Position numbers and translations under genes: made by a program
The notes under the pieces: generated by a model
Databases searched by the model: none
The model's input: the letters and a program-made list of their open reading frames with translations, nothing else
What the model was told of the DNA's origin: nothing
Shown: positions 1 to 37,740 of the stretch, one piece after another
Layout of the letters: each line of letters opens with the position of its first letter
How positions within the stretch are numbered: the stretch's first letter is position 1
From: a virus
Taxonomy: Duplodnaviria > Heunggongvirae > Uroviricota > Caudoviricetes
Reading direction: 5' to 3' (one strand)
Length of the DNA stretch: 37,740 bases
IMG/VR virus record: IMGVR_UViG_2778261277_000009
Coordinates: 1 to 37,740 of that record

Positions 1-10299: not shown

Positions 10300-11484
10300 T
10301 CAAGCCTTAAGAGGCTTTGTGTATGTTCGTGTAATCCAACCAGTAATAAACTCATCCCCTGATTTAACCTGCACGTAAAGCCATTGACGATCTTTCTTAT
10401 CTAAAATAGCAACAATTGTGTTTTTGCCAATGCATTCAATCACTTCACTATTTAAAGAAGGACTGACATGTAATCTTACGTTATCACCAGTTATAAACCT
10501 AAAACCATTGAGATCTTCCCACTTAATTTCTGTGTTTTCTTTAATTAATTTTTGTTTTGATATTGGTGCATCCTCATATAGGGATACAGAATATGATTCT
10601 GTCTTGTGTATTTGCGATAAGATTTGTTCTTTTGCATAATCAGCAATAGCGCCAAGCACCACTTCTGTTAAAAGCCACATAATAATAAACTGAAGCGGGT
10701 GAGGGAGCGACTTAAATGAATCAATGAACGTCGAACTGGATTTATTTAATCCTTTGTCTTGAACATCACTTTCGTTGTGAGATGTTTCAATAGCACCTTC
10801 GACATAAGCCTGTGCAATTGATGAAAGACTTTGCTCCATTATTTGATGTAATGAAGCCTTTTGCGCTAGGGTATATTGTTTTAATGATTCTTTTATTTCA
10901 TTGTTTAAATCTATCTTATGACTTACATTTTGTCGCAATTCATTAAGTATTGCTTGCATGTTATTTAAACCAGCTTGCTTATTAAGCATCTCGAACTGGT
11001 TTCGTAACGGCATAGCAATTTCTGCCTGCTTCCTTAGCATTTGAATGTATTTATTTGCATCATGCGGGGGATAAACCTTGGCCTGTTTCTGTAGAATTTC
11101 AAGAAATTCACGATGCTTGCTATTTATTCTTCTCAAGCTCGTCATGTTCGCAAGCTGTTTTTTAACAGAATCACTAAGTAACGATTGCAAATTCAATCTT
11201 GCTATTTGTTCTTGAGCTAGCCGCCCTATTCTTAACTGTTCTTGCAAGTTTGCCATATGTTCTCTATACGATGGAATGATTGCGTTTTTTTGCAGTTCTG
11301 CCAACTGTCTAACCAAATTATTAGAAGCATATTCTGATTTTAATAAATCACTTGCCGATGTATATCCTGGCATTTTGATTTTACTTAAATTATCACGCCA
11401 GGTAATATTTGAATCTCTATTATAGAGATCGCTTACTGAGCCAAGTGCAAGTTTTTTAATATCCTTCACTTTATTCACCGTCAT
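10300..11484 (-). CDS. coiled-coil membrane protein with C-terminal SH3b-like domain (function unknown)
   Basis: 394-aa ORF in a low-GC island; long Q/L/K-rich heptad region, one hydrophobic helix (FIIMWLLTEVVLGAIADYA), C-terminal segment ending GDEFITGWITRTYTK that resembles bacterial SH3 domains. Confidence 0.5.
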   Translation of the reverse strand: MTVNKVKDIKKLALGSVSDLYNRDSNITWRDNLSKIKMPGYTSASDLLKSEYASNNLVRQLAELQKNAIIPSYREHMANLQEQLRIGRLAQEQIARLNLQSLLSDSVKKQLANMTSLRRINSKHREFLEILQKQAKVYPPHDANKYIQMLRKQAEIAMPLRNQFEMLNKQAGLNNMQAILNELRQNVSHKIDLNNEIKESLKQYTLAQKASLHQIMEQSLSSIAQAYVEGAIETSHNESDVQDKGLNKSSSTFIDSFKSLPHPLQFIIMWLLTEVVLGAIADYAKEQILSQIHKTESYSVSLYEDAPISKQKLIKENTEIKWEDLNGFRFITGDNVRLHVSPSLNSEVIECIGKNTIVAILDKKDRQWLYVQVKSGDEFITGWITRTYTKPLKA

Positions 11485-11977
11485 CTTGCTTTAAACATCC
11501 ATCATTTTTAGCTTCCTTGTAAATACTTGAAATTCCATCAAGAGAGAATGATGTAATTCGACGCGATCCGATATATACATCCATGTTTTTTTCTTTTGTG
11601 GCTGACGCTGACTTCCAAAAAGAATACCATTCCCTACGATTTGGAGCAGTGTTTTGCGTACCAATATTAAAGCTATCCGGACCAACAATTAAGGTAATTA
11701 CATCAGCTTTACGAGAAATTGTGTCGCGTGTAGAAAAATCAGCATTCTCTTTCCCTCCACTTACATACAAATTTCTTCCAGCTATATGATCTTCGGAACC
11801 TTCCCTTGCTCCAGCATCACAAGAAAAGTTAATTGTATAACCATCGTCATTGGTTGCAGAGATTTCTCTCCACCCTTGCTCACCTCCTACCGTCCAAACG
11901 GTAGAACCTGCCATTGCTGATAATGGCAGAAAAGAGGACATTAATAAAAAGCTATACAATGACTTATATAATTTCAT
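11471..11977 (-). CDS. secreted/periplasmic protein with signal peptide (function unknown)
   Basis: 168-aa ORF; N-terminus MKLYKSLYSFLLMSSFLPLSAMA is a classic signal peptide; AAGGA SD 8 nt upstream; low GC. Confidence 0.5.
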   Translation of the reverse strand: MKLYKSLYSFLLMSSFLPLSAMAGSTVWTVGGEQGWREISATNDDGYTINFSCDAGAREGSEDHIAGRNLYVSGGKENADFSTRDTISRKADVITLIVGPDSFNIGTQNTAPNRREWYSFWKSASATKEKNMDVYIGSRRITSFSLDGISSIYKEAKNDGCLKQDDGE

Positions 11978-12065
11978 ATTTTTATCCTTTTTGTTTTAGA
12001 TATTATAGGCATAGTCCATATTGTTAGATCCACTATGCCCAGAGAATTTAATATTATTCATTAAA

Positions 12066-12557
12066 TTATGGAGCTACACCCGGCCCCCTGGCTCGTTCTT
12101 CAAGCGTACCCTGCACGTTTTGATGGCGCATTCCTGGGGCATTTCTGATTGAGTCAATGCCATTTCTTCCAACATCTTCTTTATTAACGGCATTGCTCGC
12201 CACCAGCACACCCCAGCTAGGGATAGCAAAATCAGGAGCGGTTTCGCATGCCTTTACCATATAATCGAAAGTGCTTCGATTGATCTCATTTGCATCGGGG
12301 TTTAATAGGCGAGAATATTGGTATTTAGCATTTGCGTTGGTTGAGACTTTATACAGTTCCTGCTGCACCATCGCTTCAGAAAGTTTAAGGCGCTTCATAT
12401 CTGACAGTAACTTCTTGCGCATGGATTCGTCTTCACTGACAGCAAATCCGTAAACGTGCCCAAGGTATTTCGTATAATCGGTACAAATCTCCTTTACGCT
12501 TGATGCTGCATTAACAGTCCCAGCCATAAATAATAACGGTAGTAATAGTTTTCTCAT
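12066..12557 (-). CDS. secreted protein with Sit-like C-terminal motif (candidate superinfection-exclusion factor)
   Basis: Start chosen at the ATG with a GGTGAGG SD (MRKLLLPLLFMAGTVNA signal peptide); C-terminal IDSIRNAPGMRHQNVQGTLEERARG matches two motifs near the Sit C-terminus. Confidence 0.5.
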   Translation of the reverse strand: MRKLLLPLLFMAGTVNAASSVKEICTDYTKYLGHVYGFAVSEDESMRKKLLSDMKRLKLSEAMVQQELYKVSTNANAKYQYSRLLNPDANEINRSTFDYMVKACETAPDFAIPSWGVLVASNAVNKEDVGRNGIDSIRNAPGMRHQNVQGTLEERARGPGVAP

Positions 12558-12653
12558 TATAACCTCACCTGCCTTATAACTCATTTAGGGTACATATTTT
12601 CGCCTTTAAAAAAAAGAGGTTATTAGATCCAATTGTGCATTTATTAAACAAAC

Positions 12654-12670
12654 AATGCTCTAATAAATTT
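12654..12670 (+). promoter_or_regulatory. C1 repressor operator (Op51-like) in the divergent region before c4/icd/ant
   Basis: AATGCTCTAATAAATTT, 16/17 match to the P1 C1 operator consensus ATTGCTCTAATAAATTT. Confidence 0.7.
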
Positions 12671-12842
12671 GTATTTTTAAGTCACGAATGCTATCTTTTC
12701 GCATCATATTGACCTTTTAATCGTTCAGGCTTATAGTTCCGCCGTCGTAGCAAATTCTGCGACCAGGTTTGACAGCCTGAATGATTGTGCGGACAACCGC
12801 AGATTTCCGATATTGCGGTATTTTTGTGTCCGTTAAACCGCG

Positions 12843-12945
12843 TTACGCCCAAATTATGGTGGGGCGTGATGGGGAGGCTTCGGCCTGCTGGTTTCACAAT
12901 CGCCAGTCTGTCAACCCTGTCACGTCCTGCCACCTGTTTGACAGC
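12843..12945 (+). ncRNA. c4: c4 antisense repressor RNA region (approximate boundaries)
   Basis: Several hairpins upstream of icd; one loop (UUCACAAUCG, 12890-12899) is complementary to GAUUGUGA at the icd ribosome-binding site (12968-12975). Position matches P1 c4. Confidence 0.4.
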
Positions 12946-12984
12946 GGGTAGCAGGTTGTTAAACCTGATTGTGAGGCCGTAACT

Positions 12985-13206
12985 ATGGTTAATGCCAATC
13001 CTTGCGCACGCCAAGAATTCATCTGGCGTTTCTATTCCTGTAAAAAACACCACTATCACTTCGTTATCGCAGCAACAGAAGACGAAGCACGCTCTCAATT
13101 GCCTGACGGCCCCTGCATTTTTACTGCCCGTTTTTCAACTAACTCGCGCAATTCACTTAGTTACTGGAGCCTCCCCTTCTCTGCCGACGTTCAGGGGGGT
13201 TTATGA
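12985..13206 (+). CDS. icd: Icd-like small protein
   Basis: 73-aa ORF whose stop overlaps the ant ATG (ATGA at 13203-13206); GAGG SD upstream. Confidence 0.55.
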   Translation: MVNANPCARQEFIWRFYSCKKHHYHFVIAATEDEARSQLPDGPCIFTARFSTNSRNSLSYWSLPFSADVQGGL

Positions 13207-14246
13207 AAAAACCTCTCGTCACCCGTAATGACATAGCCGAAGCGATCGCCCTGCATACTGCCTGTATGCCGACACGGGAGATCCCCGGCGCAATTGCCAA
13301 CTATTTCATGATAACCAGACGTTTTTATACCCGAACAGATAAGGCTGTGATCAACAAGCTACTGATAGCCGAGATCAGGGATTATTTGATTGAACAAGGA
13401 CGTCTACGTTACGCAACAGTGGCAGCAGAAATGAGAAAGGAGGCACATAGAATGACCGGTAATAATTTGAATGTTGAAAAAACAGCACCTGTTACGTCAG
13501 CTACGCCAGCACCAGCCGTGAATATCATCCCCAACACCGGAGACACAATCGACAGCCTGACACTGTTAAAGATGGTCAATGAAGCGCGTAAGTTATGTGG
13601 GGAACCAGAGGTTCGGAACAACAAATTCATCGAAAAAATACTCGACGAATTAGAAGGTGAGGACGGTTACACAAAAAGTGCAACCGTGCCGCCAGGTGGC
13701 GGTACGCCTATGGTTGTCATAACCATGACCTACAAACAAGCCCTGCGAGTCGCCGCACGCGAATCAAAAGCCGTCCGCCGTTTGCTGATCGACAAACTGG
13801 AAGAATTGCAGCAGGCAAACTCCCCTGCCCCATCGATCCCCCAAACATTACCAGAAGCTCTACGCCTGGCTGCCGAGTTGGCAGAACAGAAAATGCAGCT
13901 GGAACAACAGCTGGTGGCCGCAGCCCCTAAAGTCGATTTTGCCGACCGGGTATCAGTGGCCAATGGAATCCTGATCGGGAACTTTGCAAAGGTCGTTGGA
14001 CTTAAGCAAAACGCCCTTTTCTCATGGTTGCGCCAGAACGGCATTCTCATGGCTTTTGGTGCGCGCAAAAACGTACCGCGCCAACAGTACATCAACGCCG
14101 GGTATTTCACGGTGAAAGAAGTGGTGCTGGATGATGAAAATGGCTACCAGATACGGCTGACGCCCCAATTAACGGGTAAAGGCCAGCAGTGGTTAACTCG
14201 CAAGCTACTTGATGCTGGTTTGTTAAAACCAGTAGCAATAGGTTAA
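13203..14246 (+). CDS. ant1: antirepressor Ant (KilAC/ANT C-terminal domain)
   Basis: 347-aa ORF; C-terminal domain (LPEALRLAAELAEQK...GKGQQWL) is paralogous to the KilA C-terminus in the next operon. Confidence 0.8.
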   Translation: MKKPLVTRNDIAEAIALHTACMPTREIPGAIANYFMITRRFYTRTDKAVINKLLIAEIRDYLIEQGRLRYATVAAEMRKEAHRMTGNNLNVEKTAPVTSATPAPAVNIIPNTGDTIDSLTLLKMVNEARKLCGEPEVRNNKFIEKILDELEGEDGYTKSATVPPGGGTPMVVITMTYKQALRVAARESKAVRRLLIDKLEELQQANSPAPSIPQTLPEALRLAAELAEQKMQLEQQLVAAAPKVDFADRVSVANGILIGNFAKVVGLKQNALFSWLRQNGILMAFGARKNVPRQQYINAGYFTVKEVVLDDENGYQIRLTPQLTGKGQQWLTRKLLDAGLLKPVAIG

Positions 14247-14259
14247 CAAAAGAAAAAAA

Positions 14260-14284
14260 CCTGCCAGCAAACTGGCAGGTTTCT
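14260..14284 (+). terminator. rho-independent terminator after ant
   Basis: CCTGCCAG-caaa-CTGGCAGG stem-loop followed by TTTCT. Confidence 0.6.
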
Positions 14285-14324
14285 GAGCAGATCGTCCAAC
14301 CCGATCTGGATCGGGTCAGAAAAA

Positions 14325-14341
14325 TTTGCTCTAATAAATTT
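14325..14341 (+). promoter_or_regulatory. C1 operator (Op53-like) before kilA-repL
   Basis: TTTGCTCTAATAAATTT, 16/17 to consensus, 70 nt upstream of the kilA ATG. Confidence 0.7.
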
Positions 14342-14410
14342 CGTTTTCTAAGTGCAAAGAATCACCATTTCGAGCTGGTGATTGAAGGTTGATGCAAATT
14401 TGGAGAAAAA

Positions 14411-15211
14411 ATGCAACAAACATTCAATGCGGATATGAATATATCAAACCTTCATCAAAATGTCGATCCTTCAACCACTCTGCCCGTTATTTGTGGTGTT
14501 GAAATTACGACCGACCGCGCTGGCCGTTACAACCTTAATGCTCTACACAGAGCGAGCGGACTCGGTGCCCATAAAGCGCCAGCTCAATGGCTAAGAACGC
14601 TGTCAGCTAAACAGCTCATCGAAGAGCTTGAAAAAGAAACTATGCAGAATTGCATAGTTTCGTTCGAAGGCCGTGGCGGCGGCACTTTTGCCCATGAATT
14701 GCTCGCAGTGGAGTACGCTGGTTGGATTTCTCCCGCGTTTCGGCTGAAGGTAAACCAGACATTTATCGACTATCGAGCTGGAAGATTACAACCTGCTATT
14801 CCGAAGAGCCTCCCAGAAGCTCTCCGTTTGGCTGCCGACCTGGCAGAGCAAAAGCAACGGCTGGAGCAAAAAATGCTGATGGATGCACCTAAAGTCGAAT
14901 TCGCCGAACGCGTTGCTACCGCCAGCGGGGTTCTAATCGGCAACTATGCCAAAGTGCTCGGCCTGGGCCAAAACTATCTCTTCACCTGGTTGCGTGATAA
15001 CGGAATTCTGATCGCAACCGGTGAACGCAGGAACGTCCCCAAACAAGAATACATATCCCGTGGGTATTTCACCCTTAAAGAAACCGTGATCGATACAAGC
15101 AATGGAAGCAGGATTTCTTTCACGACTCGTATAACCGGCAAAGGTCAGCAGTGGCTGATGAAGCGATTGCTTGATGCTGGTGTGCTGGTACCTGTCGCGG
15201 CAACGCGCTAA
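14411..15211 (+). CDS. kilA: KilA (KilA-N DNA-binding domain plus KilAC domain)
   Basis: 266-aa ORF, TGGAG SD; C-terminal domain about 65% identical to the Ant C-terminus. Confidence 0.8.
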   Translation: MQQTFNADMNISNLHQNVDPSTTLPVICGVEITTDRAGRYNLNALHRASGLGAHKAPAQWLRTLSAKQLIEELEKETMQNCIVSFEGRGGGTFAHELLAVEYAGWISPAFRLKVNQTFIDYRAGRLQPAIPKSLPEALRLAADLAEQKQRLEQKMLMDAPKVEFAERVATASGVLIGNYAKVLGLGQNYLFTWLRDNGILIATGERRNVPKQEYISRGYFTLKETVIDTSNGSRISFTTRITGKGQQWLMKRLLDAGVLVPVAATR

Positions 15212-15240
15212 CAGACGTAGTAAGAACCACCAGCATTGTA

Positions 15241-16086
15241 ATGCTGGCTAAAGTCACTTTCCTGAGCTGTATAACGATGAGCGATTTTACTTTTTCTGGC
15301 TATGAATTGGCCTGCTTTGTAACACACTCCGGTCTATCCCGTAGCGCCGGGCATATCCTGTCGCAATGTGCAAATCTCGCGGCAACAACCAGTGAATACT
15401 TCATTCACAAGCCTCACCGCCTGATCGCGGCAGAAACTGGTTATAGCCAATCAACCGTCGTTCGTGCATTCCGTGAAGCTGTAAACAAAGGAATCCTGTC
15501 TGTAGAGATTGTTATCGGCGATCACCGTGAACGTCGCGCTAACCTGTACCGGTTTACACCATCCTTTTTGGCCTTCGCACAACAAGCCAAAAATGCGCTG
15601 ATTGAAAGCAAATTAAAGATCTCTTCAGCCGCAACCAAGGTTAAAGCTGTTCTCGCTAAGACATTGGCTTTATTTGATTTTTTATCCACACCCCCATGTC
15701 AAAATGATACCCCCTCCCCCTGTCAGGATGACGTGGCAATAAAGAATAAGAAGTCACAAATTAAAAAAACAAAAAGATCAGTTTCCGGCGGTGCCGGAAC
15801 GACCAGACTCAAAAAATTGACTTCATGGATCGCTGAGGCAAAAGCAAAGGCTGACAATCTGCGGTTATCCAAAAAACGCGCTCAAAAACATGAGTTCAAG
15901 CAGAAAGTAGAGGCGGCAGCGCGGAAATATACTTACCTGAAGAACAAGCGTTCTCCTGATATTAGCGGGATATCAAACTTCGATAATCTGCCGCATTGCA
16001 TGACGGTAAACGAAGCTCTTAATGCGGTTTTAGCCAAAAATAAAGATAACGAAAAATGGGGTATACCGGCAGGATTCAGAGGGTGA
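15241..16086 (+). CDS. repL: lytic replication initiator RepL
   Basis: 281-aa ORF directly after kilA; basic C-terminal region; matches P1 RepL in position and size. Alternative start at the ATG at 15277. Confidence 0.75.
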   Translation: MLAKVTFLSCITMSDFTFSGYELACFVTHSGLSRSAGHILSQCANLAATTSEYFIHKPHRLIAAETGYSQSTVVRAFREAVNKGILSVEIVIGDHRERRANLYRFTPSFLAFAQQAKNALIESKLKISSAATKVKAVLAKTLALFDFLSTPPCQNDTPSPCQDDVAIKNKKSQIKKTKRSVSGGAGTTRLKKLTSWIAEAKAKADNLRLSKKRAQKHEFKQKVEAAARKYTYLKNKRSPDISGISNFDNLPHCMTVNEALNAVLAKNKDNEKWGIPAGFRG

Positions 16087-16349
16087 TAGATTGCTCTAAT
16101 CTGGAGTCACCTGGCATTTTCAGTTTGAGGTCGGAGATGCAATCTGATTTTTACAGTTAGCGATCACTTTTTGCAGGGCATCGTTGAGACATATCCATAT
16201 ATAAAAACCCAAAGCCAGATCAAAACTTGTACTGATAAAAACACAGCTAACCATCACAACTTGTAACGTTTATAATGAGTAAAAGAGTGATACATTGCTA
16301 CTTTTACATATTTTTTGACTTAATTCATGGATAGTAATGGAGATGCATA

Positions 16350-17405
16350 ATGACTTATGCTGGCACACAAACAGCAGATAACGCCGGGGATACCATGAAA
16401 TCGTATGCTATTTGGAATAATAAAGGTGGCGTAGGAAAGACCTACTTATCTTTCGCTATGGCCTGTGAATACGCAAGGCAAAATCCAGAAAAGCGTATTA
16501 TTTTTGCAGATATGTGCCCGCAGGCTAACTTATCTGAAATATTGCTCGGCGGTAACGGTACTGGTGCTGCTAACCTCGCGAGCTTAATTCAACAACGAAA
16601 AACTGTCGGTGGGTACTTTGACAGAAGAACTCGCAGCCCCCACATGCTTACCGGTTCAGAAACAAGTTTCTTAATTCATGTCTCTGAAATTAACGGGCAT
16701 GTCCCTGACAATGTATTTTTGATTGCAGGCGACCCAAGCCTGGAAGTTCAGGCGCAAGTAATCAATCAGTTAAGCAGCGTAAACTTACCAGTTGACTCAT
16801 GGAAAAGCATCCACCTGTGGCTACGAGATTTGCTTGTTGCATGTGCACAACAACAAGGTATCGAAGAAACCATTTGCTTTATTGATTGCAACCCCAGTTT
16901 CTCTGCCTATACCGAACTATCACTGATAGCAGCAAATGCAATTATAATACCTTGCTCAAGTGATGGTTCTTCGGCTCGAGCAGTGGATAACCTAAGCCAG
17001 TTGGTTTATGGCGTTGGAGTACAAAACGATTATCGTTCTGTTAACTTTTACGATCGGTGTCAACAGTTTGGTCTAGCGGTTCCTGTCATTCATTCTCTAG
17101 TTTTTAATCGTTCGACAGAGTATGACAAACGAGCAAGTAAAGCGTTTTCGGCAATGTTCGACGAAATCAGGGATAGAGCTGAAAATCTGCGGACGAATAA
17201 ACCAACAGCGTTCCAAGGCGGAAATTTAAAAACGTTTACTGTGCCAGATAACCATTCCGTAGCTATAGTATCTTCCCATCTAGGAAGACCTCTATTTGAT
17301 ATAAAACCAGGCAGATATCAGATCCATGATACTGAGCCACAAATCAATAATGAACCATTAGAAAGATATGGTGCAGCAATCGAACGTCTTGTTCAGAGTT
17401 TATAG
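16350..17405 (+). CDS. orphan ParA/MinD-family ATPase (deviant Walker A), no partner ParB
   Basis: Walker A NNKGGVGKT, A' IFADMCPQ, Walker B CFIDCNPS; alternative start at 16395 (MKSYAIWNNKGGVGKT) with a GGGGA SD; lower GC than the core. Confidence 0.7.
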   Translation: MTYAGTQTADNAGDTMKSYAIWNNKGGVGKTYLSFAMACEYARQNPEKRIIFADMCPQANLSEILLGGNGTGAANLASLIQQRKTVGGYFDRRTRSPHMLTGSETSFLIHVSEINGHVPDNVFLIAGDPSLEVQAQVINQLSSVNLPVDSWKSIHLWLRDLLVACAQQQGIEETICFIDCNPSFSAYTELSLIAANAIIIPCSSDGSSARAVDNLSQLVYGVGVQNDYRSVNFYDRCQQFGLAVPVIHSLVFNRSTEYDKRASKAFSAMFDEIRDRAENLRTNKPTAFQGGNLKTFTVPDNHSVAIVSSHLGRPLFDIKPGRYQIHDTEPQINNEPLERYGAAIERLVQSL

Positions 17406-17428
17406 TGGCTTATCTCACTCATAATGGC

Positions 17429-17465
17429 TAAAAAAAGGCTGCAACAGAGGTTGCAGCCTTTTTTA
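17429..17465. terminator. bidirectional rho-independent terminator between convergent genes
   Basis: A-run, GGCTGCAAC-agag-GTTGCAGCC, T-run. Confidence 0.75.
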
Positions 17466-17475
17466 TAAAATTACA

Positions 17476-17763
17476 TTAACAGACTGGTAGCGATAGTAAA
17501 TTATTATTCCATCGATTGTCTGCATACGTTCTAATAAACTGCCTTCCACCATTACCAGGATTAACAACCCCAACTTCTACACGATTACCTGCATTATCTG
17601 TTACATAGAATGTATGGAGATTATTATCAATAGCATTAATTACCTGCTCAACAGTCCATTTCCCATTGCTAGTATTAAATTGAGGACTTCCCACATGAGT
17701 AATATGCTCATGGATTGATTGCGAGCCGGAGAGGGTAATGCAAGTAATGCGTACATCAGCCAT
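17476..17763 (-). CDS. small DUF3892-like protein
   Basis: Start chosen at the ATG with an AAGGAAG SD (MADVRITCITLSG...NNLLSLPVC, 95 aa); the N-terminal extension in the ORF track looks spurious. Confidence 0.5.
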   Translation of the reverse strand: MADVRITCITLSGSQSIHEHITHVGSPQFNTSNGKWTVEQVINAIDNNLHTFYVTDNAGNRVEVGVVNPGNGGRQFIRTYADNRWNNNLLSLPVC

Positions 17764-18051
17764 ATATACTTCCTTTATTCTATAGATTATAGGAATTGCG
17801 TTGTCCAAAAAACAAACAACACAATAACAATAAAGAAACATACACACAACAAAAACTAACGCTATTTATTGATAGATTTGCCTGATGAATGCTAGCTCTC
17901 TTTGCTGCCTAGCACTCAAACAAATAACAGAAGAAAGCCCCAGATAACATTACGCGTCCTGCAAGACGCTTAACATTAATCTGAGGCCATATCCATGCTT
18001 AGCATATCTAGATTAACCCTCTCCCCTTTTAAGGAGCAAGGAATTTTACTG

Positions 18052-18648
18052 CTATGCCGCCTTTCCAGTTATGGATTCAGCGACAAGAACAACCCCATGC
18101 TTACTTCGATCTGGGTGTTCACTCCATATCTCAGATTCAGGAATACTTACCCCGTCATAGCAAACACGTTCGCCGTCAAACGGGTAATACTGAGCGGCAT
18201 CGGTGTCGAGGATAAACACTTTTAGCTCGGAAGAGCGACGGGCGATGTGTTGCCAAAGAGCTTTTCCACCTTCGTATTGCTCATTATCACTAAGCAAAAC
18301 AACACCAGCTTTTGAGGCTACGGTTTCGTAAACAAAAGTAGCTAAACCGACATCACGGACGGTTCCATCAACCACGATACCTTCAATCTGGGCAACATCG
18401 CTATCCTCCCAGAACTTCCTTACCAGTACGCCTTCAAGCTGCGGGCGACGTTGAAGTTCAAGAGTAGCGACAACCTTATGGCGCATATCACCATCGATAA
18501 CAGAAGGCGCAGCCTCTATTACAGCTGCAAATGGGGTTTTGGAATCCCATATAACCTGGTAAAGCACACCCTGGATGGTAACTCCGTCCAGGATCGAAAA
18601 TCGACGAGCGACAGTACCCGGGGAGTACGACATTGGAATCACAGCCAT
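18052..18648 (-). CDS. hypothetical protein, 198 aa
   Basis: Start chosen at the second ATG (MAVIPMSYSPG) with an AAAGGGGGA SD; operator-like site 18701-18716 upstream. Confidence 0.5.
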   Translation of the reverse strand: MAVIPMSYSPGTVARRFSILDGVTIQGVLYQVIWDSKTPFAAVIEAAPSVIDGDMRHKVVATLELQRRPQLEGVLVRKFWEDSDVAQIEGIVVDGTVRDVGLATFVYETVASKAGVVLLSDNEQYEGGKALWQHIARRSSELKVFILDTDAAQYYPFDGERVCYDGVSIPESEIWSEHPDRSKHGVVLVAESITGKAA

Positions 18649-18776
18649 TTTAGAGTCCCCCTTTAACAGTACAGGCACAAACATCTACCTCAATAATTGT
18701 AGTTTATTAGAACATTAATAATCTAACATAAAACTCCAGACAATGTTATCGATGCATGTTTATATAAAATAGTTAT

Positions 18777-18798
18777 AAAAAAAGCTCCCGCAGGAGCT
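18777..18798 (-). terminator. rho-independent terminator ending the minus-strand late operon
   Basis: GCTCC-cgca-GGAGC hairpin followed on the minus strand by a 7-T run. Confidence 0.65.
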
Positions 18799-18819
18799 TT
18801 AAAATACAAGGGATGACTC

Positions 18820-19329
18820 TTAATCCCACTCAATCCAGTTGTAGACGATACGAAGTGACGGGCGCACAGCGGCAGTCACATCTTCGGTACTAAAGTCGAT
18901 TGCATCACTGTAGATTTTGCAGTCCAACATTTCAATTGTTGTAGCAGCTTTTGTCACAGCGTTAACCCCGGAAGATTTGGATTCAGGGGTAGCAGCCATC
19001 GTGATATCAACATAGTCCTTCGCCGCAATGCGATCTTTAATGAACTGAAGAATATCGCCTTCGATAGTCTCCACGCACTGGACCTGGATTTCCCCAGAGT
19101 TTCGAATTGGACCGTGCTGGTTGAACTTCACACCATTCGGACCATAGTCCTCCACATCCTCGCGGGTCATTTCAGGAATTTGCGACGTGCGAACCAGTAC
19201 GCTGATATCTTCATGGCCTGCAAAAGTGAGCTGGAATTCAGAAGATACCAGTCGTTCGCCTTTGGCCGCGTTGGCAGTATAGCGGCCCTTAATAAATTTA
19301 CGGTTTCCCTTAGTGTTATTGTGCCCCAT
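18820..19329 (-). CDS. virion structural protein (tail tube-like candidate)
   Basis: 169-aa ORF, last gene of the late block; size and composition tube-like. Confidence 0.4.
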   Translation of the reverse strand: MGHNNTKGNRKFIKGRYTANAAKGERLVSSEFQLTFAGHEDISVLVRTSQIPEMTREDVEDYGPNGVKFNQHGPIRNSGEIQVQCVETIEGDILQFIKDRIAAKDYVDITMAATPESKSSGVNAVTKAATTIEMLDCKIYSDAIDFSTEDVTAAVRPSLRIVYNWIEWD

Positions 19330-19340
19330 ATAAAATCCTT

Positions 19341-19922
19341 TTACTGGAACGCCCGAACAATATCGGAGCTGTTATATATCGAAGAACCGGTCAACTGGAG
19401 GTTGACGGTGTTTTTCAGGAAATGCCCATTGCTGTCCCTGGGCGCATCGAGATCGAAACTTATGTCCTGGATAGCGACATCAATGATGTTGATCCGGCGA
19501 CCAATGTTTAGCGTCACACGCTCCGGGATTCGACCTCCAATACTGGCATCTTTAAGTTCCGGGCTAATCATCGCTGACAATGCGGCGATAGCTCCTGAAA
19601 CCTCCGTGAATGGATCAAACAAAGCGATGAAAGTTACTGGCAGCGTGAAAGTTGGCGGTGTTCCCCCCTCCCAAACCATTAAGCTGTTCCAACGGGCCAC
19701 CGACGTTGTTTCAGTACCAACCTGCGCAAAACCACTGAAGGCACCAGCAACAGACCCCATGGACATACCGGTAAACGGCGCTTCCCAATTCTGGGCCATG
19801 TTCATTGCTGCCCCCTGGCTGATATATCCGGTAACCTGGTACTGAGAGTTCGTTAAAGTAACTTTCAGAAATGGCGATACACCATCAGCCTGGCTGTAAA
19901 CCCCATAAGGTATAGGTGCCAT
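19341..19922 (-). CDS. virion morphogenetic protein
   Basis: 193-aa ORF, tightly spaced in the late operon. Confidence 0.4.
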   Translation of the reverse strand: MAPIPYGVYSQADGVSPFLKVTLTNSQYQVTGYISQGAAMNMAQNWEAPFTGMSMGSVAGAFSGFAQVGTETTSVARWNSLMVWEGGTPPTFTLPVTFIALFDPFTEVSGAIAALSAMISPELKDASIGGRIPERVTLNIGRRINIIDVAIQDISFDLDAPRDSNGHFLKNTVNLQLTGSSIYNSSDIVRAFQ

Positions 19923-19957
19923 TCAAGTTAAAGGCCGGAGTTCTCCGGCCTCCTCCT

Positions 19958-20773
19958 TTAGCCAAGGCGCTTACGGCGCAGTTTCATTGACTTTTTGCGG
20001 GCAAGTTTTGCCGCGCCGGTCTGGGCTTTTCGACGCGCTTTTTTCAGCGCCGATTTTTGAGCCGCAGTCAGACGTTTTTTCCGCAGGCGTTTACGGATGA
20101 GTTTGATCTCACCGTTACGAACAACCTTCTTAAATGCTTCAGTCAGCATTTCATCAGAAGTGCCAGCAACAACAAACGCCGCTTCCAGTTCGTCGCGGTC
20201 GTCGCTATCTAAACCAGCGATAGAGGCACCAACATCAGCAGCAGCGTCGTCGTCTTCATCGTCAGCCAGTGCTTCGATCATGTCATCATCTACACCGCAT
20301 GCTGCGAGGAAGTCAGCAACATTTGCCCATGCTTCGTTATAGGCATCGTCCTGTTCTTCTGTAACTTCGGAGTCGTCGTCATCAGAGATACCAGCGATAG
20401 CCTGAACGAAACCATCAAGGGAGTCGAAAGTCAGATCACCGCTATCAGCCCAGGCGAAAACGGCATCGGCCGCATCACTCAACGCATTCTGCATCGCACT
20501 TCGATTTGCAGCTTCCAGAATCATCTGGTGCGCCTGTTCAACGGTCCATTCTTTACCGTCTTTCTCTTCCAGGATTTGCTCAGGAGCCGGATCAGATGGA
20601 ACGTTATCGTTAGTCTGTGCCGCCGGTTCCGGATTATTATTAATAACCGGATCTGTTGGCGGTTCGGCGCTTGCTCGGGCAGACTCCATCAGCTGCACAG
20701 GATCAGAGTTCAAAGCGAAACGGGACAGTCCATTCCCCAAAAATGCCCCGGATTGAAAAAAGTTTTTGCTCAT
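19958..20773 (-). CDS. acidic virion protein with highly basic C-terminal tail
   Basis: 271-aa ORF; D/E-rich body, K/R-rich last 45 aa. Confidence 0.5.
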   Translation of the reverse strand: MSKNFFQSGAFLGNGLSRFALNSDPVQLMESARASAEPPTDPVINNNPEPAAQTNDNVPSDPAPEQILEEKDGKEWTVEQAHQMILEAANRSAMQNALSDAADAVFAWADSGDLTFDSLDGFVQAIAGISDDDDSEVTEEQDDAYNEAWANVADFLAACGVDDDMIEALADDEDDDAAADVGASIAGLDSDDRDELEAAFVVAGTSDEMLTEAFKKVVRNGEIKLIRKRLRKKRLTAAQKSALKKARRKAQTGAAKLARKKSMKLRRKRLG

Positions 20774-20782
20774 TGTATTCCC

Positions 20783-22372
20783 TTACTTAATAAGCAGCGG
20801 TACGCCCTGGATACGACGGGCTACGCCAGTCGGGCAGCAGGCCCAGACTGCTTCCCATTTATCGAATTCCGCCTGCGTAACTTTCAGCACATACGGTTCT
20901 GTACCGTCAGCATCAGGATCACGAGGAGCCACCAGAGCGCCGGAGGCGACAAAGCGATCTAAAAGTTTGGTCATCCCTTTAGTCAGACCAGCCGCAGTAA
21001 TACCGTCCGGGCTATGCTTCATCTGTCGGGCTAACTGGACAAAGAAACGGCTGATTGCATTCATCAGGGATGGGACGTGCTGGAAGTGCAGATAGTTATC
21101 CTGCGTGCAGCAAGTTAAAGCATCGTCGATGATCATCTGGCCAGAGGTGCCAACAGATACTTTATTGAGACGGCCCTTGACCATTGCTTCTTCGTCCGGG
21201 GTATCTTCCGGATACAGCGGTTGAATTGACGCTCGAGCAATGACGGCACGTTCTTCACCAGCCGGTGAGTAATGCCAACCGCCGACATCAGAGTTTTTCT
21301 TGACGCCACGAGCTTTCGCCGCATACGCCGAGCCAGACAGACCGAAGACCACACGGGATTGGGTCCATTTGTCTTTGCAGGAGAACGGGAAGTGATAGAC
21401 AGCACAGCTTACATAATCGGTACCAAGTAAACCGGTATCTTCAACAGCAGAGATCGCTTCCGTGTACGTCAATGTCGGTTTGACATCAAAGAAGCCATCA
21501 ATCAGGCGATCTGCACAGATTTTACCTAATGCGGTGATAGCCGCATTGTCATAGCAGCCCAAGCCAAGAACAGCGGTGTACATGTACGGCGCATTGTTCA
21601 GCACTTTCACCGCACGCAGGTACGCAGCGGTTGAGATTTTCGACTGATCACCGTTGGTACCACCAGTGAACGCCAACGATTTTTTGTTTGTTACTTTCGC
21701 TGTAGAAATCAGATCTTCATTAACAACCGCGCGCAGATATTTAGAACGGGCTTCCAGAGCCGTAGGCAGATAACACAAGCGGCCCATGTCATCTTTCGCT
21801 TCTTCCGCCAAAGACACAGTGTGTGTCTCCAGGGTCGTTACCACACCGAGCGAAGTCGTCTGGGTCAGTTTTAAGAGGAAGCGTTCATTACCCGCGCTGT
21901 CCGCTGTTGCCGTTTCGATGGTTAACTCACGGGTAGGTGAAATACACGGATCACCATCATCAACGTAGATAGCAAAGGCTTCGCCGCTATCAAGTTCAAT
22001 TTCAGAACCGTATGGCAACGCACTGTAAGCCGGTTCGCCTGATTCATCGAACATAATAATCGGGAACTTCGCATCATCCGGAACAGCACGGACAACATAA
22101 CCAGACGTTTGCTGAATAGCTTCGTACACATGGCGAATTGGTTCGAACTGTGAGCCGGAAGACGGCTTCAGCGGTTCGCCGAGAACATCTTCGTAATTGG
22201 ACTCAGTAACCGCAAGAACAGTAAACGGCTTGCCACGCGCAAATACGCCAATACCAGCCCACAAGCTGCTATTTAATGCAACACCGGTAGATAACGTCGC
22301 ATCGGCATTGATCGGGCTAACAGCGACGCCGGATGCATTACCTAATGACTGTTGAATTGAATATTGAGACAT
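20783..22372 (-). CDS. tail sheath protein (P1 gene 22-like)
   Basis: 529 aa (about 57 kDa), position and size consistent with the contractile sheath. Confidence 0.55.
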   Translation of the reverse strand: MSQYSIQQSLGNASGVAVSPINADATLSTGVALNSSLWAGIGVFARGKPFTVLAVTESNYEDVLGEPLKPSSGSQFEPIRHVYEAIQQTSGYVVRAVPDDAKFPIIMFDESGEPAYSALPYGSEIELDSGEAFAIYVDDGDPCISPTRELTIETATADSAGNERFLLKLTQTTSLGVVTTLETHTVSLAEEAKDDMGRLCYLPTALEARSKYLRAVVNEDLISTAKVTNKKSLAFTGGTNGDQSKISTAAYLRAVKVLNNAPYMYTAVLGLGCYDNAAITALGKICADRLIDGFFDVKPTLTYTEAISAVEDTGLLGTDYVSCAVYHFPFSCKDKWTQSRVVFGLSGSAYAAKARGVKKNSDVGGWHYSPAGEERAVIARASIQPLYPEDTPDEEAMVKGRLNKVSVGTSGQMIIDDALTCCTQDNYLHFQHVPSLMNAISRFFVQLARQMKHSPDGITAAGLTKGMTKLLDRFVASGALVAPRDPDADGTEPYVLKVTQAEFDKWEAVWACCPTGVARRIQGVPLLIK

Positions 22373-22432
22373 AACTTTCCCTGTTATGCGCCCCGCACGG
22401 GGGCGCTATGTTAAACGGAGAACTTCCCCTGA

Positions 22433-24139
22433 TTACTCAGAGTCACCGGCATCAATCGTGTCGCCGCTTATGAAGTTAAGCCCGCCTTTTTTGGCCATTG
22501 TCAGCGTTACACGAGTGAAGTAATCAGCGCCGTTGCGTGGGTGCATATCGTTGATAGCCGAACCCCACAGCGTGGTACGGTTGACCAGCGCCGGAGTGGT
22601 CGGATGCTGGAACGGGATGGCCGGGACAGCATCACCAGTCACGAAGCCTGCTTTACCCGGATTTTCATCACGGACGTAGCACAGCACATCCATCGAGCTG
22701 AACTGAATGTTCTCTGTCGTTAAGTTCTTACAAATACCAGCAGGTACTTCGTACACTTTCACGTTACCGAACAGGGTACCGATGTAGTGAACATACGGAG
22801 TCTGGATATAGTCTTCGGCTGGCTGGAAGAAATCCTTCGGCAACTGTTTGAAGAAAGATGCTGCATCAGCACCAGCAAACATCCCCATCGCACCAGAAGA
22901 TTTAACGCGCTCAATAATGTCGCGATATACAGTCTGGAATTTGCCACGAATGATGGTTGCCCATACATCAAAGGACTGGTTAACCGGCAGAGCGATGTCA
23001 AAGGTGTCGGTCGCAAGAGTACGCCAGATCATGATGCGAAGACGCAGCATATCCTGTTCATGAGACAGGTATTCCTTCAGGGTGCGGAACTGTAGGGAAC
23101 CCAGGTCCAGACCAAATTCTCGCTGTGCTTCATACGCCGCCTGTACCGTGTGCTCAGCCGCGATAACGAACTGGCTTGGGAACAGGGTGTATTTCTTCAT
23201 TTCGTGGTTGATCAGCGGGATCAGCTCAGGAGCGGCTTCAATATTGATTTCCGTCTCAATTGCGATCTCAGTGCCTTTATCCGGCGCTTTGGAGAACGAC
23301 AGGGCAATCTGACCAATGTTGTAGTTCAGAGAGCAGGTAACAGTGATTTGCTCACCAGCAGCATTAGTAAACGAGTGAAGTAGGCTGCCGGAACCGTTAT
23401 CAACAACAGACTTAATACGGTTAACGTAGATATTAGTGCGACCTTTTCGGATTGGTACATTCTGGCCTTCGAAGTCTTCCATCTTGAAGGTTGCGGTTTT
23501 GCTGGTGCCATCGGAGCTTGCCACCAGCACATAGCGGCGGCGTAACTGGCTGTACACACCGACGGATTGCATGTCCAGAACATCACCAGCAGCATAAGAA
23601 CCAAAAGAGGAACCTGCCACGTTAAAGACTTCATAGATGTCGGACTGGTCACGCGTAACCGGAATGAAGGTACACGCATCAGCGGTAGCTGCCCCCAACT
23701 GAACAGGCAGGATCATCGCGAGGAATAAAGGCAGACGCATAACACCGTCAGAAACGCTCATCATCTCTGCTGCGACGGATTCCAGCATCGCTTTATTAGT
23801 GGCATCCATGCTATTGCGGGTGGACTCAATCAGGCAGTTTTCCAGCGTCTGGTGGCAGGAGGCCAGAATTTCCGGACGCGGCATAGATTTATGTGCTGCG
23901 GCGTAGTCAGCCAGTGCACTTGCCCACGCTGTAGCGATTTGAGCGGTGGCATTATCAGAGATACCCGCAAAAACCGGGTCTTTACGTGCAGCTTCAAGGA
24001 TAGATGCGGCACGCGCGGCATCATCTTTAATGAATTGGTTATCAGTACCGAACTGCGCAGTGCTTGCCCAGCCAAGCACAGCTTTAGAGCGTTTTGCGAT
24101 ATCTGCAATACGATTCTGGTATTCGCGTAAGTTACTCAA
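22433..24139 (-). CDS. major head protein candidate (P1 gene 23 position), probable TTG start
   Basis: About 63-kDa ORF; the track's first codon at 24160 is TTG; a TTG at 24139 has an AAGGAAG SD 7 nt upstream. Confidence 0.45.
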   Translation of the reverse strand: MSNLREYQNRIADIAKRSKAVLGWASTAQFGTDNQFIKDDAARAASILEAARKDPVFAGISDNATAQIATAWASALADYAAAHKSMPRPEILASCHQTLENCLIESTRNSMDATNKAMLESVAAEMMSVSDGVMRLPLFLAMILPVQLGAATADACTFIPVTRDQSDIYEVFNVAGSSFGSYAAGDVLDMQSVGVYSQLRRRYVLVASSDGTSKTATFKMEDFEGQNVPIRKGRTNIYVNRIKSVVDNGSGSLLHSFTNAAGEQITVTCSLNYNIGQIALSFSKAPDKGTEIAIETEINIEAAPELIPLINHEMKKYTLFPSQFVIAAEHTVQAAYEAQREFGLDLGSLQFRTLKEYLSHEQDMLRLRIMIWRTLATDTFDIALPVNQSFDVWATIIRGKFQTVYRDIIERVKSSGAMGMFAGADAASFFKQLPKDFFQPAEDYIQTPYVHYIGTLFGNVKVYEVPAGICKNLTTENIQFSSMDVLCYVRDENPGKAGFVTGDAVPAIPFQHPTTPALVNRTTLWGSAINDMHPRNGADYFTRVTLTMAKKGGLNFISGDTIDAGDSE

Positions 24140-24190
24140 TTTACTCTTCCTTAAACACAAGGCACTTGTGTGAATCCCTTTTCGGAAGAG

Positions 24191-24209
24191 ATTTTATTGA
24201 AAGTCACTT
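24191..24209 (-). promoter_or_regulatory. candidate late promoter (AAGTGACTT palindrome, 4 nt, TAAAAT)
   Basis: Same architecture as the site upstream of R; palindrome lies inside a longer inverted repeat GAAAGTCA/TGACTTTC. Confidence 0.4.
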
Positions 24210-24274
24210 GTTGACTTTCTCGTGACAAGAAATTTTTTTATTTTTTTCGGGAGGAGGGGAGAAAGGTAAAATCC

Positions 24275-24362
24275 AAGGTGAAATCGTGGCGATTTCACCT
24301 TGAAATTTTAGAAGGATTTACTTTAAAAACAGTAATTTAATGGTGAAATTTGAATGGCGAAA
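24275..24362. other. parS: parS partition site (centromere)
   Basis: Box A heptamers (GTGAAAT/ATTTCAC) and box B hexamers (TCGCCA/TGGCGA) flanking an AT-rich IHF-like spacer, immediately downstream of parB. Confidence 0.8.
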
Positions 24363-24364
24363 GT

Positions 24365-25366
24365 TTAAGGCTTCGGCTTTTTATCGAGGCTCTTTCTAAG
24401 GATATGCCCAATCATCCTGTCGAGTTCTTCCTGTAACTCTTTTGAGAGTCGATTAAACTCATAAGAAAATGCACGGCCTTTCACGCGCTTCCTTGCAAAG
24501 CGATCCTTGTCCTCAAATTTCCATAATTCAGTAACTACGGACTTATCTTTAGAACCTTTATCCGTGAGTAGTGAGGCTTCCTTTGTTATCAAGCGCAGGA
24601 TTTTATTTTTAACTTCATCTTCGGCCATTTCTTCAATGGATAAGATGTCGTTTATTTCCGGGGATATGTTTTGAATAAGCTGATCAAACTCTAAATTCTT
24701 GTTCCCCATTTCGTCGCCAACAGCACAAAGCGTTTTGTAGTCCGAAAAGGTTAATTCCGACTGCACAGGGAAAAGGGCGACTAATTCTTCCGGAGCACTC
24801 GCTGCCTGGAGAGCACGCGTGACCTTCGCCTGAGACAGCCCTTCTTTGGCTGCAATATCCTTCTGACTCATCCCATCATTTTTCATTCGCATCAAACGCA
24901 GACCTATTTCTCGAATGCTGTGCTGCAATGCTGTCTGAACGTCTTTCGCTAAATTTTGCGCTTCCTGAACGCTGATCTCCTGATCCGTGACTAAAACCCG
25001 CAACCCTACGTTCTCTAAGATGGCAGAAGCTCGACGCCGGGAACCATCCAAAATTTCAATTTTCCCTGTAGCCCGTCTAACACCTATTGCAGGGTAAAAT
25101 TGCTGATGCTTAATAGTGCTTCGGATACTTTTTAATGATTTTGGCGTAAGAGATGCCTGGTCACGCCCGTTGTTATGCTGATCAACAAAGGTATCGCTTT
25201 CTACCTGGTTCGGAGGTATTACCTCTTCAATAAATGTGGCCTGGCGACCAGTTGATAACTTGAATACCTGCTCGACTCGATCGCCAGAGGCTGAAGAACT
25301 ATCAAATCCGCTTAATATTGAAGGATTAAGGGTTCGCCCAATTGTTGGTCTGTTTTTCTTTGACAT
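24365..25366 (-). CDS. parB: partition protein ParB
   Basis: 333-aa ORF, MSKKNRPTIGRTL N-terminus, directly downstream of parA and upstream of parS. Confidence 0.95.
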   Translation of the reverse strand: MSKKNRPTIGRTLNPSILSGFDSSSASGDRVEQVFKLSTGRQATFIEEVIPPNQVESDTFVDQHNNGRDQASLTPKSLKSIRSTIKHQQFYPAIGVRRATGKIEILDGSRRRASAILENVGLRVLVTDQEISVQEAQNLAKDVQTALQHSIREIGLRLMRMKNDGMSQKDIAAKEGLSQAKVTRALQAASAPEELVALFPVQSELTFSDYKTLCAVGDEMGNKNLEFDQLIQNISPEINDILSIEEMAEDEVKNKILRLITKEASLLTDKGSKDKSVVTELWKFEDKDRFARKRVKGRAFSYEFNRLSKELQEELDRMIGHILRKSLDKKPKP

Positions 25367-25382
25367 GGGGGTTTCTTACTCC

Positions 25383-26579
25383 TCAGTTAGATCTGATAAA
25401 TTCAATACGGTCAAAAACTGCTTTAGCAAAATCTTCCGCGGCAATTCGCGCGTTCTTCAATGCATCAGCACTACCAACATACGTTGCCGGGTTAGCTGAA
25501 ATAACAGTGTCAAAAGACTCGCCGCAACGTTCAAAACCGTCAAGGCGAGGGAGGACGACATCGAGCATATCCCCACCGAACACTTCTTTAGCCAGGCTAT
25601 GGCAATACTTATGATCTGCCTTGTTACTCAACTTGGACATAAAACCAATGTTAGTCGCAAGCTGGCACTCGCAGCCTTCATCCGAAATGAGTTTCACCAA
25701 CTCAGGAAGGCGGGCAACGTATTTAAGCGATGAGTGGAAATCGACAGTTGCTGGCGGCAGAGGTGTAAACAGTATATTGGCCGAGGCCAAAGCATTTTTC
25801 AGGAAGGCGTCAAGGTGAGGACCACTATCAACGAGGATAAAGTCATAATCGCTCTTCAGCTTATCAATCACATTTTCTTTCAGGACAGCATGGATGTTCT
25901 GACCCGGTAGATGCTCATTGCACAGCTCTCTCCAATCGGATGCAATAAAGGCATCGTCAATCGACGCAGGCATAACGTCAACCCCAGGTACAACAGAAGG
26001 AACAATAAACTCCTCTAACAGCTCTTCACGGCTTACATTCTGCAACATAGCCTGTGCAGATGTTGCGTTTACGATACCAATAGAGTGTTTATGGCTTAAA
26101 AACATCGTTGCTGAAGATTGCGGATCAAGGTCAATAACCAGAATCCTTAAATCTTCCATCAGAAGATGAGGGTGGGCACGCATTGCATGCGCCAGAGAAA
26201 CCGTCGATACAGTTTTTGACACACCGCCTTTAAGATTGGAGATGAAAATCACATACGCTTCGCTGTAGCGATCCCGGTATTTTGGCACTCCGCGATGTTC
26301 ATATATGTCAATGATGTTCTGAATTGACATCGCATATTTCATTGAAGAGCCAGCAGGACGTTTATCGAAAACATAACCCTTTTCTTCCATTTCACTTACG
26401 GCATAGTCAACGTTCGCTCGAGTCAGTAGAGGCAATTTTGCCAGTGCCGCTTTCGCATAGACCTGGTAAAACTCGTTCGCGTGTAGCTCATCCTTTTGCA
26501 ACTGTACTTGTTCAGTCAGAACATTGAGCATTCTGTTTGCTCTTTGAGCAACCTTGTGAAGCTGGCTGGAATCACTCAT
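25383..26579 (-). CDS. parA: partition ATPase ParA (type Ia, with N-terminal DNA-binding extension)
   Basis: 398-aa ORF; Walker A NLKGGVSKT about 100 aa from the N-terminus. Confidence 0.95.
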   Translation of the reverse strand: MSDSSQLHKVAQRANRMLNVLTEQVQLQKDELHANEFYQVYAKAALAKLPLLTRANVDYAVSEMEEKGYVFDKRPAGSSMKYAMSIQNIIDIYEHRGVPKYRDRYSEAYVIFISNLKGGVSKTVSTVSLAHAMRAHPHLLMEDLRILVIDLDPQSSATMFLSHKHSIGIVNATSAQAMLQNVSREELLEEFIVPSVVPGVDVMPASIDDAFIASDWRELCNEHLPGQNIHAVLKENVIDKLKSDYDFILVDSGPHLDAFLKNALASANILFTPLPPATVDFHSSLKYVARLPELVKLISDEGCECQLATNIGFMSKLSNKADHKYCHSLAKEVFGGDMLDVVLPRLDGFERCGESFDTVISANPATYVGSADALKNARIAAEDFAKAVFDRIEFIRSN

Positions 26580-26842
26580 CGAAAGTCATCCTTTATGCTG
26601 TATTTTTGAATTTAATTAAAAATGCTGCATAAAATAATAATGTATGCGTAGATGCTTGTACATAGCATTCCCTGCATGTTTACTCCTTTGCCAAGTGTGT
26701 CACAACATGCTTTGGCATCCTCCACGCATAAAGGACGCGGATTTCTTCTATGTTCAGGTTGTAGCCTGAATCATTTTGGTGATTTCCTGCTTCAACGGGC
26801 AGCCCGGCTTCACTCTCTATCAACTGGTGAGAACGGCTTGCC

Positions 26843-27138
26843 CGGCAGCTTCGATGTGTGCTGGAGGGAGAATAAAAGTCTAAGATGTGCGATAGAGGGA
26901 AGTCGCATTGAATTATGTGCTGTGGAGGGATCGCTGGTATCAAATATGTGTGCTGGAGGGAAAGACAGAGAATTACATGTGCACTGGAGGGAAAAACGGA
27001 TGGACAGATGTGTGCTGGAGGGAAAGTCTGAGCAAACTGCGGGGCGTCCCCCTCCAGCGCACATCAAAAACGGGAAATTGGACAAGCCTTCCCGGCAGCA
27101 CACATTTTTTGAATGCAGCTGCCCTCCAGCACACACTT
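26843..27138. repeat. incA copy-control iteron array (9 RepA-binding 19-bp repeats, 6 in one orientation and 3 inverted)
   Basis: Repeats of type GATGTGTGCTGGAGGGAAA at 26843, 26884, 26914, 26945, 26976, 27007 and inverted copies at 27049, 27091, 27121. Confidence 0.85.
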
Positions 27139-27997
27139 ATTCGGGGAGTTTCAGCTTTGGATTGCGAGAATGGACGATTACAAAACTTTCCCGGCCTTTC
27201 TTCTCAATTGAACAGTCGAGATAGCCGATTGTTTTAAGCTGTTCTATCGCTTTCTTAATGATACGGTTTTGCTCGCCAACAGCTGACTGCAAAGCCAGGC
27301 GCTCACGGATTCGCGCGAACGATAGCGGCAACGGGTTCTGCGGAAGGCTTTCGATGAAAGTGTAAATGGCTTGTGCAGCTTCTTTCTTCGGAAGGGCACG
27401 CAAGGCGTGGTGTTGCAACAGAACGCGATAATCAAGCTGGAACAGCTCCCACAGCTTCGAATCAGCCTCCAGCTCTATCAGATCAAGGTCAGCATCAAAA
27501 CGCCCGACCTTCAGCAGACCAGTCTGATAGCCGCCTTTAGCATCTTTTCCGCGCTTAAAAGCGATACCCTTGTTACGCAAGCGTCCAAGTGATTCATGAA
27601 TGGTTAAACGCAGTTTCGCATCCAGACGTTTTGAGGGGAAACCACAGGCTTTAGCGAATTCCTGAAACGATAACTGGATGGTGTTTGAGGACAAGCCGTA
27701 TTTGCTGAACGCGTAGATGACACCGATCCACGTTTTGAAATCAGTATCCATATCGAGTCGAGGACCGGTGATTTTAATATCATCGTAACCCTCGGCTTTA
27801 GCTATCTCCAGCTGGGAAAACGCTTTGGTGGCATCAATCTCTTTACTTTCTCCTTTGCTCTTTGATGGCTTCGGAACGAATACCCCCAAGCGCATCAACG
27901 CTACAGGCTGGACAGTGTTGTTTGAATTAACTGTTAGTTCTTTTGCCTTACTTTCAATGTCTGCGTAAAGAATATCGGAGATAAATGATTGATTCAT
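27137..27997 (-). CDS. repA: plasmid replication initiator RepA
   Basis: 286-aa ORF flanked by iteron arrays on both sides; MNQSFISDILYADIESKAKEL N-terminus. Confidence 0.95.
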   Translation of the reverse strand: MNQSFISDILYADIESKAKELTVNSNNTVQPVALMRLGVFVPKPSKSKGESKEIDATKAFSQLEIAKAEGYDDIKITGPRLDMDTDFKTWIGVIYAFSKYGLSSNTIQLSFQEFAKACGFPSKRLDAKLRLTIHESLGRLRNKGIAFKRGKDAKGGYQTGLLKVGRFDADLDLIELEADSKLWELFQLDYRVLLQHHALRALPKKEAAQAIYTFIESLPQNPLPLSFARIRERLALQSAVGEQNRIIKKAIEQLKTIGYLDCSIEKKGRESFVIVHSRNPKLKLPE

Positions 27998-28015
27998 ATT
28001 ACTTTTTCCGAATTG

Positions 28016-28274
28016 TGTGGATAGTTTTTATAAGTGGTGATAACTACCCAGGCTTTCCCGTCAGCACACATCCTATATCCCGCCAGCACACATTAGCAAC
28101 CCGTCAGCACACATTTTTATCCCTCCAGCACACATCGTTTTCCCTCCAGCACACATCGCGATACACTTCTAAACCAGACGTGGCGCGGCCTGCAACGATC
28201 AGGGATCTATATGGATCTAATTGGGATCTGTATGGACCTAATTATTGGATCTACCCAGTGGATAATGTGGATAA
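28016..28274. other. plasmid origin oriR (DnaA boxes, incC iterons, GATC-rich repeats)
   Basis: DnaA-box-like TGTGGATAG (28016-28024); five GATC sites at 28197-28251 in short AT-rich repeats; tandem DnaA boxes AGTGGATAA/TGTGGATAA at 28257-28274. Confidence 0.8.
28055..28157. repeat. incC iterons (5 direct 19-bp RepA sites) within the origin
   Basis: Five copies of CC(C/G)(T/C)CAGCACACAT(C/T) spaced 20-22 bp. Confidence 0.85.
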
Positions 28275-28302
28275 GTGAAAAACCGGCCAACATAGCCGGT
28301 TG
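28274..28302 (-). terminator. rho-independent terminator after the upfA-like gene
   Basis: AACCGGC-caacata-GCCGGTT hairpin followed on the minus strand by TTTTTCAC. Confidence 0.55.
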
Positions 28303-28314
28303 GAAGGAAGGGTA

Positions 28315-28707
28315 TTATTCTACGCTTTCGATAAGAAGACCATGTTCATAGCATTTAAGCTCATCGCCTTCATACAGGAACTGGTATCCAATACCACCAT
28401 ATTCAGGCACATTAGGGAATAACTCATCACTTACCGAAGAACAAATCACACCAATGCAGCGATCAACGCCTTCTCGTTCTTCAGTGCTGAAAAAATCCTC
28501 TTCGGTAAGAACATGAGTGCATTGCTCATCAGCATAGGTCGGAAATACATGCTCGATGCAATCCGGGTGTTTTAAACCAAGCTGATTGGCAAGCTCGAAA
28601 GCATGACGGTATTGTTCAGATCCTGGCTTGCCAACAGTGATTTGCTCAATTTTGTAGATTGAAGTCGCTTTGTTGATAGTTTGCTTTACTGTTACTTTAT
28701 CAGACAT
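28315..28707 (-). CDS. hypothetical protein (UpfA position)
   Basis: 130-aa ORF, acidic, Cys-containing. Confidence 0.5.
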   Translation of the reverse strand: MSDKVTVKQTINKATSIYKIEQITVGKPGSEQYRHAFELANQLGLKHPDCIEHVFPTYADEQCTHVLTEEDFFSTEEREGVDRCIGVICSSVSDELFPNVPEYGGIGYQFLYEGDELKCYEHGLLIESVE

Positions 28708-28718
28708 AAAAATCCCTT

Positions 28719-29051
28719 TTAGTTACCGCTGATAGCGCGGTTGTAATCATTAACGTTGCGATTCTTCCTGTTAATCCCCATCAGCATCGTTTCTGTATCA
28801 AGGATATACGCTGGCAGATCATCAAAATATTCACTGCTAAACTCTGGCATCCTGCACATAAACGCACTTTTGGGGGCAGGGTGGTTAACCTTTGTCGGCG
28901 TCGGCGTTAAATTCGCTGATCGACTCCCGGAGCAACCGCTGAGTGTCAGCAGGAATACGCTGGCGAACATTACCCGCCGCAACCAGTTGTTTCTGAACTT
29001 CAGCTTTTCGTTCCATTTGCCTGTCAGCATACTTGGCTTGTTCTGATTCAT
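28719..29051 (-). CDS. outer-membrane lipoprotein, o-spanin-like (Rz1-like; Mlp position)
   Basis: Lipobox LTLSGC, Pro-rich mature part with a second Cys; starts inside the upstream gene in a different frame and extends 166 nt past its stop; AGGAAG SD before the ATG at 29051. Confidence 0.5.
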   Translation of the reverse strand: MNQNKPSMLTGKWNEKLKFRNNWLRRVMFASVFLLTLSGCSGSRSANLTPTPTKVNHPAPKSAFMCRMPEFSSEYFDDLPAYILDTETMLMGINRKNRNVNDYNRAISGN

Positions 29052-29307
29052 TTTTCACTTCCTGGCTGTGAAAATGTTGCTCTGCTTTGTTCATCGTCTC
29101 AATGGTCTGGTTAAGATCCTTTATTGACTTATCACGTTCCTTAACAGCCTGATCAAGACTGCCAATTTTCTCGATGGCTTGCTTTAGCTGATGACGTTCC
29201 CATACAAACCCAGCACCAACAAGTGCGCAAATCAGAACAAGAACACCAGTAGCAGCAAGTTTCTCCTTCAAAGACAAAGCTGTTTTTAACGTAGAAAAGA
29301 ATGACAT
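28885..29307 (-). CDS. type II inner-membrane coiled-coil protein, i-spanin-like (Rz-like; PpfA position)
   Basis: Start chosen at the ATG with an AGGAGG SD (MSFFSTLKTALSLKEKLAATGVLVLICALVGAGF); N-terminal TM helix followed by a charged coiled-coil periplasmic domain. Confidence 0.5.
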   Translation of the reverse strand: MSFFSTLKTALSLKEKLAATGVLVLICALVGAGFVWERHQLKQAIEKIGSLDQAVKERDKSIKDLNQTIETMNKAEQHFHSQEVKNESEQAKYADRQMERKAEVQKQLVAAGNVRQRIPADTQRLLRESISEFNADADKG

Positions 29308-29346
29308 GTCTTCCTCCTGAAGAAAAATTATCAATGAAGTCCTTTG

Positions 29347-30135
29347 TTACTGTGCCGCTTTGTTTAATTCATCAAGAACAGAATCAGGAACCAAAGCGGC
29401 AACTGCGCTGGCTGTGCTGGCCTTATTTGCTGATGCTTCCGCAAGCGCGGTACCGATAGCATGGTTATAAGCAGTTATGGCTACGTTGGCGCTTTCATTC
29501 GCTCGTTCATACTGCTGTTGTAACGCAGTTGTGGGCGCTGTTGTCTGGTTGAAAACAACCCCAAACTGTTCAGTTGCTACTTTCAGAGATTCAATTTGCT
29601 CTTCTGTTAGTGTTGGTGGGGGAGTGGCAGTGCCGCCGCCTGAACCAGAGCCTGACGAGCTTACTGAGCCAGTGTTAAGGGTCTGGTTAATCTCCCCCAT
29701 AGCAGCGACTAAACTTGATGTATTAAGCGCGTTAACAGCGTCCTCAAGCGATTTAGTAATATTCACATCACCAATGGCAATAGAGATCGGCAGTTCTGAA
29801 ACTTCTCGCTCATTAGCACGGCAGTAAACATCCCAACCAATATCGAGTTGAAGCAGCATTGACAGATCTGCATAACCAGCCAACAGGTCCGCGTGCTTAG
29901 TTGCCAGTTCTCCAATGTTCGTTAAGCCGGTTGTAGTTGTTCTGATCGTTGAAACATAACTGGTAATAGTGTCGGGATAGACAATTGTATCCAGAATTAA
30001 TCCGGTCAATTCTTCTGCAAGCAGTTTTGCTGTGTTAGCACTGTTTCGTGCCGATGTTATGGCACCAGGTGTTTTCATCCCACCAGCGGCGGCCAATTTT
30101 TTATATGCGGATAACTGGTAGTCTTTTTCCAGCAT
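29347..30135 (-). CDS. hypothetical protein (UpfB position)
   Basis: Start at the ATG with an AGGAGA SD (MLEKDYQLSAYKK); Ser/Thr/Gly-rich C-terminal half. Confidence 0.5.
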   Translation of the reverse strand: MLEKDYQLSAYKKLAAAGGMKTPGAITSARNSANTAKLLAEELTGLILDTIVYPDTITSYVSTIRTTTTGLTNIGELATKHADLLAGYADLSMLLQLDIGWDVYCRANEREVSELPISIAIGDVNITKSLEDAVNALNTSSLVAAMGEINQTLNTGSVSSSGSGSGGGTATPPPTLTEEQIESLKVATEQFGVVFNQTTAPTTALQQQYERANESANVAITAYNHAIGTALAEASANKASTASAVAALVPDSVLDELNKAAQ

Positions 30136-30143
30136 GATATCTC

Positions 30144-30428
30144 CTAACTTACCTGAACCAGGCCGTCTCCGGACGCTACGGTAGATCCGCATGAAACAGG
30201 GTCACCAACGCATACGATCCCTTTACCATTGACGGTAAACCATGCCCTGGTTGATATAGCTTGCCCACCGTGCGTACTGTTTCCATCGGTATGCTGTGCA
30301 TATTGCTTACCATCAACTAACACTTCGACTCCGTTGACTTTAAGTAGTGGTTCACTCTCTACAGGAGGCCTGGATGGGAATCCTCCGTGCCCCGAACAAA
30401 TGCTGTCTTTTGTTGCAATACTTGCCAC
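30144..30428 (-). CDS. small Gly/Cys-rich protein with PAAR-like repeats (tentative), GTG start
   Basis: 94 aa with CSGHGG, STHGGQ and DPVSCGST motifs, reminiscent of PAAR spike-tip proteins; the first codon is GTG with GGTGA upstream. Confidence 0.4.
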   Translation of the reverse strand: MASIATKDSICSGHGGFPSRPPVESEPLLKVNGVEVLVDGKQYAQHTDGNSTHGGQAISTRAWFTVNGKGIVCVGDPVSCGSTVASGDGLVQVS

Positions 30429-30509
30429 GTCATCACCAATTATTTGCTCTGATTTTCGTTATTTTAACTCAGGTTGTTTGTGGTCTACATGGCGTTTACC
30501 TATTATAAA

Positions 30510-30526
30510 ATTGCTCTAATAAATAT
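30510..30526 (+). promoter_or_regulatory. C1 operator in front of the uhr-hrdC-dmt operon
   Basis: ATTGCTCTAATAAATAT, 16/17 to consensus, about 70 nt upstream of the first ATG that has an SD. Confidence 0.7.
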
Positions 30527-30597
30527 TGTTTTTTATGTCGTATTTTCGGTACCATTCAGCCATCGCCCTTCAATGGGCATTTGTTTGGAGTCGTCAG

Positions 30598-30882
30598 ATG
30601 CAGATGGAGCTAATAAGCCGCAAAGAGTTCGATAGCCGTGTAACCAGCGGTGAACTCGACAACTTGCAGGCTATCAAGGTGAAAGAAGGCTTTTGCCTCA
30701 TTGGGAATCAGAGCGGAACAAATCGCGTTTTTATGCTTCGCCGTACGGATTTGAAGCCATTTGTCTGGAAGAACGAAATTGGTCCCAGCTCATACGCTCA
30801 AACGAGGGGGGGCCACAACCTGGCCTTTTTCTACAAAGACGAGCTTTCTGTGGTTGATATTCAAGGGTTACAACATGTTTAA
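30598..30882 (+). CDS. small protein upstream of the rdgC homolog (Uhr-like)
   Basis: ATG at 30598 with GGAG 8 nt upstream; 94 aa; its stop overlaps the next gene's start. Confidence 0.5.
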
Positions 30883-31780
30883 GCACTGGAAAAACATTAC
30901 TATTTATAAACTTTCTCGTGAGGCGGATCTGACCGACTTAGAAGATAAAAAGAAAATGATCCTTTTCACGCCATGCGGTAGTCAGGATATGGCCAAGTTC
31001 GGTTTTGTATCTCCATTTGGTGATAATTCCGAAGTTATCGCTATGCATGGAAATGGTTTTATCCTTGTTGAAGCAAAGCGCGAAACAAAAATTCTTCCCC
31101 CGCCGGTTATCCAGCGAGCTATTCAAGAAAAAATTGAAAAACTTGAGCAAGAACAAGCGCGTAAACTGAAGAAAACAGAGAAGGACTCCCTGAAAGACGA
31201 AGTTCTGCATTCTCTTCTGCCACGAGCTTTTTCAAAGTTTTCTGTTATCCAGGCGATCTACGACGGTTCAACTAAACGTATCTATATCAATGCCAGCGCG
31301 CGGCAGGCAGAGGATATGCTCGCGCTTATGCGTAAGTCTCTGGGTTCTCTTCCTGTTGTTCCCCTGAGTGTTGAAAATCCCATTGAATTAACGCTGACCG
31401 ACTGGGTACGTGATGCTCGTGCTCCACAGGGATTTCAAATGGGGGATGCGGCAGAACTTAAGGCAGTGCTTGAGGATGGCGGTATCGCCCGAGTGAAAAA
31501 GCAGGATTTGGGAAGCGATGAAATTTCCACACACCTGGAAGCTGGCAAGCTCGTCACAAAGTTGGCACTCGACTGGCAGAACCGCATTAAATTTACACTG
31601 GACCATAACTTCAGCCTTACCAGCGTCAAATTTGCGGATGAATTGCTTGAGCAGAACTCTGATATTGATAGTGAAGATGTAGCGCAGCGACTGGACGCAG
31701 ATTTCTTCCTGTTAACCAGTGAAATTTCGTGCCTGGTTGATGCTCTGGTAAATGCCCTGGGCGGAGAGGCTAAGCAGTGA
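30875..31780 (+). CDS. hrdC: RdgC-family recombination-associated protein
   Basis: 301 aa; N-terminus [16 protein letters not shown]...[15 protein letters not shown] and ...[28 protein letters not shown] match the E. coli RdgC pattern as recalled from memory. Confidence 0.85.
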
Positions 31781-33795
31781 GAGAGCTGTGCTATGGATCT
31801 GTTTGCAGTGGAATTGAAGCCGCGAGCATTGCCTGGGAACCGTTGGGTATGCGTCCGGCGTGGTTTGCTGAGATCGAGCCTTTTCCATCTGCCGTTCTTG
31901 CGCACCGCTGGCCCCATGTCGCCAACCTTGGCGACATGACAAAACTCGCCCAAAAAGTCCAGGCAGGAGAAATTGAAGCCCCTGATATGCTCGTCGGGGG
32001 TACGCCTTGTCAGGCATTCAGTATCGCGGGCTTACGTGGTGGGCTTGATGATGAGCGCGGCGCGCTAACTTTGAAGTATGTGGAGCTTGCAAATGCAATT
32101 GACGACAAACGGGCTGAGTCCTTCCTCAAACCAGCAGTTATCGTCTGGGAAAATGTCCCAGGAGTCCTGTCATCAGCAGATAACGCGTTCGGATGTTTCC
32201 TTGCCGGATTGGCTGGAGAAGATGCGCCATTCGAACCTGGTGATCGACCTGAATCACGAAAAAGTAATACGTTCTGGCGGTGGGATGTCAAAACCGGTTG
32301 CCATGCTCCAAAGTGGCCGCAGTGTGGTTGTATTTATGGACCGCAGCGAAAAGTGGCCTGGAGAATCCTTGATGCCCAATACTTCGGAGTGGCACAACGA
32401 CGCCGACGCGTGTTTGTTGTCGCAAGTGCTCGAACAGACCTCGATCCCGCAACGGTACTTTTTGAGTTCGAAGGCGTGCGCCGGAATATTGCGCCGAGCA
32501 GAGGCGAGGGGAAGGAAACTACCAGATATACTTCAAACATCGCTATCAGAACTTGCGATGATACAAACATAATTGCCATGGCACATGGGCAAGGAGGGGC
32601 TGAGATAAAAACCGATAATTCGGCACCAACTTTGACATGTAACCATGAAGCACCAATTGTATTGCTCGGCGACGGTAGAATGCGCCGTCTTACCCCTGTC
32701 GAATGTGAAAGGCTGCAAGGTTTTCCTGATGGGCATACGTTGATCCCGACGGAAAAGCGTAAAAAAGTTAATTCAGATGAACTGGCATATCTTCGCAATC
32801 ACTATCCAGATTTAAGCGAAGAAGAGGCCGCGATGCTTGCAGCTGACGGACCGCGTTACAAAGCGATCGGCAATAGTATGGCAATACCAGTAATGTGCTG
32901 GATTGGAGATCGGATTACTAAGGCCGTATGTCGGCAGAAAGAAGGAAGTGAAACAAAAGAGCGAAAAGTTAAACCAGCGGCAGAATTCGAACGGTCCATA
33001 TTCAAATGGGCTGGTGGAAAATTTGGTGTTCTGGAACAAATCTTTCACTATTTGCCAGAAGGGAAGCGCCTGATTGAACCTTTCGTTGGTGGCGGAGCTG
33101 TCTTCATGAATGCCGGATACCAGGAAAATCTGCTAAATGATGTGAATGCTGACCTGATTAACTTTTACAAGACTCTGCAACGCGAGGCGCATTCACTTAT
33201 CACTCTGGCACATCGTTTCTTCCTGGACTACAACACCCAGGAGGGATTCCTGGCAGTACGGAATGCGTTTAACAAACAAGTCTATGATGATTTACATCGC
33301 GCAGCGGCGTTTTTGTTCCTGAACCGACATTGTTTTAATGGATTGACGCGCTACAACCAGGCCGGTGAGTTCAATGTCGGTTATGGGAAGTATAAAACTC
33401 CGTATTTCCCATTACAGGAGATGGAAGCCTTCCTCGGTGCGGAAGGGCGGTCTGAGTTTGTATGCGGTGATTTTGCAGCAGTGATTGAAGCTGCCGGAGA
33501 AGGAGATGTCATCTTTTGCGATCCGCCGTATGAACCGCTCCCCAATACAGAGGGGTTTACGAACTATTCCGGTCATGACTTTAAGTTTGAAGAGCAAAAA
33601 CGCCTGGTGTCTCTGTTGACGGATGCTCATCGCCGAGGTGCAAAGGTACTCATTACTAACAGTGGCGCGCCAAACGTCAGAGAACTTTATCAGGACAGTG
33701 GCTTCAGAGTGGAACCTCTCTTTGCCAGACGTTCTGTGTCTTGTAAGGGAGACACTCGTGGTGTTGCTCATGACGTTATGGCTATATTGCTCTAA
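31777..33795 (+). CDS. dmt: bifunctional DNA methyltransferase: N-terminal C5-cytosine MTase fused to C-terminal Dam-like N6-adenine MTase
   Basis: GTG start overlapping the rdgC stop; C5-MTase motifs [11 protein letters not shown] (PCQ), ENVPGV (ENV), QRRRVFVVA; C-terminal FKWAGGK and DPPY motifs. Confidence 0.9.
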
Positions 33796-33815
33796 TAAAT
33801 TTATTAGTGTAATAT
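33786..33815 (+). promoter_or_regulatory. C1 operator (perfect consensus, Op72-like) overlapping a sigma70-like promoter toward the tRNA/ban region
   Basis: ATTGCTCTAATAAATTT exact (33786-33802), followed by a partial inverted half-site; -35 TTGCTC, 17-nt spacer, -10 TAATAT (33810-33815). Confidence 0.7.
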
Positions 33816-33989
33816 CACCTCAATGAATCGTGATTTATAGAGCGATTTAGCTGTTAGCCGCGACAGGCGCGGCGGCAAGTATGGCGGGGTAGTGACTCCT
33901 TCCCCATCATGACGCCGAGTTGCCAGGTTGACCATACGCCTAAGTGGCAACACCGAAGTGCGTTACGAGCTTCCAGTTTGCCCATCTTC

Positions 33990-34015
33990 GGGTGGGCGTT
34001 TTTTTCAGGGTTTTC
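33990..34015 (+). terminator. strong rho-independent terminator about 190 nt downstream of the operator/promoter
   Basis: GCCCATC-UUCG-GGTGGGC stem with tetraloop followed by G and seven T. Confidence 0.7.
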
Positions 34016-34471
34016 GTCATGGTTAGCGACTTTGCGGCGGTTTAGAAACTGACCATTAAAGTAAATGCAAACGATGATCTGATGATGGTAGCGGCCTAAG
34101 AAGCCAGACGCCACGGGGTATGAGTCGTCCCCCGTCAAAAAATCGACCGCAGAGTGTCCCCGTCTGTGTATTAGGGAACGGGGAGGCACAACAGGTAAGG
34201 GCGCTGGTTCGATTAACCAGATGAGCGAGAAGGGGTCATCTTTTTGGTCAGCGTCCTTACCTGTTACGTCCTTTTTCATTCTGCGTAACAGCAATTGCTT
34301 TTAGCAATTTGAAGATAACGTCCTACTACGGGGGTATCCCGTCATGCTGAAGGCGCTAATCACGCTGGAAGCCAGGGTTGTGCATCCCCTGTTACCGAAT
34401 TGCAGCCAGGGCGCGGTGCGCCGAAAAGCATACGGAGGTGGAAGCCCTCGCCGGAGACGTACCCGGCAAGT

Positions 34472-34547
34472 GATGGTGTAGCTCAGCGGTTAGAGCGGTT
34501 GACTGTTAATCAACGGGTCGATGGTTCAAATCCATCCACCATCGCCA
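34472..34547 (+). tRNA. tRNA-Asn (anticodon GTT)
   Basis: Hand-folded cloverleaf: 7-bp acceptor GATGGTG/CACCATC, D-arm TAGCTCAGCGGTTAGAGC, anticodon loop CTGTTAA, T-loop TTCAAAT, encoded CCA. Confidence 0.85.
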
Positions 34548-34549
34548 AT

Positions 34550-34625
34550 GCCGGTTTAGCTCAGTTGGTAGAGCGCCTGCCTTGTAAGCAGGATGTCAGC
34601 GGTTCGAGTCCGTTAACCGGCACCA
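34550..34625 (+). tRNA. tRNA-Thr (anticodon TGT)
   Basis: Cloverleaf with acceptor GCCGGTT/AACCGGC, anticodon loop CTTGTAA, T-loop TTCGAGT, encoded CCA; starts 2 nt after tRNA-Asn. Confidence 0.85.
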
Positions 34626-35188
34626 GCACAACAGGTAAGGGCATTCTCCCTTATAGGGCTTGGCTTAAATGCATCGAGTGCTCTTACCGTTGTGATGAAG
34701 TGCAGCTCTTTGAAGCAACCAGAAGATAAGCATCTGGCTTCACAACATAAACCGCAGGAACGACCAATAAACGGTAGTCCGTATGGAGAACACCCCGTTG
34801 AGGAAGAGGCCTGGCCGGAACCGTAACCGGCGACTGGTAATGTGTGTAAATGGAGCGAAATATGTGGGCGTTTAACGGGATACGGGTTGTAACAGCGATT
34901 ATTAACGGCGAACTTAAGTATTCACGTTTCGAGACAAATGAACGTGATGGGAAATGTATTGGTGTGCGGTTAGTAAGAGAATACGCATAACAACTACAAC
35001 GTTGAGAACACTGGCGTAACGGGGTCATATCCCAATCTATGAATAAATGTTGCGTTGCAGCGTGACAACCAGTGTTCTCAACATTGTGGTGAATGCACAG
35101 GCTGATGTGCCGCAACTACAGTAGTGCGCGCTTTGCGGGGCTTGCTACAACCCTGTGTCGGAGTTCAGCACCGACCATCACAATCACT

Positions 35189-35275
35189 GGAGAGTAGGGA
35201 GCATGGTGCTCAAACGGTCTTGAAAACCGTCCCATTGCGCAAGCGATGATGGTTCGATTCCATTACTCTCCGCCA
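35189..35275 (+). tRNA. tRNA-like element, class II (long variable arm), anticodon-arm identical in type to tRNA-Ser(UGA); atypical D-arm
   Basis: Perfect 7-bp acceptor GGAGAGT/ACTCTCC plus G and CCA; anticodon stem-loop ACGGT-CTTGAAA-ACCGT; T-arm GATGG-TTCGATT-CCATT; 17-nt variable region; D-arm only 4 bp with a 5-nt loop. Confidence 0.4.
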
Positions 35276-35538
35276 GTGCAACGTTAAGAGTATTTGGCTA
35301 ATTAAGCGAATGCCGGAAGCAGAACCGGATCACCAAATGCGTACAGGCGTCATCGCCGCCCAGCCAGCCAAGTGCTCTTACCATTGCGGTGAATGCGGCT
35401 ATGCGCACGCGGAACAGTTAAAACAATCCTCCTTAGTGGTTAAGTCAAACATCCCGGCGTTAATTGTTAACTGGTTAACGTCACCTGGAGGCACCAGGCA
35501 CCGCAGCTTTTTTATTCGTTAAATAATGGAGTGAGAGG

Positions 35539-35775
35539 ATGCAGAACAATCCGAACAAATGTCGAACGCTATGGGTGCGGTTATATATTTATGCCGTCCT
35601 CTGTTTGATTGTGTCACTGGTTCTGTATGTTTGGCTTTTGCCAAATATGATCTCATCTAACAGCACAATACTTGTATTGTTGGGAGTCCTTTTCGCGCTC
35701 ATTTACCCGGCTTTCGCAGTAGTCTTTTTTCGTGAAAAAACCAGGAAATTAATTAATGAAAAAAACGTTGATTAG
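35539..35775 (+). CDS. upl: small two-helix membrane protein upstream of plp (Upl-like)
   Basis: 78 aa with two hydrophobic helices; GGAG SD; overlaps the plp start. Confidence 0.5.
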   Translation: MQNNPNKCRTLWVRLYIYAVLCLIVSLVLYVWLLPNMISSNSTILVLLGVLFALIYPAFAVVFFREKTRKLINEKNVD

Positions 35776-36583
35776 TGCAGCGATTATTTTGGGTTCTTTA
35801 TGTCTGACCGGATGCGATCGGGTAGAGCCAGGTAACGTAGGGATCAAAGTAAATAAGCTGGGGGATGATAAAGGTATCGGTGAAGTAGTTGGTGTTGGTC
35901 GCTACTGGACAGGCTTGAATACTGAAGTTTATATCTTCCCGACCTTTAAGCAAATGAAGACATACGATGAGCCGTTCAGCTTCCAGATGAGCGACGGAAC
36001 AACCATTGGTTACCACATCGGCGTAGCCTACAAGGTTGATCCAGCAAAAGTCACAACGGTATTTCAGACCTATCGCAAAGGTGTAGATGATATTACTGAT
36101 ACCGATCTACGCCAGAAGGTTGCAGATGCTCTGAACCGGTTAGCCAGCAAAATGACCACCGACAAATTTATCGACGGTGGCAAATCTGAATTGCTTGATG
36201 CAGCCCTTAAAGACATTCAGGAAGAAATGACGCCAATCGGCATTCAGGTGATGAGCCTCTCTTATGTAGGTAAGCCAGAATATCCGCCAACAGTTATTGA
36301 CAGTATTAACGCCAAAGTTACGGCAAACCAAAAAACCCTGCAACGCGAGCAAGAGGTCAAACAACGTGAAGCAGAGGCCAACATGCTGCGCGCGGAAGCT
36401 GCCGGACAGGCTGATGCTATTCGCACAAAAGCCCAGGCCGAAGCTGATGCCATTCGTTTACGTGGTGAAGCTCTGCGCCAGAACCCCGGTGTTATGGAGT
36501 TGGAAGCGATCAACAAATGGAACGGTACATTACCGCAGTATATGACCAGTAATACCGCTGTTCCGTTTGTTCCGGTGAAATAA
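35756..36583 (+). CDS. plp: lipoprotein Plp (SPFH/band-7-like fold candidate)
   Basis: Signal peptide with lipobox LCLTGC; C-terminal Ala/Glu/Gln/Arg-rich coiled coil. Confidence 0.65.
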   Translation: MKKTLISAAIILGSLCLTGCDRVEPGNVGIKVNKLGDDKGIGEVVGVGRYWTGLNTEVYIFPTFKQMKTYDEPFSFQMSDGTTIGYHIGVAYKVDPAKVTTVFQTYRKGVDDITDTDLRQKVADALNRLASKMTTDKFIDGGKSELLDAALKDIQEEMTPIGIQVMSLSYVGKPEYPPTVIDSINAKVTANQKTLQREQEVKQREAEANMLRAEAAGQADAIRTKAQAEADAIRLRGEALRQNPGVMELEAINKWNGTLPQYMTSNTAVPFVPVK

Positions 36584-36610
36584 AAGTGTAAGCAAAATTG
36601 GCAGTAATCC

Positions 36611-36686
36611 GGCCCTTTAGCTCAGTGGTTAGAGCTGGCGACTCATAATCGCACGGTCACCGGTTCAAGTCCGGTAGGGGCCACCA
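36611..36686 (+). tRNA. tRNA with anticodon CAT (Ile2/lysidine-type or Met)
   Basis: Acceptor GGCCCTT/AGGGGCC, D-arm TAGCTCAGTGGTTAGAGC, anticodon loop CTCATAA, T-loop TTCAAGT, encoded CCA. Confidence 0.8.
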
Positions 36687-36972
36687 CATTTGGTTGTAAC
36701 ACGGCGTCTGGCACATGCGTCGTTAGCGGTCTGGTGACGTTAAAAGGGGGGAACCTTGCCCCTAGCTCAGGCAACGAACCAGGTAGCCGGAATGTGCAAG
36801 CCACCGTTTGTTGTTTTTCGGGTAAAGGGATTCACCATCCTGGCGATTCGGTGTGACAGCCGGGAAGAGTCCGGCGCATTAATCCTGATTTTCTGGTGAT
36901 GACTCATATCGTTAGGAGTGATTTGAGTATGCCGATTATATCTGACATTCAGCACACCAGGATGGAGTGTTA

Positions 36973-37680
36973 ATGTCTGCATCCCCTCTTGAATCCATGC
37001 CAAATTCCCTTAGTGCAGAACAAGCTGTGCTTGGTGGCTTAATGCTTGATAACTGCCGCTGGGATGAAGTTGCAGATCGTATAGTTGCTGATGATTTTTA
37101 TACCAGTGCTCATCGTGAAATTTTCAGTGAGATGGAGAGGTTATTAAGTCATGGCAAACCGATTGATTTGATAACACTTGCTGAAGCACTTGAACAGAAC
37201 GGTAAATTAGAACGCGCCGGTGGTTTTGCGTACCTTGCGGAGATGTCAAAGAACACGCCCAGCGCGGCAAATATTTGTGCTTATGCGGATATCGTTCGTG
37301 AACGCGCGGTTGTTCGTGAAATGATTTCCGTCGCAAATGAAATAGCCGAAGCTGGATATGTGCAGGATGGCAGGGGCAGCAATGAATTGCTGGATATGGC
37401 CGAGCGCCGCGTTTTTGAAATAGCTGAAAAACGACAAAAGAGCGGTAGTGGTCCAAAAGATATCGCCAGCATTCTCGATGCAACGGTATCTCGCATAGAA
37501 GAGTTGTTTCAGCGACCGCATGATGGTGTAACGGGGCTTGATACCGGATTTACCGATCTCAATAAGAAGACGGCAGGACTTCAGCCGTCCGATCTCATTA
37601 TTGTCGCCGCCCGCCCATCGATGGGGAAGACCACGTTTGCGATGAATCTCGTCGAAAATGCCGCAGTTCGTAACGATTAG
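36973..37680 (+). CDS. ban: DnaB-family replicative helicase Ban, interrupted by an in-frame TAG at 37678-37680 (frame continues to the window end)
   Basis: N-terminus SAEQAVLGGLMLDN...ISVANEIAEAG...SMGKTTFAMNLVENAA is DnaB-like; the TAG sits where DnaB has a Lys, and downstream codons read PVLVFSLELPSHQLMLRSLA in the same frame. ATG at 36973 has GGAG 5 nt upstream. Confidence 0.8.
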   Translation: MSASPLESMPNSLSAEQAVLGGLMLDNCRWDEVADRIVADDFYTSAHREIFSEMERLLSHGKPIDLITLAEALEQNGKLERAGGFAYLAEMSKNTPSAANICAYADIVRERAVVREMISVANEIAEAGYVQDGRGSNELLDMAERRVFEIAEKRQKSGSGPKDIASILDATVSRIEELFQRPHDGVTGLDTGFTDLNKKTAGLQPSDLIIVAARPSMGKTTFAMNLVENAAVRND

Positions 37681-37740
37681 CCCGTATTGGTTTTTTCCCT
37701 AGAGTTGCCGAGCCACCAGCTGATGCTGCGCTCACTGGCT

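What the first reader, a model, noticed from the sequence alone, without database searches (positions are those of the whole stretch)
10300..12584. Low-GC three-gene envelope cassette at the sim position: two signal-peptide proteins plus a coiled-coil membrane protein with an SH3b-like domain
Between the tail-gene block and the ImmI operator lies a 2.3-kb island of clearly lower GC than the flanking core. Its three co-oriented genes all encode envelope-targeted products. Two have classic cleavable signal peptides (168 aa and about 163 aa). The third is a 394-aa protein with a long heptad-repeat region, one TM helix and a C-terminal SH3b-like domain. In P1 this slot holds the poorly characterised sim superinfection-exclusion genes. 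The composition and domain content suggest an exchangeable envelope-acting exclusion/defence module, possibly under C1 control via the operator at 12654.
Basis: partly seen in the sequence, partly recalled or inferred. Interest (0 to 1): 0.65.

Follow-up and report, generated by a model that had tools for sequence, protein, structure and literature searches.

The report
Alternative envelope-gene cassette at P1 sim slot
In this P1-like phage-plasmid the slot that holds the sim exclusion genes in phage P1 carries three different, uncharacterised genes for cell-envelope proteins, and one of them shares a short conserved motif with the phage's own DNA-injection (tape-measure) protein, which gives a testable idea of how it might block incoming phages.

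Summary
Three co-oriented minus-strand genes (394, 168 and 172/163 aa) lie in the deepest GC trough of the window, between the tail late promoter LPsit and the C1 operator Oc4.

This is not canonical P1 SimABC: nothing resembles SimC or SimB. Gene 3 is a SimA-family secreted protein with a complete conserved core. P1's 52-aa SimA looks like a truncated stub of it. Gene 2 belongs to the YfjT family (PF27224), periplasmic proteins of unknown function. Gene 1 has a fast-evolving helical N-terminal region, one hydrophobic helix and a near-invariant SH3_3 domain.

The three are not an obligate system. The SH3 gene occurs alone elsewhere, and the SimA+YfjT pair occurs without it, including in the distant Cronobacter phage JK004.

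Two new leads emerged. The SimA-family tail shares a significant motif with the tape-measure/transglycosylase protein Sit. A C1-operator-like site stays linked to the SimA-family gene in JK004, where ImmI is not adjacent.

That this slot is variable and low in GC is already published. An exclusion role at DNA entry is the likeliest function, but it is untested. The claimed long heptad repeat is not statistically supported.

The parts
10177..10195 (-). LPsit late promoter (-22 box AAATGACAA, -10 TAGAAT) of the pmgC-tub-pmgB-sit tail operon; conserved left border of the variable slot
   Evidence: It is the only zero-mismatch match to the P1 LPsit pattern in the window. Position mapped from the P1 annotation.
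10198..10206 (.). Left recombination breakpoint shared with P1, P7 and Ro157c2YLVW
   Evidence: blastn homology to P1, P7 and Ro157c2 ends at 10198, 10200 and 10206 respectively.
10300..11484 (-). Gene 1: 394-aa 'SH3 domain-containing protein' (PHROG 7086). It has a variable helical N-terminal region (aa 1-250), one hydrophobic helix and a C-terminal SH3_3 domain. Its start overlaps the end of gene 2 by 14 nt (PGAP's alternative start lies 2 nt after that stop).
10633..10701 (-). Predicted transmembrane helix of gene 1 (aa 262-284, PLQFIIMWLLTEVVLGAIADYA)
   Evidence: KD19 maximum is 1.83. The helix is consistently hydrophobic across the family and is a helix in the model, with pLDDT about 65.
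10321..10485 (-). SH3_3 (bacterial SH3) domain of gene 1 (aa 334-388), near-invariant across the family
   Evidence: Pfam gives 26.0 bits here, and 26/26 members match with best E 2.3e-9. It also matches the C-terminus of a phage amidase PHROG (phrog_1794, E 4e-4).
11471..11977 (-). Gene 2: 168-aa secreted YfjT-family protein (PF27224; PHROG 3429). Signal peptide ...LSAMA|GS; conserved W28, C53 and C161.
   Evidence: pLDDT 83.7; family name; K-12 YfjT, hhalign probability 99.4%
11996..12051 (.). Intergenic inverted repeat (core GGCATAGT/ACTATGCC, 16-nt loop). On the coding strand a perfect TATAAT follows, about 25 nt before the gene 2 start. Role unknown.
   Evidence: I5
12066..12557 (-). Gene 3: 163-aa SimA-family secreted protein (172 aa if started at 12584). 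It has a signal peptide (VNA|A) and the complete conserved core (C25...C104, CTDY..YLGH, PD..IPSW). The family's variable C-terminal tail is cut short at the Ro157c2 breakpoint.
   Evidence: (PHROG 3933)
12072..12197 (-). Sit-like motif in the SimA-family protein (aa 121-162: ...RNAPGMRHQNVQGTLEERARGPGVA)
   Evidence: tblastn E 2e-6. Smith-Waterman 90 against shuffles 38+-5.7, z 9.2, 0/500. Motif table; PHROG 2533 hit.
12078..12078 (.). Right breakpoint relative to Ro157c2YLVW (inside the 3' end of gene 3)
12418..12418 (.). Right breakpoint relative to P1, inside gene 3. P1 simA diverges here and stops 9 codons later.
12654..12670 (+). C1 operator Oc4 (AATGCTCTAATAAATTT). The right breakpoint relative to P7 (12656) lies inside it.
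4581..7979 (-). sit: 1132-aa tape-measure / lytic transglycosylase protein. It lies outside the finding but shares the motif with gene 3.
5085..5198 (-). Sit motif copy 1 (aa 928-965, ...MNGRGMRREVVQGTLEERARGKGTA), just after the SLT domain
4926..4967 (-). Sit motif copy 2 (partial: FDKLRNSPGMRKNN, aa ~1005-1018)

Best explanation
The region is the accessory ('moron') slot of a P1-like phage-plasmid, between the tail late promoter LPsit and the C1 operator Oc4. In P1 the same slot holds simCBA.

Here the slot is a mosaic of three genes that are distributed independently of one another. All three encode envelope proteins.
1. A SimA-family periplasmic protein with the full conserved core. P1's 52-aa SimA appears to be a truncated remnant of this family.
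2. A YfjT-family periplasmic beta-rich protein.
3. A single-pass membrane protein whose near-invariant helix + SH3_3 module most likely places a peptidoglycan-binding-type domain in the periplasm, and whose N-terminal about 250 residues evolve fast.

The SimA + YfjT pair is probably the old content of the slot. The SH3 gene is an add-on next to pmgC.

Most likely function (inferred, not shown): these proteins act in the envelope to interfere with entry of other phages, that is, superinfection exclusion at or after peptidoglycan penetration and DNA injection, as Sim does in P1.

The most specific step I propose concerns the SimA-family protein. Its tail copies a conserved segment of the injected tape-measure/transglycosylase Sit. 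It could therefore compete with, or dock onto, incoming Sit in the periplasm, working like T4 Spackle or the tape-measure-targeting exclusion proteins.

A C1 operator linked to its 5' side suggests expression early after infection or induction rather than constitutively in the lysogen.

Shown: anatomy, homologies, mosaicism, selection, the motif and the operator linkage. Inferred: localisation, topology, regulation and every functional step.
For: Slot identity and mosaicism:
- Flanks are 96-97% identical to P1 and P7, with nested breakpoints.
- Five architectures were seen.
- PLSDB counts: SimC 141 records, P7 Upf50.5 205, YfjT family 177, SH3 64, SimA N-terminus 267, of which 126 are full-length.

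Envelope targeting: every one of 13 distinct products of the slot architectures has a signal peptide, a lipobox or TM segments. Cysteine pairs are conserved.

Real, selected genes: dN/dS 0.06-0.17 for the secreted proteins. The SH3 protein's N-terminal part is faster and more deeply diverged than its C-terminal part.

Independence of the genes.

Old SimA+YfjT pair: it lies at the same position upstream of pmgC in Cronobacter phage JK004, whose Sit is about 50% identical.

Sit motif:
- tblastn E 2e-6, or 1e-7 with Ro gp35.
- z = 9.2 against shuffles.
- It is conserved across the SimA family and in JK004 Sit.
- Only 37/51 nt are identical, so the motif is maintained at the protein level.

Operator linkage in JK004 without ImmI.

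Precedent: exclusion proteins that block injection, with escape mapping to the tape-measure protein (PMC10883804). sim is non-essential in P1 (PMC10695390).

YfjT-family genes also occur in large Serratia, Klebsiella and Pectobacterium phages of 270-307 kb. So the family is carried by other phages too.
Against: - No experiment bears on function.
- No PADLOC defence model matches.
- Sharing a slot with sim does not imply the same function.
- P1's exclusion determinant is SimC, which is absent here, and P1's own SimA lacks the motif.
- In JK004 the SimA-family protein keeps only the N-x-x-G-M-R part of the motif.
- Topology of the SH3 protein is unresolved. Flank charges are balanced, or slightly more positive on the C-terminal side.
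- If C1 represses the cassette, it would not protect a stable lysogen.
- Promoter scans found no strong sigma-70 promoter upstream of gene 3.
Confidence: 0.45

Rival explanations
1. These are lysogenic-conversion or host-fitness morons. The three envelope proteins would change host envelope physiology (stress tolerance, adhesion, serum or bile resistance), as lambda bor and lom do, and would have nothing to do with phages.
For: - The alternative P7-type allele encodes a glycine-zipper lipoprotein and a DUF5384 protein that its record describes as similar to E. coli K-12 envelope proteins.
- YfjT has a chromosomal cryptic-prophage homologue in K-12 that has been kept.
- One viral family member is annotated 'putative adhesin'.
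- There are no defence-database hits.
Against: - The Sit-like motif in the SimA family and the operator linkage both point to the phage's own biology.
- The YfjT family also occurs in large (270-307 kb) phage genomes.
- The slot holds a proven exclusion function in P1.
Confidence: 0.2
2. These are accessory functions of the phage's own lytic cycle. The proteins would be made early or late in the envelope of the infected cell, to help penetration or lysis, to tune lysis timing, or to protect the producing cell. The SH3 domain would tether something to peptidoglycan, and SimA would act as a partner or regulator of the resident Sit transglycosylase.
For: - The genes are co-oriented with the tail operon and lie directly upstream of it. 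In JK004 the SimA+YfjT pair is embedded between tail-gene blocks.
- The SH3 domain resembles the C-terminus of phage amidase endolysins (phrog_1794).
- An operator upstream suggests expression on induction.
- The YfjT family occurs in large phage genomes.
Against: - The slot content is dispensable and replaced wholesale among otherwise near-identical phages.
- sim is non-essential by CRISPRi.
- There is no late (Lpa-type) promoter inside the cassette.
- Tail assembly is cytoplasmic, whereas these proteins carry export signals.
Confidence: 0.2
3. This is one obligate three-component defence system, the first reader's 'module', in which the three proteins work together.
For: - The three genes are co-oriented and tightly packed. 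Genes 1 and 2 overlap by 14 nt.
- The same trio occurs in about 35 plasmids and about 24 complete E. coli genomes.
- In P1-like loci the SH3 gene is always preceded by a YfjT-family gene.
Against: - The SH3 gene is a lone gene in Citrobacter and Yersinia elements.
- The SimA+YfjT pair exists without SH3 in Ro157c2 and JK004.
- L026-type alleles have YfjT-like + SH3 without SimA.
- The three genes differ in GC and GC3 and in divergence pattern.
Confidence: 0.05
4. This is ordinary P1 content, i.e. canonical SimA/SimB/SimC.
For: Same position. The first 51 residues of gene 3 are 92% identical to P1 SimA. Some records annotate gene 3 as 'simA domain protein'.
Against: - There is no similarity of any of the three proteins to SimC or SimB.
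- P1-like phage records cover only 35-51% of the 9500-13300 stretch, all of it in the flanks.
- The 394-aa protein has no match in 50,697 phage records.
Confidence: 0.01

Closest known systems
Phage P1 sim (superimmunity) locus, simC-simB-simA
   Same: It occupies exactly the same slot between pmgC/LPsit and Oc4, with the same orientation and the same low GC (P1 slot 0.336, here 0.372), and its products carry signal peptides. Gene 3 shares its signal peptide and first about 40 mature residues with SimA. From my own knowledge (Kliem & Dreiseikelmann 1989; Maillou & Dreiseikelmann 1990), Sim blocks P1 after adsorption and before DNA reaches the cytoplasm, and SimC is processed as an exported protein.
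   Different: There is no homologue of SimC, the determinant, or of SimB. P1 SimA is only a 52-aa stub that ends inside the conserved core of the family found here, and it lacks the Sit-like motif.
E. coli K-12 YfjT (b2637, cryptic prophage CP4-57; Pfam PF27224)
   Same: Gene 2 is a member of this family: BLASTP E 2e-6, hhalign probability 99.4% and E 1.5e-21. It has the same size, a signal peptide, the conserved tryptophan and two cysteines. Both are prophage-borne.
   Different: Identity is only 27%. K-12 yfjT follows the lipoprotein gene yfjS, which is unrelated to SimA. YfjT itself has no known function, so membership gives no mechanism.
T4 Spackle (Sp) and Imm: early superinfection-exclusion proteins
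   Same: This is a works-like comparison only. Spackle is a small signal-peptide-bearing periplasmic protein that acts on the tail-borne cell-wall-degrading enzyme of an incoming phage (own knowledge: Spackle inhibits the gp5 lysozyme). Here Sit carries an SLT transglycosylase domain, and the shared motif lies just after it. Possible early expression under repressor control parallels T4 early genes.
   Different: There is no sequence similarity to any PDB chain.
Exclusion proteins whose block is overcome through the tape-measure protein: HK97 gp15, TP-J34 Ltp, Tuc2009 Sie2009
   Same: They are prophage morons next to tail genes. They are membrane or lipoproteins that block DNA injection, and escape maps to the tape-measure protein or region (PMC10883804). 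A link to the tape-measure protein is suggested here by the shared motif.
   Different: Those act on siphoviruses and have no reported sequence mimicry of the tape-measure protein. P1 is a myovirus. No homology was tested or found.
Phage P7 slot allele (upf50.5 lipoprotein + upf50.0 DUF5384) and the Ro157c2YLVW allele (gp35 + gp34)
   Same: These are alternative occupants of the same slot, and all are exported proteins. Ro157c2 gp35 is 96% identical to gene 3 over 161 aa, and gp34 is a YfjT-family protein 28% identical to gene 2.
   Different: The P7 genes are unrelated to all three genes here. Ro157c2 lacks the SH3 gene, and its gp35 keeps a 54-aa helical tail that is missing here.
Bacterial SH3 (SH3_3, PF08239) cell-wall-binding domains of endolysins and amidases
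   Same: The C-terminal 55 residues match SH3_3, and they also match the C-terminus of a phage amidase family.
   Different: There is no catalytic domain. The domain is fused to a membrane helix and a long variable helical region. Binding to peptidoglycan and periplasmic location are inferred only.

Membership tests
P1 SimABC superimmunity locus | Located between pmgC/LPsit and the Oc4 operator of ImmI, transcribed towards the tail operon | tested here: met
   Flanks are 96-97% identical to P1. Breakpoints lie at ~10198 and 12418. C4 RNA and its targets lie just beyond.
P1 SimABC superimmunity locus | Encodes a SimC homologue (the exclusion determinant) | tested here: not met
   BLASTP of all three proteins against SimC gives no hit better than E 8.
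P1 SimABC superimmunity locus | Encodes a SimB homologue | tested here: not met
   The best BLASTP E-value is 1.5.
P1 SimABC superimmunity locus | Encodes a SimA homologue | tested here: met
   Gene 3 aa 1-51 is 92% identical to P1 SimA aa 1-51 (E 3e-33), but P1 SimA is a truncated form of the longer family.
P1 SimABC superimmunity locus | Confers exclusion of superinfecting P1 after adsorption | not testable with these tools
   Needs plating and DNA-entry assays.
YfjT family (Pfam PF27224) | Significant match to the family profile or founding member | tested here: met
   Precomputed PF27224 is recorded on the 99%-identical cluster representative, and the family name comes. hhalign of the family alignment against K-12 YfjT gives probability 99.4%, E 1.5e-21. 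The model is not in the local Pfam copy.
YfjT family (Pfam PF27224) | About 150-aa secreted protein with conserved Trp and Cys pair | tested here: met
   Alignment A2 shows the signal peptide, W28, C53 and C161. The beta-rich model has pLDDT 83.7.
Bacterial SH3 domain (SH3_3, PF08239) | Score at or above Pfam's gathering cut-off (27 bits) | tested here: inconclusive
   The window copy scores 26.0 bits, E 1.1e-5. All 26 family members match at E<=0.01, best 2.3e-9. Precomputed PF08239 is listed for most homologues.
   The best 28-residue window has contrast 0.65, and 24% of shuffles reach it (crude test). Helices are predicted only at pLDDT < 50.
Known anti-phage defence systems (PADLOC-DB v2) | Match to any defence-protein model | tested here: not met
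   There are no hits below E 0.1 for any of the three proteins.
PTP-like phytase (PF14566) | Score above the gathering cut-off, and the catalytic HCxxGxxR motif | tested here: not met
   The score is 25.2-25.4 bits against a cut-off of 27. Only profile positions 47-132 of 158 are matched. Only 11/19 members match, all weakly, and no CX5R motif is present in the sequence.
Tape-measure-targeting superinfection exclusion proteins (HK97 gp15 / Ltp type) | Blocks DNA injection, and escape mutations map to the tape-measure protein | not testable with these tools
   Only an indirect link exists: the motif shared between gene 3 and Sit.
T4 Spackle-like inhibitors of tail lysins | Sequence or structural similarity to Spackle; inhibition of the tail-borne muralytic enzyme | tested here: not met
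   Sequence only: no PDB chain matches gene 3 or its family profile at E<=1 or E<=10, apart from a spurious repeat protein. Structure and activity were not tested.

The most novel reading that the evidence does not exclude
SimA-family proteins are periplasmic mimics of a conserved segment (N-x-x-G-M-R...QGTLEERARG) of the injected tape-measure/transglycosylase Sit. They would be switched on from a C1-controlled promoter early after infection or induction. They would block entry of further P1-like phages by competing with incoming Sit, or by docking onto it or its SLT domain. That would be a Spackle-like exclusion principle based on self-mimicry. It would also mean that the textbook P1 'simA' is a dead stump of the slot's original exclusion gene. 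The YfjT-like and SH3 proteins would be further, independent envelope barriers stacked in the same hot spot.
Probability: 0.2. Interest if true: 0.7.

Novelty: new variant of a known kind. Interest (0 to 1): 0.45.

Why it matters
How Sim-type exclusion works in P1-like phages has never been explained, and the alternative occupants of the sim slot are annotated only as hypothetical proteins.

Roughly a quarter to a third of P1-like phage-plasmids in PLSDB carry SimA-core and/or YfjT-type genes there, and 64 records carry the SH3 gene.

P1-like phage-plasmids are common in clinical and farm Enterobacteriaceae and spread resistance genes. What controls which of them can enter a cell therefore matters for their epidemiology and for P1-based tools.

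The shared SimA-Sit motif turns a vague 'envelope cassette' into a concrete, cheap experiment: express, mutate the motif, select escapers and see whether they map to sit.

The work also gives a first context for the uncharacterised E. coli y-gene family YfjT, and it corrects the view of P1 simA as a complete gene.

Tried and rejected
- Canonical SimABC: rejected.
- Known defence systems: no PADLOC hit.
- PTP-like phytase for gene 3: sub-threshold, partial profile, no catalytic motif.
- Weak tail-fibre-assembly or chaperone hits in the N-terminus of gene 1 (E 0.009-0.05): treated as helical-bias noise.
- Structure of the 394-aa protein: mean pLDDT 43.5, unusable for fold search.
- PDB sequence and profile searches for all three proteins and for the helix+SH3 module: empty.
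- Late-promoter control of the cassette: only LPsit itself matches.
- Heptad or coiled-coil region: not significant.
- Topology from flank charges: inconclusive.
- A second 'YfjT' hit at window 30908-31078: antisense to a long ORF in an F/L-rich frame, so spurious.
- Phage D6: different synteny, uninformative.
- The Citrobacter plasmid carrying the lone SH3 gene: no megablast match to any phage record, so the element type was not named.
- The P1 genome paper (PMC523184) is not held. Statements on Sim biology therefore rest on record annotations and my own knowledge.
- Other slot proteins (SimB, SimC, P7 genes, YfjT-like, SH3): no local similarity to virion proteins of the window.


Full report
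OBSERVATION

The window is a P1-like (Punavirus) phage-plasmid. Stretch 9500-13300 matches P1, P7 and relatives at 95-98% identity, but only in its flanks: 35-51% of the query is covered.

Three minus-strand ORFs lie at 10300-11484 (394 aa), 11471-11977 (168 aa) and 12066-12584 (172 aa). The likelier start of the third is M10 at 12557, which follows AGGTGAGG and gives 163 aa. PGAP annotates it that way in sister plasmids.

GC of the finding is 0.374, against 0.464 ± 0.031 for all windows of that size. No non-overlapping window is as low. GC3 is 0.29, 0.27 and 0.42 for the three genes, against 0.47-0.50 for pmgC and tub.

C4 RNA and its a1b1 targets follow at 12731-12937, and ant1 and kilA come after them. 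On the other side, the late promoter LPsit lies at 10177-10195, followed by pmgC, tub, pmgB and sit.

All three ORFs are real genes. Among five or six natural alleles, dN/dS is 0.06-0.17 for the 168-aa and 163-aa proteins. For the 394-aa protein it is 0.1-0.4 in residues 251-394 and 0.3-0.8 in residues 1-250.

THE SLOT IS POLYMORPHIC AND MOSAIC

P1 has simC-simB-simA here. P7 has upf50.0 (DUF5384) and upf50.5 (a lipoprotein). Ro157c2YLVW has gp34 and gp35.

Homology to all three phages stops on the left at 10198-10206, immediately upstream of the LPsit -22 box. On the right it resumes at 12656 for P7 (inside the operator), at 12418 for P1 (inside gene 3) and at 12078 for Ro157c2 (in the 3' end of gene 3).

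Further architectures exist:
- SimA(212 aa) + a 116-aa polytopic membrane protein + a YfjT-like 158-aa protein + SH3(344 aa) (L004).
- The same without SimA (L026 type).
- The trio with a 53%-identical SH3 allele (L005).

Every one of the 13 distinct products of these architectures has a signal peptide, a lipobox or transmembrane segments.

PLSDB counts are as follows:
- SimC: 141 records.
- P7 Upf50.5: 205.
- YfjT family: 177.
- The SH3 protein: 64.
- SimA N-terminus: 267, of which 126 cover at least 80% of the 163-aa protein.

The part of the cassette unique to this architecture occurs in 70 of 5,426 complete E. coli genomes, 24 of them with at least 80% of it. Seventy of the 71 places are on plasmids.

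The variability and low GC of the sim region are already in the literature (PMC9603915, PMC6906374), and sim is non-essential in P1 (PMC10695390).

GENE 3: SimA FAMILY

Residues 1-51 are 92% identical to P1 SimA (52 aa), and residues 10-170 are 96% identical to Ro157c2 gp35 (215 aa).

The family alignment shows a signal peptide and a strongly conserved core of about 120 residues. Its invariant features are C25, C104, CTDY..YLGH and PD..IPSW. The core is followed by variable tails.

P1 SimA diverges at the P1 breakpoint and stops nine codons later, inside this core. It therefore looks like a remnant left when simB-simC replaced the distal part of an ancestral gene.

The copy in the window has the whole core and loses only the tail. 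This truncated form is itself conserved under purifying selection.

The Pfam PTP-like phytase similarity is sub-threshold and partial, and the family lacks the catalytic motif. No PDB sequence or profile match exists.

A MOTIF SHARED WITH THE TAPE-MEASURE PROTEIN

Residues 121-162 of gene 3 (…RNAPGMRHQNVQGTLEERARGPGVA) align with Sit residues 928-965 (…MNGRGMRREVVQGTLEERARGKGTA; window 5198-5085). Identity is 50% over 42 residues, with tblastn E 2e-6. Ro157c2 gp35 gives E 1e-7.

The Smith-Waterman score is 90, against 38 ± 5.7 for 500 shuffles (z 9.2, none reach it).

Sit has a second, partial copy (RNSPGMRKNN, about aa 1005-1018). Both copies lie after its SLT transglycosylase domain (AFQIT at aa 796).

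The 51-nt core is only 37/51 identical at the DNA level. So this is not a recent gene conversion; the peptide is maintained in both genes.

N-[AS]-[PR]-G-M-R-[HQ]-Q is present in nearly all SimA-family members. Their tails come in two flavours that parallel the two Sit copies. Sit of the distant Cronobacter phage JK004 keeps copy 1.

The PHROG scan had independently hit a 1130-position profile at positions 927-963. No other slot protein shows such similarity to a virion protein.

GENE 2: YfjT FAMILY

Close homologues are few. An exhaustive phmmer search of 1.84 billion representatives finds only 21, mostly secreted proteins of about 150 aa.

The precomputed family PF27224 is named YfjT. K-12 YfjT, from cryptic prophage CP4-57, matches at BLASTP E 2e-6, and the family profile matches it at 99.4% probability.

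YfjT is uncharacterised in the literature. Family members also occur in Ro157c2, in JK004 and in Serratia, Klebsiella and Pectobacterium phages of 270-307 kb.

GENE 1: SH3 PROTEIN

The family (PHROG 7086) is confined to Enterobacteriaceae elements of about 90-100 kb. It has no match in 50,697 phage records.

The alignment shows three parts:
- An indel- and repeat-rich N-terminal region, including 19-aa tandem repeats in Citrobacter werkmanii.
- A consistently hydrophobic helix.
- A near-invariant linker plus SH3 domain.

SH3_3 matches all 26 members, and the domain also resembles the C-terminus of a phage amidase family.

The structure model is poor (pLDDT 43.5). The heptad claim is not supported, and flank charges do not settle the topology. 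N-in/C-out is favoured only because a 260-residue N-terminal region without a signal peptide is unlikely to be exported; that is an inference.

In Citrobacter and Yersinia elements the gene stands alone among unrelated genes (HNH, VRR-NUC, SNF2). It therefore does not need the other two.

DEEP CONSERVATION AND REGULATION

In Cronobacter phage JK004 (Sit about 50%, PmgC 75% and Tub 81% identical), the position upstream of pmgC holds a SimA-family gene (80% identical) followed by a YfjT-family gene. The upstream neighbours are tail genes homologous to window 18823-19907, not ImmI.

Even so, the only C1-operator-like site in that 16-kb locus lies in the 133-nt gap upstream of the SimA-family gene. 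The site is ATTGCTCTAATAAAAAA, with the 13-nt core exact. It comes directly after the terminator of the preceding tail gene, in the same relative orientation as Oc4 in the window. No C4 RNA is present.

This makes C1 control of the SimA-family gene plausible. It would mean expression early after infection or induction, but it was not tested.

No Lpa-type late promoter lies inside the cassette. Sigma-70 scans are unremarkable. A perfect TATAAT preceded by an inverted repeat lies upstream of gene 2.

INTERPRETATION

Anatomy, family assignments, mosaicism, selection, the Sit motif and the operator linkage are shown. Localisation, topology, regulation and function are inferred.

The best-supported reading is a hot spot that stacks independent envelope proteins acting on phage entry. 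The reasons are these:
- The slot holds the proven exclusion function of P1.
- Every allele encodes exported proteins.
- One protein copies part of the injected Sit protein.
- The SH3 protein has a fast-evolving region.
- Precedent exists for exclusion proteins whose block is overcome by tape-measure changes (PMC10883804).

I put this at about 0.45. Host-fitness conversion and a role in the phage's own lytic cycle stand at about 0.2 each. An obligate three-gene system is unlikely (0.05), and canonical SimABC is refuted.

NOVELTY

The slot's variability is known, and the genes are annotated as hypothetical, 'SH3 domain-containing' or 'simA domain' proteins in dozens of records. To my knowledge and in the searched literature, three things are new:
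- P1 simA read as a stub of a larger conserved family.
- The SimA-Sit motif.
- The operator linkage in JK004.

This is a new variant of a known kind (prophage envelope/exclusion morons), of moderate interest and with a concrete experimental handle.

Noticed in passing
window 12418-12584; L002 (P1) 3482-3640: P1 simA (52 aa) equals the signal peptide plus about the first 40 mature residues of a 160-250-aa conserved family, and it ends inside that family's core. It looks like a remnant created when simB-simC replaced the rest of the gene.
   Followed up: yes
window 5085-5198 and 4926-4967 (sit) vs 12072-12197 (gene 3): A motif (N-x-x-G-M-R...QGTLEERARG) is shared between the tape-measure/transglycosylase Sit and SimA-family proteins. 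The match is statistically significant and conserved in a distant phage.
   Followed up: partly
L044 (Cronobacter phage JK004) 2918-2961: A strong terminator after tail gene g15 is followed at once by a C1-operator-like site upstream of the SimA-family gene g14. No ImmI genes or C4 RNA are nearby.
   Followed up: partly
window 12620-12631 and 12021-12032: A 12-nt direct repeat (TGGATCTAATAA / TGGATCTAACAA on the coding strand) lies upstream of both gene 3 and gene 2. The first copy contains the -10 of the promoter predicted for simA in the P1 record. It could be a shared promoter element or a recombination microhomology.
   Followed up: no
window 11996-12051: An inverted repeat (GGCATAGT...ACTATGCC) is followed by a perfect TATAAT in the gap between genes 3 and 2, right next to the Ro157c2 breakpoint.
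   Followed up: no
window ~16800-17400: A second low-GC island (1-kb windows at 0.38-0.40). It is probably the rlfA/rlfB variable region known from P1-like elements.
   Followed up: no
window 12656: The P7 homology breakpoint falls inside the C1 operator, so the operator itself marks a module junction.
   Followed up: partly
L026-L031, L038 (IMG/VR P1-like contigs): A slot architecture without any SimA-family gene: a 116-aa polytopic membrane protein + a YfjT-like 158-aa protein + a 344-aa SH3 protein.
   Followed up: partly
L042 (DXHF01000172.1, 'Candidatus Paenibacillus intestinavium' MAG, 2.8 kb): A P1-like SimA/YfjT/SH3/pmgC segment sits in a Firmicute MAG. This is almost certainly binning contamination.
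   Followed up: no
NZ_CP015229.1 (E. coli 06-00048 chromosome) ~1,824,265-1,825,178: The only chromosomal copy of the SH3 gene among 5,426 complete E. coli genomes. The same strain also has it on a 136-kb plasmid, so this may be an integrated P1-like element.
   Followed up: no
L013/L014 (metagenome contigs): Two YfjT-family genes in tandem, so the family also expands by local duplication.
   Followed up: no
window 30908-31078 (-): K-12 YfjT gives a tblastn hit (E 4e-4) here, but it is antisense to a 339-aa plus-strand ORF in an F/L-rich frame. Judged spurious.
   Followed up: yes

What the first reader, a model, noticed from the sequence alone, without database searches (positions are those of the whole stretch)
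12066..12150. C-terminus of the secreted 163-aa protein is a spliced copy of two motifs from the Sit injection protein
The last 27 aa of the secreted protein (IDSIRNAPGMRHQNVQGTLEERARG) combine two motifs found about 50 aa apart near the Sit C-terminus (plus-strand 4921-5160). These are NGRGMRREVVQGTLEERARG and MGIDGLFDKLRNSPGMRKN. The DNA is also recognisably similar (CGTTCTTCAAGCGTACCCTG vs CGTTCTTCGAGCGTTCCCTG). The pattern looks like recombination between the two PGMR repeats of sit, fused onto a periplasmic carrier. A periplasmic mimic of a Sit segment would be a plausible decoy blocking DNA injection by superinfecting phage.
Basis: partly seen in the sequence, partly recalled or inferred. 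Interest (0 to 1): 0.6.

Follow-up and report, generated by a model that had tools for sequence, protein, structure and literature searches.

The report
Periplasmic SimA protein carries a Sit motif
A secreted protein from the superimmunity locus of this P1-like phage ends in a copy of a short conserved peptide that is otherwise found only in the phage's injected tail tape-measure protein Sit, so it may block incoming phage by mimicry, but this has not been tested.

Summary
The similarity is real. The tail of the 163-aa secreted protein (12066-12557, minus strand) matches Sit residues 929-965 at 21/41 identity (E 1e-7; no shuffle of 2000 reached its score). An independent Sit-family profile also picks up the tail.

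The "splice of two motifs" reading is not supported. Sit proteins of other P1-like phages carry one contiguous copy of the whole motif (KF[ML]N[SA][PR]GMRH[QE]xVQGTLAERAYG). The second "PGMR" copy lies in a 52-aa insertion absent from the single-copy Sits compared. The DNA resemblance is no more than the shared amino acids impose, so the relationship is old, not a recent recombination.

The protein is the full-length form of SimA; P1's 52-aa SimA is a remnant of it. It has a signal peptide, a confidently predicted helical domain with no match to a known fold, and a poorly ordered tail. The motif core in that tail is conserved at least as well as the folded domain.

A profile search of 1.84 billion proteins found the motif only in Sit-like and SimA-like proteins. 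Distant P1-like phages have it in Sit, with no SimA gene in the stretches recovered.

The mimic or decoy idea is plausible and untested. This is a new variant of injection-stage superinfection exclusion.

The parts
12066..12557 (-). Full-length simA-family gene (163 aa; stop at 12066-12068). An alternative in-frame ATG at 12584 would give 172 aa.
   Evidence: ORF list and sequence. 29 homologues, some named 'simA domain protein'. phrog_3933, E 1.9e-113. P1 SimA (52 aa) is 92% identical over 51 aa.
12507..12557 (-). Signal peptide MRKLLLPLLFMAGTVNA, with a cleavage site of the A-x-A type before ASS. There is no lipobox cysteine, so a soluble periplasmic protein is predicted.
   Evidence: Read from the sequence. 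No dedicated predictor was run. The AF2 confidence is below 50 for residues 1-15.
12183..12506 (-). Conserved helical N-terminal domain (aa 18-125).
12069..12182 (-). Sit-like tail (aa 126-163), predicted poorly ordered. Core NAPGMRHQ at 12120-12143. VQGTLEERARG at 12084-12116.
   Evidence: BLASTP, shuffle test and PHROG cross-hit. pLDDT about 57-61. Core identity in the family 0.78, second half 0.73 among the 9 members that have it.
12078..12078 (.). Recombination breakpoint. Homology with the longer allele of phage vB_EcoM-Ro157c2YLVW ends here, just after ...RARGPG. This allele ends with VAP-stop instead of a further ~55-aa module.
12418..12418 (.). Point where DNA homology to P1 ends. In P1, simA is cut off here and simB-simC follow.
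4581..7979 (-). sit: tape-measure protein with a lytic transglycosylase domain (1132 aa). The SLT domain is aa 750-855 (5415-5732).
   Evidence: Pfam SLT, E 1.9e-14. P1 annotation. Virion proteome and tape-measure assignment in PMC9024508.
5082..5231 (-). Sit motif, copy 1 (aa 917-966): DKIGNAVGVNDLVNKFMNGRGMRREVVQGTLEERARGKGTAT. This is the segment homologous to the SimA tail.
   Evidence: The AF2 model of Sit 711-1132 has pLDDT below 50 over most of this segment.
4926..5006 (-). Sit partial copy 2 (aa 992-1018): GAQMGIDGLFDKLRNSPGMRKNN. It lies inside a 52-aa insertion absent from the single-copy Sits compared.
   Evidence: Internal repeat, score 54. Insertion seen in the alignment with single-copy Sits. 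Alleles RNSPGMRKNN, INARGMRSNN and RNAPGMRKSN occur.
11471..11977 (-). Next gene of the sim cassette: a 168-aa protein with an apparent signal peptide (phrog_3429). It is 28% identical to Ro157 gp34.
   Evidence: The gene at this position in other loci hits PF27224 YfjT.
10300..11484 (-). Third cassette gene: a 394-aa protein with a C-terminal SH3_3-like domain (phrog_7086). A terminator-like hairpin lies at 10302-10317.

Best explanation
The 163-aa protein is the intact form of SimA, the first gene of the sim (superimmunity) cassette of P1-like phage-plasmids. It has three parts: a Sec-type signal peptide, a helical domain with no match to a known fold, and a flexible tail.

The tail holds one contiguous copy, about 35-50 aa, of a conserved linear motif: ...F.N[AS][PR]GMR[HQ]Q.V[QE]G[TS]L.ERA[RY]G... 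[quoted passage not shown]

Shown here: the homology, the single-unit nature of the motif, its restriction to these two families, and its conservation.

Inferred: Sit's C-terminal part enters the periplasm when a P1-like phage injects. A prophage-made periplasmic protein displaying the same peptide would then act as a molecular mimic. It would occupy whatever partner, host or phage, the Sit motif must engage, and so block DNA entry by superinfecting P1-like phages.
For: Homology:
- BLASTP E 1e-7; 0 of 2000 shuffles reach the score.
- Independent hit of the tail to the Sit profile phrog_2533.
- In the alignment of motif segments, M, R, G, R, A and G are invariant over 12 Sit and SimA segments.

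Single unit: seven single-copy Sits carry KF[ML]N[SA][PR]GMRH[QE]xVQGTLAERAYG. The tail scores 109 against the L005 Sit.

Exclusivity:
- A 52-column profile run over 1.84e9 representatives gave 11 hits. Ten are Sit-like proteins (1081-1367 aa), SimA-like proteins (176-222 aa) or fragments of them. One is a spurious repeat protein.
- SimA occurs in 267 PLSDB plasmids, 263 of them typed non-mobilizable. Those listed are mostly about 90-110 kb, and those examined are P1-like.

Direction: distant P1-like phages (L082, L083) have the motif in Sit, and no SimA gene lies in the 15-18 kb recovered.

Selection:
- The core NAPGMRHQ has 0.78 mean pairwise identity, against 0.72 for the folded domain and 0.54-0.61 for the linker.
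- A SimA only 42% identical keeps NAPGMRHQAVKGSMAERARG.
- Synonymous sites are randomised.

Context:
- The gene lies in the sim locus beside c4-icd-ant.
- sim is a hypervariable region (PMC9603915).
- Sit is the virion tape-measure protein with an SLT domain (PMC9024508).
- Other exclusion proteins act on tape-measure-dependent injection (PMC10883804).
Against: - No functional data exist for any full-length SimA.
- In P1 the Sim phenotype is attributed to SimC (my own knowledge: Maillou and Dreiseikelmann 1990). P1 itself carries only a SimA stump.
- The partner of the motif is unknown.
- No covariation between a phage's SimA motif and its own Sit motif was detected (permutation p about 0.11-0.16, 10-15 distinct pairs).
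- Half of the family keeps only the core and lacks VQGTL..RARG.
- The export signal was judged by eye only.
- Low AF2 confidence in both regions allows disorder but proves nothing about binding.
Confidence: 0.4

Rival explanations
1. SimA is a binder, not a decoy. Its helical domain recognises the Sit motif on incoming phage and sequesters Sit. Its own tail is an intramolecular pseudo-ligand that occupies the groove until Sit displaces it.
For: - A well-conserved folded domain is always attached to the motif.
- The tail's pLDDT of 57-61 is higher than the 25-46 seen for the Sit motif region.
- The window allele was truncated exactly after the motif, keeping domain plus motif as a unit.
Against: No contact information could be obtained, because no multimer prediction or coordinates were available. 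No covariation was seen. Nothing distinguishes this from the decoy model.
Confidence: 0.17
2. The shared peptide is a common handling signal in the periplasm, for example a protease-processing site, a chaperone-recognition site, or an element that docks onto and inhibits the transglycosylase domain. SimA's role is then something other than competition for an injection factor, such as Spackle-like inhibition of the incoming muralytic domain.
For: - In both families the motif sits in a linker between modules: SLT and C-terminal end in Sit, helical domain and variable C-terminal modules in SimA.
- It lies about 90 aa after the SLT domain.
- The P1-type copies contain dibasic RR and RK.
Against: - AF2 gave no confident docking of the motif on the SLT domain (mean pLDDT 44.6).
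- No evidence of Sit processing was found in the P1 virion papers read.
Confidence: 0.15
3. One reading: the tail was made recently by recombination between the two PGMR repeats of this phage's sit gene and fused to a periplasmic carrier.
For: In this window the left half of the tail (GIDSIRNAPGMR) resembles repeat 2 (GIDGLFDKLRNSPGMR) more than repeat 1, and the right half is identical to repeat 1 over 11 residues.
Against: - Single-copy Sits have GI[DN]..L.DKF.NAPGMRHQ.VQGTL contiguously.
- Repeat 2 lies in an insertion absent from the single-copy Sits compared.
- Codon identity is at chance level.
- Nucleotide identity to repeat 2 is 17/30.
- The motif is present in SimA homologues at 42-60% identity whose Sit has one copy.
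- The order of the halves is wrong for a deletion between direct repeats.
Confidence: 0.03
4. The tail is a functionless relic of an old capture of a sit fragment, or a chance resemblance.
For: No function has been shown. Half the family has lost the second half of the motif, and P1 has lost nearly the whole gene.
Against: - Chance is excluded.
- A neutral relic in a poorly ordered tail should decay. Instead the core is conserved at least as well as the folded domain while synonymous sites are scrambled.
Confidence: 0.07

Closest known systems
P1 sim (superimmunity) locus, simA-simB-simC
   Same: Same position between pmgC and the c4-icd-ant immunity region, same upstream DNA, and a first gene that is the same over its first ~50 codons. 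The genes encode exported proteins and are dispensable for lytic growth (PMC10695390).
   Different: P1 has only a 52-aa SimA stump, and its known exclusion protein is SimC (my own knowledge). This window has the full SimA with the Sit-like tail and no SimB or SimC. Two other genes follow instead; at least the first product looks secreted.
Exclusion proteins that act on tape-measure-dependent DNA injection (TP-J34 Ltp, HK97 gp15)
   Same: Made by a prophage and located outside the cytoplasm. Their blocks are overcome by changes in the tape-measure protein (PMC10883804; Bebeacua 2013 as cited).
   Different: Those proteins are a lipoprotein or a membrane protein with no reported sequence copy of their target. 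Here the candidate carries a copy of a peptide from the tape-measure protein itself, and the phage is a contractile-tailed one.
T4 Spackle (Sp), periplasmic inhibitor of the gp5 tail lysozyme
   Same: A small helical periplasmic phage protein thought to act on the muralytic part of the incoming tail (my own knowledge).
SNIPE, a membrane nuclease that engages tape-measure proteins during injection
   Same: A defence that exploits the exposure of the tape-measure protein at the envelope during injection (PMC13190303).
   Different: SNIPE is a host membrane-anchored nuclease that cleaves DNA. SimA has no nuclease or membrane domain.

Membership tests
SimA family (phrog_3933; 'simA domain protein') | Full-length match to the family profile, including the conserved CTDYxKYLGH...LSEAMV...IPSW domain | tested here: met
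   phrog_3933 E 1.9e-113 over residues 1-162. 29 homologues with 35 invariant columns.
SimA family (phrog_3933; 'simA domain protein') | Position as first gene of the sim cassette, divergent from c4-icd-ant | tested here: met
   P1 and Ro157 annotations. C4 RNA at 12852-12937. Same arrangement in 7 other loci.
Injection-stage superinfection exclusion proteins | Export to the envelope or periplasm | tested here: inconclusive
   A typical Sec signal peptide (MRK, hydrophobic core, VNA before A) was read from the sequence. No predictor or experiment was used.
Injection-stage superinfection exclusion proteins | Expression from the prophage, and a block of infection after adsorption but before DNA entry | not testable with these tools
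   Needs plating, adsorption and DNA-entry assays.
P1 Sim protein (SimC) | Sequence homology to SimC | tested here: not met
   tblastn of P1 SimC and SimB against the window found nothing at E <= 0.1. SimC has no GMR motif.
Sit / tape-measure family (phrog_2533) | Long helical ruler region, SLT domain and conserved C-terminal end | tested here: not met
   Only residues 127-162 match, at profile positions 927-963 of 1130. No SLT hit in SimA.
PTP-like phytase (PF14566) | Score above the Pfam gathering cut-off, and the HCxxGxxR catalytic loop | tested here: not met
   25.4 bits against a cut-off of 27. The sequence has no HCx5R motif.
Spackle-like or other solved periplasmic inhibitors | Fold similarity to a solved inhibitor | tested here: not met

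The most novel reading that the evidence does not exclude
P1-like prophages exclude their relatives by peptide mimicry. A periplasmic protein displays a copy of a short linear motif from the tape-measure protein and so jams the step at which that motif must be recognised during DNA injection. This would also reveal that the conserved GMRHQ linker motif of Sit is an essential docking element of P1 injection, whose partner could then be fished out with the peptide.
Probability: 0.35. Interest if true: 0.75.

Novelty: new variant of a known kind. Interest (0 to 1): 0.5.

Why it matters
How P1 gets its DNA across the envelope, and what the last 280 residues of its tape-measure protein do, are unknown. 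Sit was not resolved in the recent cryo-EM work (PMC12810830).

A peptide conserved across all Sit homologues examined, and copied only into a secreted prophage protein of the superimmunity locus, singles out about 10-25 residues for direct testing: deletion, alanine scan, peptide pull-down and escape mutants.

If the mimicry holds, it would be an exclusion principle not described for phages in the papers I could search. It would also explain why the sim cassette and sit diverge together in related plasmid prophages (PMC6799933), and it would matter for the spread of P1-like phage-plasmids that carry resistance genes.

Tried and rejected
- Covariation between each phage's SimA motif and its own Sit motif: not significant with 10-15 distinct pairs. 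The AP/SR dipeptide matched in 5 of 10 lineages by my hand count from the and 34 listings, against about 3 expected.
- Recent gene conversion: rejected by the codon test.
- AF2 of Sit 711-1132, to see whether the motif docks on the SLT domain: the model was too poor (pLDDT 44.6).
- The word-indexed search with the Sit C-terminal region returned almost only Sit fragments. The exhaustive profile search replaced it.
- The weak PTP-like phytase Pfam hit is below cut-off and lacks the catalytic motif.
- PADLOC and NCBIfam gave no hits.
- The P1 genome paper (PMC523184) is not held, so I could not check whether the resemblance was noted there.
- The contigs carrying the distant SimA P0049 are only about 1 kb, so its cognate Sit is unknown.

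Full report
**Where we are.** The window is a P1-like phage-plasmid. DNA around the finding matches P1, P7 and relatives at 93-99%. The gene order is sit - pmgB - tub - pmgC - sim cassette - c4 - icd - ant. Rfam finds the C4 antisense RNA at 12852-12937 and its a1b1 target at 12731-12783. The protein is 100% identical to products of ~92-110 kb plasmids of E. coli and E. fergusonii.

**The gene.** The ORF at 12066-12584 (minus strand) has two in-frame ATGs. It begins with a typical Sec signal peptide, MRKLLLPLLFMAGTVNA followed by ASS, and has no lipobox cysteine.
- P1 DNA homology stops at window 12418.
- P1's 52-aa SimA is identical to this protein for its first 45 residues and then ends. P1 SimA is therefore a stump of this family.
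- Databases name relatives 'simA domain protein'. The family is phrog_3933, of unknown function.
- In PLSDB, 267 plasmids carry the gene. Of these, 126 cover at least 80% of the protein, and all the partial matches listed are the 48-residue stump.
- The window has no SimB or SimC homologue. Two other genes follow: 11471-11977 (168 aa, with an apparent signal peptide) and 10300-11484 (394 aa, SH3-like C-terminus). A terminator-like hairpin lies at 10302-10317.

- BLASTP of the protein against Sit (4581-7979, 1132 aa) aligns residues 131-171 of the 172-aa form with Sit 929-965. Identity is 21/41, E 1e-7, including the exact 11-mer VQGTLEERARG.
- A second segment aligns with Sit 1005-1018 (8/14, E 0.006).
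- The Smith-Waterman score of the tail is 90. Shuffled tails gave mean 32 and maximum 61 in 2000 trials. The second match scores 50, reached by 8 of 2000 shuffles.
- Independently, the PHROG profile of the Sit family matches SimA 127-162 at its positions 927-963 (E 1.6e-5).

**Is it a splice of two motifs?** No.
- I recovered seven contigs from Salmonella, Klebsiella and metagenomes that carry both a diverged SimA and Sit, plus 68 IMG/VR loci.
- All Sits outside the E. coli P1 type have one copy of the motif. It contains both 'halves' contiguously. One example is L005: GINGLADKFLNAPGMRHQAVQGTLAERAYGKGTATAMGN.
- The window's tail scores 109 against that single segment, more than against its own Sit.
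- The window's Sit is about 50 residues longer. The alignment shows a 52-aa insertion, absent from the single-copy Sits, that contains the second PGMR copy.
- Sit aa ~921-947 and ~989-1016 are an internal repeat: D.[IL]G...G[VI][ND].L..K..N..GMR. That is why the tail resembles both.
- A more distant Sit (P0050, 1367 aa) has two GMRHQV copies of its own, so duplication recurs.
- In longer SimA alleles the similarity runs further, through G.GT...MGN[LV]S. In total about 45-50 residues are homologous.

**Is it recent DNA exchange?** No.
- Over 69 nt, simA and Sit copy 1 share 47 positions.
- Of 16 codons encoding identical residues, 7 are identical, against 5.8 expected from the window's codon usage (p 0.33).
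- A SimA only 42% identical to this one still has NAPGMRHQAVKGSMAERARG.

**How specific is the motif?** A 52-column profile of Sit and SimA segments was run over 1.84 billion representative proteins without a word filter.
- It gave 11 hits at E <= 0.001. Ten are Sit-like proteins of 1081-1367 aa, SimA-like proteins of 176-222 aa, or fragments of these. One is a spurious repeat protein.
- Two distant P1-like loci (L082, L083) have the motif in Sit but no SimA gene in the 15-18 kb recovered. The motif is therefore most simply native to Sit and was copied early into SimA.

**Anatomy and conservation.**
- AF2 predicts a confident helical domain for residues 20-125 (pLDDT above 90) and a poorly defined tail (57-61).
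- The Sit region around the motif is also predicted without confidence. The model's mean pLDDT is 44.6, and most of the motif segment is below 50. Sit was not resolved in P1 cryo-EM (PMC12810830).
- Within the SimA family the core NAPGMRHQ has 0.78 mean pairwise identity. The folded domain has 0.72 and the preceding linker 0.54-0.61.
- VQGTL.ERARG is present in about half of the family (0.73 identity there). In the rest it is replaced by PS..[DE]FK.C modules.
- Relatives mostly continue with variable C-terminal modules. The window allele ends 5 residues after RARG, because homology with the longer allele breaks at 12078.

**Mechanism.**
- Established: Sit is the virion tape-measure protein with a transglycosylase domain near its C-terminus (PMC9024508).
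- Established: exclusion proteins of other phages act on tape-measure-dependent injection (PMC10883804), and sim is a hypervariable, non-essential cassette.
- From my own knowledge: P1 Sim is an exported protein that blocks infection after adsorption.
- Inferred: a periplasmic protein displaying a conserved Sit peptide competes with incoming Sit for the motif's partner, or alternatively binds Sit through its helical domain.
- I found no covariation between SimA and Sit motifs of the same genome (p 0.11-0.16). No binding or phenotype data exist, so I give the mimic model 0.4.

**Novelty.** None of the papers I could read mentions the resemblance. The P1 genome paper was not available. I rate the finding a new variant of a known kind, namely injection-stage exclusion proteins of prophages, with moderate interest.

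Noticed in passing
window 12418-12584; L001 3509-3667: P1's annotated 52-aa SimA is the N-terminal stump (signal peptide plus about 28 residues) of a 160-250-aa family. In PLSDB, 126 of 267 matching plasmids cover at least 80% of the protein, and the partial matches listed are all the 48-residue stump.
   Followed up: yes
window 11471-11977 (-) and 10300-11484 (-): SimB and SimC are replaced here by a 168-aa protein with an apparent signal peptide (phrog_3429; the gene at this position in other loci hits Pfam YfjT) and by a 394-aa protein. The latter has a possible membrane segment, a C-terminal SH3_3-like domain and a weak amidase-PHROG hit. The two ORFs overlap by 14 nt.
   Followed up: partly
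window 5400-5850 (Sit SLT region) versus L003, L005, L007, L010, L032-type Sits: Sit is mosaic. Two different versions of the end of the SLT domain (AYHAGMG.[VI]DK... versus AYNAGFGTINKWK...RARYLGG) are combined with either motif type. The window has the first version with the P1-type double motif, whereas many E. coli loci have the second.
   Followed up: partly
window 4926-5006; loci L020, L021, L031, L051, L056: Repeat 2 of Sit has at least three alleles (RNSPGMRKNN, INARGMRSNN, RNAPGMRKSN) in otherwise near-identical Sits. Both P1-type copies have lost the His-Gln of the GMRHQ core, which SimA retains.
   Followed up: partly
proteins P0003, P0004, P0007, P0008, P0016, P0023: Several database SimA entries have out-of-frame C-termini, with frameshifts around the motif. 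They could be assembly errors or pseudogenes.
   Followed up: no
window 12731-12783 and 12852-12937 (+): The C4 antisense RNA and its a1b1 target element of the immI operon lie just upstream of, and divergent from, simA.
   Followed up: yes
window 34472-34544, 34550-34622, 36611-36683 (+): Three tRNA genes.
   Followed up: no
window 4700-4900 (Sit aa ~1030-1090): The stretch ISDLGGSGAKPTMQLADNTV is invariant or nearly so across all Sit homologues, including the most distant. It is a second conserved element of unknown role, downstream of the motif.
   Followed up: no

What the first reader, a model, noticed from the sequence alone, without database searches (positions are those of the whole stretch)
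16350..17405. Orphan ParA/MinD-like ATPase downstream of the kilA-repL lytic replicon, separate from the parAB partition system
A second deviant Walker-A ATPase is encoded with no adjacent ParB-like gene or obvious centromere repeats. It is distinct from the genuine partition ATPase at 25383-26579 (no N-terminal DNA-binding extension, low similarity). It sits in a lower-GC stretch bounded by a bidirectional terminator. Orphan ParA-like proteins positioned after a lytic replication initiator could organise replication or interfere with host or competing plasmid segregation. I could not confirm from memory whether P1 rlfA is this gene.
Basis: partly seen in the sequence, partly recalled or inferred. 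Interest (0 to 1): 0.5.

Follow-up and report, generated by a model that had tools for sequence, protein, structure and literature searches.

The report
Phage-defence ParA-like ATPase in P1 hotspot
The lone ParA-like gene is not a partition or replication gene and is not P1 rlfA: it is a swappable cargo gene of P1-like phage-plasmids, related to GiPD474, a prophage gene recently shown to block other phages, so it is most likely a one-protein antiviral defence.

Summary
ORF 16350-17405 (+) encodes a 351-aa protein with a ParA/MinD fold and a deviant Walker A motif (KGGVGKT). It has no ParB gene and no centromere repeats, and it is almost unrelated to the true P1-type ParA (25383-26579, minus strand).

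It is not rlfA. P1 and P7 carry rlfA (DUF3800), rlfB and pmgF between repL and bplB. Here that segment (16101-18777) is replaced by the ParA-like gene, a bidirectional terminator, a DUF3892 gene and a pmgF-like gene. Only about 8-10% of repL-bearing (P1-like) plasmids carry this allele. P1's own RlfA/RlfB match the PADLOC candidate defence system PDC-M04, so the locus looks like a defence hotspot.

The protein is a full-length homologue (36% identity, E 7e-78) of GiPD474, a single Gifsy-prophage gene shown in 2025 to reduce plating of T4, Alf5 and Felix O1. Relatives sit directly after cI-type repressors in prophages, ride as a passenger gene in an active IS1595-family element, and sit inside an ICE. 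They have no conserved partner gene.

In all 237 members checked, the catalytic Asp of ParA/Soj/MinD is a Cys.

Verdict: a new member (a distinct clade) of a recently described defence family. Defence by this clade, and its mechanism, remain untested.

The parts
16090..16100 (+). Conserved 11-nt core (ATTGCTCTAAT) of the C1 operator Op55/Orlf, directly after the repL stop. It is the last sequence shared with P1 and P7 before the variable segment.
   Evidence: P1 annotation of Orlf. The alignment of window, P1, P7 and MH445380 shows identity up to this core and divergence after it. The full 17-mer consensus is not matched within 3 mismatches.
16101..18777 (.). Variable 'rlf' hotspot between repL and bplB. 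Here it holds the ParA-like, DUF3892 and pmgF-like genes. In P1 and P7 it holds rlfA-rlfB-pmgF. In the commonest allele it holds a small 2-TM ORF and a hok-like toxin ORF.
   Evidence: BLASTN break points against P1, P7 and MH445380. Annotations. Allele counts. Published as variable region 5 of P1-like phage-plasmids (PMC9603915; PMC6906374). P1 RlfA/RlfB match PADLOC PDC-M04A/B.
16101..16177 (+). Remnant of the 5' end of the small membrane-protein ORF of the commonest (hok-type) allele, truncated here by a 1-nt deletion. It is the left scar of the insertion of the ParA-like/DUF3892 module.
   Evidence: About 95% identity to 292 plasmids and 7 P1-like phages over window 16100-16177 only. Alignment. 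ORFs of L001.
16350..17405 (+). ParA/MinD-fold ATPase, 351 aa (family core from Met16 at 16395). It is a GiPD474-family candidate single-gene anti-phage defence protein. Motifs: Walker A K25GGVGK30T, D54-M-C56-PQ (Cys in place of the catalytic Asp), Walker B D179CNPS, PCSSDGSSAR.
17431..17464 (.). Bidirectional intrinsic terminator shared by the convergent ParA-like and DUF3892 genes.
   Evidence: Perfect 15-bp inverted repeat flanked by an A-run and a T-run. Folding dG -22.4 and -21.3 kcal/mol, z -5.8 and -6.4.
17476..17763 (-). DUF3892 gene (95 aa, start MADVRITC...). It arrived together with the ParA-like gene as a 1.75-kb module (16178-17928). It is not a conserved partner of the family.
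   Evidence: Pfam DUF3892 3.9e-15. phrog_8224. RefSeq annotation. Found next to family members only in P1-like elements.
17887..18056 (+). Probable sok-like remnant, the right scar of the hok-type allele. There is no hok ORF here.
   Evidence: Window 17929-18022 is 94.7% identical to L001 6341-6433, just upstream of the hok-like ORF. Sub-threshold Rfam sok hit, 23.7 bits against gathering score 59, E 0.016.
18052..18684 (-). pmgF-like gene (210 aa as the longest ORF; RefSeq aa). Its N-terminal ~65 aa are related to P1/P7 PmgF, followed by a C-terminal extension.
   Evidence: phrog_7522 3.6e-147. tblastn 43-45% identity to P1/P7 pmgF. RefSeq annotation.

Best explanation
The gene is accessory cargo in the repL-bplB variable locus of a P1-like phage-plasmid. 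It encodes a member, in a separate clade, of the GiPD474 family of single-protein anti-phage defence ATPases.

Likely mode of action:
- The protein binds ATP and forms the ATP-sandwich dimer typical of ParA/MinD proteins (signature Lys25, Lys30, Asp54 and Asp179 are all invariant).
- The water-activating Asp of ParA/Soj/MinD is a Cys in every family member, so hydrolysis is probably slow and the ATP dimer long-lived.
- That dimer, through family-specific insertions (about residues 60-120 and 260-351), engages a phage-derived or universal target after DNA entry. The target is most plausibly DNA or a DNA-handling phage complex. This stops development of certain lytic phages and so protects the cell that carries the plasmid prophage.

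Shown here: homology, fold, motif conservation, the cargo and hotspot position, the immunity-region context of relatives, and the lack of a partner gene.

Shown by others, for a 36%-identical homologue only: the anti-phage phenotype.

Inferred: defence by this clade, slow hydrolysis, the nature of the target, and expression in the lysogen.
For: Homology to GiPD474:
- 36% identity over 342 of 351 residues, collinear, E 7e-78, to the GiPD474-type protein P0138.
- P0409 differs from P0138 by one residue. It is 361 aa, has GGVGKT at residues 29-34 as published, and is encoded in the Gifsy-3 immunity region of S. Typhimurium 14028S (CP001363.1, about 1.29 Mb), as the paper states (PMC12724215).
- GiPD474 alone gives about 5-log protection against T4 and Alf5, and also restricts Felix O1, in Salmonella and E. 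coli (PMC12724215).

Context:
- In 49 non-redundant non-P1 viral contigs, the gene immediately upstream is HTH_3 in 35 and Peptidase_S24 in 29, that is, a cI-type repressor.
- The same holds for phi297 (71% identity), a Serratia prophage (85%), Klebsiella phage ST11-VIM1phi8.2 and E. coli prophages.

Hotspot:
- P1's alternative cargo RlfA/RlfB matches the PADLOC candidate defence system PDC-M04A/B (1e-95 and 1e-51).
- The commonest allele has a hok-like toxin ORF.
- Of 516 repL plasmids, about 40-52 carry this allele and 101 carry rlfAB.

Mobility without a partner gene:
- No conserved neighbour in 80 genome loci.
- Passenger gene of an active 2272-bp IS1595-family element, with 3 copies, 23-nt inverted repeats and 8-bp target duplications.
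- Inserted in an E. coli LF82 ICE.
- Roughly one in ten immediate neighbours hits a PADLOC defence model, including ShosA, NsnA, PD-T4-2 and R-M genes.

Motifs and integrity:
- Walker A in 236/237 members, DxCPQxN in 237/237, DCNPS in 236/237.
- Cys56 aligns to the Asp of P1 ParA, 3pg5 and Soj.
- The gene is intact and at least 99% identical in 31 of the 39 E. coli genomes that carry it (95-99% in the other 8). 38 of the 39 copies are full length, and all are on plasmids.
Against: - No experiment exists for this clade. 36% identity does not guarantee the same phenotype or specificity.
- There is no PADLOC (2023) hit for this protein or for GiPD474.
- In the window the gene is not next to a cI-type repressor. 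It lies downstream of the lytic replicon, just after the core of a C1 operator, and no sigma-70 consensus promoter was found in the 263-nt upstream spacer. Expression in the lysogen is therefore unproven.
- The family is unusually conserved for an immune sensor: 55-60% identity across phyla and into archaea. Many copies sit between housekeeping genes. This would also fit a cellular, non-immune role.
- The neighbour census had no matched control.
- The DNA-target and slow-hydrolysis ideas rest on analogy with Soj/MinD Asp mutants (established knowledge), not on data for this family.
Confidence: 0.62

Rival explanations
1. Orphan positioning or partition ATPase. On this view it organises P1 lytic replication, helps plasmid segregation without a ParB, or disturbs segregation of competing plasmids.
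Against: - The element already has P1-type parAB, and there are no centromere-like repeats.
- About 90% of P1-like plasmids lack the gene.
- Relatives occur in integrated prophages, an IS element, an ICE and chromosomes, where there is nothing to partition and no repL.
- The catalytic Asp needed for the ParA ATPase cycle is replaced by Cys in all members.
Confidence: 0.07
2. A selfish or host-manipulating moron. It could be an addiction-type gene, or one that alters host cell division, motility or the envelope for the benefit of the mobile element. Any phage resistance would be a side effect.
For: It sits in a locus that also holds hok-like toxins in other alleles. It spreads alone on IS elements. 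MinD/FlhG-type relatives control division and flagella (one search hit list).
Against: There is no partner antitoxin-like gene anywhere. There is no MinD-like basic amphipathic C-terminus; the C-terminal helix EPLERYGAAIERLVQSL is acidic. GiPD474 works in heterologous hosts and is phage-specific, not a general envelope effect (PMC12724215).
Confidence: 0.1
3. A conserved cellular ATPase with a non-immune function shared by bacteria and archaea, for example handling a universal substrate. Mobile elements would occasionally capture it, and the GiPD474 phenotype would be clade-specific.
For: Very high conservation across phyla and domains (mean column identity 66% in A1). Many copies lie singly among housekeeping genes. 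Only 97 clusters at 50% identity reach E 1e-30.
Against: Contexts are not syntenic even within one order, for example five Bdellovibrionales loci. Distribution is patchy: 345 confirmed matches from a scan of one genome for each of 185,579 species, and 39 of 5426 E. coli genomes, all on plasmids. Both clades occupy the same immunity-region slot in prophages. The gene is an active IS passenger.
Confidence: 0.12

Closest known systems
GiPD474 (STM474_RS13505, WP_000368620.1), the Gifsy-1(4/74)/Gifsy-3(14028S) prophage defence protein; Bosma, Noireaux & Bowden, Appl Environ Microbiol 2025 (PMC12724215)
   Same: Single-domain ParA/MinD-fold protein of about 350-360 aa with the same collinear architecture, including the family-specific insertions (36% identity over 342 aa, E 7e-78). 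The same motifs are present: NKGGVGKT, DxCPQxN, DCNPSF, PC..D..S.R, NRS. It is a single gene without a partner and is temperate-phage cargo. Same-clade relatives of the window protein occupy the identical slot after cI.
   Different: It belongs to a different clade, well below the >=70% identity cut-off the authors used for 'homologs'. Here it sits in a P1-like phage-plasmid at the rlf hotspot, not in a lambdoid immunity region. It is accompanied by a DUF3892 gene. Its phenotype is untested. The mechanism of GiPD474 itself is unknown.
Chromosome/plasmid partition ParA/Soj and McdA (e.g. PDB 8ray, 6noo, 7npd)
P1 RlfA/RlfB (= P7 RapA/RapB), PADLOC candidate system PDC-M04
   Same: It occupies exactly the same locus, between the Op55 operator core after repL and pmgF/bplB. 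It is likewise low-GC accessory cargo and a candidate defence function.
   Different: The proteins are unrelated: RlfA is a DUF3800 protein, and the system has two genes.
Other immunity-region prophage defences (lambda RexAB, BstA, remAIN, 933W Stk)
   Same: Same genomic logic in lambdoid relatives: a gene placed directly after the repressor that protects the lysogen.
   Different: No sequence or fold relationship. BstA and RexAB act by abortive infection, whereas the mode of action here is unknown.

Membership tests
GiPD474-type single-gene defence ATPases | Full-length sequence homology to GiPD474 | tested here: met
   BLASTP 36% identity, 59% positives over 342 aa, E 7e-78. The identity of the reference sequence was checked by length, motif position and Gifsy-3 location.
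GiPD474-type single-gene defence ATPases | ParA/MinD fold with a GGVGKT P-loop and AAA_31 domain, plus a further region not matched by Pfam | tested here: met
GiPD474-type single-gene defence ATPases | Acts as a single gene: no conserved partner gene | tested here: met
   Clustering of neighbours in 80 genome loci and 80 viral loci finds no recurrent partner. DUF3892 accompanies it only in P1-like elements.
GiPD474-type single-gene defence ATPases | At least 70% identity to GiPD474 (the cut-off the authors used to list homologues) | tested here: not met
   36% identity. The window protein is in a sister clade (DMCPQAN / PCSSDGSSAR versus DACPQSN / PCTADAASIR).
GiPD474-type single-gene defence ATPases | Carried in a temperate-phage immunity or accessory locus | tested here: met
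   The window copy is in the variable rlf hotspot of a P1-like phage-plasmid. Same-clade copies lie after cI in phi297 and in Serratia and other prophages.
GiPD474-type single-gene defence ATPases | Reduces plating of specific phages when expressed alone | not testable with these tools
   Only GiPD474 itself has been tested (PMC12724215).
Partition ParA (type Ia/Ib) / Soj | Deviant Walker A with signature lysine, and the ParA fold | tested here: met
Partition ParA (type Ia/Ib) / Soj | Cognate ParB/adaptor gene and centromere repeats next to it | tested here: not met
   Neighbours are repL, DUF3892 and a pmgF-like gene. No repeat arrays. No conserved neighbour family-wide.
Partition ParA (type Ia/Ib) / Soj | Water-activating Asp in switch I (DxDPQ; Soj D40, MinD D40) | tested here: not met
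   Cys56 aligns with that Asp in P1 ParA, 3pg5 and Soj. It is Cys in 237/237 family members. The role of the Asp is established knowledge from Soj/MinD/ParA mutants.
Partition ParA (type Ia/Ib) / Soj | N-terminal HTH/DNA-binding extension (type Ia, as in P1 ParA) | tested here: not met
   There are only 15 disordered residues before the core (pLDDT < 50). The family core starts at Met16.
P1 RlfA/RlfB (PDC-M04) | Sequence similarity to RlfA (DUF3800) or RlfB | tested here: not met
   P1 and P7 annotation and coordinates. No DNA similarity between 16101 and 18777. Different Pfam/PADLOC families.

The most novel reading that the evidence does not exclude
This is one branch of a family of ParA-like ATPases found in both bacteria and archaea. 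In this family the catalytic Asp has been traded for Cys, turning a positioning motor into a long-lived ATP-locked clamp that acts on its own as antiviral immunity, for instance by seizing incoming or replicating phage DNA or a DNA-handling complex. The gene spreads as a naked single-gene cassette: as an IS1595 passenger, as a post-cI moron in prophages, as an ICE insert, and in the P1 rlf hotspot. That would be a new effector logic for bacterial immunity, with no nuclease, NADase, pore or signalling module.
Probability: 0.22. Interest if true: 0.75.

Novelty: new member of a known kind. Interest (0 to 1): 0.45.

Why it matters
If the defence reading holds, five things follow.
- The long-unexplained "replication-linked function" locus of P1 is reinterpreted as a swappable defence or addiction hotspot. 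Its alleles are PDC-M04 (rlfAB), a hok-like toxin, or the ParA-like gene.
- The GiPD474 family extends from Enterobacteriaceae prophages to a very large family spanning bacteria and archaea.
- A defence gene is shown travelling as the passenger of an active insertion sequence.
- The invariant Asp-to-Cys change gives a concrete mechanistic handle for a defence protein whose mode of action is unknown.
- P1-like phage-plasmids are common carriers of resistance genes in clinical E. coli. A cargo gene that changes the phage sensitivity of their hosts is therefore relevant to phage therapy and typing.

Tried and rejected
- rlfA identity: rejected. P1 and P7 rlfA/rapA is a 234-aa DUF3800 protein, and there is no similarity.
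- Known defence models: PADLOC 2.0 gave no hit for the ParA-like protein, DUF3892, the pmgF-like protein or GiPD474. NCBIfam gave only far-sub-threshold ParA, BcsQ and RepA hits at the P-loop.
- Conserved partner or operon: neighbour clustering and Pfam censuses found none. DUF3892 is not linked outside P1-like elements.
- Domain fusions as functional hints: longer family members are mis-called starts. Distant 450-600-aa relatives show no extra Pfam domain.
- A conserved upstream promoter or RNA travelling with the gene: no DNA similarity upstream of about codon 11 between the window, the Serratia prophage and phi297 copies. No sigma-70 consensus hit upstream. No Rfam family above threshold.
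- Centromere-like repeats: none.
- Terminal inverted repeats around the other IS1595-linked copies (L026-L051): not clearly resolved in GC-rich sequence. Only the Vicinamibacterales element is clean.
- Profile alignment to Soj beyond residue 223, to test the Soj DNA-binding arginines: the alignment did not extend that far, so DNA binding stays untested.
- Literature: only one paper mentions GiPD474. Searches for ParA-like defence genes and IS1595 passenger genes gave nothing more specific.

Full report
**1. What is in the window**

The window is a P1-like (IncY) phage-plasmid. It carries icd-ant, kilA, repL, tail genes, and parB-parA-repA further on.

The genuine partition ATPase is at 25383-26579 on the minus strand, next to parB. 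It shares only the P-loop with this protein (28 bits, E 3e-4).

No ParB-like gene and no repeat array lie near the ORF. The gene ends at a perfect 15-bp bidirectional terminator (17431-17464; dG about -22 kcal/mol, z about -6). GC is 42.6% for the ORF and 39.5% for 16178-17928, against 46.6% for the window.

**2. It is not rlfA; it is one allele of a hotspot**

In P1 and P7 the interval between repL and bplB holds rlfA (DUF3800, 234 aa), rlfB and pmgF. The window is colinear with P1 and P7 up to 16100, which is the 11-nt core of the C1 operator Op55 right after repL. It is colinear again from 18778.

In between lie:
- the ParA-like gene;
- the terminator;
- a convergent DUF3892 gene (17476-17763);
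- a pmgF-like gene (18052-18684; its N-terminal 65 aa are 43-45% identical to PmgF).

Allele counts among 516 PLSDB plasmids with repL:
- 52 match the ParA/DUF3892 stretch at 95% identity or more, 40 of them over at least 80% of it.
- 101 carry rlfAB.
- About 292 share only the 78-bp left junction of a third allele.

That commonest allele (for example MH445380) encodes a small 2-TM protein and a hok-like 51-aa ORF. The window keeps two scars of it. One is the first 77 bp (16101-16177). The other is a 94-bp sok-like stretch (17929-18022), which gives a sub-threshold Rfam sok hit. So the ParA-like gene plus DUF3892 look like a 1.75-kb module dropped into a hok-type allele.

None of the 21 P1-type records in the phage collection has the module. 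In complete E. coli genomes it occurs in 39 of 5426, always on plasmids. 38 copies are full length, and 31 are at least 99% identical.

The literature already lists rlfA-rlfB-pmgF as one of eight variable regions of P1-like phage-plasmids. It also notes '3 orfs ... substitute rlfA-rlfB-pmgF' in pTZ20_1P (PMC9603915; PMC6906374).

P1's own RlfA and RlfB match the PADLOC candidate defence system PDC-M04 (1e-95 and 1e-51). The locus thus alternates between candidate defence or addiction cargoes.

**3. The family and its contexts**

The protein has thousands of relatives of a fixed length, about 335 aa. They are 55-60% identical across Proteobacteria, Acidobacteriota, Planctomycetota, Chloroflexota, Cyanobacteria, Bdellovibrionales and Patescibacteria, and they also occur in archaeal MAGs. 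Longer entries are mis-called starts.

In 80 genome loci there is no conserved neighbour. Most copies sit alone between unrelated genes.

The recurrent neighbours are mobile-element genes: IS1595-family transposases (7 non-redundant loci), IS1-type transposases (4) and cI-type repressors.

In a Vicinamibacterales genome, three copies 99.96-100% identical define a 2272-bp element. It has 23-nt terminal inverted repeats and 8-bp target duplications (ATCGGAAA, CAAATGAT, ATATATAA). It contains the transposase and the ParA-like gene. This is an active IS with this gene as passenger.

In E. coli LF82 a 353-aa member is inserted on the opposite strand inside the conjugation genes of an ICE.

In viruses the pattern is sharp. 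The gene follows the cI repressor on the same strand in phi297 (71% identity), a Serratia prophage (85%), Klebsiella phage ST11-VIM1phi8.2, Salmonella phage S.Inf 5-2 and E. coli prophages. Among 49 non-redundant non-P1 IMG/VR contigs, the upstream gene is HTH_3 in 35 and Peptidase_S24 in 29.

Roughly one in ten immediate neighbours in genomes hits a PADLOC model, including ShosA, NsnA, PD-T4-2, PDC-S01 and type I/II/III R-M. This is suggestive, but it had no control.

**4. Link to an experimentally characterised gene**

A 2025 paper (PMC12724215) identified gipd474. It is a single gene in the immunity region of Gifsy-1 of S. Typhimurium 4/74 and of Gifsy-3 of 14028S. It encodes a 361-aa ParA/MinD-like protein with GGVGKT at residues 29-34. 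Expressed alone, it lowers plating of T4 and Alf5 by about 5 logs and restricts Felix O1. T7, SP6, S16 and others are unaffected. It is highly expressed in the lysogen. Its mechanism is unknown.

I recovered that protein as P0409, 361 aa with the motif at 29-34. It is encoded between the cI-like repressor and recE in CP001363.1 at about 1.29 Mb, inside the published Gifsy-3 coordinates.

The window protein aligns to it end to end: 36% identity, 59% positives, 11 gaps, E 7e-78. The two are therefore sister clades of one family with one architecture. Both clades occupy the same post-cI slot. The authors surveyed only homologues at 70% identity or more in Enterobacteriaceae, so the window clade, its P1 location, and the IS, ICE and archaeal copies are outside what they described.

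An older paper read the phi297 copy as a partition gene lacking parB (PMC3564109).

**5. Mechanistic clues**

Invariant residues include Lys25, Lys30, Asp54 and Asp179, so ATP binding and sandwich dimerisation are expected.

Partition ParAs, Soj and MinD carry the water-activating Asp in the motif DxDPQ. Mutating it gives ATP-locked dimers (established knowledge for Soj D40, MinD D40 and Caulobacter ParA D44). At that position every one of 237 members of both clades has Cys (DxCPQxN). The alignments are to P1 ParA, 3pg5 and Soj. PDB entry 8ray ('ParA in complex with ATP') has Ala at the aligned position; this may be an engineered hydrolysis mutant, which I did not verify.

The C-terminal helix is acidic, unlike the MinD membrane anchor. 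There is no effector domain and no informative fusion.

My best reading is a slow-hydrolysing ATP dimer. Its family-specific surfaces would bind a phage-derived or universal target, with DNA or a DNA-handling complex most plausible, and block infection after entry. This step is inference.

**6. What remains uncertain**

- Defence by this clade is untested.
- Expression in the P1-like lysogen is unknown. There was no consensus promoter hit in 16087-16349, and only the core of Op55 is retained.
- The start codon, 16350 or 16395, is open.
- The role of DUF3892 is unknown.
- It is unknown how a P1-type myovirus tolerates the gene.
- The high conservation and the many 'housekeeping' neighbourhoods leave room for a non-immune cellular role.

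**7. Verdict**

The finding is real and the gene is not an ordinary P1 core gene. However, it belongs to a family whose defence function was published in 2025. It is a new member (a distinct clade, in a new genomic setting) of a known kind. Interest is moderate. The points worth follow-up are the hotspot reinterpretation, the IS-passenger observation and the universal Asp-to-Cys change.

Noticed in passing
L078/L079/L080 7883-10154 (Vicinamibacterales MAG OZ250139.1): A 2272-bp IS1595-family element is present in three copies at 99.96-100% identity. It has 23-nt terminal inverted repeats and 8-bp target-site duplications. It carries the ParA-like gene as its only passenger, next to the transposase.
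   Followed up: yes
L003 3741-4909 (P1 rlfA-rlfB, NC_005856 51740-52908): P1 RlfA and RlfB, long annotated as 'possibly associated with lytic replication', match the PADLOC candidate defence system PDC-M04A/B at 1e-95 and 1e-51.
   Followed up: partly
L001 6465-6620 and window 17887-18056: The commonest allele of the repL-bplB locus encodes a hok-like 51-aa toxin ORF (MKQQKAMLIALIVICLTVIVTALVTRKDLCEVRIRTGQTEVTVFTAYESER). The window keeps a 94-bp piece upstream of it (17929-18022) with a sub-threshold Rfam sok hit, but no hok ORF.
   Followed up: partly
window 16133-16156 and L001 6034-6283: A GGAG-ATG start opens a small 2-TM protein ORF in the commonest allele. In the window a 1-nt deletion cuts it to 7 codons (MQSDFYS*). 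This is a scar showing that the ParA-like/DUF3892 module replaced an older cargo.
   Followed up: partly
window 16515-16517 (Cys56 codon); family-wide: The switch-I Asp that activates the hydrolytic water in ParA/Soj/MinD is Cys in all 237 full-length members of both clades (DxCPQxN).
   Followed up: partly
L101 6512-7573 (E. coli LF82 chromosome, NC_011993.1 4475708-4476769): A 353-aa family member (WP_000029699.1) sits on the opposite strand in the middle of the conjugation gene cluster of a PFGI-1/ICEclc-type ICE.
   Followed up: no
window 18052-18684 (-): The gene next to bplB is a pmgF relative. Its N-terminal 65 aa are 43-45% identical to P1/P7 PmgF, and it has a C-terminal extension of about 110 aa (phrog_7522), so pmgF itself is variable at this locus.
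   Followed up: partly
L026, L029, L040, L051 (alphaproteobacterial loci): A 142-150-aa protein without a Pfam hit recurs next to the ParA-like gene in the loci that also hold an IS1595-family transposase. Three downstream neighbours hit the PADLOC model mad2 (E 1.6e-21); I did not confirm that these are this protein. It is possibly a second passenger gene.
   Followed up: no
L095-L100, about 11286-13086 (E. coli prophage end): In the E. coli prophages that carry the GiPD474-clade gene after cI, a 1275-aa SIR2_2-domain protein lies about 4 kb further on. This may be another defence gene in the same prophage arm.
   Followed up: no
window 12654, 14325, 30510, 33786, 33797: Five matches to the 17-nt P1 C1 operator consensus with 0-2 mismatches (0.2 expected by chance). 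The site after repL (16090) keeps only the 11-nt core.
   Followed up: no

Follow-up and report, generated by a model that had tools for sequence, protein, structure and literature searches.

Genes for DUF3892 proteins have been described in operons with CapH/CapP (Lau et al., bioRxiv 10.1101/2022.04.27.489752), and a defence role for the family was predicted by Burroughs & Aravind (2020), as credited by Lau et al. The Lipocone preprint treats the DUF3892 domain, which it reports fused to Min-Wnt effectors, as a possible RNA or ribosome sensor, and proposes for it a dsRBD/HPF-like fold. We found no experiment on any DUF3892 protein in the literature. The hot spots of P2 and P4 (Rousset et al. 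2022, PMC9122126) offer a second point of comparison, since these are fixed slots that hold alternative low-GC cargo cassettes, each with promoters and terminators of its own.

The DUF3892 gene analysed here resembles those of the CapH/CapP "DUF3892 systems" in encoding a stand-alone protein of about 95 aa that matches the family HMM over its full length. It differs from them in lacking an XRE-HTH or M78 regulator in its surroundings, in residing on a P1-like phage-plasmid beside an orphan ParA-like gene, and in being preceded by low-complexity DNA that is private to its lineage. As in the P2/P4 hot spots, a fixed slot, here the interval between repL and bplB, receives alternative low-GC cassettes with their own candidate promoters and terminators, and relatives of the cargo lie beside DUF4238, PD-T7-1 and PDC-S15, which are validated or candidate defence genes. 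Unlike the cargo of those hot spots, neither gene of the present cassette matches a PADLOC model. Here, we establish the gene, the boundaries of the cassette that carries it, its terminator, its family membership and the statistics of its neighbourhoods in other genomes, and we infer a promoter, an expression state and a role in defence.

The window, by which we mean the whole stretch of 37,740 nucleotides that was analysed (IMG/VR record IMGVR_UViG_2778261277_000009), contains in order kilA (14411-15211), repL (15241-16086), bplB (18820-19329, minus strand) and tail genes, a set that identifies it as a P1-like phage-plasmid. The plasmid NZ_CP077443.1 of E. coli O111:H8 SF4-1 is 100% identical to it across the cassette and its flanks. 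When the window was compared by blastn with phage 673R5, P1 MH422554 and RCS47, homology ended at position 16177 and restarted at 17929, and the segment between these points is gained or lost as a single piece among P1-like elements (Table 1). The junctions (16177/16178 and 17928/17929) possess neither a target-site duplication nor inverted repeats. The locus is an ordinary, swappable accessory-gene cassette in a P1-like phage-plasmid.

Table 1. Coordinates of the features of the DUF3892 locus and its surroundings in the window
Feature	Position	Strand	Basis or remark
Accessory cassette, 1,751 bp	16178-17928	none	ParA-like gene, terminator, DUF3892 gene and upstream region
A/C-rich upstream region of the ParA-like gene	16201-16276	+	A+C 0.77; two repeats, then TATAAT
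Orphan ParA-like deviant-Walker-A ATPase, 351 aa	16350-17405	+	Pfam AAA_31 and CbiA
Bidirectional intrinsic terminator, common to the two convergent genes	17431-17464	none	15-bp perfect inverted repeat
DUF3892 protein gene, 95 aa	17476-17763	-	ORF and Pfam PF13031 match
Shine-Dalgarno sequence AAGGAAG	17769-17775	-	5 nt before the ATG, read from the sequence
Candidate sigma-70 -10 element, perfect TATAAT	17786-17791	-	Promoter scan; -35-like TTGTTT at 17810-17815, 18-nt spacer
Low-complexity tract	17805-17860	none	Plus strand A/C-rich, sense strand of the gene T/G-rich
hok/mok/sok 5' remnant, toxin ORF absent	17929-18018	+	Right-hand cassette junction
198-aa gene (RefSeq; 210 aa from an upstream ATG), outside the cassette	18052-18684	-	phrog_7522, unknown function

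Among P1-like elements, the interval between repL and bplB (16087-18819 in the window) serves as a cargo slot, for which at least five different fillings are seen. Reference P1 carries rlfA (DUF3800)/rlfB/pmgF at this position; other P1-like elements carry hok/mok, ISEc46 together with the 198-aa gene, or the 198-aa gene by itself, and the window carries the ParA-like, DUF3892 and 198-aa genes. Forty-two plasmids in PLSDB possess the cassette, as do 39 of 5,426 complete E. coli genomes, in which every copy is plasmid-borne. Since repL of the window type occurs in 517 of the same 5,426 genomes, the cassette is present in 7.5% of the repL-positive ones (39/517). Three P1-like contigs from IMG/VR match the window at 99.7% identity over the cassette and at 98.2-98.3% over the adjacent repL segment. 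The nearest relatives of the ParA-like gene (85-90% protein identity) and of the DUF3892 gene (73%) have no flanking DNA in common with the window, and the source of the cassette was therefore not found. The comparison of copies hints that recombination may have spread the cassette among P1-like backbones.

To the right of the cassette lies a hok remnant of about 90 bp, common to the window, RCS47 and 673R5, which is 95% identical to P1 MH422554 and 87-89% identical to Rac-type prophages (87-95% overall). It is not an intact hok/sok type I toxin-antitoxin locus: the Rfam sok model scores 23.7 bits there, against a gathering score of 59, and the ORFs of the window include none that is Hok-like. 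Beyond the remnant, the 198-aa gene is found without the cassette in RCS47, 673R5 and SJ46. The sequence-only reading had joined this gene to the ParA-like and DUF3892 genes in a three-gene block of lower GC. The lower GC is borne out (0.365-0.44 in the cassette region, compared with 0.47-0.53 in the backbone), but the single block is not, since the cassette boundaries exclude the 198/210-aa gene. Across genomes, too, the proposed block divides into two independent units, with the 198-aa gene in 127 and the cassette in 39 of the 5,426 E. coli genomes.

The DUF3892 gene is convergent with the ParA-like gene, as had been noted from the sequence, and the two share the terminator between them. This element is flanked by an A-run and a T-run, and its RNA fold has an energy of -30.4 kcal/mol (z -4.7). 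The assignment of the 95-aa product to DUF3892 likewise holds, and it is already in public annotation: RefSeq labels the product "DUF3892 domain-containing protein" on the 42 PLSDB plasmids. The ORF encodes the protein that had been quoted, and residues 5-93 align to positions 1-71 of the 71-position PF13031 profile (E 1.7e-15, 57.7 bits against a gathering cutoff of 22.3). The protein also matches phrog_8224 (function not known) at E 1e-37. Its start is supported by comparison, as M[ATV]D at this ATG is the start of all homologues and DNA homology with other DUF3892 loci begins exactly at the ATG. A 123-aa extension from an upstream GTG would run through the low-complexity tract; the M[ATV]D starts of homologues, the DNA homology from the ATG and the closely placed Shine-Dalgarno sequence leave it unsupported.

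We collected 112 homologues of the 95-aa protein, at 40-98% identity. The family as a whole comprises 2,135 clusters at 50% identity, nearly all of them stand-alone proteins of 85-105 aa. Its longer members contain DUF3892 alone, at times in tandem through a few duplications, so that domain fusions yield no functional hint. The motifs of the CapH/CapP-associated proteins are kept in the window protein, which possesses every family-wide residue (C8, H18-E19, I21-T22-H23-x-G25, D82, N88-L89-L90 and the C-terminal Cys). Conservation of these residues, measured over 115 sequences that represent the 50%-identity clusters, is 75-96%, with C8, H18, E19, H23 and C95 at 75-88%.

Cys8 and Cys95 are gained and lost together among the 115 representatives (odds ratio 20.6, Fisher p 8e-7, uncorrected for phylogeny), whereas His18 and His23 are conserved without co-variation. 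The pairing of the cysteines suggests a disulfide or a shared metal site that would join the two termini. An AF2 model of the protein (pLDDT 85, pTM 0.71) is mostly beta, with a single helix at residues 38-46. A Foldseek search of PDB and BFVD returned nothing below E 0.1, and thus no significant structural relative, and a profile search of PDB sequences with DUF3892 returned noise.

Type Ib plasmid partition cassettes consist of a small ParA, a small DNA-binding adaptor and repeats. The locus resembles them in that a deviant Walker A ATPase lies beside a small gene and a tract of repeat-like character, on a plasmid of low copy number. A second partition system, in which the ParA-like ATPase would act with DUF3892 as its adaptor and the tract as its centromere, has this arrangement in its favour, as the small gene and the degenerate repeat adjoin the ParA-like gene. 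The two genes are nevertheless convergent and form no operon, so that they are not co-transcribed as the genes of type Ib cassettes are, the 351-aa ATPase belongs to a solitary family, and no DNA-binding fold is recognised in DUF3892 such as the adaptor would have. Outside P1-like elements the two genes occur together at none of 116 loci (105 DUF3892 and 11 ParA-like), which rules out a conserved partnership and largely refutes the partition reading. P1-type elements already possess parA/parB/parS, and DUF3892 homologues accompany HTH/M78 regulators or defence genes instead. We consider a partition role very improbable.

The family of the ParA-like protein is very large and strongly conserved. 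Among 4,523 matches, many of them 55-60% identical across phyla, the homologues are always solitary, without ParB. They include genes directly after the cI repressor in integrated prophages and phages (Pseudomonas phage phi297, a Serratia prophage), a gene between IS elements in Oleidesulfovibrio, and genes in Klebsiella, Salmonella and Acinetobacter that make up most of the cargo of plasmids of 4-9 kb; high-copy ColE1-type plasmids carry them as well, which likewise weighs against partition. The nearest solved structure, 3pg5, is labelled "uncharacterized protein". For both the ParA-like and the DUF3892 gene, DNA similarity to the nearest relatives stops at the limits of the coding sequence; from these comparisons, we regard the two genes as unrelated and of independent origin.

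The sequence-only reading had also drawn attention to a low-complexity, A/C-rich tract upstream of the DUF3892 gene. On the plus strand this tract is real, with 51 of its 56 nucleotides being A or C (37 A, 14 C, 4 T, 1 G), and it is the most extreme A+C stretch of the window: the top 60-nt window of the 37.7 kb lies there (0.88, against a mean of 0.50 and a standard deviation of 0.074; the next-highest is 0.78), as do both of the longest pure A/C runs. The compositional oddity is well beyond chance. Tandem Repeats Finder reports a degenerate 22-nt unit present 2.3 times with 79% matches. A search for known RNA families gave no match above threshold, the chance ones being CrcZ at 15 bits, which arises from the CA-rich composition, and sok at the hok remnant. 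Among the intergenic stretches of this region, the one ahead of the ParA-like gene ranks second in A/C richness; there, imperfect 34-bp direct repeats at 16201-16231 and 16235-16265 (repeat families D6 and D10, both with 34-nt spacing) read ATAAAAACCCA...ATCAAAACTTGTA and ATAAAAACACA...ATCACAACTTGTA. The candidate promoter of that gene is built like the one of the DUF3892 gene: the TATAAT at 16271-16276 is perfect, the -35 is poor, and the DNA upstream is A-rich.

The DUF3892 gene lies on the minus strand, and the tract is consequently T/G-rich in the sense of the gene (GTTAGTTTTTGTTGTGTGTATGTTTCTTTATTGTTATTGTGTTGTTTGTTTTTTGG); any transcript of the gene would contain it as U/G, never as A/C. 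In addition, the best candidate -10 element, a perfect TATAAT located 22 nt before the ATG and invariant in P1-like copies, is downstream of the tract. The strand disposes of the proposal that the tract is an unstructured, A/C-rich translational enhancer, and with this candidate promoter, from which the tract would not be transcribed, its description as a leader is unsupported. The candidate promoter matches the -10 consensus at 6/6 and the -35 consensus at 3/6 positions, a score short of the consensus-scan threshold, and its best -35, TTGTTT, falls inside the tract. A transcript starting near 17779 would have a leader of about 16 nt containing the Shine-Dalgarno sequence, and the tract would then span from -35 to about -82. 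Its position upstream of a perfect TATAAT makes promoter-upstream DNA a more likely role than leader, and it may be protein-binding or promoter-modulating DNA. Here the closest parallel is the UP element or curved T-tract DNA of sigma-70 promoters, which presents the same T-rich non-template stretch above a perfect -10 and a weak -35; the window tract differs from an UP element in being T/G-rich rather than A/T-rich and in having no match to the UP consensus. The general caution from this tract is that strand and promoter position have to be checked before composition is read as a feature of an mRNA.

A 26-bp imperfect palindrome at 17770-17795 (TTCCTATAATCTATAGAATAAAGGAA, minus strand) extends over both the Shine-Dalgarno sequence and the -10 hexamer and could serve as an operator. 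A hairpin of its RNA that would sequester the Shine-Dalgarno sequence was rejected, since it folds no better than shuffled sequence. An alternative promoter pair, TGGACA-19-TAGAAT, would exclude the Shine-Dalgarno sequence, and its -35 is destroyed in other P1-like haplotypes.

A scan of the window that allowed up to 3 mismatches found no P1 C1 operator (ATTGCTCTAATAAATTT) near the DUF3892 or the ParA-like gene; matches occur only at 12654, 14325, 30510, 33786 and 33797. These five have at most 2 mismatches, compared with a chance expectation of 0.2 matches. One is located ahead of kilA-repL, and two overlap in inverted orientation at 33786-33813. The DUF3892 gene does not belong to a C1-repressed operon, and control by C1 was discarded. 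Since no C1 operator is near, expression in the plasmid-prophage state would be expected, and for the ParA-like gene as well it is plausible from the arrangement of sites.

A different reading of the tract places it in a long 5' UTR, where its U/G-rich RNA would pair with the ribosome-binding site and tune the translation of DUF3892. The transcript might start at a weak promoter-like pair, TTGAGT/TAGCAT, at 17919-17889, or enter by read-through from either the hok/sok remnant or the 198-aa gene, and no convincing terminator lies between the stop of the 198-aa gene (18052) and the tract. For the upstream RNA of 191 nt the predicted fold has an energy of -52.3 kcal/mol (z -3.2), and in it UUUCUUUAUU of the tract pairs with AAUAAAGGAA, which contains the Shine-Dalgarno sequence. 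A U-rich tract will, however, pair with any purine-rich Shine-Dalgarno sequence through composition alone, and over the local 71 nt the RNA folds no better than shuffled sequence (z +0.5). The well-placed TATAAT offers the simpler short leader. Furthermore, the proximal part of the tract is the most variable segment, and the tract is missing at all other DUF3892 loci examined. This reading seems to us rather unlikely.

The sequence-only reading had named a lack of conservation of the tract in relatives as one of two findings that would count against it, and this one was observed: the tract is not conserved outside near-identical P1-like copies. Nothing similar was found upstream of homologues in 14 genera or contexts, a comparison that took in Raoultella, Rahnella, Mixta, E. 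coli, Salmonella, Morganella and Enterobacter as well as more distant genera, and by blastn against plasmids the 165-bp upstream region is restricted to the 42 P1-like plasmids with the cassette. Among these copies it is 95.2-99.4% identical, compared with 98.6-99.9% for the whole cassette, of which no other part varies as much. In an alignment of ten P1-like copies, the coding sequences vary at 1.3-1.4 sites per 100 nt, and positions 17764-17799 have one variable site; six substitutions fall in 17800-17825, where one plasmid also has a 6-bp TTATTG slippage insertion. The proximal third of the tract is a hot spot of substitution and indels, and the promoter spacer varies too, while the distal part of the tract (17826-17860) and the -10/Shine-Dalgarno region are essentially invariant. 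The tract does not behave as a phase-variable one, as seven of seven IMG/VR copies match its length in the window and one plasmid carries the 6-bp insertion, nor does it consist of the perfect tandem repeats of varying copy number that characterize simple-sequence-repeat promoters. The tract is lineage-private, partly fast-evolving DNA that most likely precedes the gene's promoter.

In another reading, the tract would be a functionless scar, left by replication slippage or an assembly junction, and the DUF3892 gene a passenger without benefit. The degenerate 22-nt duplication, the slippage variant, the lower identity of the upstream 165 bp, the private nature of the tract and the low frequency of the cassette among repL-positive E. 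coli genomes all accord with this. Against it, the coding sequence is intact with few changes in every copy examined, and the family is strongly conserved, with a mean column identity of 65% across phyla. The invariance of the distal 35 bp of the tract and of the -10/Shine-Dalgarno region also speaks against a mere scar, as does the better conservation of the cassette relative to the flanking repL within the same contigs. We judge a scar with a passenger gene to be unlikely.

Evidence on the function of DUF3892 comes from its neighbourhoods in other genomes. At 80 loci from species-representative genomes, an M78 (IrrE/ImmA-type) peptidase was present at 35, an XRE HTH gene at 36 and both at 28; these genes are always upstream of DUF3892 and mostly divergent from it, and no conserved downstream partner was found at the 80 loci. 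The counts agree with the CapH/CapP-DUF3892 operons of Lau et al. In the window there is no HTH/M78 regulator, and none of the neighbouring ParA-like, 198-aa, repL and kilA genes encodes an M78 domain; the window is thus not a CapH/CapP-type regulated system, and the regulatory logic of other phyla does not transfer to it.

Enterobacterial DUF3892 genes are instead solitary, in cargo slots of prophages, satellites, ICEs or islands. A copy in a lambdoid nin region adjoins a DpdB/DndB-like gene, in place of which the corresponding slot in Enterobacter contains NA37 and a 475-aa gene. At the end of a Morganella prophage, DUF3892 is convergent with DUF4238, and a DUF4238 gene protects against T7 (Rousset et al. 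2022, PMC9122126). On a Salmonella island, DUF3892 lies 26 nt upstream of the gene for an FRG protein (PADLOC candidate PDC-S15), with PD-T7-1 1.9 kb beyond the latter. Association of this kind is weak as evidence, since such slots hold non-defence cargo too, and PADLOC-DB v2 contains no match to the DUF3892, ParA-like or 210-aa proteins at E<=1. By association and from the published prediction, DUF3892 is most likely a small, prophage-expressed conflict or defence factor.

Two of these loci have further features. In Salmonella enterica, a perfect (GAAGTTT)n repeat lies about 50 bp upstream of the DUF3892 start, with 7, 4, 3, 5 and 4 copies in five genomes whose DUF3892 proteins are identical, and it could serve as simple-sequence-repeat tuning of a defence operon. 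The closest homologue outside P1-like elements (73% identity) lies at an E. coli satellite/prophage junction. On one side of this gene is a satellite-like module (AlpA, a D5-type primase, SSB, capsid E and a decoration protein), and on the other a truncated capsid E gene is followed by lambda-type tail genes, so that the locus looks like a satellite/prophage hybrid.

The same neighbourhoods can be read in the opposite sense, with DUF3892 as a counter-defence or host-takeover factor that aids the phage; it might, for instance, inhibit an immune or stress pathway of the host. The protein is small and stand-alone and is borne by temperate phages, satellites and ICEs; anti-defence genes, too, occupy hot spots beside defence genes, and regulation by M78/HTH pairs extends to early genes of mobile elements. 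Most homologues, though, are chromosomal genes of free-living bacteria from many phyla, and the conserved HTH-M78-DUF3892 unit is found without other conserved phage genes around it. Moreover, a tblastn search of 50,697 deposited phage genomes with the DUF3892 protein gave no match, a result that also weighs against the defence reading favoured here. We regard a counter-defence function as distinctly improbable.

We give about an even chance to a single explanation that combines an ordinary accessory cassette, a promoter-upstream tract and a DUF3892 conflict or defence factor expressed in the prophage. An accessory ("moron") cassette occupies the variable repL-bplB slot, and its two unrelated, independently transcribed genes converge on one bidirectional terminator. 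The DUF3892 gene would be driven from its own Shine-Dalgarno sequence and candidate sigma-70 promoter, with its perfect TATAAT and weak -35, and in the plasmid-prophage state it would be expressed because no C1 operator is near. The T/G-rich sense strand of the tract would cover the -35 position and the DNA above it and, if active at all, would most likely be promoter-upstream DNA of the generic T-rich kind, similar to an UP element or a target of the curved/H-NS type, and not a leader that is translated or enhances translation. Where the lysogen competes with other phages or mobile elements, the DUF3892 protein would most likely act on its behalf. Compact, mostly beta and, in this reading, held by the co-varying Cys8/Cys95 pair, the protein would bind a cellular or invader target and thereby block infection.

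A broader proposal, to which we assign a small probability, is that DUF3892 may be a stand-alone, single-gene anti-phage or anti-mobile-element factor of temperate elements. Its level would depend on one of two controls: HTH/M78 regulators that respond to damage, or low-complexity DNA upstream of the promoter that mutates readily. The T/G tract of P1-like plasmids and the 3-7-copy GAAGTTT repeat of Salmonella would exemplify the second. If this were true, a costly effector clamped by its Cys8-Cys95 pair would have a heritable, tunable on/off level.

For P1-like elements, the analysis reveals the repL-bplB interval as a cargo slot that accepts a range of alternative contents. For the DUF3892 family, it provides a genetically tractable setting, in that natural P1-like phage-plasmids of E. 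coli, otherwise near-identical, differ in whether they carry the 1.75-kb cassette. With this difference, the predicted part of DUF3892 proteins in anti-phage conflict, as published, could be tested cleanly.

What the first reader, a model, noticed from the sequence alone, without database searches (positions are those of the whole stretch)
28719..29334. Overlapping two-component spanin-like gene pair located beside the plasmid origin
A type II membrane coiled-coil protein (i-spanin-like, 28885-29307) contains, in another frame, the start of a Pro-rich lipoprotein gene (o-spanin-like, lipobox LTLSGC) that extends 166 nt past its stop. This is the classic Rz/Rz1 overlapped architecture. Here it is not next to an endolysin or holin but between repA/oriR and the immunity-controlled operon, implying separately regulated lysis functions.
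Basis: partly seen in the sequence, partly recalled or inferred. Interest (0 to 1): 0.4.

Follow-up and report, generated by a model that had tools for sequence, protein, structure and literature searches.

The report
Phage P1 spanin genes ppfA/mlp
The finding is the known ppfA/mlp gene pair of a P1-like phage-plasmid, already listed in spanin catalogues as the overlapping two-part "spanin" thought to fuse the inner and outer membranes at the last step of host lysis, so it is real but not new.

Summary
On the minus strand, a 140-aa type II membrane, helical protein (28885-29307) overlaps by 167 nt, in the +1 frame, a 110-aa lipoprotein precursor (28719-29051, lipobox LSGC). The lipoprotein gene runs 166 nt past the first gene's stop.

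The window is a P1-like phage-plasmid, 96-99% identical to P1 here. The two genes are P1 ppfA and mlp. They were named Rz/Rz1 equivalents in 2007 and are listed in the 2018 spanin database as an "overlapped" i-spanin/o-spanin pair. RefSeq and PHROGs annotate them as Rz-like spanins.

They are distant relatives of P2 LysB/LysC, not of lambda Rz/Rz1. In P1-like plasmids whose PpfA is only about 60% identical, the 589-nt geometry, the lipobox and a second cysteine are all kept. The non-overlapping parts are under purifying selection (dN/dS 0.09-0.27).

The pair does sit apart from lyz and lydAB, in the upfC-upfB-ppfA-mlp-upfA unit beside oriR. Published P1vir RNA-seq nevertheless shows late-gene kinetics like lyz, so it is a separate unit but not a separate timing class.

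A small extra is a candidate late promoter just upstream of ppfA that the P1 record does not annotate. Spanin function in P1 is still untested by experiment.

The parts
28885..29307 (-). ppfA, the i-spanin (140 aa). N-terminal transmembrane segment at residues 17-35 (nt 29203-29259), then a long periplasmic helix, the linker AGNVRQRIP, and a short C-terminal helix.
   Evidence: ORF and translation. Two residues differ from P1 PpfA, A35V and M62K. phrog_89 Rz-like spanin at 7e-25, the same PHROG as P2 LysB. AlphaFold2 helices 13-110 and 120-137. Listed as i-spanin in SpaninDB.
29313..29318 (-). Shine-Dalgarno AGGAGG of ppfA.
   Evidence: Read from the sequence. The same site is listed in SpaninDB and is invariant in diverged relatives.
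28719..29051 (-). mlp, the o-spanin precursor (110 aa). 39-residue signal peptide, lipobox LSGC (nt 28932-28943), lipidated Cys40, Ser at +2, 71-aa mature protein with a conserved second Cys66 (nt 28854-28856).
   Evidence: 100% identical to P1 Mlp. phrog_30284 at 6.5e-79 and phrog_456 (the LysC family) at 2.7e-5. BLASTP to P2 LysC gives 37% identity over 68 aa, E = 1e-7. SpaninDB lists it as o-spanin.
29058..29063 (-). Shine-Dalgarno AGGAAG of mlp, lying inside ppfA codons.
   Evidence: Sequence and SpaninDB.
28885..29051 (-). 167-nt two-frame overlap. It encodes the PpfA C-terminus (residues 86-140) and the Mlp signal peptide, lipobox and first mature residues.
   Evidence: Frame offset +1. 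Nucleotide identity to diverged relatives is 75-78% here against 61% in the ppfA-only part. The PpfA frame is the constrained one (dN/dS 0.13-0.24), while the Mlp frame gives an apparent ratio above 1.
29327..29345 (-). Candidate Lpa-type late promoter: AAAGGACTT (-22 element, 7 of 9 matches to the AAGTGACTT consensus), 4 nt, then GATAAT (-10).
   Evidence: Third-best match in the window (12 of 15 positions), after two sites scoring 14 and 13. It has the same 9+4+6 geometry as the annotated LPpro, LPlyz and LP23. Relatives L006, L008 and L092 carry the perfect AAGTGACTT at the homologous position; a locus-wide count, run for L006 and L008, found it once per locus. It is not annotated in AF234172. 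This is an inference, not a demonstrated promoter.
29347..30135 (-). upfB, upstream gene of the same transcription unit, function unknown. It probably starts at ATG 30135 (262 aa) rather than 30192.
   Evidence: phrog_1559, unknown function.
30144..30428 (-). upfC, first gene of the unit. PAAR-motif protein resembling T4 gp5.4.
Evidence: Pfam PAAR_motif at 8.5e-6 and phrog_281 at 2e-30.
28315..28707 (-). upfA, last gene of the unit, function unknown.
28281..28301 (-). Terminator-like hairpin (9-bp stem followed by a T run) just after upfA and before oriR.
   Evidence: This is a pattern match only.
30510..30526 (+). C1 operator (Op68/Odmt) of the divergent uhr-hrdC-dmt operon. It marks the upstream edge of the unit.
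   Evidence: One mismatch to the consensus. Annotated in P1.

Best explanation
The pair is the two-component spanin of a P1-like phage-plasmid: ppfA is the i-spanin and mlp is the o-spanin, in the overlapped class.

Proposed mechanism, inferred from the lambda and general spanin model rather than shown for P1:
1. PpfA inserts into the inner membrane through its N-terminal anchor, N-terminus in and C-terminus out. It projects a mostly helical rod of about 100 residues into the periplasm.
2. Mlp is exported, lipid-modified at Cys40 and cleaved by signal peptidase II. Because position +2 is Ser, the Lol system delivers it to the inner leaflet of the outer membrane.
3. The periplasmic ends of the two proteins bind, forming bridges that thread through the peptidoglycan mesh. 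Covalent dimers probably form through Mlp Cys66, because PpfA has no periplasmic cysteine.
4. When holin LydA triggers and the SAR-endolysin Lyz degrades the wall, the freed complexes collapse and fuse the inner and outer membranes, removing the last barrier to release.

The genes belong to a late-expressed unit, upfC-upfB-ppfA-mlp-upfA, which is physically unlinked to the other P1 lysis genes. The pair may have its own Lpa-dependent promoter directly upstream of ppfA.
For: Identity:
- The region is 96-99% identical to P1 over ppfA/mlp, and Mlp is identical to P1 Mlp.
- SpaninDB lists this pair as overlapped i-/o-spanin, and Bednarek 2022 cites Summer 2007 for it.

Features:
- Transmembrane segment 17-35, lipobox LSGC, Ser at +2, a second Cys.
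- Helix-linker-helix model.

Homology:
- PpfA matches phrog_89 at 7e-25, which is also P2 LysB's PHROG (5.8e-61).
- Mlp and P2 LysC hit each other's PHROGs and align at E = 1e-7.

Selection:
- Geometry, lipobox and second Cys are conserved at about 60% PpfA identity.
- dN/dS is 0.09-0.13 for mlp-only and 0.20-0.27 for ppfA-only.
- 78 of 80 close relatives are intact.

Timing:
- In the P1vir RNA-seq, the five genes of the unit have log fold change 4.1-5.6 at 10 min and 10.5-11.2 at 30 min, a mean rise of 6.16.
- Late genes including lyz and lydAB rise by a mean of 6.93, early genes by 3.17.
Against: - No experiment has shown spanin activity for P1 ppfA/mlp; this is stated.
- CRISPRi knock-downs of ppfA (plating efficiency 1.3 and 1.2) and mlp (0.24 and 0.19) score non-essential for plaque formation. 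Spanin defects are classically conditional, and the same study lists lambda R and Rz among the genes dispensable for plaque formation.
- PpfA is far below NCBI's LysB cut-off (19.4 against 92.75 bits), has no Pfam hit at or near a family gathering threshold, and gives non-significant pairwise and profile comparisons with LysB and Rz.
- The mature Mlp (71 aa, 8.5% Pro) is longer and less proline-rich than lambda Rz1.
- The genes are not in a lysis cassette.
Confidence: 0.86

Rival explanations
1. The pair is a vestigial or redundant spanin. The genes descend from LysB/LysC-type spanins but contribute little to P1 lysis, either because the outer membrane fails anyway or because another factor does the job.
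For: - CRISPRi scores both genes as non-essential.
- Public protein databases hold several 193- and 195-aa PpfA::Mlp fusion ORFs. They arise from single-base deletions at four different points of the overlap, and each would disable at least one subunit.
- L009 carries a visibly decayed copy.
- Function has never been verified.
Against: - Both non-overlapping parts are under strong purifying selection across relatives about 40% diverged, with no indel in 589 nt.
- 78 of 80 IMG/VR relatives are intact.
- The genes reach high late expression.
- The fusion ORFs come mostly from automatic assemblies and may be homopolymer errors.
- Spanin phenotypes are conditional, so plaque assays are weak evidence.
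Confidence: 0.08
2. The pair encodes envelope proteins with a non-lysis role tied to the plasmid-prophage state, for example exclusion or envelope modification. On this view the position beside oriR/repA is meaningful and the spanin look is only superficial.
For: - The genes sit next to the plasmid replication and partition genes.
- The P1 record predicts sigma-70 promoters for ppfA, P1ppfA and P2ppfA.
- No Pfam family matches.
- The gene slot after mlp varies between relatives: upfA, a gp49-like gene, or both.
Against: - Expression follows late kinetics, unlike the neighbouring repA, parAB and dmt genes.
- The pair is homologous to P2 LysB/LysC, which lie in the P2 lysis cassette.
- The combination of type II anchor, helical rod, outer-membrane lipoprotein and +1 overlap is the defining spanin signature.
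Confidence: 0.04
3. The mlp reading frame is a chance open frame inside and beyond ppfA, not a gene.
For: - 53% of synonymous recodings of ppfA leave the +1 frame open over the overlap.
- Several automatic annotations omit mlp or call only its last 46 codons.
Against: - dN/dS is 0.09-0.13 in the mlp-only part.
- The lipobox, second Cys and start region with its ribosome-binding site are kept in relatives with about 60% PpfA identity.
- Mlp aligns with P2 LysC at E = 1e-7.
Confidence: 0.01

Closest known systems
Phage P1 ppfA / mlp (gp064 / gp063), the P1 family in SpaninDB (Summer et al. 2007; Kongari et al. 2018)
   Same: It is the same locus. Mlp is 100% identical and PpfA differs at two residues. 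Start codons, ribosome-binding sites, the 167-nt overlap and the flanking genes upfB, upfA, oriR and repA are the same.
   Different: Only allelic differences. The window is a P1-like variant with several mosaic regions elsewhere.
Phage P2 lysB / lysC, the prototype overlapped two-component spanin
   Same: Same overlapped +1 architecture. PpfA falls in LysB's PHROG (phrog_89). Mlp and LysC cross-match each other's PHROGs and share 37% identity over 68 aa, including the lipobox region and the Cys-x-Met-Pro motif.
   Different: P2's pair sits in a lysis cassette directly after the holin Y, the endolysin K and lysA, whereas P1's is unlinked to its lysis genes. PpfA against LysB is not significant pairwise and is far below the TIGR03495 cut-off. 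LysB has periplasmic cysteines and PpfA has none.
Phage lambda Rz / Rz1
   Same: Same predicted topology and presumed mechanism: an inner-membrane type II helical protein plus an outer-membrane lipoprotein read in the +1 frame. A weak shared 'VAAG-R-R' linker motif is not significant.
   Different: Lambda Rz1 is fully embedded in Rz, not overlapped. The proteins belong to different PHROGs (13 and 3198). Lambda Rz has two periplasmic Cys, and mature Rz1 is 40 aa. The lambda genes lie in the S-R-Rz cassette.

Membership tests
Two-component spanin (i-spanin + o-spanin), criteria of Summer 2007 / Kongari 2018 | i-spanin: a single N-terminal transmembrane domain with type II topology | tested here: met
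   Residues 17-35, Kyte-Doolittle mean 2.48, are the only hydrophobic stretch. Lysines K8, K14 and K16 lie on the N-terminal side. SpaninDB lists the same segment.
Two-component spanin (i-spanin + o-spanin), criteria of Summer 2007 / Kongari 2018 | i-spanin periplasmic domain is mostly alpha-helical, as two helices joined by a linker | tested here: met
   The AlphaFold2 model gives H13-110, a linker at 111-119 and H120-137. Confidence is moderate only (pLDDT 67, pTM 0.26). 37% of the periplasmic residues are charged.
Two-component spanin (i-spanin + o-spanin), criteria of Summer 2007 / Kongari 2018 | o-spanin: lipoprotein signal with a lipobox and no inner-membrane retention residue at +2 | tested here: met
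   LSGC at residues 37-40, Ser at +2, hydrophobic core VMFASVFLLTL. The lipobox is kept in 80 of 80 close relatives and 6 of 6 diverged ones.
Two-component spanin (i-spanin + o-spanin), criteria of Summer 2007 / Kongari 2018 | The o-spanin gene is adjacent to, overlapping or embedded in the i-spanin gene | tested here: met
   mlp starts at codon 86 of ppfA in the +1 frame and extends 166 nt beyond its stop, which is the 'overlapped' class.
Two-component spanin (i-spanin + o-spanin), criteria of Summer 2007 / Kongari 2018 | At least one periplasmic cysteine available for intermolecular disulfide bonds (present in 507 of 528 systems) | tested here: met
   Mlp Cys66 is conserved in all relatives examined. 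PpfA has none in the periplasm.
Two-component spanin (i-spanin + o-spanin), criteria of Summer 2007 / Kongari 2018 | Location in or next to the lysis cassette (typical, not obligatory) | tested here: not met
   The flanking genes are upfB/upfC and upfA/oriR/repA. By synteny the window runs from the S tail-fibre gene to ban and holds none of lyz or lydA-E. This unlinked position is already published for P1.
Two-component spanin (i-spanin + o-spanin), criteria of Summer 2007 / Kongari 2018 | Function: outer-membrane disruption, shown by a Mg2+-dependent lysis defect or by complementing lambda Rz/Rz1 | not testable with these tools
   The literature states it is unverified for P1. CRISPRi plaque assays score the genes non-essential, which does not inform about a conditional phenotype.
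P2 LysB/LysC sequence family (phrog_89 / phrog_456; NCBIfam TIGR03495) | Significant match to the family profiles | tested here: inconclusive
   PHROG level is met: PpfA to phrog_89 at 7e-25, Mlp to phrog_456 at 2.7e-5, LysC to phrog_30284 at 5.4e-4, and Mlp against LysC by BLASTP at 1e-7. The NCBI equivalog level is not met: TIGR03495 scores 19.4 bits against a cut-off of 92.75. The pair is therefore a distant relative, not an equivalog.
Lambda Rz/Rz1 sequence family (phrog_13 / phrog_3198), embedded class | Sequence match to the Rz and Rz1 profiles, and the o-spanin gene fully embedded | tested here: not met
   There is no hit to phrog_13 or phrog_3198. hhalign gives probability 1.8%. The gene extends beyond the ppfA stop.
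P1 Lpa-dependent late transcription unit | A 9-bp inverted repeat (AAGTGACTT-like) at -22, then 4 nt and a -10 hexamer; late kinetics | tested here: inconclusive
   Late kinetics are met in published RNA-seq. The motif upstream of ppfA matches 7 of 9 in the window and all close relatives, and 9 of 9 in three diverged relatives. No convincing motif lies upstream of upfC. Lpa dependence has not been tested.

The most novel reading that the evidence does not exclude
The spanin pair of P1-like phage-plasmids is driven by its own late promoter, not annotated in the P1 GenBank record AF234172. The element is A-A-R-T/G-G-A-C-Y-T, 4 nt, then GANAAT, placed between the upfB stop and the ppfA ribosome-binding site. 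It matches the consensus perfectly in Cronobacter- and Klebsiella-type relatives but is degenerate (7 of 9) in P1 itself. If so, spanin supply would be an independently tunable late module. Together with the never-tested function and the plaque-assay dispensability, this would leave open that P1 needs its spanin only conditionally.
Probability: 0.4. Interest if true: 0.25.

Novelty: already known. Interest (0 to 1): 0.1.

Why it matters
For genome annotation it matters a little. mlp is often missed or truncated by automatic gene callers, two recent papers swap the i- and o-spanin labels, and P1 remains a classic phage whose predicted spanin has never been tested. P1 shows that lysis genes can be scattered over unlinked operons and still be expressed together late. 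Nothing here changes the current picture of spanins or of P1.

Tried and rejected
- Pfam gave no significant family for either protein; there were only coiled-coil noise hits and a sub-threshold lipoprotein-site hit.
- Pairwise BLASTP of PpfA against P2 LysB and profile comparisons of the PpfA family against LysB or lambda Rz were not significant.
- The solved-structure sequence search found nothing relevant.
- NCBIfam gave only a far-sub-threshold LysB hit.
- A canonical late-promoter motif search found no site near the operon at 2 mismatches or fewer. A looser scoring found the 7-of-9 site upstream of ppfA.
- A perfect TATAAT next to the C1 operator, pointing at upfC, looked like a C1-controlled promoter. 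It lacks a -35 element, is not conserved in the P1 reference (TGCAAT there), and conflicts with the late kinetics, so it was set aside.
- An ORF-chance simulation showed the open overlap frame is not improbable by itself, so it was not used as evidence.
- The viral-contig scan returned only close relatives, 95-100% identical. Diverged loci had to be fetched through individual proteins.
- Neither the P1 genome paper (Lobocka 2004) nor Summer 2007 is held in the library. What is said about them rests on citing papers and on the GenBank notes.

Full report
**What is there.** Five co-oriented genes lie on the minus strand of the window, upstream of oriR and repA (27137-27997):
- upfC, 30144-30428
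- upfB, 29347-30135/30192
- a 140-aa ORF, 28885-29307
- a 110-aa ORF, 28719-29051
- upfA, 28315-28707

The 110-aa ORF starts 256 nt into the 140-aa ORF, in the +1 frame. The two share 167 nt, and the 110-aa ORF continues 166 nt beyond the first stop. Both starts have good ribosome-binding sites: AGGAGG at 29318-29313 and AGGAAG at 29063-29058.

**Identity.** The region is 96-99% identical to phage P1, P7 and other punaviruses. In the P1 record the two genes are ppfA ("possible periplasmic function") and mlp ([quoted passage not shown]).
- The window's Mlp is identical to P1 Mlp. PpfA differs by A35V and M62K.
- The window as a whole is a mosaic P1-like phage-plasmid running from the S tail-fibre gene to ban.

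**Already known.**
- The spanin database of Kongari et al. 2018 (Table S1) lists P1 NC_005856 as class "ovl". gp064 (PpfA) is the i-spanin and gp063 (Mlp) the o-spanin, with the same start codons and ribosome-binding sites and "0" periplasmic cysteines in the i-spanin.
- Bednarek et al. 2022 state that the P1 spanin genes ppfA and mlp partially overlap and lie in an operon unlinked to the other lysis genes. They say the genes were identified from predicted features (citing Summer et al. 2007) and have not been verified experimentally. That paper swaps the i/o labels, as does a 2025 preprint table.
- RefSeq records of P7, RCS47 and SJ46 call mlp an "Rz-like spanin".
- PHROGs place PpfA in phrog_89 (7e-25) and Mlp in phrog_30284 (6.5e-79), both labelled Rz-like spanin.

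**Protein features.**
- PpfA has one hydrophobic segment, residues 17-35, followed by 104 highly charged residues with no cysteine.
- An AlphaFold2 model built on 19 family members predicts helix 13-110, a nine-residue linker and helix 120-137. Confidence is moderate (pLDDT 67).
- Mlp has a long basic n-region, the hydrophobic core VMFASVFLLTL, lipobox LSGC with Cys40, and Ser at +2, which implies outer-membrane sorting.
- The mature Mlp is 71 aa with 6 prolines and a second cysteine, Cys66.

**Homology.** PpfA shares its PHROG with P2 LysB (5.8e-61 for LysB). Mlp and P2 LysC hit each other's PHROGs and align at 37% identity over 68 residues, E = 1e-7. P2 lysB/lysC has the same overlapped layout but sits in the P2 lysis cassette.

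Lambda Rz and Rz1 belong to other PHROGs and are of the embedded class. "Classic Rz/Rz1 overlapped architecture" should therefore read "P2 lysB/lysC-type overlapped architecture".

At stricter levels the relationship is weak:
- TIGR03495 (LysB) scores 19.4 bits against a cut-off of 92.75.
- Pfam gives nothing.
- Pairwise and profile comparisons with LysB and Rz are not significant.

**Is the overlapped ORF real?** ORF statistics alone do not settle it. 53% of synonymous recodings of ppfA keep the +1 frame open across the overlap, and 2.3% also show a lipobox. Conservation does settle it.
- Among 80 close relatives in IMG/VR, 78 keep both ORFs at full length. There are 23 distinct Mlp variants, and all retain LSGC and Cys66.
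- In six P1-like plasmids, from Cronobacter and Salmonella (by the NCBI names of their PpfA proteins), a Klebsiella aerogenes-type PpfA from an ENA assembly, and unnamed sequencing-run assemblies, PpfA is only 58-63% identical. The ppfA-start to mlp-stop span is still exactly 589 nt with no indel. The +1 ORF is kept with lipobox LSAC, LNGC or LNAC and with the second cysteine in the motif AFMCRMPE.
- dN/dS against these relatives is 0.09-0.13 for the mlp-only part and 0.20-0.27 for the ppfA-only part.
- Within the overlap the PpfA frame is the constrained one (0.13-0.24). The Mlp frame, which there encodes the signal peptide, shows an apparent ratio above 1. This is expected when only general signal-peptide properties are selected.

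**Context and regulation.** The pair is not next to any holin or endolysin. P1's lyz-lydD-lydE and lydA-lydB lie elsewhere, outside this window by synteny.
- Upstream of upfC lies the C1 operator Op68 of the divergent uhr-hrdC-dmt operon, at 30510-30526.
- Downstream of upfA there is a terminator-like hairpin at 28281-28301, then oriR.

Published P1vir RNA-seq (PMC8201110, Table S1) qualifies this:

| Gene set | Log fold change at 10 min | At 30 min | Mean rise |
|---|---|---|---|
| upfC, upfB, ppfA, mlp, upfA | 4.1-5.6 | 10.5-11.2 | 6.16 |
| 23 late structural and lysis genes, incl. lyz, lydA, lydB | mean 4.30 | - | 6.93 |
| 14 early genes | mean 8.61 | - | 3.17 |
| Neighbours uhr, hrdC, dmt | 8.6-9.4 | 11-12 | - |

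The spanin unit is thus separately transcribed but belongs to the same late temporal class as the other lysis genes.

**Candidate promoter (inference).** P1 late promoters carry a 9-bp inverted repeat that binds Lpa. Three annotated examples have the layout 9 nt + 4 nt + a -10 hexamer: LPpro AAGTGACTA, LPlyz AAGTGATTT and LP23 AAGTGACTT.
- No site at 2 mismatches or fewer lies near the operon.
- A scored scan finds AAAGGACTT-CATT-GATAAT at 29345-29327. This is between the upfB stop and the ppfA ribosome-binding site, and it is the third-best site in the window.
- At the homologous position, three diverged relatives (L006, L008, L092) carry the perfect AAGTGACTT followed by N4 and GAGAAT. A count across whole loci was run for L006 and L008, and each holds exactly one copy of the 9-mer.
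- Three others carry A(A/T)ATGACCT, N4, GAAAAT, within an otherwise diverged spacer.
- The P1 record annotates only predicted sigma-70 promoters there.

This suggests a dedicated late promoter for ppfA-mlp-upfA, but it is not shown. It also does not explain the late kinetics of upfC and upfB. Their upstream region holds only a conserved TAAAAT with a weak (5-6 of 9) repeat-like element.

**Function: what is shown and what is inferred.**
- Shown: gene structure, topology signals, homology to the LysB/LysC-type spanin family, purifying selection, and late expression (the last from published data).
- Inferred from the lambda-based model: lipidation and Lol sorting of Mlp, a PpfA-Mlp periplasm-spanning complex, disulfide-linked Mlp dimers through Cys66, and inner-outer membrane fusion after Lyz degrades the wall.
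- Not shown for P1: any lysis phenotype. CRISPRi knock-downs of ppfA and mlp plate at 1.3/1.2 and 0.24/0.19 and score non-essential. This is weak evidence either way, because spanin defects are conditional and the same study lists lambda R and Rz among the genes dispensable for plaque formation.

**Verdict.** The modest residual points are the candidate late promoter, the annotation errors around mlp, and the fact that the P1 spanin remains experimentally untested.

Noticed in passing
window 29327-29345 (-); L006 3964-3982, L008 3964-3982, L092 2964-2982: A candidate Lpa-type late promoter lies directly upstream of ppfA. It matches the AAGTGACTT consensus at 7 of 9 positions in P1-type sequences and perfectly in three diverged relatives. 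The P1 GenBank record annotates only sigma-70 predictions there.
   Followed up: partly
proteins P0002, P0031, P0046, P0052, P0071 (relatives of window 28719-29307): Public databases hold 193- and 195-aa PpfA::Mlp fusion ORFs. They arise from single-base deletions at four different points of the 167-nt overlap, one of them in the A5 run just before the mlp ATG. They could be real spanin-inactivating alleles or homopolymer sequencing errors.
   Followed up: partly
L002 2342-2482 (MH422554); L004 (OP279344); window 28719-29051: mlp is often mis-annotated. One record calls only its last 46 codons 'Rz1', which leaves out the lipobox, and another omits both mlp and upfC. [quoted passage not shown]
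   Followed up: yes
window 30135 vs 30192 (-): upfB probably starts at the ATG at 30135 (MLEKDYQ..., 262 aa), as in all diverged relatives and in OP279344. The 281-aa reading in the P1 record would overlap upfC.
   Followed up: partly
window 30144-30428 (-): UpfC, the first gene of the spanin-containing unit, is a PAAR-motif protein resembling T4 gp5.4, the tail-spike tip. The unit therefore mixes a likely virion protein with lysis genes.
   Followed up: no
window 30502-30526: In this window a perfect TATAAT on the minus strand lies 2 nt from the C1 operator Op68 and points at upfC. There is no -35 element, and the P1 reference has TGCAAT at that place.
   Followed up: partly
window 35189-36583 (+): The P1 plp/upl/tci region is replaced here. 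The replacement holds an extra tRNA-Ser (35189-35275), a 78-aa membrane protein (35539-35775) and an overlapping 275-aa lipoprotein with lipobox LTGC (35756-36583). In related records the matched stretch carries labels such as 'putative SPFH domain protein', 'putative serine protease' and 'lipoprotein'; which gene each label belongs to was not checked.
   Followed up: no
window 10198-12418, 16100-18778, 24309-26853: Three stretches of 2-2.7 kb do not align with P1 isolate OP279344. One covers the parA/parB region, which suggests a different partition allele. The window is a mosaic P1-like plasmid.
   Followed up: no
L009 3943-4330: An E. coli contig carries a decayed copy of the locus. The 5' part of ppfA is missing and the C-terminal half of mlp is frameshifted, next to a Rep3-type replication gene.
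   Followed up: no

What the first reader, a model, noticed from the sequence alone, without database searches (positions are those of the whole stretch)
33816..34015. Operator-controlled promoter followed by an ~190-nt untranslated transcript ending in a strong terminator
The perfect C1 operator and promoter at 33786-33815 is followed by about 190 nt with no credible ORF and then a textbook terminator (7-bp GC stem, UUCG loop, T7) before the tRNA genes and ban. This predicts either a C1-repressed small RNA or a leader/attenuator gating read-through into the tRNA-ban operon.
Basis: inference. Interest (0 to 1): 0.4.

Follow-up and report, generated by a model that had tools for sequence, protein, structure and literature searches.

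The report
P1 ban-leader RNA with DicF-precursor fold
Just downstream of a repressor-controlled promoter, this P1/P7-type phage-plasmid encodes a roughly 184-nt non-coding RNA ending in a strong terminator. Its folded core is the same conserved RNA domain that sits in front of the cell-division inhibitor RNA DicF in most E. coli prophages, so the locus is mostly already annotated but contains an uncharacterised RNA fold.

Summary
A perfect C1 operator (33786-33802) and its inverted partner overlap the P1ban promoter, which is annotated in P1 as Op72ab/P1ban. About 184 nt of non-coding sequence follow, ending in a 7-bp, UUCG-loop, U7 terminator (33980-34005). Next come the tRNA genes and ban.

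The interval is not anonymous. P1's GenBank record already marks a "dicF-like region" here. The similarity is not to DicF itself, and Rfam's DicF model does not hit. It is to the ~130-nt domain immediately upstream of DicF in lambdoid prophages, found in 4425 of 5426 complete E. coli genomes. That domain is the 5' part of the known 190-nt long DicF RNA.

It has a covariation-supported multi-helix fold and no Rfam family. In the loci sampled it was nearly always followed by a terminator-ended RNA. P1 and P7 differ only in one hairpin, whose structure is preserved.

Most likely, Pban makes a discrete C1-repressed structured RNA by termination, and read-through feeds the tRNAs and ban. The function of the domain is unknown. 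Homology to the HK022 put antiterminator was tested and not found. This is a P1-family member of a known RNA unit, and interest is moderate.

The parts
33786..33813 (.). Bivalent C1 operator: Oban-a at 33786-33802 (+) and Oban-b at 33797-33813 (-). This is the former Op72ab.
   Evidence: Exact and 2-mismatch matches to the operator consensus, 5 in the window against 0.21 expected. Annotated at the homologous positions in P1 and P7.
33787..33815 (+). P1ban promoter: -35 TTGCTC at 33787-33792 and -10 TAATAT at 33810-33815. The inferred start is near 33822. The predicted P2ban has -35 at 33770-33775 and -10 at 33796-33801.
   Evidence: Transferred from the P1 GenBank annotation by an exact offset. 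Not called by the generic consensus scan. The start site is inferred.
33824..33849 (+). Predicted 5'-proximal stem-loop of the transcript.
   Evidence: RNAfold gives -7.0 kcal/mol, z = -1.9. The sequence is invariant in window, P7 and P1. The prediction rests on a single sequence and is weak.
33837..33969 (+). Conserved structured RNA domain ('module'), homologous to the 5' domain of the 190-nt long DicF RNA. H1 is 33857-33873. H2a is 33873-33876 paired with 33914-33917. H2b is 33886-33905 with a pyrimidine-rich loop at 33890-33901. H3 is 33919-33951 with the conserved loop UGACCAUAC.
   Evidence: Covariance model R1 scores 114.8 bits, E = 4e-41, with a single copy in the window. BLAST shows 80-83% identity to prophage copies over 33858-33955. 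Pair counts are 93.8-96.6% paired, against 33-62% when partners are slid; 8 pairs change on both sides; 0 of 500 shuffles reach the covariation score. No Rfam family matches.
33952..33979 (+). 28-nt linker ACCGAAGUGCGUUACGAGCUUCCAGUUU, specific to the P1 family. It occupies the position held by DicF-type seed regions in prophages.
   Evidence: Nearly invariant in P1-type elements. Absent from phage D6, where homology begins at TTTGCCC. No DicF model hit. No supported target was found.
33980..34005 (+). Intrinsic terminator: a 7-bp stem with a UUCG loop at 33980-33997, G at 33998 and U7 at 33999-34005.
   Evidence: Terminator scan. Fold z = -4.7. Conserved in P1, P7 (both T6) and D6.

Best explanation
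The interval 33816-34015 is the leader of the P1-family ban operon.

When C1 repression is lifted, RNA polymerase starts at P1ban, near 33822. It transcribes a short 5' hairpin, a ~110-130-nt four-helix RNA domain and a 28-nt linker. In most rounds it probably stops at the strong intrinsic terminator ending at 34005. The product would be a ~184-nt non-coding RNA. Polymerases that read through continue into ~460 nt of conserved non-coding RNA, the tRNA genes and ban. The terminator therefore also acts as an attenuator, and it probably ends dmt transcripts coming from upstream.

The structured domain is a homologue of the 5' domain of the 190-nt long form of DicF RNA from lambdoid prophages. In prophages the 5' end of that unit is made by RNase III cleavage. 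In P1 the promoter sets it directly, and there is no DicF moiety.

I infer that the domain is the functional part of the P1 RNA and is a stable, early-expressed structured RNA. The variable pyrimidine-rich loop of H2b is the likely specificity element. The molecular target is unknown.

Shown: the sequence features, the homology, the fold and the coupling to a terminator. Taken from the literature: the homologous unit accumulates as a 190-nt RNA, and ban is C1-controlled. Inferred: the P1 start site, termination efficiency, stability and any trans function.
For: - Operator, promoter and terminator are verified.
- P1's record annotates Oban-ab, P1ban and a 'dicF-like region' at the homologous place.
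- BLAST finds window 33858-33955 at 80-83% identity in 4425 of 5426 E. coli genomes, 61 phage records and 506 plasmids.
- In K-12 Qin the match lies between ydfC and dicF and ends about 25 nt before DicF.
- The literature describes a 190-nt DicF species with an RNase III-made 5' end and a 53-nt species made by RNase E. The 190-nt form accumulates when RNase E is inactivated. Subtracting 53 from 190 places the 5' end 1-6 nt before the closing helix of the domain.
- The fold is supported by covariation.
- A stable hairpin plus T-run follows within about 115 nt in 127 of 129 copies, with at least 8 different 3' RNAs.
- All 123 DicF copies sampled have the domain upstream.
- P1 and P7/window differ only in a ~35-nt patch, H2b plus the top pair of H2a, and pairing is preserved.
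- D6 keeps the terminator and the tRNA block but lacks the domain. P1 has the domain but no DicF.
- ban is induced less than other C1-controlled genes.
Against: - There are no RNA data for P1 or P7. The start site, the termination efficiency and a discrete 184-nt species are all inferred.
- Single-sequence folding energies are unremarkable, with z about -1.6 to -1.9.
- Most sequences used for covariation are closely related prophages. The shuffle control can therefore be optimistic, and much of the covariation comes from a few lineages.
- The search pattern forced part of the H3 loop and the H2a region to be conserved.
- The closing helix seen in prophages is only 5 of 8 pairs in the P1 type.
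- No target was found for the H2b loop, the H3 loop or the linker in the P7-like genome, ftsZ or the other loci held.
- In K-12 the long form behaves as a precursor of DicF, so the domain could be only a processing scaffold.
Confidence: 0.6

Rival explanations
1. The domain is a cis-acting processive antiterminator RNA that works like HK022 put. It would modify RNA polymerase so that it passes the terminator just downstream and transcribes the long, largely untranslated tRNA-ban operon, or dicB-recE-xis-int in prophages.
For: - In six annotated lambdoid contexts it lies in the repressor-controlled early-left operon, where lambda has nutL/N and HK022 has putL, and no N gene is annotated nearby.
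- In phage cdtI it follows a strong PL-like promoter.
- A terminator nearly always follows, with kilobases of genes beyond it.
- HK022 putL is also followed directly by a terminator-like hairpin.
- P1 must transcribe more than 3 kb past a strong terminator to reach ban.
Against: - The covariance model finds nothing at HK022 putL or putR even with filters off, and BLAST finds no HK022 hit.
- There is one copy per phage and no PR-side copy.
- The fold has four helices and ~130 nt, against put's two stem-loops and ~70 nt.
- K-12 Northern blots detected ydfABC-dicF but no longer read-through species.
- D6 has the same terminator and tRNA block without the domain.
- ban is induced weakly.
Confidence: 0.15
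2. The domain is only a biogenesis scaffold, a pro-sRNA 5' domain that insulates, stabilises and positions RNase E or RNase III cleavage. The active regulator in P1 would be the 3' ~50 nt (linker plus terminator hairpin plus U-tail), acting as an Hfq-type sRNA analogous to DicF.
For: - In K-12 the 190-nt form accumulates and the 53-nt form disappears when RNase E is inactivated.
- Domain and 3' RNA were coupled in nearly every locus sampled, while the 3' RNAs vary.
- The P1 3' end has the hairpin and U7 typical of Hfq-binding sRNAs.
- The linker is nearly invariant in P1-type elements.
- Genes of the ban operon are relatively up in an hfq mutant.
Against: - The P1 3' part is not DicF-like.
- Its hairpin belongs to the D6-shared tRNA-operon block, not to the domain unit.
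- Pairing with ftsZ is no better than for shuffled sequences, and no complementary site was found in the phage.
- The linker has no AU-rich RNase E-type stretch like the one before DicF.
- The structure-preserving replacement of H2b between P1 and P7 argues for constraint on the domain itself.
Confidence: 0.2
3. This is an ordinary gene-end terminator. It exists mainly to stop dmt transcripts and to insulate the tRNA-ban block. The 190 nt would be a passive 3' UTR or leader carrying a decaying remnant of a prophage dicF locus.
For: - dmt ends at 33795, only about 185 nt upstream, with no other terminator in between.
- DicF itself lies in the 3' UTR of ydfC.
- D6 has the same terminator behind different upstream DNA.
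Against: - The domain is kept intact in about 500 P1-type plasmids.
- Substitutions are compensatory, and a hairpin was replaced with its structure preserved, rather than showing decay.
- Pban fires directly into it.
Confidence: 0.05

Closest known systems
Long (190-nt) form of DicF RNA from the dicBF operon of the Qin prophage, E. coli K-12 (Faubladier 1990; Ragunathan et al., bioRxiv 10.1101/2023.04.14.536235)
   Same: The ~100-130-nt 5' domain is homologous at 80-83% identity, has the same covarying helices, and is followed by an intrinsic terminator. Both are transcribed from a phage-repressor-controlled early promoter, with downstream genes needing read-through. Total lengths are similar, about 184 and 190 nt.
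   Different: The P1 type has no DicF moiety, and Rfam RF00039 does not hit it. Its 5' end would come from transcription initiation, not RNase III cleavage. The closing helix is poorly conserved. The H2b hairpin has a different sequence. The downstream genes are tRNAs and a DnaB-type helicase rather than dicB.
P1 GenBank annotation (NC_005856): Oban-ab (Op72ab), P1ban/P2ban, 'dicF-like region' 68791-68892
   Same: It is the same locus. The window is 93% identical to P1 and 95.5% identical to P7 over 1 kb, and the operator and promoter are identical.
   Different: The annotation names neither an RNA gene nor a terminator. Its 'dicF-like' span covers H3, the linker and the terminator. The real similarity is to the flank upstream of DicF, not to DicF. 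This window carries the P7-type H2b.
HK022 putL/putR antiterminator RNAs
   Same: Both are structured, promoter-proximal RNA elements in an early phage operon of N-less lambdoid phages, with a terminator just downstream.
   Different: No sequence or structure similarity is detectable. The element here occurs once per genome rather than twice. Its architecture is four helices and ~130 nt against two stem-loops and ~70 nt. No functional data exist.
sRNAs made by early termination inside operons or from 3' UTRs (DicF, SroC)
   Same: Both have a dual output: a terminated small RNA plus read-through mRNA.
   Different: Here the RNA starts at its own promoter and is dominated by a large structured domain rather than a short seed plus hairpin.
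P1/P7 C4 antisense RNA (Rfam RF01695; present in this window at 12852-12937)
   Same: Both are P1-family regulatory RNAs. From general knowledge, P1 and P7 C4 RNAs differ in a specificity loop on a conserved scaffold, which resembles the H2b difference seen here.
   Different: The fold and sequence are unrelated. No complementary target is known for H2b.

Membership tests
DicF sRNA (Rfam RF00039) | Match to the RF00039 covariance model (gathering score 48 bits) | tested here: not met
   No DicF hit in 33700-35400 even at E <= 10. The same search gives 76.7 bits on Qin DicF.
DicF sRNA (Rfam RF00039) | Antisense complementarity to the ftsZ translation start region | tested here: inconclusive
   The duplex energy of the P1 3' RNA with ftsZ -80..+60 is no better than for shuffles (fraction 0.54-0.85). 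The method is crude, and DicF itself reached only 0.087.
5' domain of the 190-nt long DicF RNA ('dicF-like' prophage unit) | Sequence homology to the segment immediately upstream of DicF | tested here: met
   80-83% identity over ~98 nt to Qin and thousands of prophage copies. Covariance model score 114.8 bits, E = 4e-41.
5' domain of the 190-nt long DicF RNA ('dicF-like' prophage unit) | Shared secondary structure (H1, H2a/H2b, H3) kept by compensatory change | tested here: met
   93.8-96.6% of cells are paired, against 33-62% when slid. Changes on both sides occur in H2a, H2b, H3 and the closing helix. The closing helix is only partly kept in the P1 type.
5' domain of the 190-nt long DicF RNA ('dicF-like' prophage unit) | Followed within about 50-115 nt by an intrinsic terminator | tested here: met
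   In the window the hairpin starts 28 nt after H3. A stable hairpin plus T-run was found in 127 of 129 copies. In DicF-type loci the crude detector stopped at the internal U-run of the DicF loop.
5' domain of the 190-nt long DicF RNA ('dicF-like' prophage unit) | Transcribed from a phage-repressor-controlled early promoter | tested here: met
   C1 operator and P1ban in the window. Positions downstream of DicA, C2 or cI repressor genes in six prophage and phage loci. This rests on annotation and position, not on expression data.
5' domain of the 190-nt long DicF RNA ('dicF-like' prophage unit) | 5' end made by RNase III; processed by RNase E to a short sRNA | not testable with these tools
   Known for Qin. 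In P1 the promoter lies about 25 nt before the domain, so RNase III would not be needed.
HK022-type put antiterminator RNA | Sequence and structure similarity to putL/putR (two stem-loops, ~70 nt) | tested here: not met
   The covariance model finds no match at the put sites with filters off; the best score is 6.3 bits and lies elsewhere. No BLAST hit to HK022. Features of put are taken from PMC9378689.
HK022-type put antiterminator RNA | One element downstream of each early promoter (putL and putR) | tested here: not met
   Single copy in the window and in the 21.9-kb early/regulatory segment of phage mEp460 that was searched.
HK022-type put antiterminator RNA | Suppresses termination through the RNA polymerase beta' zinc-binding domain | not testable with these tools
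   Needs read-through assays and rpoC mutants.
P1 C1 operator | 17-bp asymmetric consensus ATTGCTCTAATAAATTT | tested here: met
   0 and 2 mismatches at 33786-33813. Five sites in the window against 0.21 expected.
Intrinsic (Rho-independent) terminator | G+C-rich hairpin followed directly by a U-run | tested here: met
   7-8 bp stem, UUCG loop, U7. Energy -12.8 kcal/mol, z = -4.7. Efficiency was not measured.

The most novel reading that the evidence does not exclude
The ~130-nt domain, not DicF, is the truly conserved 'gene' of the dicF locus. It would be an unclassified, autonomous phage RNA family that is absent from Rfam. It is present in about 80% of complete E. coli genomes and about 500 P1-type plasmids, and it would be made immediately on prophage derepression. 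On this reading it has its own activity, through the invariant H3 loop and the hypervariable, anti-Shine-Dalgarno-like H2b loop. Candidate activities are acting on RNA polymerase or termination in cis, or on ribosome-binding sites or a host factor in trans. The P1 family would show this activity in pure form, because it keeps the domain without DicF.
Probability: 0.35. Interest if true: 0.7.

Novelty: new member of a known kind. Interest (0 to 1): 0.4.

Why it matters
For P1 biology, a strong terminator 184 nt after Pban would explain why ban is the most weakly induced C1-controlled gene. It would mean that tRNA and helicase expression is set by read-through. It also predicts an abundant early RNA that nobody has characterised.

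More broadly, what is conserved around dicF across E. coli prophages and P1-type plasmids is a structured upstream domain, with interchangeable terminator-ended RNAs attached to it. DicF studies normally use the 53-nt RNA alone, so a function of the long form may have been missed. The P1 family, which has the domain and no DicF, offers a clean system to test it.

Tried and rejected
- Rfam at gathering and at E <= 10 found no family for 33816-34015 or for the Qin copy.
- The single scan of GTDB genomes with a 15-base pattern returned almost only chance matches and was wasted.
- Homology to put was tested with a covariance model, filters on and off, on HK022. The result was negative.
- A second, PR-side copy was looked for in the window and in phage mEp460. 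None was found.
- Pairing of the P1 3' RNA with ftsZ was no better than for shuffles.
- Targets for the H2b loop, the H3 loop and the linker were sought in the window, the rest of P7, ftsZ and the prophage loci. Only chance-level hits appeared. A 10-bp match at window ~34226 does not co-vary between P1 and P7. An 11-nt match in P7 terB is absent from this window.
- A terminator/antiterminator alternative pairing was considered, between the domain's GGCGG and the DicF terminator arm, or CCCAUC in the P7 type. It is not conserved across variants and was rejected by inspection.
- A pseudoknot between the H2b loop and the downstream GAGGA is not conserved in the P1 type or other variants.
- The minus-strand 146-aa ORF is broken in P1 and P7.
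- A tRNA-like reading was considered because the domain forms a four-way junction. ARAGORN and the tRNA model do not call it.
- Lobocka 2004, Faubladier and Bouché 1994 and Murashko 2017 are not held in the library. I could not check what they say about the region upstream of dicF.

Full report
**What the window is.** The window is a P1/P7-type phage-plasmid. A 1-kb query around the finding is 95.5% identical to P7 and about 93% identical to P1. The window also carries the C4 antisense RNA of the P1 family.

**The observation.** The finding lies directly after the stop codon of dmt at 33795. The operator consensus ATTGCTCTAATAAATTT matches perfectly at 33786-33802. A 2-mismatch inverted partner lies at 33797-33813. 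The window has 5 such sites against 0.21 expected by chance. In the P1 record the homologous bases are annotated as the bivalent operator Oban-ab (former Op72ab), the sigma-70 promoter P1ban and a predicted P2ban. P7 is annotated in the same way. Transferred by an exact offset, the P1ban -35 is 33787-33792 and the -10 is 33810-33815. The start is therefore near 33822, which is an inference. A generic promoter scan does not call this promoter, so the promoter rests on the P1 annotation.

The terminator is real and strong. It has a 7-8 bp stem, a UUCG loop and U7. Its energy is -12.8 kcal/mol with z = -4.7. The mechanical ORFs in the interval are not conserved. The 146-aa minus-strand ORF, which some plasmid records call a hypothetical protein, is broken in P1 and P7. 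The T-run is T7 here and T6 in P1 and P7, which shifts the frame of the plus-strand ORFs. tRNA-Asn, tRNA-Thr, a tRNA-Ser-like gene, a tRNA(CAT) and ban follow downstream.

**What is inside the 190 nt.** No Rfam family matches, even at E <= 10, and that includes DicF. P1's record nevertheless marks a 'dicF-like region' here. BLAST explains this. Window 33858-33955 is 80-83% identical to an element found in 4425 of 5426 complete E. coli genomes, with up to 8 copies per genome. It is also in 61 phage records and 506 plasmids. In K-12 it lies in the Qin prophage between ydfC and dicB. It ends about 25 nt before the Rfam-defined DicF. The conserved part is therefore the segment upstream of DicF, not DicF.

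Published Northern blots and primer extension show two DicF species. One is 190 nt, with its 5' end made by RNase III. The other is 53 nt, made by RNase E. The 190-nt form accumulates when RNase E is inactivated (bioRxiv 10.1101/2023.04.14.536235, section 6, citing Faubladier 1990). Subtracting 53 from 190 puts the 5' end of the long form 1-6 nt before the first helix of the conserved element. The element is therefore the 5' domain of the known long DicF RNA.

**Structure.** I collected 129 copies from IMG/VR and the annotated loci. On 24 diverse sequences I proposed a closing helix and three arms, H1, H2a/H2b and H3. In this alignment 93.8% of cells pair, against 33-61% when the 3' partners are slid. 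Eight pairs change on both sides, and 0 of 500 shuffles reach the covariation score. A covariance model built from this alignment realigned 100 copies, 55 of them distinct. That gave 96.6% paired with the same pattern.

Three caveats apply. The sequences are close relatives. The search pattern fixed part of the H3 loop and the H2a strand. The model-fitted alignment leans towards the structure.

The P1 type keeps H1, H2a, H2b and H3. It shows U-A to C-G exchanges in H2a and H3. Only 5 of 8 pairs of the closing helix are kept. The H2b arm is the variable part. There are at least seven stem and loop designs, all hairpins with pyrimidine-rich loops. Most loops contain UCCU or CUCC, which resembles an anti-Shine-Dalgarno sequence. 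Across 290 aligned bases, P1 and P7/window differ almost only in a ~35-nt patch, made of H2b and the top pair of H2a. Pairing in that patch is preserved.

**Context.** In six annotated lambdoid loci the domain lies in the early-left operon. It sits downstream of the DicA, C2, cI or LexA-type repressor gene and upstream of dicB or kil, recE, xis and int. No N gene is annotated nearby. In phage cdtI it follows a terminator and a near-consensus PL-like promoter.

The domain is nearly always followed by a hairpin plus T-run (127 of 129 copies). At least eight different 3' RNAs occur, including DicF, a cdtI type, a pPE4 type and a P1 type. My detector stopped at the internal U-run of DicF in DicF-type loci, where the true terminator lies about 25 nt further on. 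Conversely, all 123 DicF copies sampled have the domain upstream. There is one copy per phage.

Phage D6, a P1 relative, keeps the same terminator hairpin and the tRNA block. Upstream of it D6 has unrelated, hairpin-rich DNA and no domain. In P1, therefore, the domain plus a 28-nt linker is joined to a terminator that belongs to the tRNA-operon block. No DicF-like moiety is present.

**Mechanism.** The best-supported reading is a leader with two outputs. On loss of C1 repression, Pban makes a ~184-nt structured RNA by termination. Polymerases that read through transcribe ~460 nt of very conserved non-coding RNA, the tRNAs and ban. The simple scan found no consensus promoter between the terminator and ban, although that scan also misses P1ban. 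ban is induced less than ssb, dmt or kilA after P1 induction (PMC4713147). In an hfq mutant, trnA, ban and dbn are relatively up (bioRxiv 10.64898/2025.12.28.696737). Both observations are compatible with attenuation but do not prove it. The terminator probably also ends dmt transcripts.

P1 keeps the domain without DicF, and H2b was replaced with its structure preserved. I therefore favour the view that the domain is itself functional. I could not find a target.

**Rivals.**
- A put-like processive antiterminator is attractive from position. However, the model does not match HK022 putL or putR, and there is no second copy. K-12 blots showed no read-through species beyond dicF, and D6 manages without the domain.
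- A pure processing scaffold for a 3' sRNA fits the K-12 RNase E data. It fits the P1 3' part poorly.
- A passive 3' UTR remnant is contradicted by the pattern of conservation.

**Novelty.** The operator, the promoter and a 'dicF-like region' are already in P1's annotation, and the 190-nt DicF species has been known since 1990. Three points appear not to be described in the sources I could read. The shared element is a covarying structured domain distinct from DicF and is absent from Rfam. It is coupled to interchangeable 3' RNAs. P1-type elements carry it without DicF, directly behind a C1-controlled promoter. I could not read Lobocka 2004 or Faubladier and Bouché 1994, which may cover part of this. 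I file the finding as a new member of a known kind, with moderate interest.

Noticed in passing
window 34006-34471: The ~465-nt ORF-free stretch between the leader terminator and tRNA-Asn is 94-100% identical in this window, P7, P1 and D6. It is better conserved than the leader itself. It has no Rfam match and may hold further structured RNAs.
   Followed up: partly
window 34186-34265 and 34626-34690: The 17-nt direct repeat GCACAACAGGTAAGGGC occurs before the tRNA pair and immediately after tRNA-Thr. The first copy is the 5' arm of a long hairpin (17-bp arms at 34190-34206 and 34249-34265), and by eye the second also starts one. They may be processing stems, for example for RNase III, bracketing the tRNAs.
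   Followed up: no
window 34993-35090 and 35189-35275: A 22-bp inverted repeat lies upstream of an 87-nt tRNA-Ser(UGA)-like gene. Rfam scores that gene as tRNA-Sec-like at 45.1 bits, just under the gathering score of 47. D6 annotates the homologue as not called by tRNAscan-SE.
   Followed up: no
window 37678-37680: ban carries an in-frame TAG where P7 Ban has lysine (AAVRND*PVLVF against AAVRNDKPVLVF). In this element the helicase gene is either an amber mutant or a pseudogene.
   Followed up: partly
L298 (phage D6) 800-1500: In place of Op72 and the domain, D6 has ~750 nt of unrelated, hairpin-rich non-coding DNA ending at the same terminator hairpin.
   Followed up: no
L003 2671-2880 (Qin) and L008 1665-1760 (cdtI): Directly after the DicF-type terminator, prophages carry a long-stem element. 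In Qin it gives a sub-threshold STnc100 hit, and AGUGAAUUUUGUGAUG pairs with CAUCACAAAAUUCAUU. This probably holds the RNase III site that makes the 72-nt DicF 3' end.
   Followed up: no
A1/A2 alignments, just 5' of the closing helix (e.g. L008 1480-1490): Lambdoid copies are preceded by GUGCUCUC or GUGCGCUUCC, which faintly resembles boxA (CGCUCUU/UGCUCUUUA). The P1 type lacks it. This was seen by eye and not tested.
   Followed up: no
window 33854-34294 (-): Some RefSeq plasmid records annotate a 'hypothetical protein' over the leader. The corresponding ORF is disrupted in P1 and P7 and is probably a mis-annotation.
   Followed up: yes

What the first reader, a model, noticed from the sequence alone, without database searches (positions are those of the whole stretch)
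34196..34642. 17-bp direct repeats flanking the tRNA-Asn/tRNA-Thr pair, with a tRNA T-arm-like hairpin next to the upstream copy
GCACAACAGGTAAGGGC occurs at 34196-34212 and again at 34626-34642, directly after the CCA end of tRNA-Thr. The upstream copy is followed by GCTGGTTCGATTAACCAG, a T-arm-like hairpin. The arrangement looks like a duplicated tRNA 3' flank, suggesting the tRNA pair was inserted or replaced by recombination at a tRNA-derived site, or that the 17-mer is a processing signal.
Basis: seen in the sequence. Interest (0 to 1): 0.4.

Follow-up and report, generated by a model that had tools for sequence, protein, structure and literature searches.

The report
Conserved phage RNA hairpins bracketing tRNAs
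The repeated 17-mer is the conserved first strand of two copies of a long, bulged RNA hairpin that many enterobacterial phages place between co-transcribed small RNA genes; it probably marks RNA cutting sites, and it led to an unannotated tmRNA-like gene next to it.

Summary
The 17-mer GCACAACAGGTAAGGGC occurs exactly twice. One copy is at 34626-34642, directly after the CCA of tRNA-Thr. It is not a target-site duplication or a copied tRNA flank. Each copy is the 5' strand of its own hairpin of about 20 bp (A 34185-34270, B 34627-34694), and a third, diverged copy lies at 34993-35090. I collected 86 distinct hairpins of this family from P1-like plasmids, lambda (directly after tR'), lambdoid prophages, T1-like, N4-like, FelixO1-like and Ackermannviridae phages. 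The arms are conserved and covary, a bulged A and a U.U mismatch are kept, and the interior is hypervariable. G.U pairs outnumber A.C pairs 113 to 12. Of 42 hairpins with a tRNA within 1 kb, 41 point the same way as the tRNA. The structure therefore belongs to the transcript. Best reading: these are RNase III-type processing sites between small RNAs in the ban-operon leader, which also serve as short homologies where tRNA modules are swapped. Module swapping is observed; cleavage is inferred. Directly upstream (34009-34185) lies an unannotated tmRNA-like RNA with a 10-codon tag and two pseudoknots but no tRNA-like domain. It matches 775 phage records.

The parts
33786..33815 (+). C1-controlled operator Oban and promoters P1ban/P2ban. 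This is the start of the ban-operon transcript that carries everything listed below.
   Evidence: Coordinates transferred from the P1 annotation (locus 1487-1516; locus 1501 corresponds to window 33800). Inference by homology. The simple promoter scan did not call it.
33910..34005 (+). dicF-like region ending in an intrinsic terminator-like hairpin (33979-33998) followed by a T-run.
   Evidence: P1 misc_feature 'dicF-like region'; terminator-like site; homologous to the ydfC-dicF region of the K-12 Qin prophage.
34009..34185 (+). tmRNA-like RNA without a tRNA-like domain. It has a 5' GGTTTTCG (D-loop-like), a resume context UAAAU, and a tag ORF GCA..GCC at 34067-34096 (ANDDLMMVAA) with stop codon 34097-34099. 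Pseudoknot a: 34113-34118 pairs with 34130-34135, and 34124-34127 with 34144-34147. Pseudoknot b: 34148-34152 pairs with 34164-34168, and 34158-34163 with 34178-34183.
   Evidence: Rfam tmRNA models align the resume and tag region below threshold; tags; pseudoknot covariation in the type I relatives; synonymous codon changes; 775 and 331 phage records. The pseudoknot coordinates in the window come from inspection and from comparison with L235.
34186..34202 (+). 17-mer copy 1, which is the 5' arm of hairpin A. It starts at the base after the last helix of the tmRNA-like RNA.
34185..34270 (+). Hairpin A. The 5' arm 34190-34206 pairs with the 3' arm 34249-34265, and the interior is 42 nt.
   Evidence: I3: 17 nt, 94%; z -6.15; z -6.25.
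34472..34547 (+). tRNA-Asn (GTT).
   Evidence: 74.5 bits.
34550..34625 (+). tRNA-Thr (TGT) with an encoded CCA.
   Evidence: 74.9 bits.
34626..34642 (+). 17-mer copy 2, which is the 5' arm of hairpin B. It starts at the base after the CCA of tRNA-Thr.
34627..34694 (+). Hairpin B. It has a 6-bp base (CACAAC/GUUGUG), a bulged A at 34633, a 13-bp upper stem and a 31-nt interior.
   Evidence: (z -5.27). The same element occurs in Klebsiella phages MK54 and 5 LV-2017, in lambdoid contigs, and (interior only) in a FelixO1-like tRNA array.
34993..35090 (+). Hairpin C, a third and diverged family member (ACUACAAC-G-UUGAGAACACUGG ... CCAGUGUUCUCAA-C-AUUGUGGU). It carries the family's conserved 3' flank GUGAAUGCACAG and lies upstream of tRNA-Ser-like 35189-35275.
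   Evidence: I1: 22 nt, 91%; z -6.14. Its resemblance to the family arms and 3' flank was judged by eye.
35189..35275 (+). tRNA-Ser(UGA)-like gene with a long variable arm.
   Evidence: (tRNA-Sec model 45.1 bits, below the gathering score of 47). It is annotated in phage D6 as an 'apparent UGA Serine anticodon'.

Best explanation
The two 17-mers are the 5' strands of two paralogous members of a conserved family of long, bulged RNA hairpins. The family plan is a 6-bp base CACAAC/GUUGUG, one bulged A, an upper stem of about 13 bp with a conserved U.U mismatch, and a hypervariable interior of 11-106 nt. These hairpins sit between co-transcribed small-RNA genes in the leader of the P1 ban operon: a DicF-like RNA, a tmRNA-like RNA, tRNA-Asn/Thr and a tRNA-Ser-like gene. 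Each hairpin begins exactly at the 3' end of a stable RNA: copy 1 follows the last helix of the tmRNA-like RNA, and copy 2 follows the CCA of tRNA-Thr. I propose that the transcript folds into these roughly 20-bp stems and that a double-strand-specific endonuclease, most likely host RNase III, cuts them. Cutting would release the small RNAs from each other and from the downstream ban mRNA, leaving short tails for exonuclease trimming. Because the arms are nearly identical between copies and between phages, they also act as short homologies where recombination swaps, adds or deletes the modules between them. Shown here: the family, its structure, its strand and its location at module joints. 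Inferred: cleavage, and the enzyme responsible.
For: The repeat is real and non-random. Each copy pairs locally, and hairpins A, B and C fold far better than shuffles (z -6.25, -5.27, -6.14). I collected 86 distinct hairpins with 67 distinct arm pairs from 116 loci. On the arms-only alignment (66 of the 67 arm pairs), 92.8% of cells pair, 13 of 18 pairs show changes on both sides (66 cells), 0 of 500 shuffles reach this, and slid controls pair only 41-61%. Whole basal helices are replaced compensatorily, for example ACTATC/GATAGT and GAAAC/GTTTC and AACAUU/AAUGUU in Sf16. G.U-type pairs number 113 against 12 A.C-type, and 41 of 42 hairpins with a tRNA within 1 kb share its strand, so the folded molecule is the sense transcript. 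The bulged A and the U.U mismatch (48 of 66) are conserved. In lambdoid prophage contigs one hairpin's 3' arm overlaps the first bases of the tmRNA-like RNA and a second starts right after its last helix. Lambda has the hairpin 7 nt after the tR' U-run, at 44786-44864, and it is the longest inverted repeat (two adjoining arm segments, I4 and I5) in the stretch scanned, from upstream of tR' to the start of S. [quoted passage not shown] Module swapping at the 17-mer is seen.
Against: No cleavage data were available. I could not read the 1988 lambda paper, so whether its RNase III sites coincide with this hairpin rests on my inference. RNase III has little sequence specificity, so it does not by itself explain why the arm sequences, the bulge and the mismatch are so conserved; a sequence-specific partner or recent horizontal spread may be involved. 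The K-12 prophages DLP12 and Qin lack the hairpin, so published K-12 RNase III maps cannot be used. The hairpin set was collected by similarity to both arm consensus sequences, which favours pairing. An arms-only covariance model recovered only hairpin B in the window.
Confidence: 0.55

Rival explanations
1. The hairpins are uncut RNA stabilisers or barriers, like REP or BIME elements. They would stop 3'-5' exonucleases or RNase E scanning and so set the half-lives of the flanking small RNAs and the ban mRNA, with no endonucleolytic cleavage in the stem.
For: The structural, strand and covariation evidence is the same as for the main explanation. The hairpins sit at the 3' ends of stable RNAs. 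They have no U-tract, so they are not terminators.
Against: A stem starting at the base after the CCA would block the exonucleolytic trimming that tRNA-Thr needs, unless it is first cut. In lambdoid contigs the 3' arm includes the first bases of the tmRNA-like RNA, which suggests the stem must be opened. The title of the lambda paper points to RNase III sites in this leader.
Confidence: 0.15
2. The arms act at the DNA level. They would be ends of a small mobile element or recognition sites of a recombinase or homing nuclease that moves tRNA and small-RNA cassettes between phages, and the RNA fold would be incidental.
For: The 17-mer lies exactly at the module joints. The same string of modules occurs in P1-likes, lambdoid prophages and a 160-kb Ackermannviridae phage. 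HNH endonuclease genes sit next to the element in a FelixO1-like array and in phage 0507-KN2-1.
Against: The 113 to 12 excess of G.U over A.C pairs and the 41 of 42 co-orientation with tRNAs indicate selection on one strand of RNA. Interiors are unrelated between copies, unlike MITEs. No flanking target duplications were seen and no dedicated recombinase was found next to the hairpins in the window.
Confidence: 0.12
3. The hairpins are the missing tRNA-like partner of the adjacent tmRNA-like RNA. After cleavage near the bulge, the upper stem plus interior (some with D-like and T-arm elements) would serve as an acceptor-like domain, giving a split tmRNA.
For: Several interiors contain a canonical T-arm and a D-like hairpin (P1 R2, L011, L221, L046, L009). 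The 3' arm often reads ..CUUACC just at the bulge. The tag ORF is under coding selection yet no tRNA-like domain is found.
Against: Interiors are hypervariable and most lack a T-arm, including window hairpins A and B. The ACC is not conserved: Sf16 has UUUAAAA and others have AUC or UUC. No G3.U70 and no free CCA are present. No Rfam tRNA, tmRNA or YrlA model reaches its threshold.
Confidence: 0.08
4. A simple one-off event: insertion of the tRNA pair duplicated a 17-bp target or tRNA 3' flank, and the repeat has no function.
For: An 'empty' P1-like contig with one 17-mer and no tRNAs exists (L021).
Against: Each copy has its own, different complementary arm. RCS47-type genomes have three copies. 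The arms occur in lambda and many unrelated phages. The arms covary.
Confidence: 0.03

Closest known systems
RNase III processing stems in polycistronic phage and rRNA transcripts (T7 early sites, the lambda N-leader and sib, the 16S/23S flanking stems, the T4 tRNA precursor), and the RNase III sites reported in the lambda late transcript (Daniels et al. 1988, title only; otherwise from my own knowledge)
   Same: A stem of about 20 bp with an internal irregularity. It is placed between functional RNAs of one transcript, is conserved as structure on the transcribed strand, and is present in lambda directly after tR'.
   Different: Cleavage is untested here. The arms are far more conserved in sequence than RNase III needs. 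The loop is a hypervariable insert of 11-106 nt, and the element recurs as a family across unrelated phage groups.
Repeated intergenic hairpins of bacteria (REP/BIME, ERIC, Neisseria Correia elements); from my own knowledge
   Same: Short, repeated, imperfect palindromes in transcribed non-coding DNA that fold in RNA, influence processing or stability, and act as recombination substrates.
   Different: Those families have conserved interiors and are chromosomal. Here only the arms are conserved, the elements are phage-borne, and they are tied to tRNA and small-RNA clusters.
tmRNA (one-piece and permuted two-piece), for the neighbouring element at 34009-34185
   Same: A resume-codon context UAAAU-GCA-AAC-GA, a 10-codon tag ending in hydrophobic-A-A or V-A, a stop codon in a helix-5-like hairpin, two downstream pseudoknots, and a D-loop-like GUUUUCG as in the permuted tmRNAs of viral contigs.
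   Different: No acceptor stem, T-arm or CCA could be found. ARAGORN calls no tmRNA and the Rfam scores are far below threshold. The only reduced phage form I found described is the opposite kind, the tag-less tRNA-like-domain-only RNA of mycobacteriophage DS6A (PMC11915505).
Bacterial Y RNA YrlA
   Same: A long terminal stem enclosing a tRNA-like module in some members (P1 R2).
   Different: There is no GNCGAA motif. The order is D-like then T-arm rather than T then D. There is no RF02553 match on the hairpins.

Membership tests
RNase III substrate | A mostly Watson-Crick dsRNA stem of about two helical turns (about 20 bp) | tested here: met
   Predicted folds of A, B, C, lambda, P1 R2 and Sf16. 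18 modelled pairs are 92.8% paired across 66 arm pairs.
RNase III substrate | The structure is selected on the transcribed strand | tested here: met
   13 of 18 pairs have double changes and 0 of 500 shuffles reach this. G.U 113 versus A.C 12. 41 of 42 are co-oriented with tRNAs.
RNase III substrate | rnc-dependent staggered cleavage in the stem | not testable with these tools
   Only the title of Daniels et al. 1988 could be retrieved. The paper is not held.
Target-site duplication of an insertion | An empty site with a single copy exists | tested here: met
   L021 has the upstream flank, one 17-mer and hairpin B, with no tRNAs.
Target-site duplication of an insertion | The repeats are by-products with no partners or wider distribution | tested here: not met
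   Each copy pairs with its own 3' arm. The arms are found in lambda and many unrelated phages.
tRNA remnant (T-arm) next to copy 1 | The T-loop sequence is conserved in relatives and scored by a tRNA model | tested here: not met
   51 GTGTGA versus 5 GTTCGA. There is no RF00005 match at 34203-34220.
YrlA / Y RNA | A GNCGAA(N)G motif in the 5' stem, T-arm before D-arm, and an RF02553 match | tested here: not met
   Features were taken from PMC4201824. The motif is absent from the arms. The order in P1 R2 is D-like then T. No RF02553 hit on P1 R2. The only YrlA hit in the window overlaps the two real tRNAs.
MITE / transposon ends | Conserved interior and flanking target duplications | tested here: not met
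   About 25 unrelated interiors lie between the same arms. No flanking duplications were seen.
Integron attC | RYYYAAC / GTTRRRY core sites and an integron integrase nearby | tested here: inconclusive
   CACAAC/GTTGTG resembles the cores with one mismatch each (by eye). I did not search for an integrase. The joints lie at the 5' arm, not at the 3' core.
tmRNA (element 34009-34185) | Resume context plus a tag ORF ending in a hydrophobic-Ala-Ala type degron | tested here: met
   Rfam tmRNA consensus alignments. More than 20 distinct tags of 10-11 aa.
tmRNA (element 34009-34185) | The tag frame is under coding selection | tested here: met
   The same peptide ANDNTFLAVA is encoded by GCA AAC.. and by GCT AAT... 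The last Ala is encoded by GCC, GCT or GCG.
tmRNA (element 34009-34185) | Pseudoknots downstream of the tag | tested here: met
   Helices 3-5 are 99% paired with double changes, and 0 of 500 shuffles reach the observed value.
tmRNA (element 34009-34185) | A tRNA-like domain: acceptor stem with G3.U70, T-arm, 3' CCA | tested here: not met
   No ARAGORN tmRNA call. Rfam scores are 10-26 bits against gathering scores of 47.

The most novel reading that the evidence does not exclude
The 17-mer hairpins are the punctuation of a horizontally mobile small-RNA cassette. Its core is a previously undescribed tmRNA derivative that keeps a translated 10-codon degradation-type tag, helix 5 and two pseudoknots but has no tRNA-like domain. 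P1 carries it in the ban leader (34009-34185), and hundreds of enterobacterial phages of unrelated families carry it too. It would have to enter or subvert trans-translation in a new way: by borrowing a tRNA-like domain (hairpin-borne, phage tRNA-like, or host) or by acting as a decoy.
Probability: 0.4. Interest if true: 0.85.

Novelty: new variant of a known kind. Interest (0 to 1): 0.6.

Why it matters
This gives a concrete, testable account of how P1 and lambdoid phages release tRNAs and small RNAs from long leader transcripts. It also explains why the tRNA complement of P1-like phage-plasmids varies: the hairpin arms are the crossover points. The hairpin in lambda's late leader becomes one member of a wide family rather than a curiosity. 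Following the repeat uncovered an unannotated tmRNA-like RNA without a tRNA-like domain, matched in 775 phage records and in 137 of 5,426 complete E. coli genomes. How a tag-coding RNA without a tRNA-like domain could work is an open and directly testable question about phage interference with ribosome rescue. It also suggests that the annotated minus-strand ORFs plp and upl of P1, which run through these hairpins and into tRNA-Thr, deserve re-examination.

Tried and rejected
- **Rfam:** scans of the region and of relatives gave nothing at threshold for the hairpins or the tmRNA-like RNA.
- **ARAGORN:** it finds no tmRNA in the window or in the enterobacterial phage loci. It does find permuted tmRNAs in other viral contigs with the same resume context.
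- **YrlA / Y RNA idea:** rejected.
- **Target-site duplication and MITE ideas:** rejected.
- **CCA-end idea:** I considered that the 3' arm's 'ACC' becomes a CCA end after cleavage. It is weakened because the ACC is not conserved.
- **Arms-only covariance model (R1):** it recovered only part of hairpin B in the window, because the long interiors are penalised. I did not use it for counting.
- **K-12 prophages:** I looked for the hairpin in DLP12 and Qin so that published RNase III maps could be used, but it is absent there.
- **Literature:** I found nothing on the 17-mer, on a P1 ban-leader RNA, on phage tmRNAs without a tRNA-like domain, or on the tag peptides. The P1 genome paper, Daniels et al. 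1988 and the RNase III review are not held.
- **Promoter scan:** it found no sigma-70 consensus promoter between Pban and the tRNAs.

Full report
**Where the window is.** The region is more than 92% identical to P1, P7, RCS47, SJ46, D6 and other Punavirus genomes. In the P1 annotation the homologous stretch is the leader of the C1-repressed ban operon. The order is: end of dmt, operator Oban and promoters Pban, a 'dicF-like region', trnA (Asn), trnT (Thr), then the minus-strand ORFs plp and upl, then tciABC, trnI and ban. In the window, tciABC is replaced by an SPFH/Band_7 gene, as in RCS47.

**Checking the observation.**
- GCACAACAGGTAAGGGC occurs exactly twice, at 34186-34202 and 34626-34642. 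There are no further matches even at 3 mismatches, and 0 of 100 shuffles gave two matches.
- The downstream copy starts at the base after the CCA of tRNA-Thr (34550-34625).
- The upstream copy is followed by GCTGGTTCGATTAACCAG as described. In relatives this stretch reads GCTGGTGTGATTAACCAG in 51 occurrences and GCTGGTTCGA in only 5. It is not scored by the tRNA model, so its T-arm look is a local accident.

- Each copy is the 5' arm of a long hairpin.
- Copy 1 (34190-34206) pairs with 34249-34265 (17 nt, 94%).
- Copy 2 pairs with 34676-34694.
- The folds are well below shuffled controls (z -6.25 and -5.27).
- A third, diverged hairpin with the same plan and the same conserved 3' flank (GUGAAUGCACAG) lies at 34993-35090, upstream of the tRNA-Ser-like gene (z -6.14).

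**A hairpin family.**
- *How it was collected.* A scan of IMG/VR for the 17-mer, BLAST of hairpin B against phage records, and loci brought in for other reasons all show the same arms around unrelated interiors.
- *Where it occurs.* The arms are RCACAAC-A-GGYAAGRGY-AUU ... AGU-RCYCUUWCC-GUUGUG. They occur in P1-likes, in lambda itself 7 nt after the tR' U-run (lambda 44786-44864), in lambdoid prophage late leaders and in Klebsiella phages MK54 and 5 LV-2017. They also occur in HK620, in a G7C-like N4-type phage and in an Ackermannviridae phage. In a FelixO1-like tRNA array the basal helix is replaced.
- *Size of the collection.* I collected 86 distinct hairpins with 67 distinct arm pairs.
- *Covariation.* On an arms-only alignment (66 of the 67 arm pairs), 92.8% of cells pair and 13 of 18 pairs show changes on both sides (66 cells). 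No shuffle of 500 reaches this, and sliding the partner drops pairing to 41-61%. Whole basal helices are swapped compensatorily, for example ACTATC/GATAGT, GAAAC/GTTTC and AACAUU/AAUGUU.
- *Conserved irregularities.* Two are kept: the bulged A, and a U.U mismatch three pairs above it (48 of 66).
- *Strand.* Wobble pairs are G.U on this strand 113 times, against 12 A.C. Of 42 hairpins with a tRNA within 1 kb, 41 point the same way as the tRNA. The selected structure is therefore that of the sense transcript, not the DNA duplex.
- *Caveat.* The set was gathered by similarity to both arm consensus sequences, which favours pairing.

**The 17-mer as a recombination joint.** Among P1-like contigs the left and right contexts of the 17-mer recombine freely.
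- After tRNA-Thr one finds the P1-type hairpin R2 (45 occurrences), hairpin B (8), another type R4 (3), or R2 followed 215 bp later by a third 17-mer and hairpin B (RCS47 type, 13 or more contigs).
- Between the first two copies the tRNA content is Asn-Thr, Arg-Thr, Asn-Tyr-Thr, Arg-Tyr-Thr, one fused tRNA, or none.
- Contig L021 (98.9 kb) has one 17-mer joining the upstream flank directly to hairpin B, with no tRNAs.

So recombination at the arms is observed. It is recombination between family members, not a target-site duplication, because the 'insert' carries its own matching 3' arm.

**Proposed mechanism.** The hairpins start exactly where stable RNAs end. One starts after the CCA of tRNA-Thr, and one after the last helix of the tmRNA-like RNA. 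In lambdoid contigs a hairpin also sits upstream of that RNA, with its 3' arm including the RNA's first bases. A conserved stem of about 20 bp with an internal irregularity, placed between functional RNAs of one transcript, is what RNase III sites look like in phage and rRNA precursors (established knowledge). In lambda this hairpin is the longest inverted repeat in the stretch scanned, from upstream of tR' to the start of S. [quoted passage not shown] I therefore favour RNase III-type punctuation (confidence 0.55). Uncut stabiliser hairpins, DNA-level recombination sites and a tRNA-like partner role are the rivals. No cleavage data were accessible, and RNase III alone does not explain the strong sequence conservation of the arms.

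**The neighbour: a tmRNA-like RNA.**
- *Distribution.* The stretch upstream of copy 1 (34009-34185) is homologous to a segment that precedes the hairpin in MK54, HK620, G7C-like, FelixO1-like, Ackermannviridae, SSU5 and Erwinia phages. This is 775 phage records with the MK54 query and 331 with the window query, and no listed record carries an RNA annotation there. It also matches 137 of 5,426 complete E. coli genomes.
- *Resume context and tag.* The context is UAAAU-GCA-AAC-GA, and both Rfam tmRNA models align to it below threshold. The tag has 10 codons: ANDDLMMVAA in the window, and ANEEMYLAVA, ANDNVFLAVA, ANDDVVLMAA, ANDSEVLMAA and others elsewhere.
- *Coding selection.* The tag frame shows synonymous changes: GCA AAC versus GCT AAT for the same peptide, and a final Ala encoded by GCC, GCT or GCG.
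- *Structure.* The stop codon sits in a helix-5-like hairpin. Two pseudoknots follow, each 99% paired with double changes.
- *Missing part.* Viral contigs with bona fide permuted tmRNAs share the resume context and a D-loop-like GGUUUCG. In the enterobacterial phage form, however, no acceptor stem, T-arm or CCA could be found.
- *Literature.* I found no description of such an RNA, nor of its tag peptides. The library does not hold most subscription journals, so this is absence in what I could search and not proof of novelty.

**Verdict.** The repeat is real and is not an accident. It is the conserved arm of a phage RNA hairpin family that is probably a processing site and is demonstrably a recombination joint. 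It flanks an apparently undescribed tmRNA-like gene.

Noticed in passing
window 34009-34185 (tag ORF 34067-34099): An unannotated tmRNA-like RNA with a resume context, a 10-codon tag ANDDLMMVAA, a helix-5-like hairpin and two pseudoknots, but no tRNA-like domain. Homologues match 775 phage records of many families and 137 of 5,426 complete E. coli genomes. The tag frame shows synonymous substitutions.
   Followed up: partly
L130 1672-1798; also L253, L254, L255 (Ackermannviridae): A conserved tRNA-like RNA of about 127 nt with acceptor GCCGUU/AACGGC, a T-arm GGGUUCGACUCCC and an encoded CCA. It lies directly after the tmRNA-like RNA and is not called by ARAGORN or by Rfam at threshold. It is internally deleted in phage 0507-KN2-1 and displaced in KP6. 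It could be a tRNA-like-domain partner.
   Followed up: partly
window 34684-35115 (- strand); P1 plp 69472-69849 and upl 69850-70041: The 'plp' ORF runs antisense through hairpin C and ends in the 3' arm of hairpin B. In P1 the annotated plp overlaps hairpin R2 and 30 nt of tRNA-Thr, and upl overlaps a third P1 hairpin (P1 70005-70083). The window ORF has no Pfam match. These ORFs may be annotation artefacts of structured non-coding DNA.
   Followed up: partly
window 35189-35275: A tRNA-Ser(UGA)-like gene with a long variable arm that is absent from P1. It scores 45.1 bits on the tRNA-Sec model, just under the gathering score, and it is annotated with a caveat in phage D6.
   Followed up: no
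window 35385-35505: A sub-threshold match to the Rfam sRNA family STnc100 (40.1 bits against 47; E 2e-6). It was also seen in the P1-like contig L021 (33 bits).
   Followed up: no
window 33860-34005 and L252 13243-13435 (K-12 Qin prophage): The first 200 nt or so of the ban leader are homologous to the ydfC-dicF intergenic region plus dicF of Qin. The whole ban leader looks like a patchwork of lambdoid late-leader and dicB-operon modules. The patchwork includes the motif GCCGGAGAUCAGCACCGG(Y)CA(Y)CACA, which precedes the third 17-mer in RCS47-type genomes and recurs in lambdoid and KP6 leaders.
   Followed up: partly
window 34180-34192 and 34377-34389: A 13-nt, 92% complementary pair (GGGGAGGCACAAC / GTTGTGCATCCCC). 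It would give copy 1 a family-type GUUGUG basal partner 190 nt downstream, as an alternative long-range helix. It may be chance.
   Followed up: no
window 34203-34220 versus the loop of pseudoknot b in type I relatives (for example L128 2475-2499): In most P1-likes the interior of hairpin A reads GGTGTGATTAA. This is the same motif as the conserved loop GGUGUGAUUAAUAAU of the last pseudoknot of the type I tmRNA-like RNA, so hairpin A may hold a remnant of a second cassette.
   Followed up: no
L138, L142, L168, L171, L184, L204, L212, L233 (IMG/VR contigs): ARAGORN calls permuted (two-piece) tmRNA genes in these viral contigs, with tags of 10-13 aa and the same AUAAAUGCAAACGA resume context as the enterobacterial phage element.
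   Followed up: partly

Follow-up and report, generated by a model that had tools for sequence, protein, structure and literature searches.

STnc100 and PasD are prophage small RNAs (sRNAs) that are related to each other according to Zhu et al. (PMC8550237; bioRxiv 10.64898/2026.05.13.724894). STnc100 has been detected by RT-PCR. PasD has been confirmed by Northern blotting, depends on Hfq for its stability, and has targets in RIL-seq data (PMC8550237; bioRxiv 10.64898/2026.05.13.724894). Here, we describe three tandem RNA modules, M1, M2, and M3, in the window, by which we mean the whole stretch of 37,740 nucleotides of phage DNA that was analyzed. The modules are a folded phage RNA that is related to STnc100, widespread in bacterial viruses, and mostly uncatalogued.

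All three modules lie on the + strand, in sense orientation to the C1-controlled ban operon, 0.9–1.6 kb from Pban in the window and interleaved with tRNA-Asn, tRNA-Thr, and tRNA-Ser. The Pban promoter with its C1 operator ATTGCTCTAATAAATTT (33785–33830, + strand) has its homologue in the Oban/P1ban/P2ban annotated in P1 (NC_005856). The ban-operon transcript begins there and includes the leader, the tRNAs, and the modules. By-eye comparison with prophage Qin (locus L011) showed homology between the leader (33860–34005, + strand) and the sequence that precedes DicF; the P1 record annotates a “dicF-like region” there, and the terminator scan found a strong intrinsic terminator hairpin (33979–33998), followed by a T-run, at the end of this DicF-type leader. 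Farther downstream on the + strand, ARAGORN called tRNA-Asn(GUU) (34472–34547; Rfam tRNA model, 74.5 bits), tRNA-Thr(UGU) (34550–34625; 74.9 bits), and tRNA-Ser(UGA) (35189–35275; Rfam tRNA-clan match, 45 bits), the last of which is also annotated in D6. The segment at 35189–35366 is 82–83% identical to rV5-like phages. Relative to P1, P7, D6, RCS47, and SJ46, the BLAST segment map contains a 161-bp insertion (34832–34992, + strand), which lies outside the RNA modules and holds a 46-amino-acid ORF (34850–34990) with a match to phrog_8025 (E = 9e-25). A sigma-70 promoter scan gave no site within 33.7–37.0 kb, and the idea that the repeats are promoters was rejected on this basis.

An earlier note on this DNA had described the stretch between tRNA-Thr and the next gene as free of convincing ORFs. 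Its dismissal of the ORFs at 34684–35115 (− strand) and 35310–35522 (+ strand) as junk-like agrees with our Pfam/PHROG search and our comparison with Plp, but the stretch is not empty of genes, as tRNA-Ser(UGA) and the phrog_8025 ORF had been missed. In addition, the gene beyond the repeat region that was taken for upl (35539–35775) is a + strand ORF for a PHROG-1130 membrane protein, whereas P1 upl is a 63-amino-acid minus-strand ORF that overlaps the repeats.

A repeat search of the whole window found one family of direct repeats. Its three copies, at 34677, 35071, and 35371, share the + strand. When ≤1 mismatch is allowed, the degenerate 21-mer YTNWMCRTTGYGRTGAAKKSM, which was derived from the three repeat copies themselves, has three sites only in 37.7 kb (0 expected from 100 shuffles), and a 26-mer consensus with ≤3 mismatches has two sites in the window (0 expected). 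The three direct repeats of the earlier note are thus real and unique to 34.7–35.5 kb within the window, but the identity of about 85% given for them was too high, since we measured pairwise identities of 62–76% over 29 nt and 76–86% over the first 21 nt. The repeats are conserved in relatives, which retain two to four copies, on the + strand without exception, and the M1 copy is present in P1, P7, D6, RCS47, and SJ46. Each direct repeat is the conserved 5′ boundary of a structured-RNA module, of which there are three paralogous copies in tandem. The boundary begins with a single-stranded leader, AGUGCUCUUACC (12–13 nt), which is followed by the closing helix (5′ strand) and then by GAAU.

A full module comprises a closing helix (P1, 8–10 bp); a first hairpin (P2), which in type A is GCRCA-GGCUGA-UGYGC; a hypervariable insert of ~10 to 200 nt between P2 and P3; and a last hairpin (P3), which abuts the 3′ strand of P1 and whose loop holds UCAGC, complementary to the P2 loop. 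This complementarity suggests a kissing contact. We built these features into R1, a calibrated covariance model of type A/B modules with ordered P1, P2, and P3 and a conserved junction and loops. On the window, R1 gives exactly three significant matches, all on the + strand (next best, 10.9 bits, E = 0.37), which places M1, M2, and M3 in one type A/B superfamily.

M2 (type A, repeat copy 2; 35071–35185, + strand) consists of the leader (35071–35082), P1 (35083–35091 with 35176–35184), P2 (35095–35110, loop GGCUGA), a variable domain, and P3 (35157–35175, loop AGUUCAGCA). The MFE fold recovers all three helices, and the R1 score of 89.1 bits (E = 1e-21) is partly by construction because a near-identical P1 orthologue is in the seed alignment. 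M3 (type B, STnc100-like, repeat copy 3; 35371–35506 plus a U-tract, within 35371–35516, + strand; R1, 40 bits, E = 8.6e-9) folds with a leader at 35371–35383, P1 at 35384–35391 with 35499–35506, and P3 at 35484–35498 (loop AGGCA); its 3′ flank is a C and then UUUUUU (35507–35513), and the next start codon is at 35539. M1 (repeat copy 1; 34677–34747, + strand; R1, 27.9 bits, E = 1.3e-5) is a truncated copy of the module, with a leader (34677–34688), a closing helix (34689–34695 with 34740–34746), and the hairpin CCAGA-AGAUAAGCA-UCUGG, but without the first (P2) hairpin. The leader is predicted to be unpaired in the module folds. Two very short matches of the leader were also noted, namely a possible pseudoknot with GGAG of P3 and a 7-bp match to the Shine-Dalgarno region of the ORF at 35539 (a candidate anti-Shine-Dalgarno). 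A hammerhead reading, prompted by CUGAUG in the P2 loop, was rejected, as the essential A9 is a C and the Rfam ribozyme models are silent.

The three helices covary strongly. In the closing helix, UUGUGGUG goes with CACCACAA, UUGCGGUG with CACCGCAA, and UUGUGAUG with CAUCACAA. The proportion of paired cells is 96.7% in 33 cluster representatives and 97.5% in 88 matches from 80 species genomes (against ≤42% with slid partners), both percentages being inflated because the members of alignment A1 were preselected for a matching closing helix and alignment A2 was fitted to the model. Double changes occur at eight pairs among the representatives, and compensatory changes at 16 of the 19 pairs (104 cells) among the 88 matches; in each case, 0/500 shuffles were equal. 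G-U pairs are confined to the + strand in both alignments. Together with the compensatory changes, these G-U pairs show that selection acts on the folded + strand. In 69/88 sequences, compared with 4.5 expected, the P2 and P3 loops are complementary over ≥5 consecutive nucleotides, and one compensatory change connects them. Single-module folding energies are unremarkable (z from 0.0 to −0.6 relative to shuffles), and the case for the modules rests on covariation, not on thermodynamic stability.

The inverted copy of the repeat (34993–35014, + strand) forms, with 35069–35090, an inverted repeat with 22-nt arms that are 91% complementary and 54 nt apart. The hairpin that the earlier note reported is therefore present, although its size was understated at 19 bp with a 53-nt loop. 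As RNA, the inverted repeat folds at −44.6 kcal/mol compared with −23.2 ± 3.1 for shuffles (z = −7.0). The partner arm is made up of the leader and the P1 5′ strand of M2, and in unrelated phages a corresponding arm covaries with the leader. As modeled, the inverted copy is an anti-leader, which can lock the M2 leader and the P1 5′ strand in a 22-bp duplex. A duplex of 22 bp has a length that RNase III cuts.

The closest catalogued family is STnc100. M3 matches Rfam RF02076 (STnc100) with 40.1 bits (E = 1.5e-6; model positions 31–147 of 206), which is below the gathering score of 47 bits and falls short of formal membership; the orthologues in P1, D6, RCS47, and SJ46 score 33–42 bits and that in Qin 34 bits. 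M1 and M2 have no RF02076 match at E up to 1, and the whole of Rfam, searched at E up to 1 with the region and eight distant loci, returned nothing for M1, M2, or type A. The STnc100 core fold is present in M3 only, judging by the cmscan alignment and the MFE fold. From these sequence comparisons, we assign M3 to the STnc100 group as a distant, sub-threshold member and M2 to a sister type that is not in Rfam and is widespread in prophage-like regions of Proteobacteria. The supplement of Zhu et al. contains no Pas sequences with which to map PasD onto the module.

Beyond the window, the 24-nt core of M2 recurs without a single change in Gamma- and Betaproteobacteria, where it lies in prophage-like regions, and in single contigs labeled as other groups. 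A homologue of the module lies between dicF and dicB of prophage Qin, and there are matches in 4682 of 5426 E. coli genomes. By eye, DicF-like sequence directly follows the module in several enterobacterial and related relatives, and some distant members have a terminator-like hairpin with a U-run 10–100 nt after the module. Some members, with what by eye resembles a terminator after them, are placed between a Q-like gene and lysis genes, and modules also occur downstream of stx2. For these distant modules, we relied on locus-conserved neighbors only, as crude ORF-strand statistics are unreliable. Searches of a literature library found no paper containing the type A core sequence and nothing usable on the P1 ban-operon leader.

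What do the modules do? We consider the most likely function, with about an even chance of being correct, to be an array of small-RNA genes whose products would be freed by tRNA-type processing and termination. Among the options of the earlier note, sRNA genes suit the data, which comprise three copies of a covarying structured RNA with STnc100 as the nearest catalogued relative. Upon derepression of Pban, one long untranslated transcript would carry the DicF-like RNA, the tRNAs, and the modules, the last of which would go on to be cut out as individual small RNAs. The 3′ end of M2 could be formed by the RNase P cut at the 5′ end of tRNA-Ser, which is 4 nt beyond the M2 closing helix, its 5′ end by an RNase III-type cut in the anti-leader duplex, and the 3′ end of M3 by termination or Hfq binding at the U-tract. 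The conserved P1/P2/P3 core would serve as a stabilizing, protein-recognized scaffold, and the variable insert would be the source of each copy's specificity. Close tRNA spacing like that of M2 and tRNA-Ser is also found in D6, CMS-2020a, and other relatives. Classic Hfq-dependent sRNAs carry a terminator and U-tail. Of this hallmark (a terminator hairpin with a U-tail of at least 5–6 nt), M3 has P1-C-UUUUUU, which the terminator scan did not flag; M1 and M2 have no terminator or U-tail, and the U-tract of M3 is missing from the P1, P7, D6, and SJ46 versions. In some members, the variable insert is as short as ~11 nt or contains tRNA-like sequence, so that it may be no seed at all but a site where insertions are tolerated. 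Furthermore, family members are often found in promoter-proximal leaders upstream of co-directional genes, a placement that suits a cis role equally well.

Such a cis role could be antitermination, which is possible but distinctly less probable than an sRNA array. In this view, the modules promote processivity (antitermination or anti-Rho): NusB-NusE would be recruited by the leader in the manner of a boxA, or RNA polymerase would be bound by the folded core in the manner of HK022 put. In both cases, transcription could pass the terminators within ~1.7 kb of structured, untranslated RNA and continue into the downstream genes and ban. The leader contains UGCUCUUA in copies 1 and 3 and UGCUCUUU, which we take to be the 8-nt rrn boxA core, in the family consensus; UGCUCUUA agrees at 7/8 positions with rrn UGCUCUUU or lambda CGCUCUUA. 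BoxA nucleotides 1–8 are those bound by NusB-NusE, this binding is weakened by mutation of nutR G35, C38, or U39, and in our alignment the best-conserved leader positions (C −7 and U −6) correspond to lambda nutR C38 and U39. YGCUCUUW is present in the leader of 15/81 loop-anchored genome matches compared with 1/81 in a control window, and it appears again in another leader context, CGCUCUUUUU, in Comamonas and Polynucleobacter. However, boxA is missing from ~80% of genome matches, the leader of the largest subfamily, AGAAUCCUUAGCG, mismatches it at 5/8 positions, copy 2 (UGUUCUCA) agrees with it at 5/8 only, and YGCTCTTW is not enriched window-wide (7 found, 6 expected). A reading of the sequence next to the leader showed no boxB-like hairpin with a GNRA-type pentaloop. 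Position favors this alternative: the lambdoid modules of SfV, mEp460, Stx2a_WGPS2, and L058 follow cI and PL at the nutL/putL position, the interval in between has no annotated N-like gene, and the module is often just ahead of a DicF-like terminator in lambdoid phages. On the other hand, the strong terminator at 33979–34005 is upstream of all three modules, modules also lie downstream of stx2 and Q-like genes, where Q already antiterminates, and an antitermination role needs no three tandem copies. Nor are the modules similar to put: R1 gave nothing significant on HK022 20000–34000, which includes PL and PR (best, 13 bits, E = 0.19), and direct reading of the HK022 put regions revealed no motif in common with the module. 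That different bacterial classes have exactly the same 24-nt core suggests a host partner that is conserved universally. In a broader and tentative reading, the type A/B module would be an unrecognized class of phage RNA across bacterial classes, a three-way junction locked by kissing loops, with a free insertion site and a core conserved letter for letter, acting directly on a universal host machine. If true, it could be a protein-independent or Nus-assisted antiterminator (anti-Rho) of early operons in N-less lambdoid and P1-like phages or, in another version, a new processing ribozyme or scaffold, and STnc100 and PasD would be mere enterobacterial offshoots.

The remaining explanations are less probable still. 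The modules might be pure processing punctuation or 5′ stabilizers, that is, tRNA-shaped folds around which RNases cut and which have no function in trans; cutting there would part the tRNAs, the DicF-like RNA, and the mRNAs downstream from one another, and the mRNAs would retain a protective structure at their 5′ ends. Although we find this improbable, much of the layout is in keeping with it: modules adjoin tRNAs (4 nt after M2 here, 6–84 nt elsewhere) or, by eye, are directly followed by DicF-like sequence in several relatives, type B copies are followed by a start codon after ~30 nt (32 nt in the window, with comparable distances in P1, D6, and Qin), RNase III cuts duplexes as long as the 22 bp formed with the anti-leader, and some inserts include tRNA-like sequence. 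Punctuation leaves unexplained, however, why loops and junction are conserved letter for letter across bacterial classes; moreover, no RNase P-type RCCA follows P1, the P1+P3 stack is 14–15 bp compared with 12 bp in tRNA, and relatives accumulate as Hfq-bound sRNAs with targets. Explanations at the DNA level, in which the repeats are degenerate C1 operators or host-factor sites, recombination boundaries of tRNA cassettes, or MITE remnants, are very unlikely. The repeat start AGTGCTCT does resemble the C1 operator, and the region is mosaic with breakpoints near repeats (the tRNA-Ser segment ends at 35366–35367 and repeat 3 starts at 35371), but copy 1 agrees with the 17-bp asymmetric P1 operator at 10/17 positions only (hand count), and the P1 record annotates no operator at the repeat positions. 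The compensatory changes and G-U pairs, which indicate a folded + strand, argue against the protein-binding array envisaged in the earlier note, if read at the DNA level. The C1-operator reading is further weakened by conservation of the motif in lambdoid phages and Betaproteobacteria, for which we know of no P1-type C1 repressor. The small mobile element considered there fares no better, given that the copies share one orientation within one operon leader, have hypervariable interiors, and show neither terminal inverted repeats nor dispersed copies in the window. Finally, we give almost no credence to the view that the region codes for proteins (minus-strand Plp/Upl or the 70-amino-acid ORF at 35310–35522), with the repeats as peptide-coding segments. 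While plp and upl are annotated at this region in P1 and RCS47, Pfam and PHROG searches with the minus-strand ORF gave no match, the ORF has only its first 41 amino acids in common with P1 Plp, the Plp frame is lost beyond the insertion, whose 161 bp are not divisible by 3, even though the DNA is 91.5% identical, and Upl has no counterpart in the window. Similarly, the match of ORF 35310–35522 to phrog_24763 spans 24 residues only and is encoded within conserved M3 sequence.

Altogether, the plp/upl stretch of P1-type phages would be re-read as an RNA array rather than as protein genes. A single RNA superfamily would connect the P1 ban leader, the dicF-dicB spacer of Qin, and STnc100/PasD of pathogenic E. 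coli, and it would also take in the leaders that follow cI or Q in several phages and prophages of the lambdoid type. Rfam lacks an entry for its main type (A), even though an exact 24-nt core is shared, mainly by Gamma- and Betaproteobacteria. The fold model, with P1, P2, P3, kissing loops, and an anti-leader switch, is testable in P1, a genetically easy phage, and so are the two functional alternatives.

Among known systems, tRNAs have only a loose topology in common with the modules, in which P1 stacks on P3 while two loops touch, and ARAGORN and the Rfam tRNA model call four true tRNAs and no module. Like boxA in lambda nut and rrn, the leader places single-stranded UGCUCUUA/UGCUCUUU directly 5′ of a structured RNA, within an operon that is untranslated or a long phage operon, but unlike nut sites, the modules are seen with neither a boxB hairpin nor an N gene. 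HK022 put and the modules are both conserved folded nascent RNAs in sense orientation, and modules of relatives are just downstream of the early-left promoter, like putL after PL; put differs in being ~70 nt long, with two stem-loops and no long-range closing helix. Lambda 6S RNA and StxS, leader-derived phage sRNAs that arise from early termination, are placed in the PR'-tR' leader, which resembles the position of some members between Q-like and lysis genes (such as locus L271), whereas the copies here are in an early C1-controlled operon, not a late one; to our knowledge, this fold does not occur among those leader RNAs. The Qin dicB operon corresponds to the ban leader at its start, where the leader and the sequence preceding DicF are homologous, but the module gives no RF00039 match and is not DicF. 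STnc100 is closest, sharing with M3 a closing helix of 7–8 bp, GGUGAAU, and a CCNGG-AGGCA-CCNGG hairpin that abuts the 3′ strand, while model positions 1–30 and 148–206 are unmatched in M3. Compared with type A, STnc100 differs in P2 and in the P3 loop, and the kissing-loop pair of type A is not evident in type B. Both STnc100/PasD and the modules of the window are phage- or prophage-borne and occupy the intergenic space of an operon, but here the RNA is present as three tandem copies together with tRNAs.

A repeat search of the window confirmed three direct repeats, at 34677, 35071 and 35371 and all on the plus strand, together with an inverted repeat whose 22-nt arms (34993-35014 and 35069-90) are 91% complementary and lie 54 nt apart. 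The copies are 62-76% identical across their 29 nt, rising to 76-86% in the first 21 nt, so that the ~85% of the earlier note was too high. A degenerate 21-mer made from the three copies matches these sites only in 37.7 kb, and a 26-mer consensus with at most 3 mismatches has two matches in the window; none was expected in either search. The alignment of every copy in the window and in eight relatives yields a common plan: the repeat, a hairpin, a variable stretch, a second hairpin and an abutting strand complementary to the repeat's TTGYGRTG. Given this distal pairing, each repeat is made up, in order, of an unpaired leader of 12-13 nt, the 5' side of the module's closing helix (P1) and GAAU, and copies 2 and 3 also extend into the start of the next hairpin. 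The covariance model built from type A representatives (R1) finds exactly three significant matches in the window, all on the plus strand (next match, E 0.37): module M2 (35071-35185) at 89 bits, partly by construction, M3 (35371-35516) at 40 bits (E 8.6e-9) and the truncated M1 (34677-34747) at 27.9 bits (E 1.3e-5). Single-module folding energies are unexceptional (z 0.0 to -0.6 versus shuffles).

Support for the fold comes from covariation. Two IMG/VR pattern scans returned at least 120 loci each; in the 186 unique instances among the matches listed, sampled with seed patterns in which part of the 5' half is fixed, a change in the 5' strand of the P1 helix goes with a change in its 3' partner (UUGUGGUG/CACCACAA; UUGCGGUG/CACCGCAA or CACCGCAG; UUGUGAUG/CAUCACAA). 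In 33 type A representatives, pre-selected for closing-helix strands that match each other, 96.7% of cells are paired and eight pairs carry double changes, a result reached by 0/500 shuffles, with slid partners giving at most 57%. R1 recovers 88 modules in species-genome loci and, in the resulting alignment, which is fitted to the model, 97.5% of cells pair (at most 42% when slid), with compensatory changes in 16 of the 19 pairs (104 cells; 0/500 shuffles reach that). In addition, the GGCUGA of the first hairpin loop (P2) and the UCAGC of the last (P3) are complementary over at least 5 consecutive nt in 69/88 modules (4.5 expected), although the P3 loop is mostly 8-15 nt long, and CMS-2020a has one G-C to A-U double change between them. 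This complementarity suggests kissing loops.

The arm of the inverted copy (34993-35014), the anti-leader, forms pairs with both the leader of M2 and the 5' side of M2's P1 helix, and thereby competes against M2's own closing helix. When 34985-35195 is folded, the long anti-leader hairpin wins, and it is also very stable when folded alone (z = -7.0). All P1-like relatives have the arm, with GUUGAG opposite CUCAAC; in unrelated phages with the leader AGUGUUCUUCCCG, GGGAAG stands opposite CUUCCC. Since the arm changes in step with the leader, the anti-leader is a selected RNA feature. At locus L058, read by eye, the arm starts ~10 nt past an operator-flanked promoter just downstream of cI, and a comparable promoter-like sequence lies upstream of the arm in L282.

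The window comes from a P1-like phage or phage-plasmid. Homology to phage P1 (NC_005856) places the C1 operator and Pban at ~33785-33830 on the plus strand, with the operator ATTGCTCTAATAAATTT visible in the sequence, and makes Pban to ban (36967) one C1-repressed operon. Its parts, all in plus orientation, are a dicF-like leader, tRNA-Asn, tRNA-Thr, the repeat region, a membrane-protein ORF, an SPFH gene, tRNA(CAU) and ban, and a sigma-70 scan of 33.7-37.0 kb gave no internal promoter. A terminator scan places a strong hairpin at 33979-34005 (+) in the dicF-like leader; to reach the tRNAs and ban, transcription must read through this terminator (33979-33998 plus T-run). By eye, the ban leader resembles in its first ~150 nt (33860-34005) the sequence that precedes DicF in prophage Qin, and the terminator occupies DicF's expected place at the end of this segment. 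The repeats mark a covarying, strand-specific RNA fold, in three copies and in sense orientation, within a repressor-controlled, untranslated operon leader.

Besides tRNA-Asn, tRNA-Thr and the tRNA with anticodon CAU, ARAGORN calls tRNA-Ser(UGA) at 35189-35275 (+). This tRNA and ~90 nt downstream (35189-35366) are 82-83% identical to Vequintavirinae (rV5-like) lytic phages, stop 4 nt ahead of repeat 3 and are replaced by unrelated sequence in P1; the segment therefore behaves as a horizontally exchanged tRNA cassette. Within it, at 35290-35345, a possible extra degenerate mini-module (UAUUUGG ... GCCGG-AAGCAGAA-CCGG ... CCAAAUG) was seen by eye and is not detected by R1. An exact 17-nt direct repeat, GCACAACAGGTAAGGGC, occurs right after tRNA-Thr (34626-34642) and 440 nt upstream (34186-34202), the upstream copy being followed by the T-arm-like GGTTCGATT, possibly a decayed tRNA, and forming a 17-nt inverted repeat (34190-34206/34249-34265). 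In P1 and RCS47, a tRNA-like remnant, GGGTTCGAATCCC, lies just ahead of the first module.

Sequence conservation across the family sets in abruptly at an A 13 nt before the helix and stops where the helix ends. Type A has conserved 5' GGUGAAUGCGCAGGCUGAUGCGC and 3' GCCGGAGAUCAGCACCGGCCACC around a hypervariable middle of about 10-200 nt, which in L258, L278 and L309 contains tRNA-like sequence (T-arm motifs GGTTCAACTCC or GGTTCGAGTCC); type B (STnc100-like) has GGUGAAUGCGGCUNAGCGCACGCGG and CACCGGGAGGCACCCGGCACC around a variable middle. The exact 24-nt type A core was found in 84 stretches in a scan of one genome per species, mostly from Enterobacterales and Betaproteobacteria (Janthinobacterium, Achromobacter, Comamonas, Acidovorax, Polynucleobacter, Thauera, Gallionella), with further carriers in Pseudomonas, Aeromonas and Marinobacterium. 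The labels Alphaproteobacteria, Geobacteraceae and Phycisphaerales belong to single contigs, of which two carry enterobacterial-looking sequence and may be mis-binned. One of the 84 looks like a CRISPR spacer and not a module: on a Candidatus Magnetaquicoccus inordinatus contig (L320, ~2357-2390), the invariant core GGTGAATGCGCAGGCTGATGCGC stands as a spacer, flanked by direct repeats CTCTTGGCCGCCTACGCGGCGGTGAAC, in what seems to be a CRISPR array. In that case, elements that carry modules would be CRISPR targets in a magnetotactic bacterium.

In relatives, promoters, post-module terminators at distant loci, DicF-like sequences and Q-like genes are identified by eye and not by a scoring tool. 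In SfV, mEp460, an Stx2a phage and L058, the module follows cI in the early-left operon, with no N-like gene annotated between the two; in SfV, a DicF-like RNA with a U-run comes directly after the module, and several other loci have the same DicF-like sequence following it. In five genomes (L246, L249, L252, L265, L271), the module lies between a Q-like ORF and holin/endolysin, followed in L271 by a terminator-like hairpin and tRNA-Arg. tRNAs flank the modules in P1-like phages and in ~10% of distant genomes. An E. coli A30 prophage (L012, 2424-2895) carries four phage RNA elements in a row over ~470 nt, partly beneath a CDS annotated as a Rha-family regulator: a DicF-like element (sub-threshold, at 39 bits where the gathering score is 48), an STnc100-like module and, both above threshold, isrK and C4.

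A coding role for the region is unlikely. In its favor, plp and upl are annotated on the minus strand across the repeats in P1 and RCS47, the P1 pair (L001, 1697-2266) lying opposite trnT and the RNA modules. However, the window's plp equivalent (34684-35115, minus strand) has no protein family match and shares only 41 N-terminal residues with P1 Plp, the frame being lost past a 161-bp insertion while the flanking DNA is nevertheless 91.5% identical, and P1 Upl has no counterpart in the window. Most likely, neither these annotations nor the window equivalent are genes, and plp and upl are probably spurious and were carried over into RCS47. The insertion (34832-34992), between M1 and the M2 anti-leader, is absent from P1, P7, D6, RCS47 and SJ46 and present in Ro157c2YLVW; its 46-aa ORF (34850-34990) matches phrog_8025, a PHROG of no assigned function, over its full length (E 9e-25). 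The earlier note's view that the region has no convincing ORF holds for 34684-35115 (minus strand) and 35310-35522 (plus strand), but with this 46-aa ORF and tRNA-Ser(UGA) the stretch has features of its own. A DNA-level role of the repeats is unlikely too.

We prefer, with moderate confidence, to read the modules as small-RNA genes carried within a polycistronic precursor. Maturation of tRNA-Ser, 4 nt downstream, together with a cut in the anti-leader duplex, would free M2; the U-tract would mark the end of M3, and the invariant core would be a scaffold with the insert as the specific part. The main rival, which we consider rather unlikely, is a cis role of the modules as a processivity element. 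In its favor, the leader is identical or similar to boxA (copies 1 and 3, UGCUCUUA; family consensus, UGCUCUUU), NusB-NusE binding depends on BoxA nucleotides 1-8 and nutR G35, C38 and U39, YGCUCUUW is enriched 15 to 1 in the leader over a control window, and the position after PL mimics nutL or putL. Yet boxA is missing from most family members and the motif is degenerate in copy 2, the window modules lie downstream of the leader terminator, modules also occur where Q already acts, and HK022 put has no similarity to the module. A role purely in processing and stabilizing is less likely still. The earlier proposal of sRNA genes pointed in the right direction, with a trans small RNA and a cis processivity element both remaining candidate functions.

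Rfam does not match type A, whether in the window or at eight distant loci, and type A core sequences had no match in the text of the literature searched. M3 (35385-35505) scores 40.1 bits (E 1.5e-6) against Rfam STnc100, under the gathering score of 47, and its orthologues in P1, D6, RCS47 and SJ46 behave likewise. M3-like sequence is found in 4682/5426 complete E. coli genomes, in K-12 between dicF and dicB of prophage Qin. STnc100 itself is located 75 nt downstream of stx2 in published work, and the related PasD is a Northern-blot-confirmed, Hfq-dependent sRNA with RIL-seq targets (PMC8550237; bioRxiv 10.64898/2026.05.13.724894). The feature is a tandem array of a structured phage RNA; the main type is uncatalogued, and the type B cousin goes by the name STnc100.
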